Assembly: GCF_000315625.1 (NCBI RefSeq)
Contig: NW_005434639.1
Coordinates: 421,688-485,687 of the forward strand
DNA: 64,000 nucleotides
Direction of reading: 5' to 3'
DNA from: Guillardia theta CCMP2712
Lineage: Eukaryota; Protista; Cryptophyta
Below are positions 1-64,000 of this stretch, in pieces. A program made the position numbers and the translations under genes. The notes below the pieces were generated by a model. The model worked only from the letters and a program-made list of their open reading frames with translations, did no database searches and was not told where the DNA came from. The stretch's first letter is position 1; each line of letters begins with the position of its first letter.

Positions 1-392
1 GGAAGTATAGTTTACACGCATCACCGATAAAGTTGGATAGCGTGAAAAGTCGTCCACGGTAGCTAACAAGTTTCGATCGCAGAGCTTTCCATGATGCCTC
101 GTTCACTCAAGCTCCCCACCCAGTCGAGAGCACACGCGTCGGTCGACTAAGTCCATACGTGGACAGGCAATCCCTCCTTATCAAGAGCACGGTTGGCAAC
201 AAGATCAGCCTGTACCATACTATGTTGGATGTGCTCATGTACAGTGGCAAGTTGGGAAATTGCAGGAATGACCTTGCTCAGTGGACTGTTGAATCGTTCT
301 TTTGGACGATCAAGGAGAAGTTATATCTGTGGAGAGATGGAGGCCAAAGTGCCTCTAATCGGAAGCAGTACCTATCTCACGTCCTATACTAG
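1..392 (+). pseudogene. Decayed IS3-family-like DDE transposase/integrase C-terminal fragment
   Basis: ORF 159-392 contains SGKLGNCRND...VESFFWTIKEKLY, resembling the IS3 signature S..GNC.DNA..ESFF..LK.E. Upstream frames give broken KVG*/RAFHDA/YVDRQS pieces in the expected order, with stops. Confidence 0.4.
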
Positions 393-406
393 AAGCAATT
401 TAAGAT

Positions 407-490
407 AGGGAGGAGGGAGGAGGGAGGAGGGAGGAGGGAGGAGGGAGGAGGGAGGAGGGAGGAGGGAGGAGGGAGGAGGGAGGAGAGGAA
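407..490. repeat. 7-bp purine minisatellite (GGAGGGA)n
   Basis: About 11 tandem GGAGGGA units read directly. Confidence 0.9.
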
Positions 491-563
491 GCTAGGTAAT
501 GGCGCAGAGAAGGAGGAGGTCGGAACAGGAGGTGATGTTGTTGGCAGGTGATGAGATAGCGGG

Positions 564-3500
564 ATGCAGGCAGACGGTCAGACTTTCACTTCTCTCATGG
601 ACGTCTACTCGCCCCTCCTCTTTCCCCAGCAGCAGCGTTACTTGGACGTCAACCCTCCGCTTGCTCGAGACAGCTGGAGTGGTCCTGCCAGCTTCCTGCC
701 TGAGATCGAAGCTCTTGCGGGCGCCGGCAAGGAAGACGTGCAGGACTGGGAAGAAGAGCAGGGCCTGCGGAGAAGGGTGGCAAGCTTGGTGCTGGGACAT
801 CAGTCGAGAATATTCAGCGAAAAGTGAGGAGGAGGAGGAGGGAGAGGAAGAGGAGAAGAGGAGGTAGAGTCTGGCCGGCCGACAGACCTGACATGAGTCA
901 CAGGCTCGCCTTCACTCACGAGACGATCCTCCTTGTCTACGAGACTGTCGACCTCTTGTGGCCTCTGCTGCGCAAGAACCGGAAGCTGTACCTCGAGGCC
1001 GCTCGGCATGTTGCCATCCTGCAGGTGAGGGATGGAGAGAAGGAGGACGGAGAGGACGAAGGAGAGGAGGAGGAGGAAGGGGTGACTTTGAGCAGCAAGC
1101 ACTGGACGAGTCATCGAGCGAGATTATGAGGCTGCAGGAGGAGAGCGACATCCTGTCTATCCATGCCACTTCTGCGGTTCTCCTCCGCTTCTTCACTTTC
1201 AGTGCTCACTGATCCTGTCAGAATGCGCTCGCAACGTTGGTGGGGAAGAAGTTCACAGATTGGGATGCGAGCAGGCATGAAGAAGAACATACGACAGTGA
1301 TGCCCTCGTTGTCTTCGCCTGTCGCTTGACAAACTACAGGAGAAGCTCACGCGAAGTTTGGAGGAGATGGAAGAGCGAAGCGTCTGGTTGCAGGAGGCTC
1401 TCGTTCAGGTCTGCTTCTTCCTCCTCCTCTCCTGTGACTGTCATTGCAGATCTCGCGGAGGATCAGAGCTCGCGATGCAGGAGACGATCTGCTCATGTCT
1501 CAGGCAAGTAGAAGGGCAGAACGTCTCTGGCGCTAATGCTGCTGCAGGCGCTGAAGGCGAACGAGGACCGCAAGCGGATGGAGGAGGAGGTGACTGACAG
1601 GCTGATTCTCCTCTGCTTGTCTCACGTGCGAACAGGTTCAGAAGCTGCGGGAGGAGGTGAGGAGGCGAAGGCAGGAGGAGCTGCGCCAAGAGGGCAGGGC
1701 AGGAGGGTTGAAGGAGCAGATCGCAATCCTGGAGGATAAATTGCTTGACCGGCTGAAGGCGCTGGAGGAGGAGGAGAAGAAGCGGAAAGAGAGCGACTTC
1801 TTGAAGCAACAGTACATGGACCGGAGAAGGTGAGACGGTGCTGGGCAGGATGGATTCGCTGATGGGCCTCAGGGAGCTGGAAGCGCGACTAGAGTCAGTC
1901 TCAGCGTCTACCCTCCTCTCGGCCAGGCGCGCTGGTCGGCTGGAAGAGCAGGCAACGAGACTTGAGGGAGAGCTCGAGAGAAGCAGAAGAGACGTGGAAG
2001 AGGCGATGGAGGCGAGCAGACTGTGCCTGACCGAGATGCGGCGAGAGAGGGAGGAGAAGGAGCTCTTGACTTCGACTGTTATCGAACTCGAGGAGAAGCT
2101 GAGGGAGGAGGAGGAGAAGAGAGAGGCCCTCGAGGCGCAGCGGCAGGGTCACGTGCTGGCTGTAGCAGAAGAGCGTCTGAGAGGACAGACAATGAGAGCA
2201 GAGCTCGAAGAGGCGAGGAAGGAGACTGCTGAGTCGCTTGTTCGCTTCCTCTCCCTCGATAAGGAGAAGATGCAGGCAGAGCTCGCGCTCAAGATTGAAC
2301 GGGAGGAGAATGTGAGGCTGAGAGAGCTGAACGACAGCTGGGAGAGGCTTGTCAAGGAGTTGCGAGACGAAGCTGGGGAGTACCATCGATTGCGTGACAG
2401 CCTGAAGCATGAGGAGGAGAAGAAGATGCAGGAGAGTGCGAGGACGCGGCTCTTTTTGTCAGGATGGAGACAGCTGGGAGAGGAGGTGGCTGCGTGCTCG
2501 CTCCTCCTCCTCCACGAGATTCAGCGCCTGCAGTGCGACTCGACTGAACGCGAGCAGTCAGAGCGAGAGCAAGAGGAGGAGAGACGCGCGTGGAGGCGAG
2601 AGAGAGAGGAGCTGAAGATCGCAGTCGACTATGCGGACGCCACGGTGAACAACCTGAACAAGAAGCTGAAGGAGTTGCAGGGCATGAGCGAGCAGCTCCA
2701 GCGGGAAAAGGAGCAGGTGCGACGCTAATGCTCCTCGCTCGTGTGACCCCTTGCAGGTTGAGCAACAGCTGAGCAGAATGGATGAGACGCTGTCGCGTGA
2801 GATGGCGAGAGTGACGGCGATGGGAGTAGAACTGGAGAAAAAGAATGCGAGCCTTGCGATGGCAGCGAGCAAACAGGAGAGCTTGGAAGCGGTCTTGTCG
2901 GAAGAGAGGATGCGGTGAGCAAACAGGGCCCATAACGAAGCTGGGGAGGGAAGGAGGGGAGGGAGGGAGGAGAGCACTGAAGCGGAAGCAGGACGGAGAA
3001 AGTGATGCAACTTCACGACACTTTCACTGAGAGCCTAGCTGGGAGCCTGCAAGACCTTGAGCGCATGAGGAAGAAGCTGCGGGAGGAGGAGGAGATGGTG
3101 GAGAAACTTCGAGCTGAGAATGAAAAGCTGAAGGAGACGTACAAGGAGAACGAAGAGAAGGCGAGGAGGGGAGAGAAAGAGGGAGGAAGGGAGAGGAAGG
3201 GAGAGGAAGGGAGAGGAAGGGGGAGGAAGGGAGAGGAAGGGAGAGGACGCTGACTGATTCTGGGCAGCACAAGCACACAGCCTTGGAGGTAGAGATGAAG
3301 GTCCGTGAGCTCGAAGACGCGCTGGATACAGCGAGGACTTCAGGTCTGCATTGAAAAACGTAGAGAGGAGACGAGAAGACTGGGAGAAAGCAGGAGGGCG
3401 AGGGGGAGCGAGAGAAGGAGGGGAAGCTAGAGAGAAAAGGGAGAGGGTGAAGAATGAGTGACGGGGGGTGGGGGTGGGGCTGAGGGTGTTGGCAGACTCG

Positions 3501-4456
3501 AGACGGTCAGAGGCGATGAATCGGTTGCAACAGCAGCTGCAAGAGGAGGAGGAGAAGATTCAAAGTCTCAATGTCGAGCAACAACGTCTTCAGGTCTCCT
3601 CTATCCTCCTCCTTCTAGATTTGACGCAGCAGCAGCCGAGTTACCTCAACCTCGTTGATAAGCTTACAGCAGCTGAAGGGCTCGCGAAACTCCAGCAGCA
3701 CGAGGTCTCACAGTTTTGTCATGTCATGTCATGTCGTGTCATGTCATGTCATGTCTCGTGCTCTTGCTGTTTGTTGTCTCTTGTTTTCATTTCTCTTCTT
3801 CTCTCAGCTCGATGGTCTTCGCATGGAGGTCGCGCTGCTGCAAGTCAACGCGATGAACGAGAGGCAGGAGCTCGAAGAGGTGCAAGACCCATGAACCCTC
3901 CTCCTCCTCCTCCTCCTCCTCCTCCTCCTCCTCCTCCTGCTGCTGCTGCTCCTGCTGGTTGGCGCTGGGCGTAGTTTTCCTCCTCCTGATCCTCCCGGTC
4001 CTCCTCCTGATCCTCCTGATCCTCCCGGTCCTCCTCCTGATCCTCCCGGTCCTCCTCCTGATCCTCCTGATCCTCCCGGTCCTCCTCCTGATCCTCCCGG
4101 TCCTCCTCCTGGTCTTGCTGCTGCTGCTGGTGGTGGTGGTACTGATCGTCCTCTCCCTCACTCCCCACTCCTCGTCCTTGTGTGGTAACATCAAAGTTCC
4201 AGGCCGTGCGAACGAGGAGCCAGACGATGGAGGANNNNNNNNNNNNNNNNNNNNNNNNNNNNNNNNNNNNNNNNNNNNNNNNNNNNNNNNNNNNNNNNNN
4301 NNNNNNNNNNNNNNNNNNNNNNNNNNNNNNNNNNNNNNNNNNNNNNNNNNNNNNNNNNNNNNNNNNNNCGACGTGATGTCCGTGGCCTCGGGCTCCGACA
4401 CCAGCAGCAACTTCCTCCGCAGCCCCCGTTACGTCTACCGCAAGGGTCTCTTCTGA
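564..4456 (+). CDS. Multi-exon coiled-coil protein, unknown function (span approximate, crosses a gap)
   Basis: Long E/R/K/L heptad-rich exons (e.g. 1838-2728) separated by short GT-AG introns; last exon ends RSPRYVYRKGLF* at 4456. Confidence 0.65.
3895..4140. repeat. (CCT)n plus mosaic 9/21-bp CTCCTCCTGATCCTCCCGGTC repeats
   Basis: Read directly; the source of spurious poly-L/poly-P ORFs. Confidence 0.85.
4235..4368. other. Assembly gap (N run)
   Basis: Run of n. Confidence 1.
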
Positions 4457-4591
4457 GGGACGACAAACATGCTCCACATGAGCTGGTGGACTCGACCGTT
4501 GATCGCTAATAAAGTCTCGCATCCTGTTGTCTGCTTACCCTGCCATCCTCCTCCTCCCCCCTCCTCATCGCCCGAAATAAACTGAAAGGTG

Positions 4592-6126
4592 TCAGCCTAC
4601 AAGCAAGAGAAGAAGACATGAACCTGGCAGCGGAGCAACCGATCGTTCTGCACGGCAGTTAGTAAGGGAGAAAGTAGAGGAGAGGGGAGGAAGTTCTGGT
4701 GAAGAAGAGATCTCACCCAGCTTAGCTTCTCCCACGCTTCCAATGGGCCAGACAAGGTTCCGGACTCGTAGAGCTGTGAGACTTGCTATCACAGCAGGGT
4801 CAGGCTGAGCAGGGAGGGGAGGGGAGGGGAGATGAAAGGGATGAGTGGACAACCGATGCCAACTTGCGGATGAGAGGATGAGATCTCAAGACCAGCTGCT
4901 GGGCTTGAACTTCATCGTATCCCTTCCTCTGCCTCCTCCGCTCCTCCTCCCGCGCTCTTCGCTCGACGTAACCAGGATGAATTGATCGCGCAGCTCGGGC
5001 TAACGCATCCTTCGCCAATCCTGGGGGAAGTAAGGGTGAGTGAGGAGGAGAAAGAGGAGCTTTTCAGGTACCGCAGAGCTCCTTATCCTCCTCCTGCGCT
5101 ACTCGCAAGAGACACGCTCGAGCTCGGTCGTCCCTCCTGTCAGCCATGCTCCCGAGCGCCTGAGGCCATGATTTCACCTCCTCTTTCAAGACTACGAGAC
5201 TACCATGAGGCAGCGCGTACGAACGTCACAGGGGCATGAAGGAGAAGCTTTGACAAGGTCAAAAGGAGCGACTCAAATCGAGCAAGTTACCAACGAGTCC
5301 GCACAGCAAGTCAACGAACTTGGTGTCCCCCGGCTTGCCAGCCCTCGCGATCAGTTCGCACCCAGTGATCTTGTTCATGGCAGACTCATCTCCGACCAGC
5401 CTCTCCGACATGCTCATCACCTGGCACAACGTTCATTCACATCGCAATCCTCGTCGCTCAGGATCGATCTACCAACGAGATAGGCAGCAAGAAGCTCGAA
5501 ACCAGGTCCACGAGAGCCAGTCGCATACTCCACGATTCTTCTTTGAACATCAGCTGCTCTACCTGCACGCAAACTTGTTGCTGAAGTTTGACGGGTGTAC
5601 ATGCTCTCAAAGTCTCCACCGCCTTCATCCTCAACGCCAAGTTTTGCATCTCAGGGTGCTGGAGCTTATGTAGTGTCATGCAGCACTTCTACTGGAGGCA
5701 AGCTCGCTCACCAGTTGCAGTACACAAGTCGCGAAGCCATGTCTCGGTCCTCGTCTGACCATCTCGTCCATGTCCATAATCAATCTGCTGACATGTCAAC
5801 ATGAGAGTGCAAGCTCATTTCTATTACTGCCGGCCGTCTCCTTCCTTCAAGTGGCTCAGCAAGGTCTCGCATACGTCGTCGTCGCTGACGTACTTGGCCT
5901 CTCCTTTCACGTCCAAGAGTTCAACTTGAATGTCGTCGATGAGGAGGCCTCGCTTCACCAGCGACTTGTTCATCTCCTCCTTCCCTAGCTGCAACACTAG
6001 CTCTGCCAGCCCGGCGGCTTCTCCCCGTATCATGAAGCGCATCTTGGAGGAGGGAGGGATGAGGGAGACTTCCTCGCACCAGGACAGGGACACATCAACA
6101 GGTCTTGATGCTCGCAAGCTCATCAT
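4592..6126 (-). CDS. Multi-exon hypothetical protein, possibly HEAT/ARM-like helical (span approximate)
   Basis: Consecutive minus-strand exon-like ORFs (5824-6126, 5458-5679, 4800-5018) with amphipathic helices such as EESWSMRLALVDLVSSFL. Confidence 0.45.
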
Positions 6127-6451
6127 CCCCTTCAGCTCCTCTCTCATCCTCGCTGCCGCCGCCGCTCGCCCTGCCACCACCATAGTCACCCCCGCCATTG
6201 ACCGACCGTTGACAGTCTTTTACACAAGATGGTTTTTTTTCGTCGTAAGGCTTTTCTTGGAAGCCGTTGGTTTTGTGCATGGCGTGTCGTCGGGAGTCGG
6301 TGAGAGGAAGAGGGAGGGAGGGAGGGAGGGAGGGAGGGAGGGAGGGAGGGAGGGAGGGAGGGAGGGAGGGAGAGGAGGTGAGCAGGCTAAAGAGCTGATA
6401 TTTGTCGGCAGGGTGTGGTAGTTTCATTTCATCGTCGTTTTGATTTTGCAG

Positions 6452-7183
6452 ATCTTTCAGCTCCAAGAAAAGATGCAGAGCGAAGACAAAGAGGTGGAAA
6501 GAGGATCCTGGCAGGAGCCGTGGGAGCGTTGAACAAGTCGAATGTCAATCTCCCCGCCAACTCCTTCCTTGAAGGCGAGACCTTCTCTCCTCTCCTTCTG
6601 CCTTCTGCTCATCCCCGCCTCCAGCTAAAAGACCGCAAACTTCCTCGTCCAACGTCAAGCAAGAGCTCCGAGAGGTCTCGCTGTGAGGGCGTTGTTGTGA
6701 GAGCTGAGGCATCGACAGGCAGCCAAGAAGGGCGACGCTCAAGCTCTTCACCGGCTCCTTCATGCTGGGGCAGATGTGAACATGCGGCTTGACTCGTATG
6801 ACTTGAGGCCTCTCCACTATGCTGCCTGGCACGGCAAGACAGACGCAGTGGAGCTCCTCCTCTCCTACAAGGCAGACATCAACGCGCGAAACAAGGACCT
6901 GAAAACCGCTCTGCACCTGAGCGCAAGTCGAGGACACTTGAAGACAGCTCGCCTGCTTGCCAGGCGAGGCGCGTTCCTGACGGTGAGAGACAAGGAGGGA
7001 AACACTCCTCTCGAAGTCGCAGAGATGTGGGGGAAAGCACAAGTCGCGATGCTGCTGGAGGAGCTTGTCGAGACTGCAAGGGATGGGCAGGCACAGCGAC
7101 GATGGACGGAAGATGTGCTGCGAGAGCTTGGAGCGAAGAGCTCGACCGACTCGAGGAGCAGCAGCGAGAGGAGAAGCTCATGA
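6452..7183 (+). CDS. Ankyrin-repeat protein
   Basis: Repeats GADVN..PLHYAAWHGKTDAVELLL, INARNKDLKTALHLSASRGH and DKEGNTPLEVA; 5' end uncertain. Confidence 0.9.
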
Positions 7184-7283
7184 GACGAGGAGCAGCAAGC
7201 AGAGGAAGAGCGATGCATTCGAGGGGAAGGACGTAGAAGAGGCGGGTAGGGAAGGAAAATCTCGCGGGCAGGTAGGGAGTATG

Positions 7284-9565
7284 CTATGTTATCAAGACTC
7301 GACAAGAAAAGTCAAGAAGGCCTGTCCCTGCCACTGTATGCCCGTAATCTGTCAGATCGTGCTTGCACACTCCGTCCCACACGCTTCCCCACACCTGCCT
7401 GACGTCAGTCTGGCGTTGGAAAGGAAGAGGAGCATTGAGGTGGTAGGACATGGAAAGCCTATGAGGGAAGAGAACGGGCGATGCGAGCGAGGAGGAGGGG
7501 AAGCGAGAGCTTACTCTGTCCATGTTCTCGTTTAGGTAGATGTCATCCAATACCACCAGCCCCTCGTAGCCGTTGCCGACGAGAAACTGAAGGACCTCGT
7601 CAGCCACATCCCCTCTCAACTTTCTCCTGCCTGGAGGATCGCGTCCTCGATGTCCCCGTGGTGGTTAATGTCTATGTGGATCAACGAAGCCTCTAGCAGC
7701 TCCCGCATTCGCTCCTCGGACCCCAACACGTTCTCAAAACGCCACTCGATGCTGACAAGAGTTTTCAGGCTCTGCTCGAGCTCTGGTAAGGGCGGGGAGC
7801 ACCTGAGATTCTCCTCCTCCAGGGCAGCTAGGAAAGCATCAGGTCTCATGCCGCAGGCTCGCATGTTGGGCGTGAGGTCGTCGACGATGTTGTACGTCAC
7901 AACTCTGCCTGTCGTTTCAGCTCAAGGAGCAACCCACCTGACCCCACCTGTTCTTGCGGCTTCCAGCAGCCAGAGCGATGGCTGAACCCCCATGCATGGT
8001 CCCGAGCTCGACGATGAGAGCGTCTGCACCGGCGACGTCATGGGGAAGGCGAGGAGCGACTTGCAGGACCTTGGAGGAGCGAGGCCATGTAGCTGAGGAG
8101 CCTGTAGTGTCCTCCAGGATTGCCTGAAAGCAGCGACTTTAAGCTAGAGCCTTGCTCACATCTCTCCTGCCTACTGCAGACCCGAAGGTCAGCATGCCCG
8201 CAGGCCCGGTGAACTGGAGAGGAAGAATTCATCTGAGTGCAGAGGAGAGAGGAGGGAGTGACCTCCAGTGCTGTCCACTCACAGACGAGATGCGACAAGT
8301 GCGTCAACTCCACGCTTCTAACGGCTGCCTTGCCATGGCAACCAATCAGAATGACAGGACCAGTGGAGATGGGGAGAAGGGAAGATGATGTGCAGGAAGC
8401 AGTCAGGTGAGGAAAGCTCATCGCACCTTCAGCATCAACAATCAGTTCGCAACCTTTTTGACAATGTCTTGTCCTTGTCTTTGGCGTCAAGACCTCGTAT
8501 CCTACTTCTCGTCAATCTCTCCCTCCACGTGCTGTTTCCTCACCCGGTTGCAGCCTATGGATCAGCTGTAAAGTTCTGATAGCTTCCTCGGCAGCGCCTG
8601 TTTGCATGCAAGCCTTGGCGTGTTCCAGGTAAGGATAAACATGCCTGACCTGCTTTACCGTCACTTCTCGTCGCTTCTCTCACCTTTCTATCCCACATGT
8701 GCTGCGTCCCCACTGAGCCCTTGCCTTGCGCTCATCATCACTGCTGTAAACAATGCTTCGCTCGCCTCCTCTGTTCTTCCCGTCATCTTCTCGTTCTCAG
8801 TGATGTTCAAGTAGCGAGTTGCATGCAGTCACCCGAAGCTCGTGGCCGAGCTGCACCAGGGCGTCGCATGGTGACGTCATGCTTCGTATTCCCAGCGAGG
8901 CAGCTCGGGAGCTGTTGGCGCAGACATCTCGAGCTGCTTCAAAGAGCTCCAAGGAAGGGTCGCGAACGAGAAACATGGCATGAGCCATAGCCCTTGAAAG
9001 TCTCAGCAGCAGCAGAGGAGGAGGTCGAGAGAACCTCTCGCTTCCGTCGGACCCTGACAAGACTGCGTTGATTCCTCGAACCCCAGGAAGCACGTGAATC
9101 TGCACGTGAAAGGAGTAGAAAGCTGACGAGGAGGAACCTTTCCTACGACCGAGTCACTCAAAGTCGGACGCTGAAGACTCTCACTTCTCATCGACATGTA
9201 GCGACGAACCATGCAGGGTTGAAACGTGCTCGGAGTCAACATACAGCCTGACGTTAAGTGCCGGGGAACACGAGGCGCAGGAGGCGGAGAGGTTTGAAAG
9301 AGGAGGGATTTGAAGATCAACAATGACATCAGCCAGCCCGGGAGGTATCAAGACATGCGACTGCGGCTGACGGATCGAGACTCTCACGCCATCCACGTCG
9401 ATGCCCGACCGAGCGAAGGACCTCCTCGTTAGATCTGAAGTAGCGAATCACAAGCCCATCGACCCTCCTTCACCCATCCATCCTCTATCGTCTCGTCTCC
9501 TCACCTCTCCCTCCTACGCTCATCAGGCTTGCCGCCATAGCCGCCATCGCCATTGCCGCCTTCAT
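7284..9565 (-). CDS. Multi-exon protein with C-terminal class I SAM-dependent methyltransferase (Methyltransf_24-like) domain
   Basis: Exons give IVELGTMHGGSAIAL (motif I), LIHIDINHHGDIE, LVVLDDIYLN and GHTVAGTGLLDF; N-terminus MKAAMAMAAMAASL is signal-like. Confidence 0.7.
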
Positions 9566-9829
9566 CACGCCATTCCGAATCCAATCGCATCCAACCCGCC
9601 TCAAAGCATCTGGAGGGCAGAGACAGAAGTGACTGTGAGCTTCTTGCCTATCGACACGCGCTGCCCCAAGTCGAACCTTGCTAAAAGAAGGGTCCGGGCC
9701 GGGCCGCCGGGGAGTGAAAGTCACTGAGATTTGTGTCCCTAGCTAGTGATCTCTTTTAGAGGGCCGTGTACCGGTAGTATTTGAGGATAATAGAGGGGTG
9801 TTTGTTTATGTGCACTGATGCTTTGACAG

Positions 9830-10210
9830 ATGGAGATAGGTGGGGTGGATTACACCGGTGCTTGCCAGCGTGAAATAGGGGGTGAGGGTACCTAAAAGCC
9901 TGCTTGGTAGGATTTGTCGAAAGAGTCGGAGAGGAAGGGAGGGTAGGGGTAGTTCCGGTAAAAGACAGGGGTAGCGTCAACTTGCGTAAACTTGCGTATG
10001 TTGCCCCCGACAATCCTCCGTGAAAGGGGGTGGGTGGGGGGAAAGAGGGGGTGGGGGTACACAGAATTTCGATATCCGATGAGAAATGCTGGGTACAATC
10101 TGGACGGCTATGTGGTGGGGGTAGTCAGAATCTCGATATTAGGGGGTGGGGGTGAAAAAGGTCAGAGGTGCTCAGATATGCAGGGACAGAAAGGGTTGGG
10201 AAGGGCTTGG
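9830..10210 (+). repeat. Cluster of GGGGTG(G)GTAG motifs; probable dispersed repeat family member
   Basis: Many GGGGTGGG(G)GTA runs plus GAATCTCGA-like motifs; similar clusters at 18830-19070, 41895 and 56120. Confidence 0.55.
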
Positions 10211-10833
10211 ACGATGGAGAGGAGAGGAAGGGAGCGAGAGGCAGCGGGGGAGAATAGAGGGAAAAGATGATATATGACAGTAGATGATAGCTGAGATCAG
10301 TAGGCAAAGAAATAGCGGGCAGAGCGACGGGAGAAAGGAGGGTCAAACCATTCGAGATCCAACAGAGAAGGGCAAGAATAGTAAAGACTAACATTTTATG
10401 AAGAAAACAAACTGAGGGGACATGGAAGAGACGACAAGGAAAGTCAAGAACGTGTACAGCGAAGATTCAAGGTAGCATAGAGCAGAAGACCAGCGAAGTA
10501 TTGGATAGAGCTTATGCACCTCACCGCATCTGATCTCTACTCGCACAACTTCGTACACCTTACCTCCCTTCAGTCGCAAACAAGACAGGATAAGGGGAAG
10601 GATGAAGGGATGAAGGGATGAAGGTTCAGAATCGCGTTTAGCAAGTCCAGCCTAGTAGGAAACTGCTCAAGATACCAAAAAAATACTTGAATTTAGGGAG
10701 CGGTCATGGGACATGTCAAGCCAAGTCTTCTCGTATGATGAGTAGATGTAAGTCTCTCAGAGACTGCAGTAGATGGCACAAGATTGCATGATTCATGGCT
10801 GATTGAATGCTTTGATCCTTCAGGACGGTCTCA

Positions 10834-12253
10834 ATGTCCACCGATACTCCTCCTCGTGCCAAAAGAAAGAGTGCCCAGGCGGCCCAAGATGCTCAGTTAG
10901 CGCGAGCTTTGCAAGAGGAGTGGATGAGAGGAGGAAAACGCAAACTTGAAAAATCGTTTCTGGCGGAAGCATTGTCAACAGGGGGTGTCAATGACCACCG
11001 CCTTCTGGAAGATGCGGTCAGCGAAGATCAGGTGCTAAAACATTTCATACGAAGAGATCCCAAGGGCTTTCTCGTAGCGGATGCTAGAAGGGGATGCTGC
11101 GTCTGTGAGGAGTGTGCTCAGGTACTCGAGTGTCAGAGGCAGCAGAGATCTTGTTGATCGTCTGTAGCGTCTGGCAGATGAGATCGTTACCGGCAGCGGA
11201 CTAGTCGTTGTTCGAGGGGCCATCAGCATGGATGTTGTGCCTTTGTACTTCCTGCCTCTTCTCTCCCAGTCACACCTTTCACGCAGATCGCCTTGCAAGC
11301 TCGGATGGAAATCGACAAGATGAAGCAGCAAGAGGAAATAAGTGGAAAATTTGTTCCAGCTGAGTTGGGGCCTACGCATCGTCGAATCTGGGCTCTTCTG
11401 AATCGAGGAGCTCCTTTCACATCTCTTGTAGCCTCGTTGTGAAGTCTGTGATGGTCAACTGATGCTGTAGCACAAGGTCACCCACTCGTTGCTCTTCAAG
11501 GTCCTCTCGCGCATTCTTGGTGAAGATTTCGCCTTGGGCTCTTTCAGGTGAAGCTCTTGCTTCTTCTAGGCTCCTCGTTGACATGTCATCCAGCGCAAAT
11601 GAGATCGGCCCCGGGTGTCCGCAAGGGCCAGCGCATGTCGATTATCCTTATTCGATGCTCTCGTCTTTTCCCAACGACACCATGGCGTGTCAGGTGGGAG
11701 AAGGGAGAGGAATTCGTACTGGGTATCTGAGACGATGACGCAGACTATCTTCTGCTTGGATGAATGGACAGAAGAGAACGGCGCTACTAGAGTGCGACTA
11801 TCAAACGTCAAACTGCTCTTGGCTGACTAGAGCGCTTGCTCAGGTAGCGCTACATAGTCATAAGCAGAAGCAGCATCCGGACAGAGACGATTTTCTTTCG
11901 ACAGTCATAGAGGGAGAGATGGGCGACCTCGTGATCTATCACAGGCAACAGCAGCTCTTGCTCGAGCCTCGCTGACTGCGTTGCCACAGTCTGCTTCACC
12001 ATCGCTCGGGTCAAAACGTCACAGAGATGAGCCGCGTTGGACTGTTGGGTCAATTCTTGGCGAAGTACGTCCGGCCTATGGAAGATCAGGTGGAGGAGGC
12101 GAGGAGTCAGTTGAGGGTGTGACGAATGAGCAGGTGCGGGGAGTGAAGGAGTCGGTCAAGAAGACTGCGAGCAAACAGCTGCGACAGCTGCTGGCGATGG
12201 ACTGTCCTTACCCCATCCTTGATCCTTCAGCTCGCATGGCCTCATACGACTAA
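10834..12253 (+). CDS. Phytanoyl-CoA dioxygenase (PhyH)-family 2OG/Fe(II) oxygenase, multi-exon
   Basis: GPAHVDYPY (HxD), TIFCLDEWTEENGATRV..HSHK and GEMGDLVIYH are characteristic PhyH motifs. Confidence 0.8.
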
Positions 12254-12599
12254 TGAAAGGGGAGAACCAAGACAGTAGAATTTAGACAGGGAAGTGAAGG
12301 AAATGACAAATAATAGCTTGATGTAAACTGAAGAGAAGAAATATGAACCATTTGAAACGATCTACAAATCTAAAGATCTTTCTAAATCAGAATCCTCTCC
12401 CTCCTCATAAAGAGAGAGGGGAAGGAGGGTGGGGGGCATAAATTGAAGCAAGAAAGGAGAAAAGAGGATGAGAAGATACAGACAAAGAGAAGAGAATCAA
12501 AAGGAGCCCGTCAATGTGAGAGTAAGTGGGGGATTAGGAGCGAATAAAGGAGTGAGAGGCATGGAGCTGACAAGAAGGACAGTCAGTGGGCCGAGGACG

Positions 12600-14220
12600 A
12601 TGCCTTGGCAATGCGCAGGTCTAACATGAGGGCACGCAACGTCGCACGTTGCCTCTGGCTCAGGCGTCAGAGCTCATCAAGCTCTCCTGCTGTTCTCCGT
12701 CCTCCATGGATTTGTTGACCTTCTGCTTGGCCAACCAGTCGAGCGTCTGCGAAGTCTAAGGGGGAGGACGAGGATGTTTGCCTCGCACCTGAGACTTGGG
12801 GATTCTCTTCATCATGAGCTTGCTGGCGATGCGCACCATGGATTCTTCGACTGCTTCATGCGAGTACTTGATGAGCTCCTGCCCGACATGCAATAATGGC
12901 TCAGAAGCCACCGAAAGACAAGCAGGCGGCACCTCCTGCCTAGCCTCCGGCGAGTCTTCGACGGGTTCGACATACAAGAGCTCATCGCTGGAAGATAGAG
13001 GACTTTCGTCGATCCTCCTCAAGACCTGCTGACGCTCTTCCCGTGTTGTGGCCTATGAAACTCTTAAAGGCAGCAAGACTCCGCCTTCTTCGCTCACTCT
13101 CTTCCTCCCCACGCGCTTCCTCGCCTCCAAGATTCGCTTCAGGTTGCTCTCCAGCTCCTCGAGGCCCAGACGTCTGGCTGCCTCCATGGCGCTGCTATCG
13201 GCGACCTCAGCCGGCGACGCCCCCTTGACAACTGGCTGCTTGGAGAAGACTCTCGCTCCCAACCTGCGGGGAATGACGCGAGGTGAAGTGCAAAGAGGGA
13301 GAACCTTGCTAGCAGCGCAGCACAGGCCTCTTGTCTTGCAAGCACCGCGACATTCAGCGCTGACATCCCGCTGCCCTCACAAACGTGACAAGACGCGAGG
13401 CAAGACTAAGTCGAACCAAACATCGCGAACCTCCAAGTCGCAACCCGCCAGGTAGATTTCCCTAGGCCACGGTCAAGGGAGGACAGGAGAGTTTTCAAGT
13501 TCACTTGATGAACTCGATGCTGCCCGACAGCACAGCAAGGTGAAGAACTGTCATGCGACTTCTCCCCACATGCCGCACGTTCACTTCCGCTCCTGCCTGG
13601 ACTGCTTGTCGAAACGCGTCAAGATCTGCCTGCAGGCTGGAAACTCAGGATTGCGGGAGAGGACAGGAGACAGACACCTTCTCTGCCGCCTTGAGCATCT
13701 TGTTATTGAGAGCATTCAAGGCCTCCAGCTCTGGTAGACTCATCTCCCTCTTCTTCGCCGGCTCCTTTGATCCCTCGGGCTGGCAAACAAGTTGAGCTTG
13801 TTGACGAGGCTCCAGGTGCTCACCAGCTGCATGCTGGCCCTCTCCGCTGCGTACAGGTCTCTGGCGATCAAACATCAGGAGGGGTACAGCTGGACTTCTC
13901 TCACTCTTCAGAAGACATCCAGAACTTGTCGTGCGCGCTGTGCAGTCTCTTGCTATGCTTCGATTTGGCATCGCGCGAGATTGCTGCTTGGCCAGCGTTG
14001 GCTTGCTTGCTGATTTCGCCTATTTCTGTCTTTGCAGATGTCAACTGGGAAGTGTCGCTATCGGAAGGGGGAGCTCTCCATTCCTTCGCGCTCGTTACGT
14101 CAAGTGTTGAGCTGAACTTCCTGTTACCCCGACCGGGCCCGGATCCTCCTCGTCCTCCTCGTCCTCCTCGTCCTCCTCGTCCTCCTCGTCCTCCTCGCAA
14201 CCGGTCGGGAAAATGATGGC
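12600..14220 (-). CDS. One or two multi-exon hypothetical proteins
   Basis: Exon-like ORFs (MEAARRLGLEELESNL..; LLHVGQELIKYSHEAVEES..; DLDAFRQAVQAGAEVNVR, ankyrin-like); boundaries unresolved. Confidence 0.35.
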
Positions 14221-15190
14221 AAACGAAGGTTGAGGCCAGCAAGGAGACCAGGAGCGGGAACAGCTCTTGGATATGATTGCGTAGAAGGGAGGGAGGGAGC
14301 GGAGCGAAGGAGTTGGTGGCATGAGCACTTATTCTTGGGGGATGCAGAGAATGAAGGGGAATGAAAGCAGACGAGGACATGCCTAAGGAGGTGGGAGGGA
14401 GGAACGATGCAGTCATGGAGGGGAGGGGAGGAGGAAGTAGTCAGGAAGGAGAGAAGGAGGAAGGAGTCATCATGGAGCTTCAGGCCAAGGGTTCTGTCCA
14501 CTGCCCTCGTCGCTTGTTGTGCATGGTCTGGCTAGAAACGACGACCAGGCGCATATGGCGAATAGTGCCGCGAATGATGGGAGGCCAGAGGTCATAGTGG
14601 GGATGTGGACTGGGATGAGGACCCAAGATGGCATCAGGTCTGGATTGCGATGGGTGGGGGGGTATAGTATCCGCCGCCAAACAGAAAGTTTGTGGCTTGT
14701 TCAATGTCGGAGAAGTGCGAAGTAAGGCCGAAGGAGAAGGCAAAAGATCTACGACAAGGTGATGATATGATAGATCATCGTCATAGATTTGTGTTGTCAA
14801 CTTAATATTTAAGTGGTTATATCTTTGTCAACATTTTCTCTTCTCTTTCACAATTACAGTTATCCTACATTGCAAACTCTGCCTGCCTGCCAGTGCCGTG
14901 CGGCCTGACTCTCCTCTCTCTCCCTCTCTCTCGCCATTCTCTCCACCACCCGCCCGCCCTCCCTCCCTTCCTCTCCATCTGATCATGGTTACGACATGTG
15001 ATGATTGCAGTCATTGTTGGATGACATCTACAGGGCTCATGATGGTAAGGCTCCAACAACATCAAGACAACAAACTATGTCGGCTGGCCCAACTGAAAAC
15101 TTGGATCGTCAGTTGTTAGGGATGCTTTCAATTTAAAAGGGAGAGTGCCCGTAGTAGGAAGACTATGTGACGTTGATCTATTAACGAGGA

Positions 15191-16345
15191 CTAGAGGCGG
15201 CTGAGGAACCATGCGGTGAAGGCCAAGAGAGAGAAGGAGGAGAAGAGGAGGAAGAAGATGAAGATCAAGGAAGCGAGCCTGGTCTCTGAGGTGTCCGCCT
15301 CTTGCAGCTTCTGCTCAAACCTCGTCAGGTCACATAAGGCGAGTAAAGCTCACCTCGTCCTCCATCCCCTCGTTCAACGTCTGCTCTCCCTCTTCCTCTT
15401 CCTCAGGGCTGCCACGATCAGGTCAGCAGGTTCATGTTGGCTAGGAGTTGTGAGTGCCTGCAGCTGCTTGATGAGGAGTCTCCTTCCTTCCCGCTGAGAG
15501 CGCACAGTTGCCTGAACCCGCAGATGTGTTCCAACACGCCTTTTCCCTTGCCGCTGTCTCCTTTGCTCCCCTCCGACTGCAGCAAGTCGTTGAGCAGCTT
15601 CCTGGGCGTGTCTTGTCGATCGCTGATGATCCGGATCAGACTGTCCAGCGGGCACAACCAGCCCTCTTCCTCCGAGCAGGCCGCGAGCTTGACCGGTCGC
15701 TCGTTCACCATCACCAAGACCCTTCGGAGGGATGTTAGAGAGATTGGGAAGGACGCGTGATCTATGTGGGGTTGAGCCGAGAGGAGGACAGAGAGAGGAA
15801 CATAGAGCACAGAAGAATCGAAGAAGGGAAGATGAAGGCCGAGGATGCAAAGGGAGGAGAGACCAGGGAGGAGCGAAGACGGAGGAGGGTGGAGACTTCA
15901 GGGAGGGCGAGCAGGGGCAACGAGACTGTGAAGGGATCAAGTGGGACCTGAGGTCTTGGGGGCTCGAAGAATCTTGTCGGCAGCTGTGCAGAACGAAGAC
16001 AATGTTGGCAGCCATGGGGATGATCCTCCCGCTCCGAAACTTCCTGGTCCTCCTCTAACAAGATCGCTTCAGGGAGGGAGCAGAGGAGGGCTGTATGGAG
16101 CTGCTCACGAGGTGGAGGGGCGTCGACGCGTTGAGCTGGAAGGGATCTTGGAAGAGGCCGAGGAGCGTCACGAGGGGCAGCATGGTCTCTCCTGCCTTGA
16201 GTCAGCTCGTTGCTATGCTGGAAGACGTTTGAACCGTGAGCAAAGAGAAGCTCTGCTGTCTTGTGAGGAGGCCTCGACTTCATGACGTGTACCAGATGAA
16301 GCAAGAGAGGGCATGCCATCCCAGCATTCATCGCAAGCCTTTCAC

Positions 16346-16396
<51 letters not shown>

Positions 16397-16409
16397 TTCC
16401 ATCATCATT

Positions 16410-16441
<32 letters not shown>

Positions 16442-18057
16442 GCTTTACCCATAGGATTTCTTGTAGAAATGTTTCAAATCTGCGACAAGGTCAAGGCATA
16501 AGAACAGCTCCGTCACATTCCTCACCATCCCAGTACTCCATCGTCGACATGTCATCCTCTGCCATCAATCAGTCAAGAGATCTTCTGGAGAGGTCCAAAC
16601 AGACCGTCAAGCAGGGAGCAGAAGCGCGAAGACTCTTTCATCTGCCCAGCTTCGAATGCGCACTGGAGAATGCAGGTGAGTAGGAGGATGAAACGAGGAG
16701 GGAGCACCAGGGTGAACATGGCGGCGACGTGCTTAGCCTTCAGCTCTTTGCTTGTCTCCTTCAGACCCAACTTGCTTCCAACTCTGACAGGAACAGGATC
16801 ACAAGGCAGTTGAGATCCTCATTCCCCGGACCTGGCGACGACATCTTGCACCTCCTTGCTCTCCAGGAACTGCTCCTGTACCTGCGTGGCCTTGCGCTTC
16901 TCCTGTAGCAGCGACAATGGTCACCGTCGCTCAGCTTCAGTCGCTCCCTCCTTTCCTTCTTGTAACGAGGACACGAGTCGAAGAATCGCAGCGTTGTATC
17001 CCGACTGGCATGCCGACGTCAGCACGCGAACTAATCACCCTCTGCACCAGTGACCTCTCACAGGACGGAGTGATGACGTGGACGGGGTTGTATCTCCCTG
17101 CTGCATCGTCTCAGCAGGCCACACAGGACCTTCAGCTCACCTGACACGCCTGGCCCACTGACATCGAAAGCTCCTCCTGCAAACGCATGCGCACTCCTAC
17201 AGTCTCGTGTCACCTTCCCCTCCCTCCTCGCCTGCTCTCACCTTGCTGATCGCTCATGACAGGAGGAGCGAAAAACATGATGTCGCGGATGGTAGCTATC
17301 GGACAGCAGATGAGGAAAACGAGCTTGCCATCTTCTTCCCAGCTCTACCAATGTGCGACATGTCACTTTGCGCCTCAGGACCTGCTGACGCACCCAAATG
17401 CTCCTCCACTCCTAACGAGACCAGCATGCTCGCATCCTCCTCCTTGAAGGGATTCTTCCAGCTACAGCATCGTCCCGTCACATCACACGACGCATGCTCC
17501 CGACAGCAGGAGCAGAGGGTTGGAGAAGCAGCTCACGTTTGCGCCCATCGGAGCTTGTCATTCGTAGTGTTGATCTCTCTGCTCAGCCGTCGAAGAAGGT
17601 CCTGGAGCATGATGAGCGAGACGACAGCATGAAGCAGCGACAGCGTCACCTCAAGCTGCTCGAACTTCTTGATGTCCTTAGCACTTGGGTTCCTCGATCC
17701 ATGACGAAAAACTCCTGCAGAAAATGGTGAAACGCGTTCTTCGCAGAGATCATCGTCGGAGTGCATGTCGATAATCCTGTTATCACCTGTAATCATCGTC
17801 GGAGTGCATGTCGAAGGAACTTCTGGTCGCGTCCATCCTTCAGGAGCTCTGCTTTCACAGTCAACAGCGCGAGTTAGGGGGAGAGTCATCACATGTAAGG
17901 CCCTTTGCTCCCAAGATGTTCGCTGCTTGCAAGCTCAGGGTCATCACCAAATCGAAAACCTCAAGCACCTTAGCTTGTCTTGCAAAGAGTTGCAAACAGT
18001 GCAGAAGAAGAGAACGAGGATGATGAAGAAATCCGCTCTAGACCCCCTTGCCTTCAT
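15191..18057 (-). CDS. MINPP1: Histidine acid phosphatase, MINPP1/phytase-like, with signal peptide and C-terminal hydrophobic anchor
   Basis: Catalytic RHGSRNP; AELLFAHG; PMAANIVFVLHSC; VLVMVNERPVKL..C...LCPL; N-terminal FFIILVLFFCTVC; C-terminal LIFIFFLLFSFSLLAFTAWFL*. Confidence 0.82.
16343..16440. repeat. (CAT)n microsatellite in a MINPP1-like intron
   Basis: Read directly. Confidence 0.95.
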
Positions 18058-18471
18058 GGCAGAAATGCTGCTGATGAGAAACAAAATGCAAGGGGTTAGG
18101 AAAGGTTGACAATGGATTGAAACTGACATGTCTGATCGACTCGAGTGTTTGCAGGTGTCAAGTTTTTTGGCCCTTCATGATGGCTGGCTGGGAAAATCCG
18201 AATCGATTGAAGCAACTCATGTTAACCGTTCACTTCAAGTTCATCTTGTCTTCTTTTCATTTACTGGCAAATGAGCAGGTCAGAGTAAATCAATAGACTT
18301 GTATGTCTAGTACTGCATAAAAATTACAGGCAGAGTGCATTCAACTCAATCCTTTCTTATTGGAAATCATCTTTCTTTGGAAGTCTCTAGTATGCCTGCA
18401 AGTGTTCTGTTCTCCCATTATTGTCTTCCCATTCAGAGTGATCAAGAATTTCTCAACATCGCCGACCTTTT

Positions 18472-18503
<32 letters not shown>

Positions 18504-18829
18504 AACGTTTCCCTGTTGAGTCTTTCATCTCATTCCTCTCACATATTCAAGCTCTCCTGCTCCTGCTTCACCATCCTCCCCCGTATGGCTTCTTCGATCT
18601 TGTATTTCCCTACTCCGATTGTCATGTTCTCTTCTTTTCAGAGATCGAGCTTCTTTGTTTCAGCGTAGGAACTCAAGGTTCTTCTCGGTTTTGGGTCCTG
18701 TGCATTCCTCCCCTTCCTCCTCGCGTCTTTCACCACTCTCCTCTTCTCGTCCCTCCTCTTCAGCATGACTCCTTCGCTTCGCCCCCAATTTCTCCCCTCC
18801 CGTCCTCATGTCCATTCCATGAACATGAA

Positions 18830-19070
18830 AGGGGGCCTGAGGGGTGGGGTAGTTTTACCTCTCTGCTTGAGAGGACCCTCCCTTGCAGGCATGTGTTCCC
18901 TGCTAGAGGGGGTAGGGTGATACCCAAGGGGTTCAGGGGGGTGTCACCACACATAAAAGGAGGAATCTCGAGATTTTCAAACTAAAAGTATGACGAGAGG
19001 GGTGGGTAGTGCTGATTCAAGGAATAGGAGGGGTTATTTGTCATACAAACTGGGGGGTGGGGTAGTGGTA
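18830..19070 (+). repeat. Second GGGGTGGGTAG motif cluster
   Basis: GGGGTGGGGTAG, GGGGTAGGGTG, GGGGTGGGTAG and GAATCTCGAGATTTT, as at 9830-10210. Confidence 0.55.
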
Positions 19071-19099
19071 CGTGTGTGTCTTTCGTCGAACATCACCAT

Positions 19100-20728
19100 G
19101 TGACAGGTCACGTGGTCAGAATCAGGAACAATGTAGGGAGTGATGATGGTGCAGGACAAGCCAACAGAAGTCTGCTGGCTGCGACTTCCTGTGTGCAGAG
19201 ACATACGTGAACATCATAGCGATGGATCAAGAGTGAAGTTAGCAGGATGATACGATAAAAGCCTTCCATGGAAACATGCAAATGATGCCTGTATGGGAAA
19301 GGATGTTGCACAAGAACCATTGCAAGGGCTGAATCGACTTCATGTTACGTATCTCTGTTCACCTAGTGTTAACCTCCGTGCCGATGGTACAGCCAGTGTG
19401 CTTGCCAACGTTTCTCTCGTCATTGGTGGGTCACGAAGACGGGCATATACTTGATGCCATTCTGATCATGAGGGGGTCAGGTCTGTAGCTCAAACCACAA
19501 CGAGAAGAACCTTGATGATAGGCTTTGGCAACGGAGAGCCTTTTTTCCATGTGTGGAGGTGAGCAGCATGAAGCTCGTAGCCTGGATATCGGGGGGGTTT
19601 CACAGTCCTGAGAATGTTTAGGGGGATCTCTAGAGCAACAATGATCATCACCTGGGTGCTTGCACAGGCACGATCGCCCTCTGCATTTGTTGCCTGTGTC
19701 TGCTCGAGAGGTTAAAGGCTGTTGGTGCATTATGGGATATATCTTACAGTTGATGGAGAAGCTTTGGCTTTGAAGAATACTTTCCCTTTTTCCTGGAGAC
19801 ACAGCATCAGCGAGAAAAAATTGTGCAGTTGAAATTGAAAGTCGCAAGTCCTACTTTGCAGGTGCTTCCTCTTCGACAGGCTCCTCGACCACTGCAGGCT
19901 TCTTCTTTGACATCTTTGGCTCAGCTGGTGGTTCTTTCGCTACGGTTAAACACAGTTTCACCATACTTTGAGTCCCCATTTACCTGGCACTTCACCAGGA
20001 GGGCCTGCTGGACCTTCAGGCCCCTCCTTGCCTGTTGTCGCAGCTCACATGGCAGTGAAGGAGGTTCCGCATGACAAGTACCTTCGGGCCCCGGCGGACC
20101 CTCCGCGCCTGCGGGTCCTTCGTCTCCTTTCGCCCCGGGAGGTCCGGGAGGTCCTACAATGACTGAGCTGACCGCAAGGAGGGAGGAACTGCTTACCCGG
20201 AGGACCGACTCCAGCTGGACCTGGAGGCCCTGCTGGCCCTGGCGGTCCGACCCTTGTCTCAAGGTTCAGGATAGCCTGATACCTGAAAAATGCACGCGCA
20301 GTCAGGAGTAAAAACAACCGTTTGCCAGCTTTGTACTTAGCAAGCAACATCTTGTTGTTTGCATCATCGATTGCAACCTTGAAAAAGCATCAGAGCCAGA
20401 AGGAGCAAATGATGGCTGCGGTCACCTGATTGTCCAAGTTTGCTATTTCCATAGTGTCGGTGGACAGTTCTTTTGCCATTCTCTCCAGGAGATCGCTCCA
20501 AGCACTGGAGAGACCTGGAACAGTCATCATCAGCACACCTGGACCTAGCATGGCCTTGGTTTTTGCCTCCTTTCTTCGTTGATGGATCCGCGACTTGTTC
20601 TCCAGGCAGCACGTACGGTTTGTAGTAGGTCTCAGCTCCCGGCATGAGACCTGTTCATAGAACCAATTCACACGCATCGCACTGCCGAGCTCAAGCAAAA
20701 GAATGCCGAGCAAAAGAGTGTCGAGCAA
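19100..20728 (-). CDS. Secreted collagen-like (Gly-X-Y) protein with Cys-rich/EGF-like C-terminal part (span approximate)
   Basis: Exons GPPGPAGPPGPAGVGPPG, GPPGPPGAKGDEGPAGAEGPPGPEG and GPEGPAGPPGEVPG; then ACSGRGACRRGSTCK; hydrophobic LLLGILLLELG at the 5' end. Confidence 0.7.
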
Positions 20729-20919
20729 ACATGGATACCGGATGTTTGCGCTGTGGGAAACGGGGGATACCTGTCAACAGGTCATGCATCTTTCCCAATA
20801 GAACTTCACGTACGCTGAAGCAGGAATGGAAGCCGGGTCGACACTCACACCCGGATACAGGGGAGGAGCACTGTTGATCAGCGTGATTCAGAAAAGCCCT
20901 GTCATTCTAATCGAGAGCC

Positions 20920-21243
20920 TCACGTTGCCATTGCGCCTCCCACAACGATGTTGGTGGTCGGCGATCCAGAGCTGGTGGTGGTAGTGGTATAACGGACAAC
21001 CTGTCGGTGTGATGGTCACAATCTGCCTGCACATTGGGCGTCAGGCGTTACCGGCAGTTGCTGCAGTCTTGCTTGCTTCTGCGAGTAGCTTGAGGTCTCG
21101 CGGAGCATCGCGCGCTTGTTGCCGCCGGTGAACCATACTGTACACACCAGGGCAAATGCCTGGAGGGACGGGAAAATAACGTCATTCGATTTCCTCAGGA
21201 GGAGAAGAGGCGCACCGAAGCTACTGCCGACAGCCCGACCCAT
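20920..21243 (-). CDS. Small hypothetical protein with N-terminal hydrophobic segment
   Basis: MGRAVGSSFGAPLLLL..AFALVCTVWFTGGNKRAML.. with short introns; ends VVGGAMAT*. Confidence 0.4.
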
Positions 21244-21384
21244 CTACGCGAGTCTCGTTTGTTTGATGATAGTGATCCTGGCCCGATGACCTGGTTGGAG
21301 GAGGTGCCATCTACAACACAACGTGAGGAAATATCGCGCCCTCCTTCCCTTCTGCCCTCCTTTCCACGTCCCCGTCCCCTCTCC

Positions 21385-21510
21385 AAGTACGCACACATAC
21401 ATACACATACACGCATATTACACATCACACATACATACATACACATATACACATACACACACGCATACACATACACGCATGCATACGAGCATGTCGATAC
21501 ACAAATACAT
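21385..21510. repeat. Degenerate (ACAT/AC)n microsatellite
   Basis: Read directly. Confidence 0.85.
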
Positions 21511-21995
21511 AAACTGGCACATCTCTTTCCTCTTGCTCCCTCTTGTTCCTCGCTCTTTACGTACATGTTCCCCCGCGCCCCAGCGCCATGGCCTGCACCC
21601 TTATTCTCTCTGCCGGAGGACGACCACTAAAACATTTATTGATTTCAAGAATCATGTCCTTTGTTTATTCTAATTTGACCGGAAGAATCCAAATTATATT
21701 TTCAACTTATAGAAGTTTAGGACCCTGACGGGATCATCGCATTCACATTGATCGAAGAGTCAACATTCGCGAGGACCGCATCCCCACTTACTACTGAGTG
21801 TGCCGGGCCGATTCCGGGACTGGGCCCGCCGGGCGGGCCGGCCCCACTGACCGTACGGGGAGGACTACATATGATTCGATCAGACAGACAGGCCAACCCT
21901 TAGTGTGGGAATTTACAGGTATTCGGAGTCCTCAATTAAAGTTCACCGTGTAGGGGTCAACTTGTGAGTAGCCTTGAATCGTAGAGTCGGCTGAT

Positions 21996-24900
21996 TCAAA
22001 GATCTTCCGTCCTTTCTCGATGATTTGCTGTAGATCTTCGGCCGGGCGTCGAGTCAGTCGCCCTCCGATCTCTCAGCTGAATGTCGGCAGCTGACGTTGC
22101 CTTGTTGGGGTCGCGCAAAGTTGCTCTTGAGGCGCCACGGGGCTCATACTTGTCGACGAGGATGTAGCCTGTGGTTAGACGTTGATTCACTTCCTCCACC
22201 ATCCTGGAGCCTCCGGCAGCTGGCAGCGGCTTCTGCGAACGCGATGAGCTGTCCTGCTGGCCATTGAGATCCAAGGGGGTGGAGCCGAACTGCTGCTGGC
22301 ACATCAGCTCCATCATGTGCGCCATGGATGCGATCTGCTCCTGCATCGTCTTCAAGATCTCCTCGTTGAGGTTCGACTCTGAGCGATTCCTTTCCAAGGA
22401 CCCGAGCCTCGTGGAGACCTTCGCCATCCTGACTGCCATGGCTGAGACCTTAGCCTCTATCCGCTCGATCCCCGCTGAAAGCCTCAGGTCGCAGCCTTGG
22501 TTCTTGTTCTCCTCCAGGTCGTCGAGCGACGGCACAGCTGCCTTCCAGTGCGAGAAGGAGCGGATGAGAGTAGAGTAGAAGAGCTTGCGGACGATCTCCT
22601 GCTTCGACTTGCGAGCTGACTTGGAGGCGTTGAAGAGGGGGTTGTTGATCTTGTCGACGGAGAAGAGGAGGGACTTGAGCAGGAGCATGACGTTCTGATT
22701 GAACTCGTGCGTCTCGCTCTTGAGGGCCACTGAGACCTGCAGCTCGAACCCTCAGCCGTTGCGTCAGTTGAGTTCATGACAGCCTACCTTGCGGTGGACG
22801 TAGTTTGACATCTGCTTCAAGATGATTTGCTCGAACCCAGCTAGGCCGAGCTCACCATCGGAGTTGAGAAGTTTTCTAGAGTCTGTGAGGTAGAAGAACT
22901 CCTCCTCTGTGAGAGAAACCGGAGGATCAAGGCTCAGTTTCTGTCCATATCATGTCACGGGCTCGAGGCTCCTGGCCCTCCTCTCTGTCTCCTCGTTCAC
23001 CTTTAAGCCCACGTTGAGCTCTGCAAGGTCGACAGACCCAGAGTCATCGAGGTCGATGGTCTGAAGGAGCAGAAGTGAGAGGAGGAGCATGCGGGTGCAG
23101 GAGGCATCTGCTGCAAGAGAAGTGGAGGATGTCAAAACTTTCACACCTGATAGAGCTGGGAGATCTTGGAAGACAACTCCTCCAGTGTGCCGAAGTCCAT
23201 GAGACTTAAAACAAGCGGATCCAACGGGCCCTTGTCACGGAAGGTCCTTGAGACGTCGGCCTGAACATGAGTCACTCGATCTCGTCCTTTGGTCGCAAAG
23301 ATAGACGACAACAGTTTTCTGCTCCTCCTGACTAGTCTTTTCCTGTCTCTCCCGCTCGACCGTTGAGATGAACTCGTCCAACAGGACAGCGACAACAATG
23401 TTCATCATAACCTGCCAACTCTCGATGAAGGCGAGGAGAGAGAAGCCACGAAAGAAGTTACCACATTGACAATGAGCATGTAGACAACGAAAAACAGCCC
23501 GATCTAGTAGGGCATAGAAAGCAGTCAAGACGTCTATTCCGCAATCGCCTTCAAGAAATCGACGCACCAGAAAGTTTTCGGTCGGTTTCCCATCAAATAG
23601 TGACCTTACAACCGCCGAGGCCCATGAATCTCCTGTTGCCATTTGAAAGAGGGTGAACATGGATTTGAAGAAGTCTCCGAAGAAGTCTTCCTCCTTCACA
23701 GCAAACAGTTTTGTTGCTATGATGGCGAAGATGGAAGTAACTATCAGGAGGATGGCGAAGGCGTTGAGGACTGGAACGACTAGTTTGCAATTACCGTCAA
23801 CACCGTGAAAGTCGCTAGATCACTTTTCAGGAATACCGGAGGAGGACAAGGCATTGATGAGGACGCGGAAGGAGTACAGCATCCTGTATGCGCGAGAGTT
23901 TAGTCTAGCAGTTGGAGGGGAGCAGCACCTGAAGACTCGAATCATCTTGAAGATTCGGATGAGACGAAGAGCGTTCAGGCCGGGAATCCCTTGGACAATC
24001 TCTGACATGACGGAAACAGCAACCACGAAGAAATCTGAGAATGTAACAGATGAGAAGTGGAAGTACAAGAAAACACTTTAAGCTGGAACAACCTAAAAGG
24101 TTCCATCCATCTGACACAAAGTTCCAAAACCAGTTGCTCAAAAGGTTCCATATCAGCTCCTGTGCGACAAGGTTAGCAGGGTAATGATCAGGGAAAGGAT
24201 GGAGTGTATCACCAAGCAGAAGACCAAGAGGAAACAAATCTCGAGGGTCCCGAGCACACCGGCACTGGCAGAGCTCGATTTCGTTTGTTGTTGGGCTGAC
24301 ATGATGGCGGTGACAAACGAGGCCATGATGACCGAGGAGAAGAAGATCTGAGAGAGGCTACTTTCGTAAAGCTTCTTCGATTTCCTCTGGAACCTGGTGA
24401 AGACTGTTTCTTCCTTTCTTGCCTTCTGCTTCACATACACCTTCGCTGCATGCTGGACCGCCGAGACCTGTCAACATTCTTCAGACCCGATGCCACTGGT
24501 TGTGACAAAACTGCTCTCTCACCCATATTTCCTTCTCCTGTGGAGTGCCTGCCAGTAAAACTGTTGGCTTTCCTGAATTCTGGCCTTCTGGGACTGTCTT
24601 TATCACGAAAATCTTTTCATCTGGCTCATCCTGGAAACTTTAGTGTTATAGCGTTCACCCTAGAGCCTCTTTGTCACTTACGTCAACCATCTTCAGCGAG
24701 ACGATCCTGTTCCTGACTTTCGAGTCCGATCTCAACAGCTTGTCATCTCTCACAGCAACGCTCTCGATCTCGTCCAGGGGGATGAAGTCAATTATTTCGT
24801 CCTCTCCTAGTTTTCCGATCAGAATCTTGTCTGAGCACAGACAAACTCGTCGAGGATTCCAAGTAACCCCAAAGGAGCTGTGATGACACGGTCAACCTCT

Positions 24901-25039
24901 ACTCTTCTTGAACCTGAGATCACCTGTAGGCTTGTCTGTGAAGTTCTGCAGACAAGATACAGTCTTCTTCAGGCGGGAGTTTGATCAACTCCAGCGAGTT
25001 TATTTCTCGCTCTCGCAATTTGCCCCTTCTCATGCTCAT
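21996..25039 (-). CDS. Single-domain (6-TM) voltage-gated Na+/Ca2+-type channel with EF hand and C-terminal coiled coil (EukCat-like)
   Basis: GWNL/DFFVV (S2-S3), S4 LRLIRIFKMIRVFR, pore FTLFQMATGDSWAS, S6 MNIVVAVLLDEF, EF loop DLDDSGSVDLAEL. Confidence 0.88.
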
Positions 25040-25758
25040 GAAGATGGCGGCCATTCTCTCTCTCCCTCTCCCTCTCCCTCTCCCTCTCCCTCTCCCTCTC
25101 TTCCAAGGCTCAGTTCAGATCGATGTTTCACACAATGAGACCGAGTACTGCTTGTTTTTGATGCAAGTCAGTGACTGTGGGACAACCTCTGCCTTGTCGG
25201 CTCCATTCTTCAAGGAGGTGGTCGCATCTTTTCATCTGACTGGAGTTCCATTCTCCTGACCGCCGCCGCCCGGTCAAACAGCCGAGTCATTTGGTTTCTT
25301 TACAACCAATTGTAAATCCAGATAGAAGGCTACCGAGAGTCGCGGTATCGTGATCTCCCCGCGATCTTGCTGATTTTACTACAGGATTATATACTTTTCA
25401 TGCCCTTTAAAACACTTGTAGTGCAATTAGAGGTCACGTTACCTTCGAGGTTCCGACGATCACAGGGTGAGGCGGGCCGAGGTCAAGGCACAACTTAAGT
25501 AAATGTTTCACTTAAGTTTAGTCCCTCTTCCCCGCTCATGTCCCTTGTCAGTTTGCGATCATGTCAATCAGCTGGTCGGGCGAAAATAAGCGGCAAATGG
25601 AGGAAGAGGAGCAGGAGTCTCAACGATCTCCTTCCGTCTTCTCTTTATCTTCTTGCTCTTCTCAATCTCATCTCTTTATGACGCTGCTTTCACATTCACA
25701 TAGTTCTCATCTAGCCCATGCATTCTCAACTTGCTTTCTCTCGAACTTTTTCACCGGC

Positions 25759-28700
25759 ATGAAGATAATCAACATCATCTTGTTGCTCCTAGTCGTCCCT
25801 TGTCAGACATCGACATATTCCTGCATCTCTCAGACGTGCATGTTGCCTGTCGAAATGTACTGCTACATCGGCATGGATGCTTGTTGGTGTGATTATCATC
25901 AGACGGGAATACAGATGCCTTCTCAAACAACCTACTATCGATATCTTACGCCTTGTCGAACATGTTGGACGAGCTTTCGCGGGCCCCTTGGTCCTGACGA
26001 TCCGCGAGGATGTATGATACCAGGAGGGCTGTCGGAGCCCTCCCTCACCACAGCTCGCTCAGCACTTCAAGTTCTCTTCACCGACACCAACGGAGCCAAC
26101 TGGAAGAGATCCGATGGATGGACGACTAGCGCAGACCCTTGCAAGTATTTTGGCGTCACATGTCGAGGCGACTCGGTTGTCGCCCTCCGGCTGCCGGCAA
26201 ACAACCTGCAGGGGAGAATTCCCAGCTCTCTCGCAACTCAACTCCCTCTCCTGGAACACCTTGACCTCTCCTCCAACCGCCTGCAAGGATCCCTGCCCTC
26301 TCAGATCGGCTCTTTCCCGCTGCTCGTCCAGCTCAAGCTCAGCAGGAATCGACTGAGTGGAGCTGTACCTGACTTCTCCCAAGCTCACTTCCTCGCCGAG
26401 GTATGACCACTTGTGGGGAGCAGGAGTTAACTTGCAGTCGCAGATCGATCTGAGTGAAAATCAGTTCGACGGCTCCTTGTACCTCAGTCGCCTCCCTCAA
26501 CGAGTAGTTCAAGCTCAAACCATCATCGCATGCTCTTTCTTCAGTGTCGCCAGCAACGGATTAGAACTTTTGCAGACTGGAAACTTTCCCTCCGGCCTAG
26601 ACCTCGCAAACTCATCCTTGATGCTCCTCGACCTCTCAAACAACTTTTTCTCCGGTACATGTCACGTTAGAGCCTCTGAGACCCGATGAAACTAGATTAG
26701 CTCTCCTTTCTCACTCACTGACCTCTCTGACCTCTGCCTCAGGATCGCTTCCCTCAGCGCTGTTTCAGTTCCCGACACTCAAGTACATCTCATCGCTTGT
26801 TTCCTTCTACCTCGCTGACCTTGCCTGGTGCTTGAAGATACCTCAACGTTAGAAACAATTTCTTCTATGGACCCTTGCCAGACCTGGCGGAAGCCAACAG
26901 GTTTACATGATCACCACAAGTCAAATCAACAATAACAGCTGATGTCTTGTTTCAGCCTAAGGAGGCTGGACTTGAGCAAGAATCTTTTCTATGGAGAGCT
27001 TCCCCTGTCTTTCTTGAACCTCTGGCCACCACAAGGATCCCTCGTGCGTCTCTCCTGCCACCTCTGATCCTCTCTCATCCTTCTGTGCAGGTTGCTGACG
27101 ATCTCAGAGGCTCCTGGGGAGATGGAGGTCTTCTCTTGGACCTGTCCGGCACGTGCATAGGAGGCAACATCTCCGTCATGGATCGCAGTATGAATCAAAG
27201 TCTGCTGCAGGACAAGATCAGCAGGGTGAGGGCCGTGACCGATGGGATGTTCGAGTGCCAGCCCAATTCATCGCTGGCCAATCAGACGGCAGCATGCGGG
27301 GAGATGTGCTTGTCGTCGGGCAGCTGCAGGGTTGGACTGGTTTGCAAGGACATGTACACTTGGAGGGAGCTCCCGAGAGGGGGGGGGGAAGGGGGGCAGA
27401 GTGTGTCCTGTGGTCCCGCAGGCATGTGCGTCTGCAGCCTACCTCTGGGGGAGTTTGTTCGCCCTTCCTGTCCTGCTAACGCTTCCTCCATGGCCGTGCA
27501 GCAAGTTGCTGTCTCTGCCGAGCTCCTGCTCAACGTTTCTCGCAGGCAGTTTTGCGAGAGTGTCGCTCCTTTCAAGCCCCTCCCCGACAGCGACTGGTCC
27601 TGGTGGAGCGGACAGATCGACTTCTCGAGCTCCCTGGTCAGCCCTCAAGATTGCGAGCAGCTCCGAACCCTCCTTCCTCGTGCTGTGCTCCTTCGCTGCC
27701 CATCTGATTCCCCGCCGACTTGTCTCGCACTCAATGTTGACGGCGGGGTGGCTGCCGTTGCGGGGTCAGTCGTAGGGATGCAGTTTGGAGCGATCGTGAC
27801 GTCAGAGGTTCGAGATTCGAGCTTCTATCACCTCTCCCTTCCCGTCAAGAGGTTCTGCCTGGGCTCGTCCTCGTGTCCAGCTGTGACAGTGACGTGGAGG
27901 ACGCAGCAAGGGAGCGCGAGGAGAGGACGAGAGTTTTTCTCCGGACGAGGTTCTCTGACATGGACGTCAGGAGACCAGCAGACAAAGCTGCTGCAGGTCA
28001 ACCTCCCCCTGGCCGGGCCCTACGGGGGATCGCTTGCGTATGATGTCATCTTAGAAGGAAGCTCAGGGTCCAGCTGCGGGCGGAGGTGCAAGGGGGAGGC
28101 AGACTGTGATGTGGGACTCGCCTGCAAGAGAAGCAAAGACTGGCACGAGCTAGCGCCCGGCCTCCTCTGGGATGAACGTTGCAGTCCTCTGGAGGTCTGT
28201 AACTGCAGCAGGAGGACTGGAGACTTCACGTTCCCTCCTTCATGCAGTGATGCTCAGACCCCGAGCAACGGGGACATGGTCCTCCCTCCCTTCAAGTCGT
28301 CCAGCTCCATCTCCGTGCAGGGCTGCTGGACTTCGCGGCATCTGCCAACTTCTGCCGCCGACTCATGCGATGTGAGTATCAAGAGCTCCTGCGGAGATAG
28401 CGTGCGGCATGTCAACGAGCAGTGCGACGATGGAAACTCCAACAACTTCGACGGATGCTCCTCCACCTGCACAGTCGAGAGCTGGTACGTGTGCCACGGG
28501 GGATCCCTGAATCATCAAGATCAGTGCGTCTGGAAGGACTCGAAAGCTAGTCTGGCGTTTGAGTGGATCAATACGCAAGGGCTGCTCAACTCGTTGATTA
28601 ATTCTGCCTACTTCTCAAGTTACGGGGACAAGGGATGCGTGCTTGACCCCTTCCCTCCCCTCGATCCATTTGACTTCACCTCTCGCTTCTACGTCTCCTC

Positions 28701-29936
28701 CCGTGACTACTGTGCTGCTGTCGCATATCGACAAGGGTTTGCCGGCTTCTGCATCAGGGTGAGCAGACATCCCAGCTTTTGTCTTCCTTGACTGTGGCCG
28801 TGATAGGACGGAGGGATCTGCTATACCCAGCGCGACTTCTATGCTGCCATCTTCTCCTTCAAAGGCTTTGGAAGCTCTTCGAGCTGTCATCAGTCGGAGC
28901 TTGGAGGAGGAGGAGGAATGAGTTGCTTCACGTTCTATAGCCCCACCTGCTCCTCCTCCTCCTGCGATCCCCACGCGCAATGCATCCCCGCGCGAGAATG
29001 GCAGTACAGGGACCCGACGTGTGAATGCCTCGACGGTTACGTCGGCAACGGCGAATTCTGTCAAATGCCCCAGCAGCAGGTCCAGCAGGAGGGTGGGGGT
29101 GTCAAAGAATGTGATGATGCTGGTGCAGGCCACGTGCGATGGGTCAGGGTCGGTATGGGCGGAGGGGACATGCTTCCGGGTGGAGAGATACGAGCTGAGC
29201 TTCGAAGACGGTGGGAGAGGATCGAAGAGGAAGGAAGAGGATCGAAGAGAGGAGATGGAAGGGAAGAGAGAAGAGGGCGCAAGGGAATTCGGAGAGAGGA
29301 GAGCAAGCTTTGATTCTCGTGCCAGGAGCAGCTCGGTGCAAGTCTTGGTCTGGGGCCCTGGCGTCCATCATGAGCTCGGCGCAGGTGATAGGTCCTTGCT
29401 GCTCTGCTCGACCTCACTTGCTTGCAGCAAGCCGCAGTGACGCAGCTGCTGGGAGGGTCAATGACTGTCTGGATCGGCATGACGCTGCAACTTGCGGGGA
29501 ACAACTCCCGCTACACCTGGCGACAAGACTCTCTTCTGCAGCAGGTGGCTGGACTGCTGCTGAGCTGCCTTGACCAGTTTGTCACTCACCTCAGACCCGA
29601 ACGTTTCCTGGAACTTTGTTCTCCAACTGGGCAAGCAATGAGGTCCTCCTCCTCCTCCTCCTCCTCCTCCTCCTCCTCCTCCTCCTCCTCCTCCTCCTCC
29701 TCCTCCTCCTCCTCCTCCTCCTCCTCCTCCTCCTCCTCCTCCTCCTTCTCTTCACCATAGCTCCACCACCACCACCACCCCAGTCTGAGCTTCGCGCAGC
29801 CCCGCATGCTCTCCAATGGATCCTGCGTCATCGCAAACCCAACAGGCACATGGGAAACAATCCTCTGCAACGCAAGCAAATTCGTCCTATGCGCTCGGGG
29901 CAACAATGACGTGAACGAGTGTGCACTGGTAAGGGC

Positions 29937-29967
<31 letters not shown>

Positions 29968-32380
29968 AGAGGAGGGAAGAGGAGGAAGATTGGGAGGGGG
30001 GGGGGAGGACGAGGATTCAAACATTCAATTAACGTTGACCAGGGGACGGACGCTTGCGACGTCAAGTCGCTGTGTGTGGATCTGTTGGGATCATATGAGT
30101 GTATCTGCAACAGGTAGAGAGCGAGAGGAGAAAAGCGGAGAGACGGGAAGGGGGGGGGGGAGAAAGAGGAGGCAGTTTGAAAGTTAGAGGTACAAGCTGG
30201 AGGAGAGAGTGGGAGGGAAGGAGAGGAGGAGCATACATGAGTATGACACCTTGTAGTGGTCTTTCTGGTTTAGGTCGGACGACAAGCATGGAGGCCGCGG
30301 ATCCTTCAAACCCTCTCGTCAAGTTGAAAGGAAGGTTGTCCTGCACTACCCTCACCATTGCGATATCATCCTCCTTTCCTCCTCTTTCTCATCATCATCT
30401 CCATTAGCATCATCAACCTCACAACCATCACCATCGGCATGCTCCAACAACCTTGACAGCTTTGCTTGCTCCTCTTCTCTTTCAGCGTTTCAGGGTGGGA
30501 GAAAAAGCTTCCTCGCCTCCTCTACTGGAACCTGCGCCCCGACAGCTGGCTCGACCTGCCGTACGCCATTCATGCCGGAGGAAAGTAACTCGATGCTGCA
30601 TGCTTTCATGACGAGAGGATGCAGACGAGCTTGTCTTCCTGCAGCTGGACTTGGGCGACATCTTTGCCCTTGGCGTCGTCCAGCTGTGGATGTACTACCC
30701 CGATGCGCGTGCGCACATGGGGAAGCGAGTAGAAGTCTCAGTCACCGGCGAGTTCGTCGGGGAGCAGGTAAGATGCTTGACGTGACTGAGGGAGGGAGGG
30801 AGGGAGGGAGGAGGGGAGAGAAGGGAGAGGAGGAGGAGGAGAGGAGGAGGAGGAGGTAAGTTGAGGGCAGATGCTCCTCTATCGCTGCGATGACTTCCAT
30901 GCGTGTGGGCCGGAGAGCTCGCAAGGGCTCACTGTGTCAGCCTACGGCATCTTCGCTCGGCATGTCCGAGTCTACAGCGGGAGGAGGTGAAGGACGCGGG
31001 GGAAGAGCTGGGAACTGACGTCAAGTTTACAGCTCGTTGGACGCGACCAGCCGCTTCCTCAAGGTCTCGGTCCTAACGCAGGAAGGCGTCGGGTGCTTCG
31101 CCTGCCCCCTCGGCAGCTTCTACGATGAGAGCAGAGGCCCCCTAGCCTGCCAGCCCTGCGGGGGAGGCAACCAGACTTCCTTCACGCTCTCCGACTCTCT
31201 TGCTACAGGATGCGGAGCCGTCGGCTCCTGCGAGGACGGCTCCATCTCGTTGCCAGCAAGATGCTATACTGTTCTTCACTCCGACCTGGCGCTGAGCTGG
31301 GACGGAGCTCGAGAGCTCTGCCGCAGCTGGGGAGGCTTCCTCCTGCAGAGTGTGGACGCTGGGTCGCTGCATGTGATACGGACGCTGCTGCAGAGGAGCG
31401 CGTGGGTGGGGCTGAGAGGAGCAGCGGCAGCTGGGGGGAGGATCGGAGGAGGAGATGCCTCGTGGCTGCATGCTTCTTGGTCCTCCTGCTCCCCGGGCCT
31501 CTGCCCTCTGCCCTCTGAGCCCTTTGCCTGCGCCAGGATGGAGCTTGGAGGAGTGCTGCTATCCTCCTCCTGCAGCGGGACTGAGCAGAGTCCCGTGTAC
31601 GACGCGGCCTGTCAGAAGTTCCTGCCAAGGGACATGGAGCTGCTGGTGTCCTACGGCAACACCTCCCTCAACGTCTCCAGGGCTGCAGCGCCCGGCGCCC
31701 TGCTCCTCCTCTGCGGAGGAAACTGCAGCTGCGGAGAGGACGCGTGCGAGTGCCAAGGGAGCGAGAGGATAGAGGGGAGCGTGTCGGCGGTGACGGCACA
31801 GACGGTGATGGTGGCGGTGCGGATGAGCTACGAGGAGGGCAGAGACTGCTACGTACTGTCCAACAGCAGCGGCCTGACCCCAACGCTCGCCGTCGTCTCC
31901 TCTTTCTCCATCCTTCGCGCCTACCTCGACGTCGCTATCCAAGTCTCCGCGGTCATGCCGACGCACATCCGCCCCGAGAACTTCACCTTGCAGCTGGACG
32001 GGCTGGTGGAGGAGGCTACGGCTCTCCTGCTCTTCAACGCCTCCTGCCCTGCGTGCTCGGAGGGAGACGGCGGGGCTCTCTGCTCCTCCTCCTTCTCGCC
32101 CCTCCCCCTCTCACCCTCGAACAGCTCGGGGGGCATGGCAGCTCAGGTGTCAACGAGCTTCTCCCGTGAGAGGATCGCCATCCTCCTCAACGTGTCGAGC
32201 GTGAGAGGAGGACAAGCGAGCGCGAGTTTGTTGGATGGCTCTTCCTTCCATCAGACGATCTCGCGGGTGCTGCTGGGGGGCAGCAGGGGAGTGCTGTGGC
32301 TGCTGGGGTACTTCTGGTACGAGGAGGGGGTGCAGTTCGAAGCTGTGAACTTGTTTGCGGGTCAGCTGGATGTATGCTGA
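25759..32380 (+). CDS. Large secreted multidomain protein: signal peptide, LRR-NT/LRRs, Cys-rich repeats, Calx-beta-like, DUF4215-type repeat, EGF, C-type lectin x2, cbEGF, ephrin-receptor-like Cys repeat
   Basis: MKIINIILLLLVV; LDLSSNRLQGSLPSQIG; VTVTWRTQQGSA..GSLTWTSGDQQTK; CGD..EQCDDGN..DGCSSTC; CECLDGYVGNGEFC; DVNECA..CVDLLGSYECIC; CPLGSFYD..ACQPC; SWDGARELCRSWGGFL..WVGL. Confidence 0.8.
29643..29745. repeat. (CCT)n microsatellite
   Basis: Read directly. Confidence 0.95.
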
Positions 32381-32469
32381 GCCTTCTGGGGATCTAAGGG
32401 AAGGGATGATGATGATGATGATGAGGAGGAGGAGGAGGAGGAGGAGGAGGAGGAGGAGGAATAACATAA

Positions 32470-33494
32470 TTATGATTCATCATATCCATCGATGCTCTCG
32501 ATGCCGTTGAGTTTTGCGCGCTGGAGCTTGAGGAAGGCTTTGAGCTCGTTGATCATGTCCCTTGACTTGAGGAGGAAGGGATGCAGGAGGAGCTGCCGGG
32601 TGTTGGGCCGCAGCCGAGGGTTCTTGTTCATGCAGGAGGAGACCAGCTCGCTGAGTTGGTGCCCGAAGTCTTCTGGTCTCGCAGTCTTGGAGAATCGCTC
32701 GCACTTGTTCCTCCACTTGGTCTGCCACTCGATGTTGGTCTCGATGTAAGCCTCCTCCTCCCTCTCCTCGCTCTCCGTCTCCTCCATCTTCTTCATGATC
32801 ATCGCGTAGATGGTCGCCGGCGACTTGCTCAGCGGGTTCGCCGCCTTCACTCGATCTCGCGCGGCTCGTCGCTCTTGCTTGGTGATGACGCGCTTGGTCG
32901 CGTGGATGTCCGGGAGGACGACTTCGCTCCTGCCCTCCTGCCCCTGCCGCGGGTCTGCGATGAAGCTCGCGGACCTCTCGGGATGCTCCTCCTTCTTCTG
33001 CTTCTCGAGGGAGGAGGTGCGGAGAGGAAGGAGGGGAGTATCAACGATGAGGGACTTGTAGGAGAGCTGAGAGTTGACGTTGAGGAGGGAGAGCGGAAAC
33101 TCTCCGAGAGCCATCTCGCGAACGAGGAAGCCAAGGGACCAGACGTCTGAGGGGAAGTGACACTCCAGGCCTGCAGGCAGGTCAGATGATGATGATGACG
33201 AGGAGGAGCGGGAAGAGGAAGAGGAAGAGGAAGAGGAAGAGGAAGAGGAAGAGGAAGAGGAAGAGCTTGAGTGAGATAAGGACGACGAAAGGGGCTGATT
33301 GAGAGAGGAAGGACAGGAAGAGAGAGGAGGAAGAAGGGAAGAGTGGGGGAAAGGAGAAGGTCGAGGAAAGAAGAGACGACAAGGGCGGAGGAGGGGGAAG
33401 GACGAGGCAAGGGCCAGCGGGGAGAAGGGAACGGACAAGGGGCTGAGGAGTTGAAGCGAAGAGAGGAGGAGAGGGGGGGCAAAAGGAGGAGGAG

Positions 33495-33542
<48 letters not shown>

Positions 33543-36500
33543 GACGAGGAGGAGGAGGAGGAGGAGGACGAGGACGAGGAGGAGGAGGACGAGGAGGAGG
33601 AGGACGAGGACGAGGAGTACCGAGCATTCTCTCGGGCGCCTGATGGCGGAGGGGCCCCAGGAATCTCCTCGAGCTCTGCTGGTCGTCCCTGAACTCAGAG
33701 GCAGGCTCGCAGGAGAGGAAGTGGGAGAAGAAGAAGCCGCCGACCCTGACGATGCCCGAGGCCTTGCAGATGAAGATGTTCCTCGCGTCCAGGTCGTTGT
33801 GCACGCACGCGAGCTGATGGTGAAGGCGATCAACAATGGTGACAAGCTGGACGAGGATGGCGCCTATGATGGGTTCCGGGATCGCCCCGGTCTTGCTGAT
33901 GAGCTCAGCCAGCGTCACCTCCTGCCGCTTCACCTCCATGACCGTCATGACGGCGACTGACGAGCTGTCGGCCTGCAGGAAGGCGTTGCGGACTGGGACG
34001 ATGCGCTCTGATCCCAAAGCTGCCAGGCGCAGCTGAGCTCGCAGCGCGTTCCTGACCATGTGGCGATGCTCCCAGTGGACGACCTGAGGGGGGAGGAAGG
34101 AGGAGATGGCGATCAGTCAGGTCATGTGATTCGAGCAGGAGGGGAGGCAGGAGATGGAAACAAGGAAGAGAGGGGGATAGGGGAAGGAGAAAGGAGATAC
34201 CTTGAAGCGATGAAGGATGAAGAAGGTGGGGGGAGGGTTCGCGCCATTGCGAGTGACCGACCAGCTCTCTCCCCACACGTACGACCAGCTCTCAGCCATG
34301 AGCGACTGATCGAACCCTCGTTGTCCTCTCTCGTATGTCGCCATCGCAAACTTCACCTGCTCTGCCGCCGCGAGGAGCGAGAGCAGTGACTTGGCTTGCT
34401 TGGCGGAATGGGCCCGCAGAAAGTTGGAGCAGAAGGGGAAGGCATCGCGAAAGAGAACCGTGTCCTCCTCGTCCTCTGCCATCAGCCCCTCTCTCCCCAC
34501 CAGTATCGCCGTCCCCGCGATCACCATCACTGTTCCCGCATCCGTCACTCGCAGAGCGCTTGGAAACGCTGCCTGCTCTTGCCCCCAAGGCATGTCTCCT
34601 CCCTGCCCCACCGTGATCCCTGCAAGCAGAAAGTCAGCAACGGGAGAGAAGAAGGAGGAGGAGGGCTGGGACCGAGGAGGAGGTAGTTGATGGCGGTGGC
34701 TCGTTGCATGATCCTCTCTCGATAGGCCGTCACTCGCTGGAGTCGCTTGCGGGTGAGTATCCCCCTCACCAACGCCTGAACCATCACGATCCGCTTTCTG
34801 TCCTGCTCTGAGAACCGGTTCTTCATCCTCAACTGCTGCATGAGGCGGCGGGTCCTGAGGAAGAACATCTTGCCGCGGACCAGCGCTCCTCGCCAGTATC
34901 TCTGGATGCTGGTGGCCGACTGATGCTCGAGGTCGGAGTAAGAGAGGAAGACGGAGCGATATGACAGCTGCTCCTCCCCCACGATGACGTTCACCGCCCC
35001 CAGCCGCAGTCGCACTCGCTTCCACTTGGTCGTGTAGGTCTTGAAGAAGTTGGCGATGCGCTTTGCGGCGAGAGGAGCGCTCCTCCCGTAGGTGCCCATA
35101 AGCTCGCGAACGACCTTCCTCCAGTTCTCGAACTCTCTCAGCTTCTTGATGTTTCGGAAGAACCTCTGGATCCTCCTCGCAGCTTCCTCTTTCTCCTCCT
35201 CCTGCTCCTCCTCCTGCTCCTTCCTCTTCTTCTCTGCTGCCTCTTCCCCTTCCTCCTCTTGCTTCTGACCTCCTTGCTGCGGTGAGGCTCCCGAAAAGCT
35301 TGCCATGCTCCACAGACTCGCGTGCGACGACTCAATGAAGGAGTTTTGCCGGTCCAACTGCCTCCCGCCTCCTCTCAGCTGCGCCTCGTACTCCTCTTGC
35401 GAGCACGCAAACGAGTCGTCCGAGTGCAGGAAGGGACGGGGGTGACCCAAGGGCAACCTGCCGCGGTAGAAGACCCCGCGGCGAAGAAGTTGGAGACTGA
35501 CGAGGAGGCTCGCGATGCGCGTCTCCTCGCTGCTGTAGAGGACGCGGCCGAGATGGTCCGCTCCTCGTTGCACCAGCGCCTTCCACTCTATCCTCCTCCT
35601 TCCTGCCTTGAGCTTTTGAAGGTCCAACGCATTAGAGGGGATGCGACTCATACGATGAATCTGAACGAGGAGCAACAACGTGAGCAGAGCATAAGGAGGA
35701 GAGAAGGAGACAAAGAGGTTCATAGCAAGCAGGGGCAGACGGATGGAAGGGAGGGAGGAAGGGAGAAAGGGAGAAGTATGACTCACTCCGATGTAGAGAG
35801 GACAATCGCTGACAACTCCATCGAAGGAGAAAAGAACTTTGTAGCTCCCTTGATCGCTGCTGAGGGCAAGAGCAAACACGTCCTCTTCCAGCGCCACAAC
35901 AAGGAAGAAGCTCCGATGGAGTGCATGCAGACTCTTCCTCAGACCCAGCGCGTTGATCTCGACCCGGACGGTCGTGCTTTCCTGCTCGATCTTGCTCTTC
36001 CTCATCGAGCTCGGGAGACAGGGAGCAACAAGCTCGGCCATGCTGATCTGCGGGGAGGAGGAGGAGGAGGAGATGTCTTGTTCTGTCTTGTGCAAGCTTT
36101 CTTTTGACGTCTCCCGGGATATCGTAGCCGAAGGCTTAACATGATACCTCGTGTGCTGCTTTGCCTGGTCTTGCTTTGTGTTTCTTCTCCTCCTCTCCTT
36201 CCACTGCGTCTCCTCCTCTCCTTTCAGGCTCCTCTGCACCGACTGGAGGGTTGCGAGCTCCTCCCCGGAGGTTCGCAAAGACGCCTGGATCTCGTACACG
36301 TTGGCTGAGATAGCGCCGAAAGTTCTCCCATACCGCTCAGTGATAGCGTCCTTGAGCTGCTTGACCGCCTCCTCCACCTCCTCAGTCGTCGTCGTGTGCA
36401 TCTCCTGCAGTTTGCGGAGCTCTCGAGACACGAGGCTGCTGTGCGCCAGCAGCCTCAGCGTCTCCTCCCGCTGGGTCCGCACGTGCTCCTGCGCTCGCTG

Positions 36501-37942
36501 TACAGCATCGGCCCGACGCTTTGAGAGAGCTTGAGGAGACAGGCGCGCAGCCAAGAATCGGAGCCTCTTCCCGCTGCCTCCCGGCACTACATTCTTGTCC
36601 TCCAGGCTCTCCTTACCCTCTGGCGGGAGGGTGACCTTCTGTTGCATCGGAGAGACGTTCTTGGACTTGAGGAGACCGCAAGTGCACTCGAGGCTGGAGA
36701 AGAGAGGATGATGAAACGCTGCTGCCCTCCTCCCCTGATGCTTCAGCTCCACACAGAACTTCCTTGCCAACACGTTGGCAAGGCTGAGCACGCACTCGCG
36801 GTAGAGGTCGTAGGGGATCTCCTTCTCCTCAACCGCCTTCCCCCGCGTTCCCTCGAACTTGTACTTCACCTCGATCTTCTGCAGGACCTTCACCACAGAG
36901 TACTCGGAGAGGAGCTTGGGAACAACTTGCGCCTGCTGTAAGATGTGCAACAATCTGCGGTAGGAAATCGCGTTCTTCTCCTCCGACCCTTGGGTTTCTA
37001 CATCACAGTTCTCAAGGAAGAACTCGAGAGAGGAGAACTTCTCTTGAATCTCCTCGGCAATGGCGTAATGGATCTCGAGGTTCGAAGACTCCTGGGACAG
37101 AGACGACCTCGCAACTTCCTTCTTGCTTGTCTTTGTCTCCTCTGGGCCAACGTAGCGATCGGGCCTTCTTCCCCCCTCCCATCCTGCGTGCTTCGACTCG
37201 GAGGGGGCGTCGGAGTCAGCGTCTTAGTTGCCATTTGAGCTGCAACAGGATCGAAGACAAGTCCAACCCCTCCCATTTTAGTCTTCTCTCTTACTTCCTC
37301 AGCTGACCCTCCTCGTTCTTGACCACCCTCTCCGCCCTCCACAACCTCTCCTCCTCCCTCTCCGCCCTCCACAACCTCTCCTCCTCCCTCTCCGCCCTCC
37401 ACAACCTCTCCTTCTCCCTCTCCCTCACCGTCTGCTGCCCTCTCTGCGTTCTGCTCTACTCCTCGGCCCTCCGATTTCTCTCCTGTACTTTCTGCCTCAT
37501 GTTCTAAATCTCTCGCTTCCTTCCTATCGCCCTCAGCCTGATCCTCTGTGCCCTCCTCCCCTCTGCCCTCCTCCCCTCTGCCCTCCTCCCCTCTGCCCTC
37601 CTCCCCTCTGCCCTCCGCCTCGTCACCAAGTCTTGGGCGCAAGCTCTCGTCCTGCATCGTTTCAGTGCTGTCGCCCTGGGCTGTCTCATCACGTGTGTCC
37701 AGCTCTACATTAGCGCACTCAGAGACTGCTGCATCCTCCGCAGGCCCTCTGCTGTCACTTCTGCCTCCTGCCACATGCTTCCGATGCTGTTCACCGGCCT
37801 CTTCGTTCGGGGGCTCAACCTGAATTTCCATCATCCTGTTGTCGTTCTCATCTGCATGCTCTCGAGTTTTTTGCTGTTCGTCTTCGAGGACAACTGCCTG
37901 AGCCTTGTCAGATCCATCCTCAAGATCTTTCTGATCGTTCAT
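32470..37942 (-). CDS. Large multi-exon protein: acidic N-terminus, coiled coil, IQ motifs and C-terminal MAP2K/STE-like pseudokinase domain (could be two genes)
   Basis: IQ-like AARRIQRFFR, ATSIQRYWRGALVR and VMVQALVRGILTRK; kinase fold IPEPIIGAI..VHNDLDARNIFI..VRVGGFFFS..QAPERM..SDVWSLG..RPNTRQLLLHPFL. Confidence 0.7.
37325..37616. repeat. Coding minisatellites: 30-bp x3 (GEVVEGGEGG) and 15-bp x4-5 (EGRGE)
   Basis: Read directly within ORF 36998-37942. Confidence 0.85.
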
Positions 37943-38341
37943 TGTCGTTGCGGCTTATCTTGTTCCATCTGATCTCTATGCACCAGGAGACTGCTTCGCT
38001 CTCATGTAGGGTCCTCCTCCTCCGTGCCATCGCTATCTGCTCCGAACGTGAGAGGATCTATCTCGAACGCGTTTTGTTTCCACTCCAGCCTTATCCTTTT
38101 TTTCGATTCCTCTCAATTCTCAATCTCGGCAGGCTACCTCTTCGTCATTCACTATCTGCCTAGTCAAGCCTCCTACTCTGCCCCATTTTTTCTCTCTCTC
38201 GCACCCTCTCCCTCCCTCCCTCTCTCCCTCCCTCTCCCTCCCTCCCTCTCTCTCCCTCTCTTTTCCCTTCCCTGTCCCTCCCTCCATGTCTCCTACTGTC
38301 CTCCCTCCCTCCCAAGCTTCGCCTTCTCCCTCCCCACCTCT

Positions 38342-38441
38342 NNNNNNNNNNNNNNNNNNNNNNNNNNNNNNNNNNNNNNNNNNNNNNNNNNNNNNNNNNN
38401 NNNNNNNNNNNNNNNNNNNNNNNNNNNNNNNNNNNNNNNNN
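38342..38441. other. Assembly gap (100 N)
   Basis: Run of n. Confidence 1.
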
Positions 38442-38443
38442 GG

Positions 38444-40563
38444 ATGACGAGAAGAACGGGAAGGGATACTTGCAATGGTCAGACGGCGAGCGATATAACG
38501 GTAGGAGGGGGACGAGGAGGGGACGAGGAGGACGAGGACGAGGACGAGGAGGAAGTGGATGAGGAACAAGAACTAGCTGAAAATGATTCATCAGGCACCT
38601 TCAAGCATGGCGTGAGGAGCGGCAGCGGCGTCAACGTGTGGCCGGATGGCGATGCTTATGAGGTGGAAGAGCTTGCCAGTTGTTGAGCAGCAGCTGAGAG
38701 AGGATGCGCAGGGAGACTATCACAACGACATGCGCGAGGGCAAAGGCACTCAAGTGGGAGCAGATGGAAGCCAGTACGTGGGAGAGTTTCGGGTGACGAC
38801 GTGGAGTGTACAGAAAGAGAAACAGGCTGACATACAAGCAGCTTGACAGAAAGGAAGGTTACGGAGTTTACGAAGCAGCTGACGGAACAAGATATGAAGG
38901 AAGGTTGGTGAAGACAAGGAGGGGGAGAGAGAGCGATGGGGTCAGCGAGACGAGTACAACGAGTGTTTTGATGTTGTCTCAAGCTGGCGACACGACAAAC
39001 CGCATGGAAACGGAACGAAGAGGGTAAGCTGCTTCATGCTAAGCTCACACCTGCCCTTGCCTCCACTCCTCTTCTATCTCCTCTCTCCTGTGATTTCCTC
39101 TCCTCTCTCCTCTCCTCTCCTCTCTCCCCTTCTCTCTCCACTCTCCTCCTATACACTGTCGTCGACTGTAACTGATCGTTTCAGCAGTTTGCAGATGGGG
39201 ATGTCTACTTCGGCGAATGGGCAGACGGTCAGTTTCATGGTCGAGGAAGGTAAGGAAACAGAGGAGCAGCAGGAGCAGGATCAGGAGTGCAGGGACAGAG
39301 CCAGCTAGATGGAGAAGCAGCGAGAGAGCTGACACGTGTTTGAAGCTACACCTATTCCTCCGGCGAGAGATACGAGGGCGACTACTTCCAGGTGGAGAGA
39401 GGAGACCGGGTCGCTTGCCTGACTTGCTGGGATCAGGATCGAGCCGAAGGTCAGGGGACGTACGAGTGGCCCAACGGAGAGATTTACAAGGGTGAGGAGG
39501 AGAGAAGAGGTTCATGGCGGGTCTGGTTGAGAGCGCGAGCAGGAGAGTTTGTCAACGGTAAGAGACATGGCTTCGGCGTTCAGGAGTTTGCCAATGGCGA
39601 GCGATACGAAGTAAGGAGAGAAAGACGTGGAGGCGATATCTTTGACTTGAGACCACAGGGTTTCTGGAAGAATGGCGTGCGCTCTGGGAAGGGTCGGTAA
39701 GTCATTGAGGAGGCTGGAAGGGCAGAGGGGGAGGAGAGAAGAGAAGGAGGGAAAACGCGACAAGGCAAGGGGAAGGGAGGGACAATGACGTTTGTCTTTC
39801 AGGCACCTCTGGCCGAATGGCGACCGATACCGCGGAGAGTTTAAGGACGGAAAGGTGAAGGAGGAAGCTGTGGTGGTTGACAGGGAGGTGCGCACAAGAA
39901 ACCGAGCTGAAGATTCCATTCACAGAGACACGGAATGGGAACTTACTTCTACGCGGACGGAAGGTAAGCAAGCCTCCTCGCTCCTCCTCGCTCCTCCGTT
40001 GCTGATAGCGATCAGGCGTCACTTCGGAAAGTTCGTCAACGACGAGAAGGCCCGGCCTCCTCCCTTCCCCCAGAATTTCAACCCACTGCCTGGTACCCTT
40101 CCTCCCCGTTCTCCGTTCCTTCCCTACTCAAACTTGCGCAGACGACGGGCTCCCTTTCACTTGGAGGATGACGAGGGTGAGGAGGAGAGAAGGAGCAGAG
40201 TCGAGATGACCTCTCGCGACAGGAACACCCCGACATCGAGCAGGAACGAGACATGATGGCAGGAGACGTTGACCAGACAGGGCGGCTGCTGCGGGCGGTG
40301 ACCTGAAGATCATGTTGCCCTCCTCAACAAGACTGAGAGTGGCTTGTCAGGATGGACCCTTCCCCCTCAGTGCTGAAGACTTCCTTGGTGGAAGAGGGGA
40401 GGAGGCAGAGATGTGTGGCGCTGACGTGTGATGCAGTGGACGACGTCATGCCTGACGGGACCTCGGAGGTGGAGACGGAACTTGCTTGGTGTGCTCGTCG
40501 GAAGCCAAGGTTCATGGACAGCGTCTACGATCTCTTCTCATCTGGAGACTTCTTCTTGAACTG
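38444..40563 (+). CDS. MORN-repeat protein, multi-exon (5' end may lie in the gap; 3' end uncertain)
   Basis: Many YxGxF/W..G..HGxG..WPNG units, e.g. GEFVNGKRHGFGVQEFANGERYE and WPNGDRYRGEFKDG. Confidence 0.88.
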
Positions 40564-40719
40564 AAGACATCTACACCTCAGCAGGAGGCTCTCACACTGA
40601 GATAAGACAATTACAAGATAGGGATCAAAGAGGTGTAAAAGGAGGAAAGTTTGGATTCTCGAAATGAGGGTCGAACCGAAAGGAAAGGGATGCCAAGAGA
40701 AACAACAATGAAAGCTGCC

Positions 40720-41193
40720 ATCTATCATCACATCAATCTATCATCTCATCAATCTATCATCACATCAATCTATCATCACATCAATCTATCATCACATCAA
40801 TCTATCATCACATCAATCTATCATCTCATCAATCTATCATCTCATCAATCTATCATCACATCAATCTATCATCACATCAATCTATCATCTCATCAATCTA
40901 TCATCTCATCAATCTATCATCTCATCAATCTATCATCTCATCAATCTATCATCTCATCAATCTATCATCACATCAGTCTATCATCTCATCAATCTATCAT
41001 CTCATCAATCTATCATCTCATCAATCTATCATCTCATCAATCTATCATCTCATCAATCTATCATCTCATCAATCTATCATCTCATCAATCTATCATCTCA
41101 TCAATCTATCATCACATCAATCTATCATCTCATCAATCTATCATCACATCAATCTATCATCACATCAATCTATCATCACATCAATCTATCATC
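40720..41193. repeat. 16-bp minisatellite CATCAATCTATCATC(A/T), ~29 units
   Basis: Perfect 16-bp period with a binary A/T variant at the last position. Confidence 0.97.
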
Positions 41194-41971
41194 GCGTAAG
41201 TCTATCATTGCATCAATAGAGGAGATGCAGGAGATGACAATATACATCAATATATATAGAATTCTCTTCTTTTTTCCAGAGTTAGTAAATCTTGAAGCGC
41301 CCTGTCTGTAAGATCCAACATCTGTACACAAATAGCTGTATATAAATTGCACTCATACAGCACGCAAATGCTCATCAGTTTTGGCACCACTGGTTTCTGA
41401 CTGGTTTCTGGCAGCAGTTTTGGTCCATGACGGCCCATATAACAGATCTTTATTAAATGGCTGGCGTACGTATAGAATTTGAGATGCCTCTGAGGGACTA
41501 GGCGTGTCCGGTACGCTCCTGCGTCATGACTATGGGCCTTCCAAGCCATAGCATTTATTGCAGCGAGCATTTCTCCCTCCATCGTACTGACGAACATTTA
41601 AGTGAATATTTTCGACACCGCCTTCGATATCGAGGCGAATTGAGTCAAATAGAATTGAAACTTCAGCAGAAAACTTCAACAATGAAGCAGGGTTTTTACT
41701 TGCAGTCGATCGTCATTCAAACCAGCGTGAAGATCATCGGATAAAATGATTGTATCCTGCTGTACGCCTGTAGCAGGTACCCCTCCAGTAACACAGAGAA
41801 ACCAGGGGGTGAAGGTGGTCAATTTAAAATCTTTTATATGAAGTTTACGTTTTAGGGAGAAGTACCCCGTGGTCTTCCCAGTTTCTTGGGAGTGATAGGG
41901 GTGGGTAGGAGAGAAGGCGGTGCAGCTTTTAAATTTGTTGTCCTCATCTCATCTACGGTTCGCCCACATCC

Positions 41972-44043
41972 ATGATGCGATCGCCTCTCCTCCTCCTCCT
42001 CCTCCTCCTCCTCCTTGACCCTGCACATGCTTCCAGTCACGAAGAGCCTGTCCACCATCCGTCCAGCAAGGGGCTTCACGGCTCCTTCCACATCGCTCCC
42101 GATTTCAAGAAGCTGGCCGACACAATCGCACAAAACATGATGGCGGCGAAGCGAGCTCTCCAGCTCCACAAGCTCCAAGATGCTGGCAAGCCGCAGACAG
42201 GCAGCTCTGTCCGTCAATCTACATCCTGTCCAGACTCTACTCAGGTCATCGCGAACTGCAGCTTAGAGTACTCCAGCATGTACAGCCCAAGTGCCGACAT
42301 GGCAAGCATTTGTCAATCGAGCAGCACCTGCGTCAGTCAGCTGCAGACGCTGTCGAGCAAGTACAAGAGCACAGCCGGATGCTCGACCGACTATCAGGCT
42401 CAGAGTGTCCAGGCCTGGCTGTTACAGATCAAATATGGCTGTGTGAAAGACGGAAGTAAGTACTGCGCGACCACATGGGCGAGCGCTACCGATTTGTCGT
42501 ACAAGGTGGTGGACGCGAGCTGGATAAGACGTCGCGGCTGACAATGCTGTCAGGATCTGTGCAGCTCTGCGTGCTTCAGCCAGTACAGGACCATATACCA
42601 AGAAGTGTACGGGGCCTCTGAAGCCGAGTACCTCAACATGGTGTGCCAGAAGGACTCCAAAGGCAACTACTGCATGGACACGATGACGTCGTCAGAGACA
42701 GCAATGTCCGGCAGCATGATATGCTCTGAGTGCGGCGCGCTGGTACGGCCTGTCGGATCAGGAGGCAGAGAAGCTTGCGGGCTGACAACGTGCGACAGAT
42801 GATAAAGATGTCCCAGTCGTCTGGCGCATCGATCGCTGACAGCAGCGTCGACATCGACACCGTATATGGGGCCATGTGCTCGAAAGGTGATCAGAGCCCG
42901 ACGTGACCAAGCGCTATGAGCTGACGTCATGCTCAGACGGCGACTCCTACTGCTTTGACAAATTCATCGCGGCAGCTTTGTCCACCGGAGCCAGCGGCAG
43001 CAGCAGCTCCGAGACCTGTGACGGGACGAGCTCGACCTGTACCAACGTCTGTAAGGTACGCGCGAGTGCCAGACTGCTCCGGCCGCCTTCCTTCTCAATG
43101 AGTCTTGATGCCTCCCAGAACGACCTCAAGACGGTCAACGACATTGGCTGCTGCGCAGGCTCCATGCTCGCAGCGATCCCTGAATCGAAGAAAGAGGCCG
43201 AGAACGCGGCGAAGCTCTGCTCTCAAAGCCTGCCGAAGCCATGTGAGCTCTGACAGGCCGCACGCGGAGCTTGTGACAGCTGACGTCTCGAGGGGCTGCG
43301 CAGGCGGGGCGGGGCCCTCGTTCAACCTCAAGATCGAGATATCGAACCTCAAGCAGAGCTGGTACGCCGCAAACAAGGCCACCGCAGACCCCTTGGTGAG
43401 TCGCGTCATGTCTCGAGAGAGAAGGCGGCGCCATGCCTGATCTTGAGCAGCTCGCCACGGACATGAACTCGGCCTTCGGCACTACAGCTGGGCAGGTGAG
43501 AGAGAGCGCAGAGGCCCCGCCTGCGCGTGCGATGATGGGCGGGGGGATGACGAGAGGCTGGCAGGCGAAGATGGGGGCGTCGACGGCAGGAGCAGGCGGC
43601 ACTTCCATCGACGTGAGCATCACCACCGCCAACAAAGATCAGGTAACTTCGCTAGACCCGTAAGCGCTGCTCTGATGACGTCACGGCTAGGGTACTGCGG
43701 TAGAGAACAACATCAAAAAGTACAAGGCGAGGCGGAGCGGAAGCGTAAGTCAAGGACTGTGTCTCTGACCGAAGGCGCTGACGGATGGCTGGTAGTCCCT
43801 TAGCCTGGCCACCACGAGCACAAACCTTCCCTCCGACGCCAAGATCGACCCGTCCAAGGCTTTAAGCGTCACGGTCTCGTCCTACGTCAAGGGCTCCTCG
43901 GCTGCCTCGCGATCTCTTGCGTGGTCGGTGCTGTCGGTGGTTGTGCTGAACGTGTTGGTGAGACCTGCGATGCCGGGGCTTGCGAGAGACCTGACGATCA
44001 AGGGCTGCTGCAGGTCGTGGGGAGGATGGGTGCTCATTGGTGA
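41972..44043 (+). CDS. Secreted Cys/Ser/Thr-rich surface protein, gene A copy 1 (apparently intact)
   Basis: Signal peptide MMRSPLLLLLLLLLLDPAHA; repeated C..D..KYC/GNYC/DSYC modules; hydrophobic C-terminus LAWSVLSVVVLNVL. Confidence 0.75.
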
Positions 44044-44484
44044 GGGATAGGATCCTACTGTGAGGATCCGGACTCGTGGAGTGCTCTTTTGGACAAGAGA
44101 AGTGGTAGCCATGAGGCATGAAGAGATCGCAGTCGGATGACCGCGTGAAGCTGATGCTTGACGGAGCCTATGTTGCTGACCGTACTCAATGACAACGTAG
44201 TCATTAGTCACTTGCCACAACACAATACTTACAAAGCTACCTACAAGAATACTTGATAACATACATGATCACGGATCTTTTACACGTTATCCTGGCCCGC
44301 GCACAGACCGACGGTGCTGCTCGATGAGAGCGTGTTGCCGACTGACCATCTCATTGAAACTAGCACTGAGTGTCTTCAAGGTCGTTTCGCAGGCCACTGG
44401 CCTGCAATACTTGATTAAGAGTAAAAACAAACCTTCCAGTCAACAATCAAGGATATTTGAAAACTTGACCAAGGAGATTCCTCA

Positions 44485-47434
44485 ATGGCTGAAGATGATG
44501 TTCTCCAGTCGCTGGTGCGGTTATGGCAGCGGACGGCCTCCCCCTCCTCCCCCTCCTCCCTCCCTCCCCCCTCGTCCTCCTGCCTGCCCAGCGCTCCCGC
44601 AAGTCAGCTTCCTCAGCCCTCCAGTCACTCCTATCAAGCTGCGTTCCTGTCCTCCTGCGCAAGCCTTCCTCATGCGGCGAGGGTAGCCAAGATGAAAGCT
44701 ACTCAAGAAGACTTGCTGCGAATGCTGCTGCTGGCCTGCCGGGAAAGGATCGACGGCCTTTGCTCATCCATGAGGATGAGCGAGGAGGAGAAGACGTCAC
44801 ATCCGGAGTTACTGAGCAGCGAGGTGTCTGAAGGGCTGCTGCTGAAGCTGGAGGATCTCGAAGCAAGGCTGACGAGGGACATGGAGAGCATGAGATCACT
44901 TCTTGCAGGAGTGGCTGAGTACGAGAACCTTCTCCGAGAGCGGGCGATGCTGGAAACAACCTTCACCGACTCCTCCAGGCTGCTGGATCGCACTTCGAAC
45001 TCGTACACTCTTCGGCGATCGGAGGAGCGGTACAAGGCTCTGGTGCTCAAGATCATACCTGAGAGAAGGAAGGAGCTGCTGGGGACGAAGGTACCTTGAC
45101 AGCCCAGATGAAGTGATACCAGCGGACGAGGAAGGTGTACGGGGACGAGGAGCAGAGCAGTCTCAGGTGAAGGCGAGCAGAGGAAATGATATGAAGGGAT
45201 CGCAGAATGTTTCGAAAGAGAGGATAGTCCGCATCCAGCACAATCGTGACAGAGGCGAAGAGCACATCTCCCAAGTCTCACAGTCTATCTCCTTCATCTC
45301 TGCTGCAGAGCCTTCTATAGAGCCAGACGCTTCTCCAGGTCAACCGCTAGTCTCCTCTCTGCACAGTAGCTCAAGTGCTTGTAGCTCGGCGGTCGAAGAA
45401 GCAAGAGCGTGCTTCAAGCCTGCTGATGGACCGGGTGGAAGCCCTGGAGACCTGGGCAAGAGAGCGGTGCGACAGGGGTGGTGTTCTTGACTGCGTGGAC
45501 GTCAGGTCCTGAAGCAGCAAGGAGAGATATCAGCGATGCAGGACCAGGAGAGGCTGATGAGACAAGGTCCGTGATGAGGCGGCTGGTTTTCTGTGCTAAC
45601 CCCTCCTCGCAAGAGCTGGGAGAGTCGGACTCCAAGAGCAGAGACGCGGCTATCCACAAGCTGACAGTGAGGATGAGAAGAATGGAAGGTGGAGTTTCGG
45701 GGCGTCCTCCTGCCCCTGACATGAGCGCAGACATGATGAAGAGATGTCAAGTCGGACAAGACTCGCCCAAGGCAGAGGGTCACACCAATGGTGGGTCTGG
45801 CGCTTGCTGACATGCTGCAGAGAAATCCAAGAGCATGCCTGCGGATGCGTTGGTGCTGAAGAAGGATCATAGCAAACTCCAAGAATCGCTCAAGCTTGCC
45901 CAAGAAAAGATTGTGACGTTGGAGGTTCGGGTCGGGCGCTCGCACCGCCTTGTGACAAGCCGAGCAGGCCAAGCAAGGGAAGCTGATAGAGCAGCTGGCG
46001 GAGCTCTCGCTCAAGCTGCAAGGTGAGTCAGGAGGGAGAGACTCGATGGGATGAGCTCAGGATGAGGTGCAGACAAGAAGTTCGTCCAGCCGTTAGACCT
46101 CAAGTCTGCCTTTCAGAGCTTGTTCCAAGGCTTCACCAACGTCCTCGACCCCTCTCAGCCAAAACGAGCCGGTTCCCCAGCTTTCTCCTTCTCCTGCTCT
46201 GCTCCTGCCCTTGTTTACCTCCTGCTCTGCTCCTGCTCATCCTCCTTCTCGCCTTGTTGGATCCTCAAGTCTCTCTAGGTAACTCGGGTGAGGAGAAGAA
46301 GGTTCGCTTCGCCTACATCGGCGAGCACTTCGCTCACTCGCTACTGAGCGGCTTCAGCGCCATCGAGAAAGTGGAGAAGAAGCATCTTGAGCTCCTGGTC
46401 GAGCTGGAGGAGCAGCGGGAGAGGCACCAGCAGGAGAGGATCGAAATTTCCCGCAAGCTTGCGGACGTCCTGTCGAGATGCGACAACTGCGACACCGTGG
46501 CAGAAGAAGTTAAACTCGACCTGCAGGAGGTCGCTGCTCGCGCAGAGGAAGGGAGGGAGGCAGCTCGGAGCGTGTGCTGTCTGAGCGACGAAGTGATTTC
46601 CTGCCAGCAAGGCTTGGACGAACTCCGCTCGCGCACTGTCATGCTGGAAGAGAGGAGCGGGCAATCTGAGGGGAGCAAGTCAGCACAGAGACAGGGAGAT
46701 GTAAAGCAGGAAGGAGGTACAAGAGAGTGCGGAGAAGAGCATGGGGAGGAGGGGAGGAGCGCGTTGGAGGATCTTTCCTCGCGCGTGTCTCTCCTTGAAG
46801 CTTCTCTGGCAGCCTCTGCTCCCTCTCCCTCTCCCTCTATATCCGCTGAGGCCATCAACGCGCTCAGTGAGGAGCTCACAGAGAGGATAGAGGAGTCTGC
46901 GGCGCGACGAGACAGCAGCCTGATGAAGACGCTGGAGGAGGCGATGCTCTCCTGCGTGTCGCGCGACGACGTGCGAGAGAGTCTGCTGCTGTATGCCAGC
47001 AAGAAGGACCTCAAGGCGAGCGAGAGCAGGACCTGGGAGCGCATCGCCAAGGTCGAGGAGGAGGGAGCGCAGACTTCTGCGATGATCAAGCTGGCGAGGA
47101 AGGAGCTGGAGGGGATGAAGAGTAGCTTCCTCCTCTCCTCGCAGGAGCTCGCGGCAAAGCTCTCGAGCCACGAAGAAGACTGTGCCGAGGCGGTAGACGC
47201 GCTGTCAGGCAGCATTGCACAAGTCTCGTCCGAGCTCTTCAAGTTTGCAGCAAGTCAGTCGGAGCTGTTTGTTCGACGCGACGAGCTCGCCAGCATTCGA
47301 ACCTTGACGAGCAAGGCGGAGAGTGAAGACAACAGAAGCAGCGAGCTAGAGGAGGAGCGGGAGGGGGAAGAGACACAGCAGCATTCGAGGGAAGAGGAGG
47401 CAAAGAAGGATCAGGAGGGGAAAGGAGAGGGAAA
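44485..47434 (+). pseudogene. MAP65/PRC1-like coiled-coil gene B copy 1, frameshifted and 3'-truncated
   Basis: Lacks 50 bp present in copy 2 (59273-59322) at 45080/45081; cut off at 47434 by the inverted-repeat element. Confidence 0.75.
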
Positions 47435-47447
47435 CTTGACGAGACAA

Positions 47448-50031
47448 ATGGTATCAGCATGTGGGTATTGTTGACTTCATTGAAAATTAGCATTGCACTG
47501 CAGTGGTTTTCATCGAGGAATTTCAAATATGGACGACTGAAGACCACCCTGAAGACCATCAAAATAACAGAGGGTCTTGTGACTCTGTACGTAAAAACGA
47601 TGATTCCTGCGTACAATACAACAATAAATCTATTACACTACTAAAATTTAAATATATTCCTATTGCAGTACAATGCTAATAATATCCAAATTAAAACACT
47701 TGAAAACACAATGACAAAATTTCTATTAAGATTATGTTCAATAAATATTAATCACCCATTGCAATAAATATTATTTCAATTAAAATAATATCCAATAAAT
47801 ATTAATCTTGAATCTTGTTGCCATATCAATGTAAATTAATGCTGCAGTGTGGTGCATAAATTACACAATGTAAAACGGCGGTATAGCATGAGCAAAGCGA
47901 ATGCTATGATGAGCACGCAGTGCTCATCTATTCCATTGCAACTTGTGCTACACTTGTTATTCCTATTACACTAGAATACCAACAAGATTCAAGATTCAAC
48001 ATTGGAAAAATATATTATAACCCAATTATATTTATTGAACAAAATTTGAATAAGAATAATAAACAAGATATTTTTCTAATTTCATATCAATGTAAATCAT
48101 TGCTGCATTGCGGTGCATAAATTACACAATGTAAAACGGCGGTATAGCATGAGCAACGCGAATGCTATGATGAGCGCGCAGTGCGAATCTATTCCATTGC
48201 AACTTGAGCTTCACTATTACACTCGCAAACCCTTGATTACAAGTCTTCAGTCGTCCATATTTGAAATTCCTCGATGAAAACCACTGCAGTGCAATGCTAA
48301 TTTTCAATGAAGTCAACAATACCCACATGCTGATACCAAATGGTAGAATTCATACCTTTAAACACAGGCATGAATCCTTAATTAAAAAAATGAATCTGTT
48401 TCAATATCAGTGTCTAAAACATCAACAGATGCCTCCTAAAAAACAATTGGATGACCATATGCCACCAAATATTATCAAATCCGCTGATGCTCCTCTTCCT
48501 AAAACATTTATTGATTTAGAGATTCTTGATTAATTCATTTATAGAACTATTCAATAAAACAAAAATAAATCATATTTTTTTATACTTACTATATACACCT
48601 ATGTCGTGCATGTTTTACACTTTTCCCACACATTTTAACAGCGTTACTGCATGAAATGCGGTGGGCAAGGCCCTATCACTGTTACACTTGCTAAACTTGA
48701 TTACAATGCTTACCATTAATATATCCTTTCAATTATAGCATCACATCACTGTTTGTTTTCACAACATTTCAATAAATATCAACGAGCGTACCCACGGAGT
48801 GGCTTGAACAAACATATTATACATTTGTTTTCCTATTAATTATCTCAGGCATCACGAGCTTAAATAAGTGATGCTCCACCAATCAACCTATTGGAAATAC
48901 ATCTGCAACGATTCTCTCTTTTGAATGTGCGTGAACCTGTAACTCTATATCAACACAAATTTAACATTAATTATCAAAACCAATAAGTGCAACATTTTTT
49001 GTGTGGTGTGATCATGCACGCATATATACATCTGCAACCCGAATACATAAGCAACGATTCTCTCTTTTGGAAATACATCTGCAACTTTTTGGATGTGCGT
49101 GAACCTATAACTCTATAGTAACCTATATCATTCACACCAATAAGTGCAATCCGTTTTTTTGTGTGGTTTGATCATACACTCATATATACATGTGCAACCA
49201 ATTGGAAATACATCAGCAACCTGAATGTATCTGCAACTTTTTGGATGTGCGTGAACCTATAACTCTATAGTAACCTATATCATTCACACCAATAAGTGTA
49301 ATACGTTTTTTTGTGTGGTGTGATCATACACTCATATACACATCTGCAACCAATTGAAAATACATCAGCAACCCGAATGCATCCGCAACGATTCTCTCTT
49401 TTGAATTTGCGTGACTCTGTTAACCTGTGACAACTCAAATCTAACATTAAATATTAAAACCAATAAGTGCAACCTTTTTTGTGTGGTTGCCTCCGGCAAG
49501 CACAGCGTGTGATGATACACGCATATATACATCTGCAACCCGAATGCATCAGGAACCAATTGGAAAGACATTTGCAACCTTTTGGATGTGCGTGAACCTG
49601 TAACTCTATAGTAACCTATATCATTCACACCAATAAGTGCAATACGTTTTTTTGTGTGGTTTGATCATACACTCATATATACATGTGCAACGATTCTCTC
49701 TTTTGAATGTGCGTGAACATGTAACTCTATGACAACCCAAATCTAATATTAAAACCAAAAAGTGCAATACGTTTTTTGTGTGGTTGCCTCCGGCAAGCAA
49801 AGCGGCAAAGCGTGTGATGATACACTCATATATACATCTGCAACCCGAATGCATCAGGAACCAATTGGAAATACATTTGCAACCAATTGGATGTGCGTGA
49901 ACCTGTAACTCTATAGTAACCTATATCATTCACACCAAAAAGTGCAATCCATTTTTTTGTGTGGTGTGATCATGCACGCATATACACATCTGCAACCAAT
50001 TGGAAATATATCTGCAACCCGAATGCATCAG
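47448..50031 (+). repeat. Left terminal inverted repeat arm
   Basis: Reverse complement of 53400-55983. Confidence 0.96.
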
Positions 50032-50340
50032 GAACCAATTGGAAATACATTTTCAACCAATTGGATGTGCGTGAACCTGTAACTCTATATATCAAGTTAA
50101 ATCTAATTTATCATTCCCACCAAAAAGTGCAATCCATTTTTTTGTGTGGTGTGATCATGCACGCATATACACATCTGCAACCAATTGGAAATATATCTGC
50201 AACCCGAATGCATCAGGAACCAATTGGAAATACATTTGCAACCAATTGGATGTGCGTGAACCTGTAACTCTATAGTAACCTATATCATTCCCACCAAAAA
50301 GTGCAATCCATTTTTTTGTGTGGTGTGATCATGCACTCAT
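48890..50340 (+). repeat. Modular subterminal repeat array, 9 units of ~120-185 bp
   Basis: Recurring GTGCGTGAACCTGTAACTCTAT, AAGTGCAA..TTTTTTGTGTGGT and CCAATTGGAAATACAT modules. Confidence 0.92.
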
Positions 50341-50412
50341 ATAAAAAGTAAAGCTTTTGTGGTGTGAGTACTTAAAAAAATGAACATTGAAATATAAGAT
50401 TAAGATAGAAAA

Positions 50413-51250
50413 ATGTCTGATTCCCTAGAAAATTCATTAGGGAAAATAGAGATAGATATGAAAGAATATGTAGAAGAATGGAAAATAGAAGAAGATGTGA
50501 TAACTTATGGGAAACATATATGTTGTGTATGCAATGAAGAAGAAGCGACAATAGAATGTGAGCAATGCAAATCATATCCGATATGTATAGATTGTATAAA
50601 TAATCTAAAGAAGAGATATGTATATTACAAAGAGATATTTGAAGTGAAGGGGATAACACGTAAATATGATGAGAGACATAGTCATAAGATAACATTTGAA
50701 TGTCCATTGTGTAGGAAGGTGAATGAGATAAGCATGTGGAAAGAAGAATTAACGAAGGAGGATGTGATAAAATTCACGTTTGGAGATTATGCATTTATCT
50801 CAATGCTAGTGAATGAGAATAAAATCCTGAATGAAAGCATGAAAAACTCATATCATAGAGATTATCAAGGAGATTATGAAGGAAAACATAGAATTGAAGG
50901 ACTACAAGAAAAGATATGAAGACTTGATGAGATATATAAATGAGAAGAAAGATATATTTGATAAAGAATCGTGCAATATAGAGAATCAGAAATTAAGATT
51001 TAAATTGAGCGATAGTGTAAGGGAAATAAAAGAATTGAAGAGAGAGAAAATGTTGCTAAGAGCATATAATGAAGGTTTATGTCACATGATGGAAAAATAT
51101 AAATCAATGGTGAAAGAAAGTTTTATGAAAGTGGATAGATATACGAAGAGAAAAAGGGATGAATTCATAGGAAAACTAGAATTGCGAATGAGAATAAATG
51201 TAAAAGTGAGAGAGGATAACACTCATGAATGTTATAGTTCATGGATATAA
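50413..51250 (+). CDS. C8-type RING-finger/coiled-coil protein, split by a probable +1 frameshift (ORFs 50413-50919 and 50876-51250)
   Basis: CxxC-x8-CxxC-x5-CxxC-x35-CPLC; the overlapping downstream ORF is heptad-rich; no introns. Confidence 0.7.
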
Positions 51251-51274
51251 AGGTTTTTTATTTATAAAGAGTAA

Positions 51275-51697
51275 ATGTCGTGTTCAGAAAAACAAAGGGG
51301 GGAAGCAAAAGAGGATAAACGAGAATATAGCAACAGGAAGAATAGAGAACACAAGGAACGAATGAAGGCAGACGGTACAATAAAGAAATATTATGATCAG
51401 ATAAACTCATTGAACAGGGAGAAATATCAAAAGAATGAAGAATTCCACAAGATGATGAATGAAATAGTAAGAAGGAATCAACATAGAAGATATAATGAAG
51501 ACCCAGAATATAGAGAGAAGATCAAGAAGAGGAATCAAGAAAGATATTATATGAAAAAACAAGCTGCATTAACAGCAAAAGCAGGTTTGTGCGAAGGAGA
51601 AGATGATCAAACCTTCCTTTCCGAGTCCATCCATGCTTCTATCGTCGACCTTTGCATTGTCAAGATATGGAAAACATCCATCAATTCTATCCAATGA
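51275..51697 (+). CDS. Small basic K/R/E-rich helical protein
   Basis: ATG 24 bp after the previous stop; DPEYREKIKKRNQERYYMKK. Confidence 0.55.
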   Translation: MSCSEKQRGEAKEDKREYSNRKNREHKERMKADGTIKKYYDQINSLNREKYQKNEEFHKMMNEIVRRNQHRRYNEDPEYREKIKKRNQERYYMKKQAALTAKAGLCEGEDDQTFLSESIHASIVDLCIVKIWKTSINSIQ

Positions 51698-53124
51698 ATT
51701 TGGATAGCCCTCAGGTTGCCTCGACTTTGAACCATATCAGTCCAAGGCCAGACCGTCGTTTGCCGTCATGGGACCTGAAAACCTGGAGGGGAGTAGAGTA
51801 CTTTGCTTGGATGGAAGGCTTCCTTGATTGCAAAGGTAGACCAGATGTCAGCACATTTATGAGCTTTGTTGGAAATGGATATTTGTTTTCACCAGCATCT
51901 GTTGTCGGCAATACCATACAGGGATATTTCAGTCTGTCATGTCAGGTGAATCAGCTACAGTATGAAAAGGAAATGCTTACTAGGGAAAATATGGCGCTGA
52001 AAGAGTTGTTGCCAAACGTAGACAGAATTTTGAACTTGACGTTCGAAGACATTTGGAAAGCCAATTATCCCAATGATAAGTGCCCCATGAATGTCGAAGA
52101 TATCCCCAAGGAGTTCGAGTATCGGAAGGAAAAAATTCTCAAAGACATTTTCTCCGAGGTTGGGTCATTATCTGCTTTGTTGTCAAAAGGTATTCGTCAG
52201 ATGTCTGGGCTTAATGGCTCTAGTCAGGCTGGAAAGGCATTCGGCCATCTTTCCACGTTGAGGCAAAATCCGGATTCATTGTTTCATTTCGAAAATTTTT
52301 TGACAGGATATGCTCACGCAATTGCACCGAATTTGGACAGCCGTTGTGAGAGAAATCGCAAAGTCAAAAAAGCCATCCAGAGCTTGTATGATGCAATAGC
52401 TCCCAACGTGGATGAAGTTGGTCTCTTGACTATGGGTCAACAGCTGACACACAAATCTTTGAAATTCGTTCATGACATGATGAAAAAATGCGGAGTCAAA
52501 ATATTTGGAAGTACATCTTCTATCAGTACTTCGAGAGCCAAGCAGAAGAAGCTTGTGACTGACATGGTGGACGGAATCAATGAACTTCCTGGCGGACATG
52601 GTGCTTCCATTCTCAAATTGCTCGAACTGTTGTTCATGAAGCTTGCGCGAGAAGATCCAAACATGTACCTTGTAGAATCCTTGGTGCTTTCCCTCTGTTT
52701 CGATAGCACGAGATTGGGATCATCAGCTCAGTCAGGTACAGAACAGACAGAGTTTGCAATGAATCTCATAGCTGTGTGGAACAAGGCGGTTGACGTTGCA
52801 AACTCTATGTTTGACCAGGAGACCAGAATGAATTCGCCTGCTTCATATATCTCTTTCTTGTTGTTGTACCTGAAGGACACTATCGAGAATATTGACAAGA
52901 ATCTGTGGAATGTCTATGGTTTTGATTTGAAAAGCATCTTGAAGGATCTGTTTGTCACTTGTGAGAACGGAGAGATCAAGAAAATCAAAGCTGGACTTCA
53001 CTTCTACAAGGACAAAGATGGGGTTTTGAACTGCATTGGGGGACGTGATAGAACAGCCAGTGATCCGAATTCCACACCTGATCTCGTCATTGAAATAAAA
53101 AATATTTGGCCTACCCCACCTTAA
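51652..53124 (+). CDS. Putative DDE transposase (RAG1/Transib-like RNase H core), C-terminally truncated
   Basis: 490-aa intron-less ORF; LVLSLCFDST..TEFAMNLIAV..MNSPASYISFLLLYLKDTIENI resembles the RAG1/Transib first catalytic strand and NS..E motif by eye only. Confidence 0.45.
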   Translation: MHCQDMENIHQFYPMNLDSPQVASTLNHISPRPDRRLPSWDLKTWRGVEYFAWMEGFLDCKGRPDVSTFMSFVGNGYLFSPASVVGNTIQGYFSLSCQVNQLQYEKEMLTRENMALKELLPNVDRILNLTFEDIWKANYPNDKCPMNVEDIPKEFEYRKEKILKDIFSEVGSLSALLSKGIRQMSGLNGSSQAGKAFGHLSTLRQNPDSLFHFENFLTGYAHAIAPNLDSRCERNRKVKKAIQSLYDAIAPNVDEVGLLTMGQQLTHKSLKFVHDMMKKCGVKIFGSTSSISTSRAKQKKLVTDMVDGINELPGGHGASILKLLELLFMKLAREDPNMYLVESLVLSLCFDSTRLGSSAQSGTEQTEFAMNLIAVWNKAVDVANSMFDQETRMNSPASYISFLLLYLKDTIENIDKNLWNVYGFDLKSILKDLFVTCENGEIKKIKAGLHFYKDKDGVLNCIGGRDRTASDPNSTPDLVIEIKNIWPTPP

Positions 53125-53399
53125 GACATATGACATAAAAACAAGGGGTAGTCATCGGCTGTCTTGCCTGAGCGGACGGGTGCCTAGAAGATTCAGAAAC
53201 TTTTTGGTACAAAATTTGTACGAAGGGGTCAGGACCCCTCTGGTACAAAACATGCAACGATTTGGTACAAGTATTTTAAAGCCCGTACAAACAAAATGGT
53301 CTGGTACAATAAATTCCAGAAGGGACTTGGAACGGAATGCAACCTAAACCTGCTAAAAAACCAGCTAAACTGCATCCTAATTCCCTGTTAGCATTGGAA

Positions 53400-55983
53400 C
53401 TGATGCATTCGGGTTGCAGATATATTTCCAATTGGTTGCAGATGTGTATATGCGTGCATGATCACACCACACAAAAAAATGGATTGCACTTTTTGGTGTG
53501 AATGATATAGGTTACTATAGAGTTACAGGTTCACGCACATCCAATTGGTTGCAAATGTATTTCCAATTGGTTCCTGATGCATTCGGGTTGCAGATGTATA
53601 TATGAGTGTATCATCACACGCTTTGCCGCTTTGCTTGCCGGAGGCAACCACACAAAAAACGTATTGCACTTTTTGGTTTTAATATTAGATTTGGGTTGTC
53701 ATAGAGTTACATGTTCACGCACATTCAAAAGAGAGAATCGTTGCACATGTATATATGAGTGTATGATCAAACCACACAAAAAAACGTATTGCACTTATTG
53801 GTGTGAATGATATAGGTTACTATAGAGTTACAGGTTCACGCACATCCAAAAGGTTGCAAATGTCTTTCCAATTGGTTCCTGATGCATTCGGGTTGCAGAT
53901 GTATATATGCGTGTATCATCACACGCTGTGCTTGCCGGAGGCAACCACACAAAAAAGGTTGCACTTATTGGTTTTAATATTTAATGTTAGATTTGAGTTG
54001 TCACAGGTTAACAGAGTCACGCAAATTCAAAAGAGAGAATCGTTGCGGATGCATTCGGGTTGCTGATGTATTTTCAATTGGTTGCAGATGTGTATATGAG
54101 TGTATGATCACACCACACAAAAAAACGTATTACACTTATTGGTGTGAATGATATAGGTTACTATAGAGTTATAGGTTCACGCACATCCAAAAAGTTGCAG
54201 ATACATTCAGGTTGCTGATGTATTTCCAATTGGTTGCACATGTATATATGAGTGTATGATCAAACCACACAAAAAAACGGATTGCACTTATTGGTGTGAA
54301 TGATATAGGTTACTATAGAGTTATAGGTTCACGCACATCCAAAAAGTTGCAGATGTATTTCCAAAAGAGAGAATCGTTGCTTATGTATTCGGGTTGCAGA
54401 TGTATATATGCGTGCATGATCACACCACACAAAAAATGTTGCACTTATTGGTTTTGATAATTAATGTTAAATTTGTGTTGATATAGAGTTACAGGTTCAC
54501 GCACATTCAAAAGAGAGAATCGTTGCAGATGTATTTCCAATAGGTTGATTGGTGGAGCATCACTTATTTAAGCTCGTGATGCCTGAGATAATTAATAGGA
54601 AAACAAATGTATAATATGTTTGTTCAAGCCACTCCGTGGGTACGCTCGTTGATATTTATTGAAATGTTGTGAAAACAAACAGTGATGTGATGCTATAATT
54701 GAAAGGATATATTAATGGTAAGCATTGTAATCAAGTTTAGCAAGTGTAACAGTGATAGGGCCTTGCCCACCGCATTTCATGCAGTAACGCTGTTAAAATG
54801 TGTGGGAAAAGTGTAAAACATGCACGACATAGGTGTATATAGTAAGTATAAAAAAATATGATTTATTTTTGTTTTATTGAATAGTTCTATAAATGAATTA
54901 ATCAAGAATCTCTAAATCAATAAATGTTTTAGGAAGAGGAGCATCAGCGGATTTGATAATATTTGGTGGCATATGGTCATCCAATTGTTTTTTAGGAGGC
55001 ATCTGTTGATGTTTTAGACACTGATATTGAAACAGATTCATTTTTTTAATTAAGGATTCATGCCTGTGTTTAAAGGTATGAATTCTACCATTTGGTATCA
55101 GCATGTGGGTATTGTTGACTTCATTGAAAATTAGCATTGCACTGCAGTGGTTTTCATCGAGGAATTTCAAATATGGACGACTGAAGACTTGTAATCAAGG
55201 GTTTGCGAGTGTAATAGTGAAGCTCAAGTTGCAATGGAACAGATTCGCACTGCGCGCTCATCATAGCATTCGCGTTGCTCATGCTATACCGCCGTTTTAC
55301 ATTGTGTAATTTATGCACCGCAATGCAGCAATGATTTACATTGATATGAAATTAGAAAAATATCTTGTTTATTATTCTTATTCAAATTTTGTTCAATAAA
55401 TATAATTGGGTTATAATATATTTTTCCAATGTTGAATCTTGAATCTTGTTGGTATTCTAGTGTAATAGGAATAACAAGTGTAGCACAAGTTGCAATGGAA
55501 TAGATGAGCACTGCGTGCTCATCATAGCATTCGCTTTGCTCATGCTATACCGCCGTTTTACATTGTGTAATTTATGCACCACACTGCAGCATTAATTTAC
55601 ATTGATATGGCAACAAGATTCAAGATTAATATTTATTGGATATTATTTTAATTGAAATAATATTTATTGCAATGGGTGATTAATATTTATTGAACATAAT
55701 CTTAATAGAAATTTTGTCATTGTGTTTTCAAGTGTTTTAATTTGGATATTATTAGCATTGTACTGCAATAGGAATATATTTAAATTTTAGTAGTGTAATA
55801 GATTTATTGTTGTATTGTACGCAGGAATCATCGTTTTTACGTACAGAGTCACAAGACCCTCTGTTATTTTGATGGTCTTCAGGGTGGTCTTCAGTCGTCC
55901 ATATTTGAAATTCCTCGATGAAAACCACTGCAGTGCAATGCTAATTTTCAATGAAGTCAACAATACCCACATGCTGATACCAT
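53400..55983 (-). repeat. Right terminal inverted repeat arm
   Basis: Reverse complement of 47448-50031. Confidence 0.96.
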
Positions 55984-56029
55984 ATTTGGTTGCAGCGCAG
56001 GTGAGCACCCCTACAGTTTAGCGTAAATC

Positions 56030-59000
56030 AAGGGGTGAAGGTGATCAATCTAAAACCCTTTATATGAAGTTGACATTTTAGGGAGAAGTACCCCGTGGTC
56101 TTCCCAGTTTCTTGGGAGTGATAGGGGTGGGTAGGGGAGAAAGGCGGTGCCGCGCTCAAATTCATGATGCGATCGCCTCTCCTCCTCCTCCTCCTCCTCC
56201 TCCTCCTTGACCCCGCACATGCTTCCAGTCACGAAGAGCCTGTCCACCATCCATCCAGCAAGGGGCTTCACGGCTCCTTCCACATCGCTCCCGATTTCAA
56301 GAAGCTGGCCGACACAATCGCACAAAACATGATGGCGGCGAAGCGAGCTCTCCAGCTCCACAAGCTCCAAGATGCTGGCAAGCTGCAGACAGGCAGCTCT
56401 GTCCGTCAATCTACATCCTGTCCAGACTCTACTCAGGTCATCGCGAACTGCAGCTTAGAGTACTCCAGCATGTACAGCCCAAGTGCCGACATGGCAAGCA
56501 TTTGTCAATCGAGCAGCACCTGCGTCAGTCAGCTGCAGACGCTGTCGAGCAAGTACAAGAGCACAGCCGGATGCTCGACCGACTATCAGGCTCAGAGTGT
56601 CCAGGCCTGGCTGTTACAGATCAAATATGGCTGTGTGAAAGACGGAAGTAAGTACTGCGCGACCACATGGGCGAGCGCTACCGATTTGTCGTACAAGGTG
56701 GTGGACGCGAGCTGGATAAGACGTCGCGGCTGACAATGCTGTCAGGATCTGTGCAGCTCTGCGTGCTTCAGCCAGTACAGGACCATATACCAAGAAGTGT
56801 ACGGGGCCTCTGAAGCCGAGTACCTCAACATGGTGTGCCAGAAGGACTCCAAAGGCAACTACTGCATGGACACGATGACGTCGTCAGAGACAGCAATGTC
56901 CGGCAGCATGATATGCTCTGAGTGCGGCGCGCTGGTACGGCCTGTCGGATCAGGAGGCAGAGAAGCTTGCGGGCTGACAACGTGCGACAGATGATAAAGA
57001 TGTCCCAGTCGTCTGGCGCATCGATCGCTGACAGCAGCGTCGACATCGACACCGTATATGGGGCCATGTGCTCGAAAGGTGATCAGAGCCCGACGTGACC
57101 AAGCGCTATGAGCTGACGTCATGCTCAGACGGCGACTCCTACTGCTTTGACAAATTCATCGCGGCAGCTTTGTCCGCCGCAGCCAGCGGCGGCAGCAGCT
57201 CCGAGACCTGTGACGGGACGAGCTCGACCTGTACCAACGTCTGTAAGGTACGCGCGAGTGCCAGACTGCTCCGGCCGCCTTCCTTCTCAATGAGTGCCGA
57301 AAGTAAACATGCCCTAATGAAACCCAACATTTTTTACGTTGATCTGAAGAATCTAGGACGAGGAGCAGAAAAGAATAATGAAAGAGGCCGAGAACGCGGC
57401 GAAGCTCTGCTCTCAAAGCCTGCCGAAGCCATGTGAGCTCTGACAGGCCGCACGCGGAGCTTGTGACAGCTGACGTCTCGAGGGGCTGCGCAGGCGGGGC
57501 GGGGCCCTCGTTCAACCTCAAGATCGAGATATCGAACCTCAAGCAGAGCTGGTACGCCGCAAACAAGGCCACCGCAGACCCCTTGGTGAGTCGCGTCATG
57601 TCTCGAGAGAGAAGGCGGCGCCATGCCTGATCTTGAGCAGCTCGCCACGGACATGAACTCGGCCTTCGGCACTACAGCTGGGCAGGTGAGAGAGAGCGCA
57701 GAGGCCCCGCCTGCGCGTGCGATGATGTGCGGGGGGATGACGAGAGGCTGGCAGGCGAAGATGGGGACGTCGACGGCAGGAGCAGGCGGCACTTCCATCG
57801 ACGTGAGCATCACCACCGCCAACAAAGATCAGGTAACTTCGCTAGACCCGTAAGCGCTGCTCTGATGACGTCACGGCTAGGGTACTGCGGTAGAGAACAA
57901 CATCAAAAAGTACAAGGCAAGGCGGAGCGGAAGCGTAAGTCAAGGACTGTGTCTCTGACCGAAGGCGCTGACGGATGGCTGGTAGTCCCTTAGCCTGGCC
58001 ACCACGAGCACAAACCTTCCCTCCGACGCCAAGATCGACCCGTCAAAGGGTTTCAGCGTCACGGTCTCGTCCTACGTCAAGGCCTCCTCGGCTGCCTCGC
58101 GATCTCTTGCGTGGTCGGTGCTGTCGGTGGTTGTGCTGAACGTGTTGGTGAGACCTGCGATGCTGGGGCTTGCGAGAACCTGACGATCAAGGGCTGCTGC
58201 AGGTCGTGGGGAGGATGGGTGCTCATTGGTGAGGGATAGGATCCTACTGTGAGGATCCGGACTCGTGGAGTGCTCTTTTGGACAAGAGAAGTGGTAGCCA
58301 TGAGGCATGAAGAGATCGCAGTCGGATGACCGCGTGAAGCTGATGCTTGACGGAGCCTATGTTGCTGACCGTACTCAATGACAACGTAGTCATTAGTCAC
58401 TTGCCACAACACAACACTTACAAAGCTACCTAGAAGAATACTTGATAACATTATACATGATCACGGATCTTTTACACGTTATCCTGGCCCGCGCACAGAC
58501 CGACGGTGCTGCTCGATGAGAGCGTGTTGCCGACTGACCATCTCATTGAAACTAGCACTGAGTGTCTTCAAGGTCGTTTCGCAGGCCACTGGCCTGCAAT
58601 ACTTGATTAAGAGTAAAAACAAACCTTCCAGTCAACAATCAAGGATATTTGAAAACTTGACCAAGGAGATTCCTCAATGGCTGAAGATGATGTTCTCCAG
58701 TCGCTGGTGCGGTTATGGCAGCGGACGGCCTCCCCCTCCTCCCCCTCCTCCCTCCCTCCCCCCTCGTCCTCCTGCCTGCCCTGCGCTCCCGCAAGTCAGC
58801 TTCCTCAGCCCTCCAGTCACTCCTATCAAGCTGCGTTCCTGTCCTCCTGCGCAAGCCTTCCTCATGCGGCGAGGGTAGCCAAGATGAAAGCTACTCAAGA
58901 AGACTTGCTGCGAATGCTGCTGCTGGCCTGCCGGGAAAGGATCGACGGCCTTTGCTCATCCATGAGGATGAGCGAGGAGGAGAAGACGTCACATCCGGAG

Positions 59001-61630
59001 TTACTGAGCAGCGAGGTGTCTGAAGGGCTGCTGCTGAAGCTGGAGGATCTCGAAGCAAGGCTGACGAGGGACATGGAGAGCATGAGATCACTTCTTGCAG
59101 GAGTGGCTGAGTACGAGAACCTTCTCCGAGAGCGGGCGATGCTGGAAACAACCTTCACCGACTCCTCCAGGCTGCTGGATCGCACTTCGAACTCGTACAC
59201 TCTTCGGCGATCGGAGGAGCGGTACAAGGCTCTGGTGCTCAAGATCATACCTGAGAGAAGGAAGGAGCTGCTAGAAGCGATAGAGGAGTGGGAGAGGAGC
59301 AACGGGAAGGCGTTCTTGACGTGGGGACGAAGGTACCTGGACAGCCCAGATGAAGTGATACCAGCGGACGAGGAAGGTGTACGGGGACGAGGAGCAGAGC
59401 AGTCTCAGGTGAAAGAGAGGATAGTCCGCATCCAGCACAATCGTGACAGAGGCCAAGAGCACATCTCCCAAGTGTCACAGTCTATCTCCTTCGTCTCTGC
59501 TGCAGAGCCTTCTATAGAGCCAGACGCTTCTCCAGGTCAACCGCTAGTCTCCTCTCTGCACAGTAGCTCAAGTGCTTGTAGCTCGGCGGTCGAAGAAGCA
59601 AGAGCGTGCTTCAAGCCTGCTGATGGACCGGGTGGAAGCCCTGGAGACCTGGGCAAGAGAGCGGTGCGACAGGGGTGGTGTTCTTGACTGCGTGGACGTC
59701 AGGTCCTGAAGCAGCAAGGAGAGATATCAGCGATGCAGGACCAGGAGAGGCTGATGAGACAAGGTCCGTGATGAGGCTGCTGATTTCTGTGCTAACCCCT
59801 CCTCGCAAGAGCTGGGAGAGTCGGACTCCAAGAGCAGAGACGCGGCTATCCACAAGCTGACAGTGAGGATGAGAAGAATGGAAGGTGGAGTTTCGGGGCG
59901 TCCTCCTGCCCCTGACATCAGCGCAGACATGATGAAGAGATGTCAAGTCGGACAAGACTCGCCCAAGGCAGAGGGTCACACCAATGGTGGGTCTGGCGCT
60001 TGCTGACATGCTGCAGAGAAATCCAAGAGCATGCCTGCGGATGCGTTGGTGCTGAAGAAGGATCATAGCAAACTCCAAGAATCGCTCAAGCTTGCCCAAG
60101 AAAAGATTGTGACGTTGGAGGTTCGGGTCGGGCGCTCGCACCGCCTTGTGACAAGCCGAGCAGGCCAAGCAAGGGAAGCTGATAGAGCAGCTGGCGGAGC
60201 TCTCGCTCAAGCTGCAAGGTGAGTCAGGAGGGAGAGACTCGATGGGATGAGCTGAGGATGAGGTGCAGACAAGAAGTTCGTCCAGCCGTCAGACCTCAAG
60301 TCTGCCTTTCAGAGCTTGTTCCAAGGCTTCACCAACGTCCTCGACCCCTCTCAGCCAAAACGAGCCGGTTCCCCAGCTTTCTCCTTCTCCTGCTCTGCTC
60401 CTGCCCTTGTTTACCTCCTGCTCTGCTCCTGCTCATCCTCCTTCTCGCCTTGTTGGACCCTCAAGTCTCTCTAGGTAACTCGGGTGAGGAGAAGAAGGTT
60501 CGCTTCGCCTACATCGGCGAGCACTTCGCTCACTCGCTACTGAGCGGCTTCAGCGCCATCGAGAAAGTGGAGAAGAAGCATCTTGAGCTCCTGGTCGAGC
60601 TGGAGGAGCAGCGGGAGAGGCACCAGCAGGAGAGGATCGAAATTTCCCGCAAGCTTGCGGACGTCCTGTCGAGATGCGACAACTGCGACACCGTGGCAGA
60701 AGAAGTTAAACTCGACCTGCAGGAGGTCGCTGCTCGCGCAGAGGAAGGGAGGGAGGCAGCTCGGAGCGTGTGCTGTCTGAGCGACGAAGTGATTTCCTGC
60801 CAGCAAGGCTTGGACGAACTCCGCTCGCGCACTGTCATGCTGGAAGAGAGGAGCGGGCAATCTGAGGGGAGCAAGTCAGCACAGAGACAGGGAGATGTTA
60901 AGCAGGAAGGAGGTACAAGAGAGTGCGGAGAAGAAGATGGGGAGGAGGGGAGGAGCGCGTTGGAGGATCTTTCCTCGCGCGTGTCTCTCCTTGAAGCTTC
61001 TCTGGCTGCCTCTGCTCCCTCTCCCTCTCCCTCTATATCCGCTGAGGCCATCAACGCGCTCAGTGAGGAGCTAACAGAGAGGATGGAGGAGTCTGCGGCG
61101 CGACGAGACAGCAGCCTGATGAAGACGCTGGAGGAGGCGATGCTCTCCTGCGTGTCGCGCGACGACGTGCGAGAGAGTCTGCTGCTGTATGCCAGCAAGA
61201 AGGACCTCAAGGCGAGCGAGAGCAGGACCTGGGAGCGCATCGCCAAGGTCGAGGAGGAGGGAGCGCAGACTTCTGCGATGATCAAGCTGGCGAGGAAGGA
61301 GCTGGAGGGGATGAAGAGTAGCTTCCTCCTCTCCTCGCAGGAGCTCGCGGCAAAGCTCTCGAGCCACGAAGAAGACTGTGCCGAGGCGGTAGACGCGCTG
61401 TCAGGCAGCATTGCACAAGTCTCGTCCGAGCTCTTCAAGTTTGCAGCAAGTCAGTCGGAGCTGTTTGTTCGACGCGACGAGCTCGCCAGCATTCGAACCT
61501 TGACGAGCAAGGCGGAGAGTGAAGACAACAGAAGCAGCGAGCTAGAGGAGGAGCGGGAGGGGGAAGAGACACAGCAGCATTCGAGGGAAGAGGAGGCAAA
61601 GAAGGATCAGGAGGGGAAAGGAGAGGGAAA
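56030..61630 (+). repeat. Segmental duplication copy 2
   Basis: Near-identical to 41800-47434. Confidence 0.97.
56164..58232 (+). pseudogene. Secreted Cys-rich gene A copy 2, damaged
   Basis: 57296-57379 replaces the 86 bp (43104-43189 in copy 1) that carry a splice acceptor and the exon start NDLKTVNDIGCCAGSMLAAIPES. Confidence 0.7.
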
Positions 61631-62067
61631 GAGAGAGCAAACAGATGTCAAGAAGAGGGAAGAGAAATGCAGAGAAGGGCTGAAAGGGAGCGACGAGGAT
61701 CAAAGAGGAGAAGAGGAGCTCGAGCACGAGGAGCATGAGCAGCAGCAAACGAGGAAGCAGCACCACGAACAGAACGAGGATACCATGCATGACAGAGAGG
61801 ACGGGGACACGAGAAGTCAGAAGCTTGAGGCAGCGAAGGAGAGGGGGGAGGAGGAGCACAGGGCTAGAGAGGTCACGAGAGAGGGGAGGGAGGAGGGGTC
61901 GCGTGAGAGCGCCATGGAAGCATCTCAAGCGTCGCTGGGCATGAAGAAGAAGGTGCGGCTTGGCGCGCTCTGCTCTGCTTGCTGCTGATAGGTGGACGCA
62001 GTCGCTCAAGCTCAGGCACGAGGAGCGGCTGAGGATGAGAACGATGAACAAGCTGCTGGGAAGGTGA
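58677..62067 (+). CDS. MAP65/Ase1/PRC1-like domain plus long coiled coil, gene B copy 2 (apparently intact)
   Basis: DSSRLLDR..LRRSEERYKALVLKIIPERRKELLEAIEEWERSNGKAFLTWGRRYLD matches the MAP65/PRC1 conserved block; the reading frame continues past the point where copy 1 is truncated. Confidence 0.72.
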
Positions 62068-62269
62068 AGATGGAGGAGGAGGCGGACGGAAAGTTTGTGT
62101 GATTTTGTACATCATCGTATGAACACTTCGTAATGAAACAGAGCCAAGGACGTCGCCACCATCCCCAGCAGCACCCCCAGTGTCGTGCCCACCACAACCT
62201 CTAGCCAGACCCACGTGCCCTCACCCGCCCCCTGCTGGCCCGTCAAGAGGAGCAGGAGGAGGAGGCACG

Positions 62270-64000
62270 TCGCTTACCTGCTGAGAGGTAGGAACTAGCC
62301 TTGTCCCGTTGGTCTGCATCCACTCCAGCCCGTTGTGCAGATTCATCCCTGCCGCACTCTCATCTCCTGCTCTCCTCCTCCTTCACCGCCACCCTTCCCC
62401 CTCCTTCTCTTCTCCCCCCTGCTCTCACTCGCCCCCTCTCGCTGCCCCCACAGCCTCCTCGTCAAGACGAACCGAAGACAGCAGACACGAAGACTCCCGC
62501 GCTCAACCACGCCAGGGCCATCTGGAAGGCAACCTGCAAAGACGTGACCTTCCATCTCATTCGCCCCCTCCACGTCCTTCTCCGTCCTCCCCTCCTCTCC
62601 TCTCCTCTCCTCACCCTCTCCCCGCTCCCTCCTCCCCCCTCACCTCCGCGCGCAGAAGTTTGTTTTGCGAGTAGCTCAGTTTCAGCTGAACCAGCATCTT
62701 GCTGTCATGGATTTCCTGCTTGAGGTGAGCCCAACGAAAGATGGGAAGGGGGGACAGGGGAGCTGGGAGGGACAGGCAGCAAGTGGATGGATAGAAGGGA
62801 GGAAGGGAGCGGAAGAAGAGTGAGGTTAGGAGCAGAGATGGAGCGGCATAGAAGGGAGGGAGACGGGTAGAAGGCGAGGAATGAGAGCGGGGAGATAGGG
62901 GAGGGGAAAAGGAGAAGAGGAGGAGAGGAGAGGGGGAGAGGAGAGGGGGAGAGGGGGAGAGGGGGAGAGGAGAGGAGGAGAGGGGGAGAGGGGGAGACTG
63001 AGGGAGACGGGAGGAACCTTGAGGATCTTTCTCAAGTTGAATCTTCAGATATCCACACGTCAGCAGTGGCTCGTCAACCGTCTCCTCCAAACCTCAAGTT
63101 GAGAAGCTCGACCATGTAGCCGTCCAGTCGACCCTCCACCTTGAGGCCAGTCAGAGGCCGATCCCCATCCTCCCTCCTCCCGCCTGCTCCCTCCTGTTCC
63201 CTGCTATTTCTCCCTCCTTCTTGCTCCTCTTGCCCTCCCATCCTGTCCAATTTCCCCTTCCCCCCCCCCTCCTCCTTCCTCTTTTTCCTCACTCCCTCCT
63301 GCTGCTCCCTCCTTCACGTTCACCTGCATCTTCTTGTACATGAAGTCGCCCTCCTGTGGCTCCGGTCTCTCGGGTTCTTCTTCTCCACCGGCAGCCCTGC
63401 AGATCCTCACTTCCTCCTCTCAATTTCTCCCTCCAGCTCCCACTCCCTTACCCTGAATCATGCACGGATTCCAACGCAGCATACACTCCGTCAACCTTCT
63501 CTGTTCGTTAGATTCCGATTCCACTTCTCCATCCACGTCCCCCCTCCCCCTTCCCCGTAAATGTCTCTCTCCCTCCCTCTCCCTCTCTCCCTCCCTCGCC
63601 CTCTCCCTCTGTTCCTCCTCGGGGCGCCTCGTCTCCACCTGCCGCAGCATATCCTCGAGCTGCACCTGCATTAGCGTTCGACAAGAGACTCGCTCGCTCT
63701 CACCCGCGAGCGGAGGCAGTAGAGCCGATGGAGCTGGGGCAGAGAGTGAGCGGCGGCTAGAGGACAGGAGAGCTCACGTCCTGACTACCGATCCTCTTTT
63801 TCATGGACAGTTGGATCATGGCACTGAGAGTGAACGGGGATCAGCGGAGGAGGCTTGTTTCCTAGGGGGCTGGTACCTGCTGTAGATATGGAGTTGGATC
63901 TGGTCGATGTAGCTACAAGGCAGTGAGAGGCGAAGCTGGAAGGACGAGGAGGCGTCAACCTCTGTAGGACGGTGTCAACCAGTGCGTCCATGACAACCAG
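62270..64000 (-). CDS. Multi-exon hypothetical protein (may extend beyond the window)
   Basis: Short exon-like ORFs (63785-63991, 63420-63671, 63204-63410) separated by purine-rich GT-AG introns. Confidence 0.45.

Follow-up and report, generated by a model that had tools for sequence, protein, structure and literature searches.

In maize, sister-chromatid transposition of Ac/Ds ends followed by re-replication is reported to have produced composite insertions with inverted repeats of 1.8–3.9 kb (bioRxiv 2020.01.07.897926; PMC4270019). Several other systems also have long inverted ends: the terminal inverted repeats (TIRs) of Galileo are described as recruiting neighbouring DNA (PMC3573991), mimivirus transpovirons are elements of about 7 kb with an SF1 helicase gene (PMC5499653), and the TIRs of cryptophyte PLVs are reported to measure hundreds to thousands of bases (PMC12220804). 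AWWT target sites are given as a hallmark of Sola1 transposons, for which a MITE with GG ends has been tabulated (PMC3845634), whilst Chapaev transposases have a motif set made up of a DDE triad, C(2)C, LH and H(4)H (PMC4079192).

The locus described here lies in a window of 64 000 nt from Guillardia theta CCMP2712. A first-pass annotation had read it as a single foldback element with 2.6-kb terminal repeats around a virus-like and transposase-like core, and its description of the geometry was reproduced. In a self-comparison, 47448–50031 was the reverse complement of 53400–55983 over 2584/2584 aligned positions, without gaps and hence without a net indel, and the claimed minimum of one substitution proved to be exactly one mismatch (48191 A vs 55240 C); the match ended abruptly just past both boundaries. 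The arms occupied 60.5 % of the 8536 bp (about 60 % had been stated), GC content was low (0.36 vs 0.57 for the left flank) and the four core ORFs lay on one strand, all as annotated. Three features had been overlooked: a 95-bp inverted repeat nested in each arm, a tandem array (48884–50343) that extends, on the left side only, 312 bp beyond the inner boundary, and 5.6-kb direct repeats, A and A′, on either side (41799–47434 and 56025–61630). The claim of a single element was not supported. The outer end of each arm is that of a nested MITE, the outer 4-mers differ (AAAT vs ATAT), the right arm is severed partway through an array unit, and in public contigs pieces of the core occur beside other sequences. 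The transposase is a truncated, RAG1/Transib-like one whose own end falls within the core, at about 53339. It is unlikely that the unit is a new giant mobile element. We read it, with a probability of roughly 0.6, as a mosaic in which a MITE, spacer and array are joined to three orphan ORFs and a truncated transposase, and the mirror symmetry of which arose from one recent event at a MITE end (Table 1).

Table 1. Features of the 8.5-kb unit and its flanks, in window coordinates
Feature	Position	Strand	Basis or remark
Direct repeat A, host segment, ends mid-exon at 47434	41799–47434	+	
11-bp linker, broken host exon to MITE target site	47435–47445	+	X2 contig 9 runs across it as far as 47478
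AAAT, left half of MITE target duplication (right half 48338–48341)	47446–47449	+	
Left arm, read as parent copy (MITE, spacer, first array portion)	47448–50031	+	Self-comparison; array phase
MITE, left copy, 888 bp, 95-bp exact TIRs, GG...CC ends, internal 133-bp direct repeat	47450–48337		Sequence; Sola1-like by target site
AT-rich spacer (GC 0.325), starts with apparent gene 3′ end (stop at 48533)	48342–48883	+	
Tandem array, diverged units of ~120–185 bp	48884–50343	+	
ORF1, 168 aa, RING-like zinc finger, orphan	50413–50919	+	Pfam RING/B-box below cut-off; Atlas
ORF2, 124 aa, charged	50876–51250	+	Pfam, PHROGs
ORF3, 140 aa, charged; chimeric 3′ end, joint between 51563 and 51615	51275–51697	+	
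ORF4, N-terminal 477 of the 881 residues of a RAG1/Transib-fold DDE transposase	51667–53124	+	473/477 identical to P0005
Likely 3′ end of the transposon of ORF4, four TGGTACAA repeats; internal deletion joins it to ORF4	53100–53339	+	
Unique 60-bp stretch, transposon end to right arm; one frame open	53340–53399	+	
Right arm, read as derived copy, severed within array unit at 53400	53400–55983	-	Self-comparison; array phase
MITE, second copy; outer end adjoins ATAT (55982–55985), inner end ATTT	55094–55981		
Direct repeat A′, host segment; last exon continues beyond 61630	56025–61630	+	

Each arm is composed of the 888-bp MITE, a 542-bp spacer and a portion of the tandem array. The left MITE is flanked by a perfect duplication of its AAAT target, and the right arm terminates exactly at a MITE end (CC), followed by the AWWT 4-mer ATAT; the whole unit has no matched target duplication, AAAT standing outside the left arm and ATAT outside the right. 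AWWT 4-mers were found at 27 of 5601 positions in A′, at 733 of 64 000 in the window and at seven of 189 beside the junction. The 4-bp AWWT site, TIRs, non-coding sequence and multiple copies expected of a Sola1 MITE were all seen in 47450–48337. Two further variants of the family were present at depths of 208 and 261 in run X1, variants and loose contig ends occurred in both X1 and X2, and the loose ends at 48256/55175 led to other elements with the outer TIR in common. In its target duplication, GG...CC ends, lack of coding sequence and multiple genomic variants the element resembles Sola1 MITEs; no cognate transposase was found, and we call it Sola1-like on the basis of the 4-bp site and the ends. 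MITE-end and array motifs gave 0 matches among viral contigs. The reading frame across the MITE empty site was open into the spacer ORF, an observation to which little weight attaches, as only five codons lie upstream.

In the left arm the array stays in phase past 50031, as in all four of the plus-strand units with that motif, and in the right arm an array unit is interrupted midway at 53400. As the array carries on in phase on the left only, the right arm was taken to be the copy. No symmetry between the arms was detected beyond the MITE ends by self-comparison. The ten bases that follow ATAT resemble the array (E 1.9), a likeness that would fit a right flank derived from old array DNA. The spacer had no match in Pfam or PHROG and an Rfam scan of 40000–62000 returned 0 matches. 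In 6 % of RNA run X21, 21 reads were placed, 16 of them at just 90–95 % identity, and the depth on the host exon was 0 as well.

The youth of the arms was corroborated by the flanking duplication, since the arms differed at 1/2584 positions and A and A′ at 33/5325, a count that omits the 5′ 170 bp and the replaced block. A/A′ were ~16-fold more diverged than the arms, the probability of at most one difference at equal age being 1.9e-6, and they bear different lesions. A giant target duplication formed along with the arms was rejected as an explanation for A/A′, as 16 differences would be expected and one was seen; A and A′ were likewise rejected as alleles, as the nucleus is reported to be haploid (PMC4007541).

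ORF4 is a piece of a transposase, as the identity to P0005, the alignment and the fold match indicate, and this part of the first-pass annotation held. Full-length P0005 possesses a DDE triad (D346–D484–E796), CxxC (C(2)C) and LH motifs and a His pair. Amongst 20 aligned sequences, counting only rows with a residue at the position, conservation was 13/14 for D346, 12/12 for D484 and 10/12 for E796, with 12/12 for C508, 13/13 for C511 and 16/16 for H628; the His pair (H765, 13/13; H771, 12/13) is separated by five residues in P0005 and by four in P0034, the Chapaev motif being H(4)H. ORF4 retains D346 and lacks D484, E796 and the Cys/His motifs, its truncation preceding two of the three predicted catalytic residues. 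With three sequences the predicted fold was of low quality (pLDDT 42) and had no structural match at E 0.001; with 20 it was usable (pLDDT 73.9), and Foldseek matched it to RAG1 (E 4.2e-10), BbRAGL (E 1.2e-6) and HzTransib (E 2.9e-6), with the P element reaching only E 0.052. The best Atlas cluster was DUF1280, which one report equates with Chapaev (PMC3985635). Pfam gave no family up to its cut-off, a PDB sequence search returned nothing significant, and the transposase alignment found no related locus in metagenome and viral contigs. The apparent transposon end at 53339, defined by two X1 contigs, reads 5′-CATT, compared with 5′-CAC in Chapaev/Transib, which make target duplications of 3–5 bp, and the opposite end is absent; breaks in X1 contigs fall at 53097 and 53100, and X2 contig 14 spans 52280–53333. 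The triad, CxxC, LH, His pair and fold matches of P0005 liken it to the Chapaev/Transib/RAG1-like transposases as described; points of difference are its His spacing of five, the CATT of the apparent end, the lack of a Pfam family at cut-off and the truncation of the window copy. ORF4 was rejected as the transposase of the unit itself, being truncated, with its own end inside the core and TGGTACAA repeats that are missing from the arms; with no product predicted to cut DNA, the 8.5-kb unit would be non-autonomous.

The virus-like character claimed for the core was retained as a lead only. ORF1 has viral look-alikes, its three best Atlas clusters being viral (score 0.91–0.92), and its RING/B-box matches in Pfam (best E 0.0022) fell under the cut-off; no homologue was found among 82 candidates or among viral or metagenome contigs. 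ORF2 gave nothing below E 0.028 in Pfam and PHROGs, and ORF3 had no homologue among five candidates or among viral contigs. At the 3′ end of ORF3 an X6 contig departs at 51563 and an X2 contig enters at 51615 with different DNA upstream. No hallmark gene of a Polinton, PLV or transpoviron was found, which speaks against the suggestion of an integrated linear plasmid, transpoviron or Polinton-like remnant: capsid protein and packaging ATPase were not found among the four ORFs (Pfam) or among ORF1–3 (PHROGs), polymerase, primase-helicase, rve integrase and tyrosine recombinase were not found among the four ORFs, of which the sole long one is the RAG1-fold piece, and no SF1 helicase gene was found among the ORFs (Pfam; Foldseek for the transposase).

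Contig depth is not the same as copy number, and with this caveat spacer and arm array had 3.7–3.8 times the depth of ORF1–3 in X1; in X2 the factor for the spacer was 3.3. Two arms predict twofold. An X1 contig at single-copy depth (64.8) carries an extra spacer base found in neither arm; together with ratios above twofold, this indicates that arm DNA is also present elsewhere. ORF1–3 were at a similar depth (64.1), not above that of host segment A. Core modules also have other neighbours elsewhere, as judged by loose contig ends at 51563, 51615 and 53339 (two X1 contigs exit at 53339).

The nested parts and their limits, the severed arm and the truncation were seen directly, and from them we infer the following order of events. 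Taking the A/A′ duplication as given, AT-rich foreign DNA (spacer, array and ORF1–3, possibly viral) and a deleted RAG1/Chapaev-like transposon would have ended up between the 5.6-kb host copies, and a Sola1-like MITE would then have inserted at AAAT close to the left edge. A transposase acting in trans may next have taken the outer MITE end of a sister chromatid and joined it, inverted, to a new AWWT site ~8.5 kb away; replication would have run back over MITE, spacer and array and stalled after 2.6 kb, the broken end joining at 53399. The same product could result from a local hop of the MITE and a break at the new copy that was repaired from the left copy and its flank, a route to which we modestly prefer sister-chromatid joining. 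An event at a MITE end is supported by the right arm stopping exactly at the MITE CC and an AWWT site, by the array being severed on the right, by the left MITE having a matched AAAT that the whole unit lacks, and by the arms being younger than A/A′. Also present is what marks composite insertions, namely a new junction formed by a transposon terminus that is backed by duplicated flank. Against this reading stand the approximately fourfold arm depth and the spacer variant, the lack of the matched target duplication seen in maize, a Sola1 transposase that did not come to light, the array-like bases after ATAT, and right-hand junctions that are unbridged in the contigs listed.

Bacterial composite transposons are moved whole by flanking insertion sequences. 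By the same logic, two inverted MITEs could cap the unit as a macro-transposon moved by a Sola1-like transposase, with this locus as the birthplace and daughters elsewhere. In its favour, an intact MITE end adjoins an AWWT site on either outer side, the depth hints at roughly four arm copies, and there is a variant of the spacer; the unlike outer 4-mers, however, imply that this copy did not arrive whole, the equal depths of ORF1–3 and the spacer variant mean that a daughter would need a different core, and each MITE has a nearer partner end of its own. We consider this fairly unlikely, and equally doubtful its corollary that a eukaryotic composite transposon has been caught at birth, with virus-like genes and a RAG1-fold piece as cargo between MITE-capped arms, the extra arms being daughters with other cores. 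The unit might instead be what is left of an integrated linear virus-like element (PLV, virophage, transpoviron or linear plasmid), its native TIRs being spacer and array, into one of which the MITE entered before being copied to the other, the rest being deleted. Low GC, tightly packed same-strand ORFs, viral clusters nearest to ORF1 and four arm copies, or two elements' worth, would fit, as would the size of cryptophyte PLV TIRs given above and the three integrated PLVs reported in G. theta (PMC4642659). This is nevertheless improbable given that no capsid, ATPase, polymerase, helicase or integrase gene was found among the four ORFs, and given the lack of arm symmetry outside the MITE ends, a right arm severed in an array unit, and the absence of relatives of ORF1, ORF3 and two arm motifs in viral contigs; at 8.5 kb the unit is also smaller than the 14–40 kb reported for PLVs (PMC12220804).

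An assembly error, in which the right arm or A′ was joined via repeated MITE/arm sequence, is suggested by the near-identity and repetition of the arms and by the junctions 53399/53400 and 55981/55982, which no contig among those listed crosses. N runs occur in the window only at 4235–4368 and 38342–38441, however, so that the unit sits in a gap-free stretch, and an arm depth at least twice that of ORF1–3 in two runs indicates that one arm was not read twice. The left junction is spanned in X2, which is possibly the assembly source and hence not independent, and an X1 contig stops exactly at 47434, where A and A′ diverge. The 60-bp and 41-bp junction stretches are each unique within the window, and the different lesions of A and A′ in a nucleus reported as haploid (PMC4007541) argue that these are not alleles. 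Such an error is judged quite improbable.

Returning to the MITE-end event, the unit works by analogy like a composite insertion formed by alternative transposition, rather than as a proven case. The maize alleles described (p1-ww-id1, p1-ww-id4; TDDCI alleles) likewise have a transposon end at the outer junction, kilobases copied in inverted orientation, an abrupt inner joint and accompanying duplications. In G. theta, by contrast, a Sola1-like MITE supplies the ends, the matched target duplication of maize is lacking, the arms lie 3.4 kb of unique DNA apart, the direct repeat predates the arms, and any progenitor or reciprocal allele is hypothetical. Of the proposed Foldback/Galileo-like transposon, the long, internally repetitive inverted arms stand, and like those of Galileo/Foldback they are extended by neighbouring DNA; a matched outer duplication and a P-superfamily transposase tied to the arms do not. 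Galileo is described as a P-superfamily element with 7-bp target duplications that absorbs its own internal DNA, whereas here DNA from beyond the MITE was absorbed, and the transposase piece, which is RAG1-like, has no tie to the arm ends. The unit shares low GC and long inverted ends with G. theta PLVs and mimivirus transpovirons, and its size is near that of transpovirons, but no capsid module, recombinase, polymerase or SF1 helicase was found in it; PLVs, moreover, often have a 4–6 bp target duplication.

A side result may outweigh the main finding in importance. The RAG1/Transib-fold family occurs in G. theta and Hanusia phi as near-identical, intact-looking copies annotated only as hypothetical, and no paper that links Guillardia, Transib and RAG1 was found in the literature searched. 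The locus itself, as read here, is a local rearrangement and not a new class of element. In maize, comparable inverted repeats are reported to yield small RNAs that silence the transposon (bioRxiv 2020.01.07.897926). If the reading is true, alternative transposition, known chiefly from maize Ac/Ds, would be acting in a haploid alga via another superfamily, and the locus would show a route from a MITE to a look-alike of a long-TIR element.

The 8536-bp unit at 47448–55983 lay inside an N-free stretch of the window, and its two arms matched over 2584 positions with no gaps, sharp edges and 1 mismatch. The near-perfect 2.6-kb inverted repeat of the first-pass annotation, including a substitution between the arms, was thereby recovered, as were its AT-rich composition (GC 0.36 across 8536 bp versus near 0.55 in the host) and its core with four same-strand ORFs. 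The further claim of one element bounded by 2.6-kb TIRs was not supported, as each arm was a composite of a MITE, a spacer and a tandem array, and the outer 4-mers were unlike. The mirror unit is a real feature, a rearrangement of an already known type in a new form, and is best fitted by an inverted copy initiated at a MITE end.

Features of the mirror unit and its surroundings (window positions)
Feature	Position	Description
Host gene	38442–40100	many exons; short Gly- and Tyr-rich repeats that resemble MORN repeats
Minisatellite	40720–41217	16-bp unit repeated 31 times (95% matched), 580 bp before A begins
A	41799–47434	host direct repeat
Left arm	47448–50031
MITE	47450–48337	888 bp, outer part of arm; has nested inverted ends, exact over 95 bp (GG...CC)
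Spacer	48342–48883	542 bp, inward of MITE
Small repeat common to other loci	48781–48848	~68 bp; loose ends on both sides in runs X1 and X2; short hairpin
Tandem array	48884–50343	diverged units of about 120–185 bp, inward of spacer
ORF1	50413–50919	(+)
ORF2	50876–51250	(+)
ORF3	51275–51697	(+)
ORF4	51667–53124	(+)
Right arm	53400–55983
MITE, second copy	55094–55981
A'	56025–61630	host direct repeat

The outer segment of the left arm is a MITE, and the AAAT on each side of it is its target duplication. The right arm stopped at the closing CC of the second MITE (55981), and ATAT came next. Both 4-mers are compatible with AWWT, the hallmark of Sola1, with which a GG-ended MITE has been listed (PMC3845634). 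AWWT is scarce, with 27 hits in 5601 positions of A', 733 in the 64000 of the window and 7 in the 189 next to the junction, so the right outer junction has the look of a transposase product. On the left, the array overran the inner arm boundary by 312 bp and continued beyond it like 4/4 plus-strand units with the same motif; in the right arm it was cut within a unit and then joined to a unique 60-bp stretch. This difference in phase identifies the left arm as the parent.

In maize alternative transposition, a transposon end joins an unreplicated site, the end and its flank are replicated again, replication stalls and the broken ends are joined, yielding inverted repeats of 1.8–3.9 kb (bioRxiv 2020.01.07.897926; PMC4270019). 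Here, the MITE end would likewise have joined a fresh AWWT site, and replication would have copied it and its flank again before stalling and joining of the broken ends; the right arm would then start at a MITE end on a new AWWT, be near-identical to the left and stop mid-unit. A local MITE hop and subsequent repair templated by the left MITE would leave an identical product; this route is akin to the way TIRs lengthen in Galileo (PMC3573991). The sole arm mismatch fell in the MITE; this slightly favours hop-then-repair, but length alone would place it there a third of the time. We observed the parts and their boundaries, and infer the succession of events and the enzyme responsible.

Aligned over their full length, host repeats A and A' showed 5472 matches, 71 substitutions and 18 gaps; excluding 170 bp at the 5' end and a single replaced block left 33 differences in 5325. 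At this rate the arms should differ at 16 places (P of ≤1 = 1.9e-6), so they are much younger than A/A' or homogenised, as had been proposed. A was cut within an exon that continues in A'. As the G. theta nucleus is reported to be haploid (PMC4007541), allelism of A and A' was ruled out. The copies decayed in opposite ways: A lost 50 bp at 45079, which shifts the frame of a MAP65/ASE1 exon (Pfam E 2.8e-19, scored on the A' copy), and was cut at 47434, and A' had ~80 bp of a cysteine-rich gene replaced near 57300–57380 and, at 59410, a deletion of 45 bp. Their first ~190 bp (41772–41970, 55996–56165) were far less alike than the remainder, as if derived from an older paralogue, with 16 substitutions within the first 500 bp and a 35-bp indel. 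A 5-bp insertion at 47129 was present at full contig depth in the X1 contig over A's end, and absent from X2 and both window copies.

Contigs of public sequencing runs were compared with the unit. Contig 9 of X2, a run that may be the source of the assembly itself, passed through A into the MITE as far as 47478, and an X1 contig stopped precisely at 47434, the point of divergence between A and A'. No contig crossed either right-hand junction among the pieces (24 of 292) and loose ends (18 of 76) listed; these junctions therefore rest on the assembly, which leaves some room for misassembly, the least probable of three improbable rivals. X1 depth was 236.7 in the spacer, 246.3 in the arm array and 64.1 in ORF1–3 among the contigs listed, that is 3.7x and 3.8x ORF1–3, with 1.6–1.8x for ORF4 and 1.6–2.1x for A; X2 gave 3.3x for the spacer. 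One X1 contig (depth 64.8) held an additional spacer base present in neither arm. Contig depth is not a copy number, and these figures come from 24 of 292 pieces and 18 of 76 loose ends; the excess and the variant nevertheless indicate that one or two further copies of arm DNA probably exist. Such copies would suit a mobile composite capped by MITE copies, similar to bacterial composite transposons, but AAAT and ATAT differ, so the unit was not inserted whole, and this rival is unlikely, if the least so of the three. The unit resembles Foldback in appearance and works like a composite insertion; composite insertions in maize have matched target duplications, whereas the unit has none. This, with the wrong transposase, spoke against a Foldback/Galileo long-TIR transposon. 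Excess arm depth, the missing matched duplication and the unbridged right-hand junctions count against the inverted copy and leave room for all three rivals.

The third, a virus remnant, is slightly less improbable than misassembly. ORF1 was RING-like with viral nearest Atlas clusters (0.91–0.92), so that the virus-like core of the first-pass annotation survives as no more than a lead, direct searches having turned up no relatives of ORF1 or ORF3. A PLV/Polinton was discounted for want of a capsid module or polymerase among the four ORFs and as too short (PMC4642659, PMC12220804, PMC10120064), and a transpoviron for want of an SF1 helicase (feature from PMC5499653). One X2 contig entered at 51615 from different upstream DNA, and one X6 contig departed at 51563, which points to ORF1–3 and ORF4 as separate modules fused at this locus. 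Run X6, labelled freshwater metagenome, contained contigs ~97% like ORF1–3 on 50311–51563, with a different continuation past 51563 and ~2x the depth of its ORF4 contigs; it also contained A.

The transposase-like core was borne out by fold and alignment, ORF4 being a piece of a RAG1/Transib-fold transposase. It had 99% identity to a named Guillardia theta protein, with the window's own gene model in the same cluster, which identifies the host as G. theta, and matched the first 477 residues of P0005 (an 881-aa G. theta protein; 473 positions identical) before stopping. A profile search returned 33 relatives, and 17 of the 31 new ones, picked by length across the catalytic region, were aligned with P0005, P0002 and P0003. 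Among rows with a residue, the acidic positions D346 (13/14), D484 (12/12) and E796 (10/12) were conserved, as were C508 (12/12), C511 (13/13), H628 (16/16), H765 (13/13) and H771 (12/13). A structure modelled on this alignment (pLDDT 73.9) matched RAG1 (E 4.2e-10), BbRAGL (1.2e-6) and HzTransib (2.9e-6); TM-scores by target were about 0.5. An Atlas search returned DUF1280 and RAG1 clusters; DUF1280 has been equated with Chapaev (PMC3985635). Fold and motifs fit the Chapaev/Transib/RAG1 group (PMC4079192), although the apparent end lacks CAC. The window copy retains D346 only and is therefore predicted to be catalytically dead. Among the contigs listed, those of X1 broke at 53097 and 53100, two departed at 53339 and X2 bridged 52280–53333; with four TGGTACAA repeats in 53205–53309, this suggests that an internal deletion fused ORF4 to the end of its own transposon, which lies 60 bp before the right arm begins.

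Neither locus nor family was found in the literature searched; Repbase, Dfam and bioRxiv supplements may have such families. RAG-like elements are described in Aureococcus, with fragments in other early eukaryotes (PMC9435367), and one supplement to that paper contained no Guillardia, Cryptophy-, Hanusia or Chapaev. Ten proteins annotated as hypothetical (P0005, P0001, P0002, P0007, P0008, P0040, P0003, P0009, P0012 and P0018) belong to a G. theta and Hanusia phi set of RAG1/Transib-fold transposases. GUITHDRAFT_149260, 149100 and 149489 were about 58% identical to P0005 and nearly identical to one another, which suggests recent spread of these transposases.
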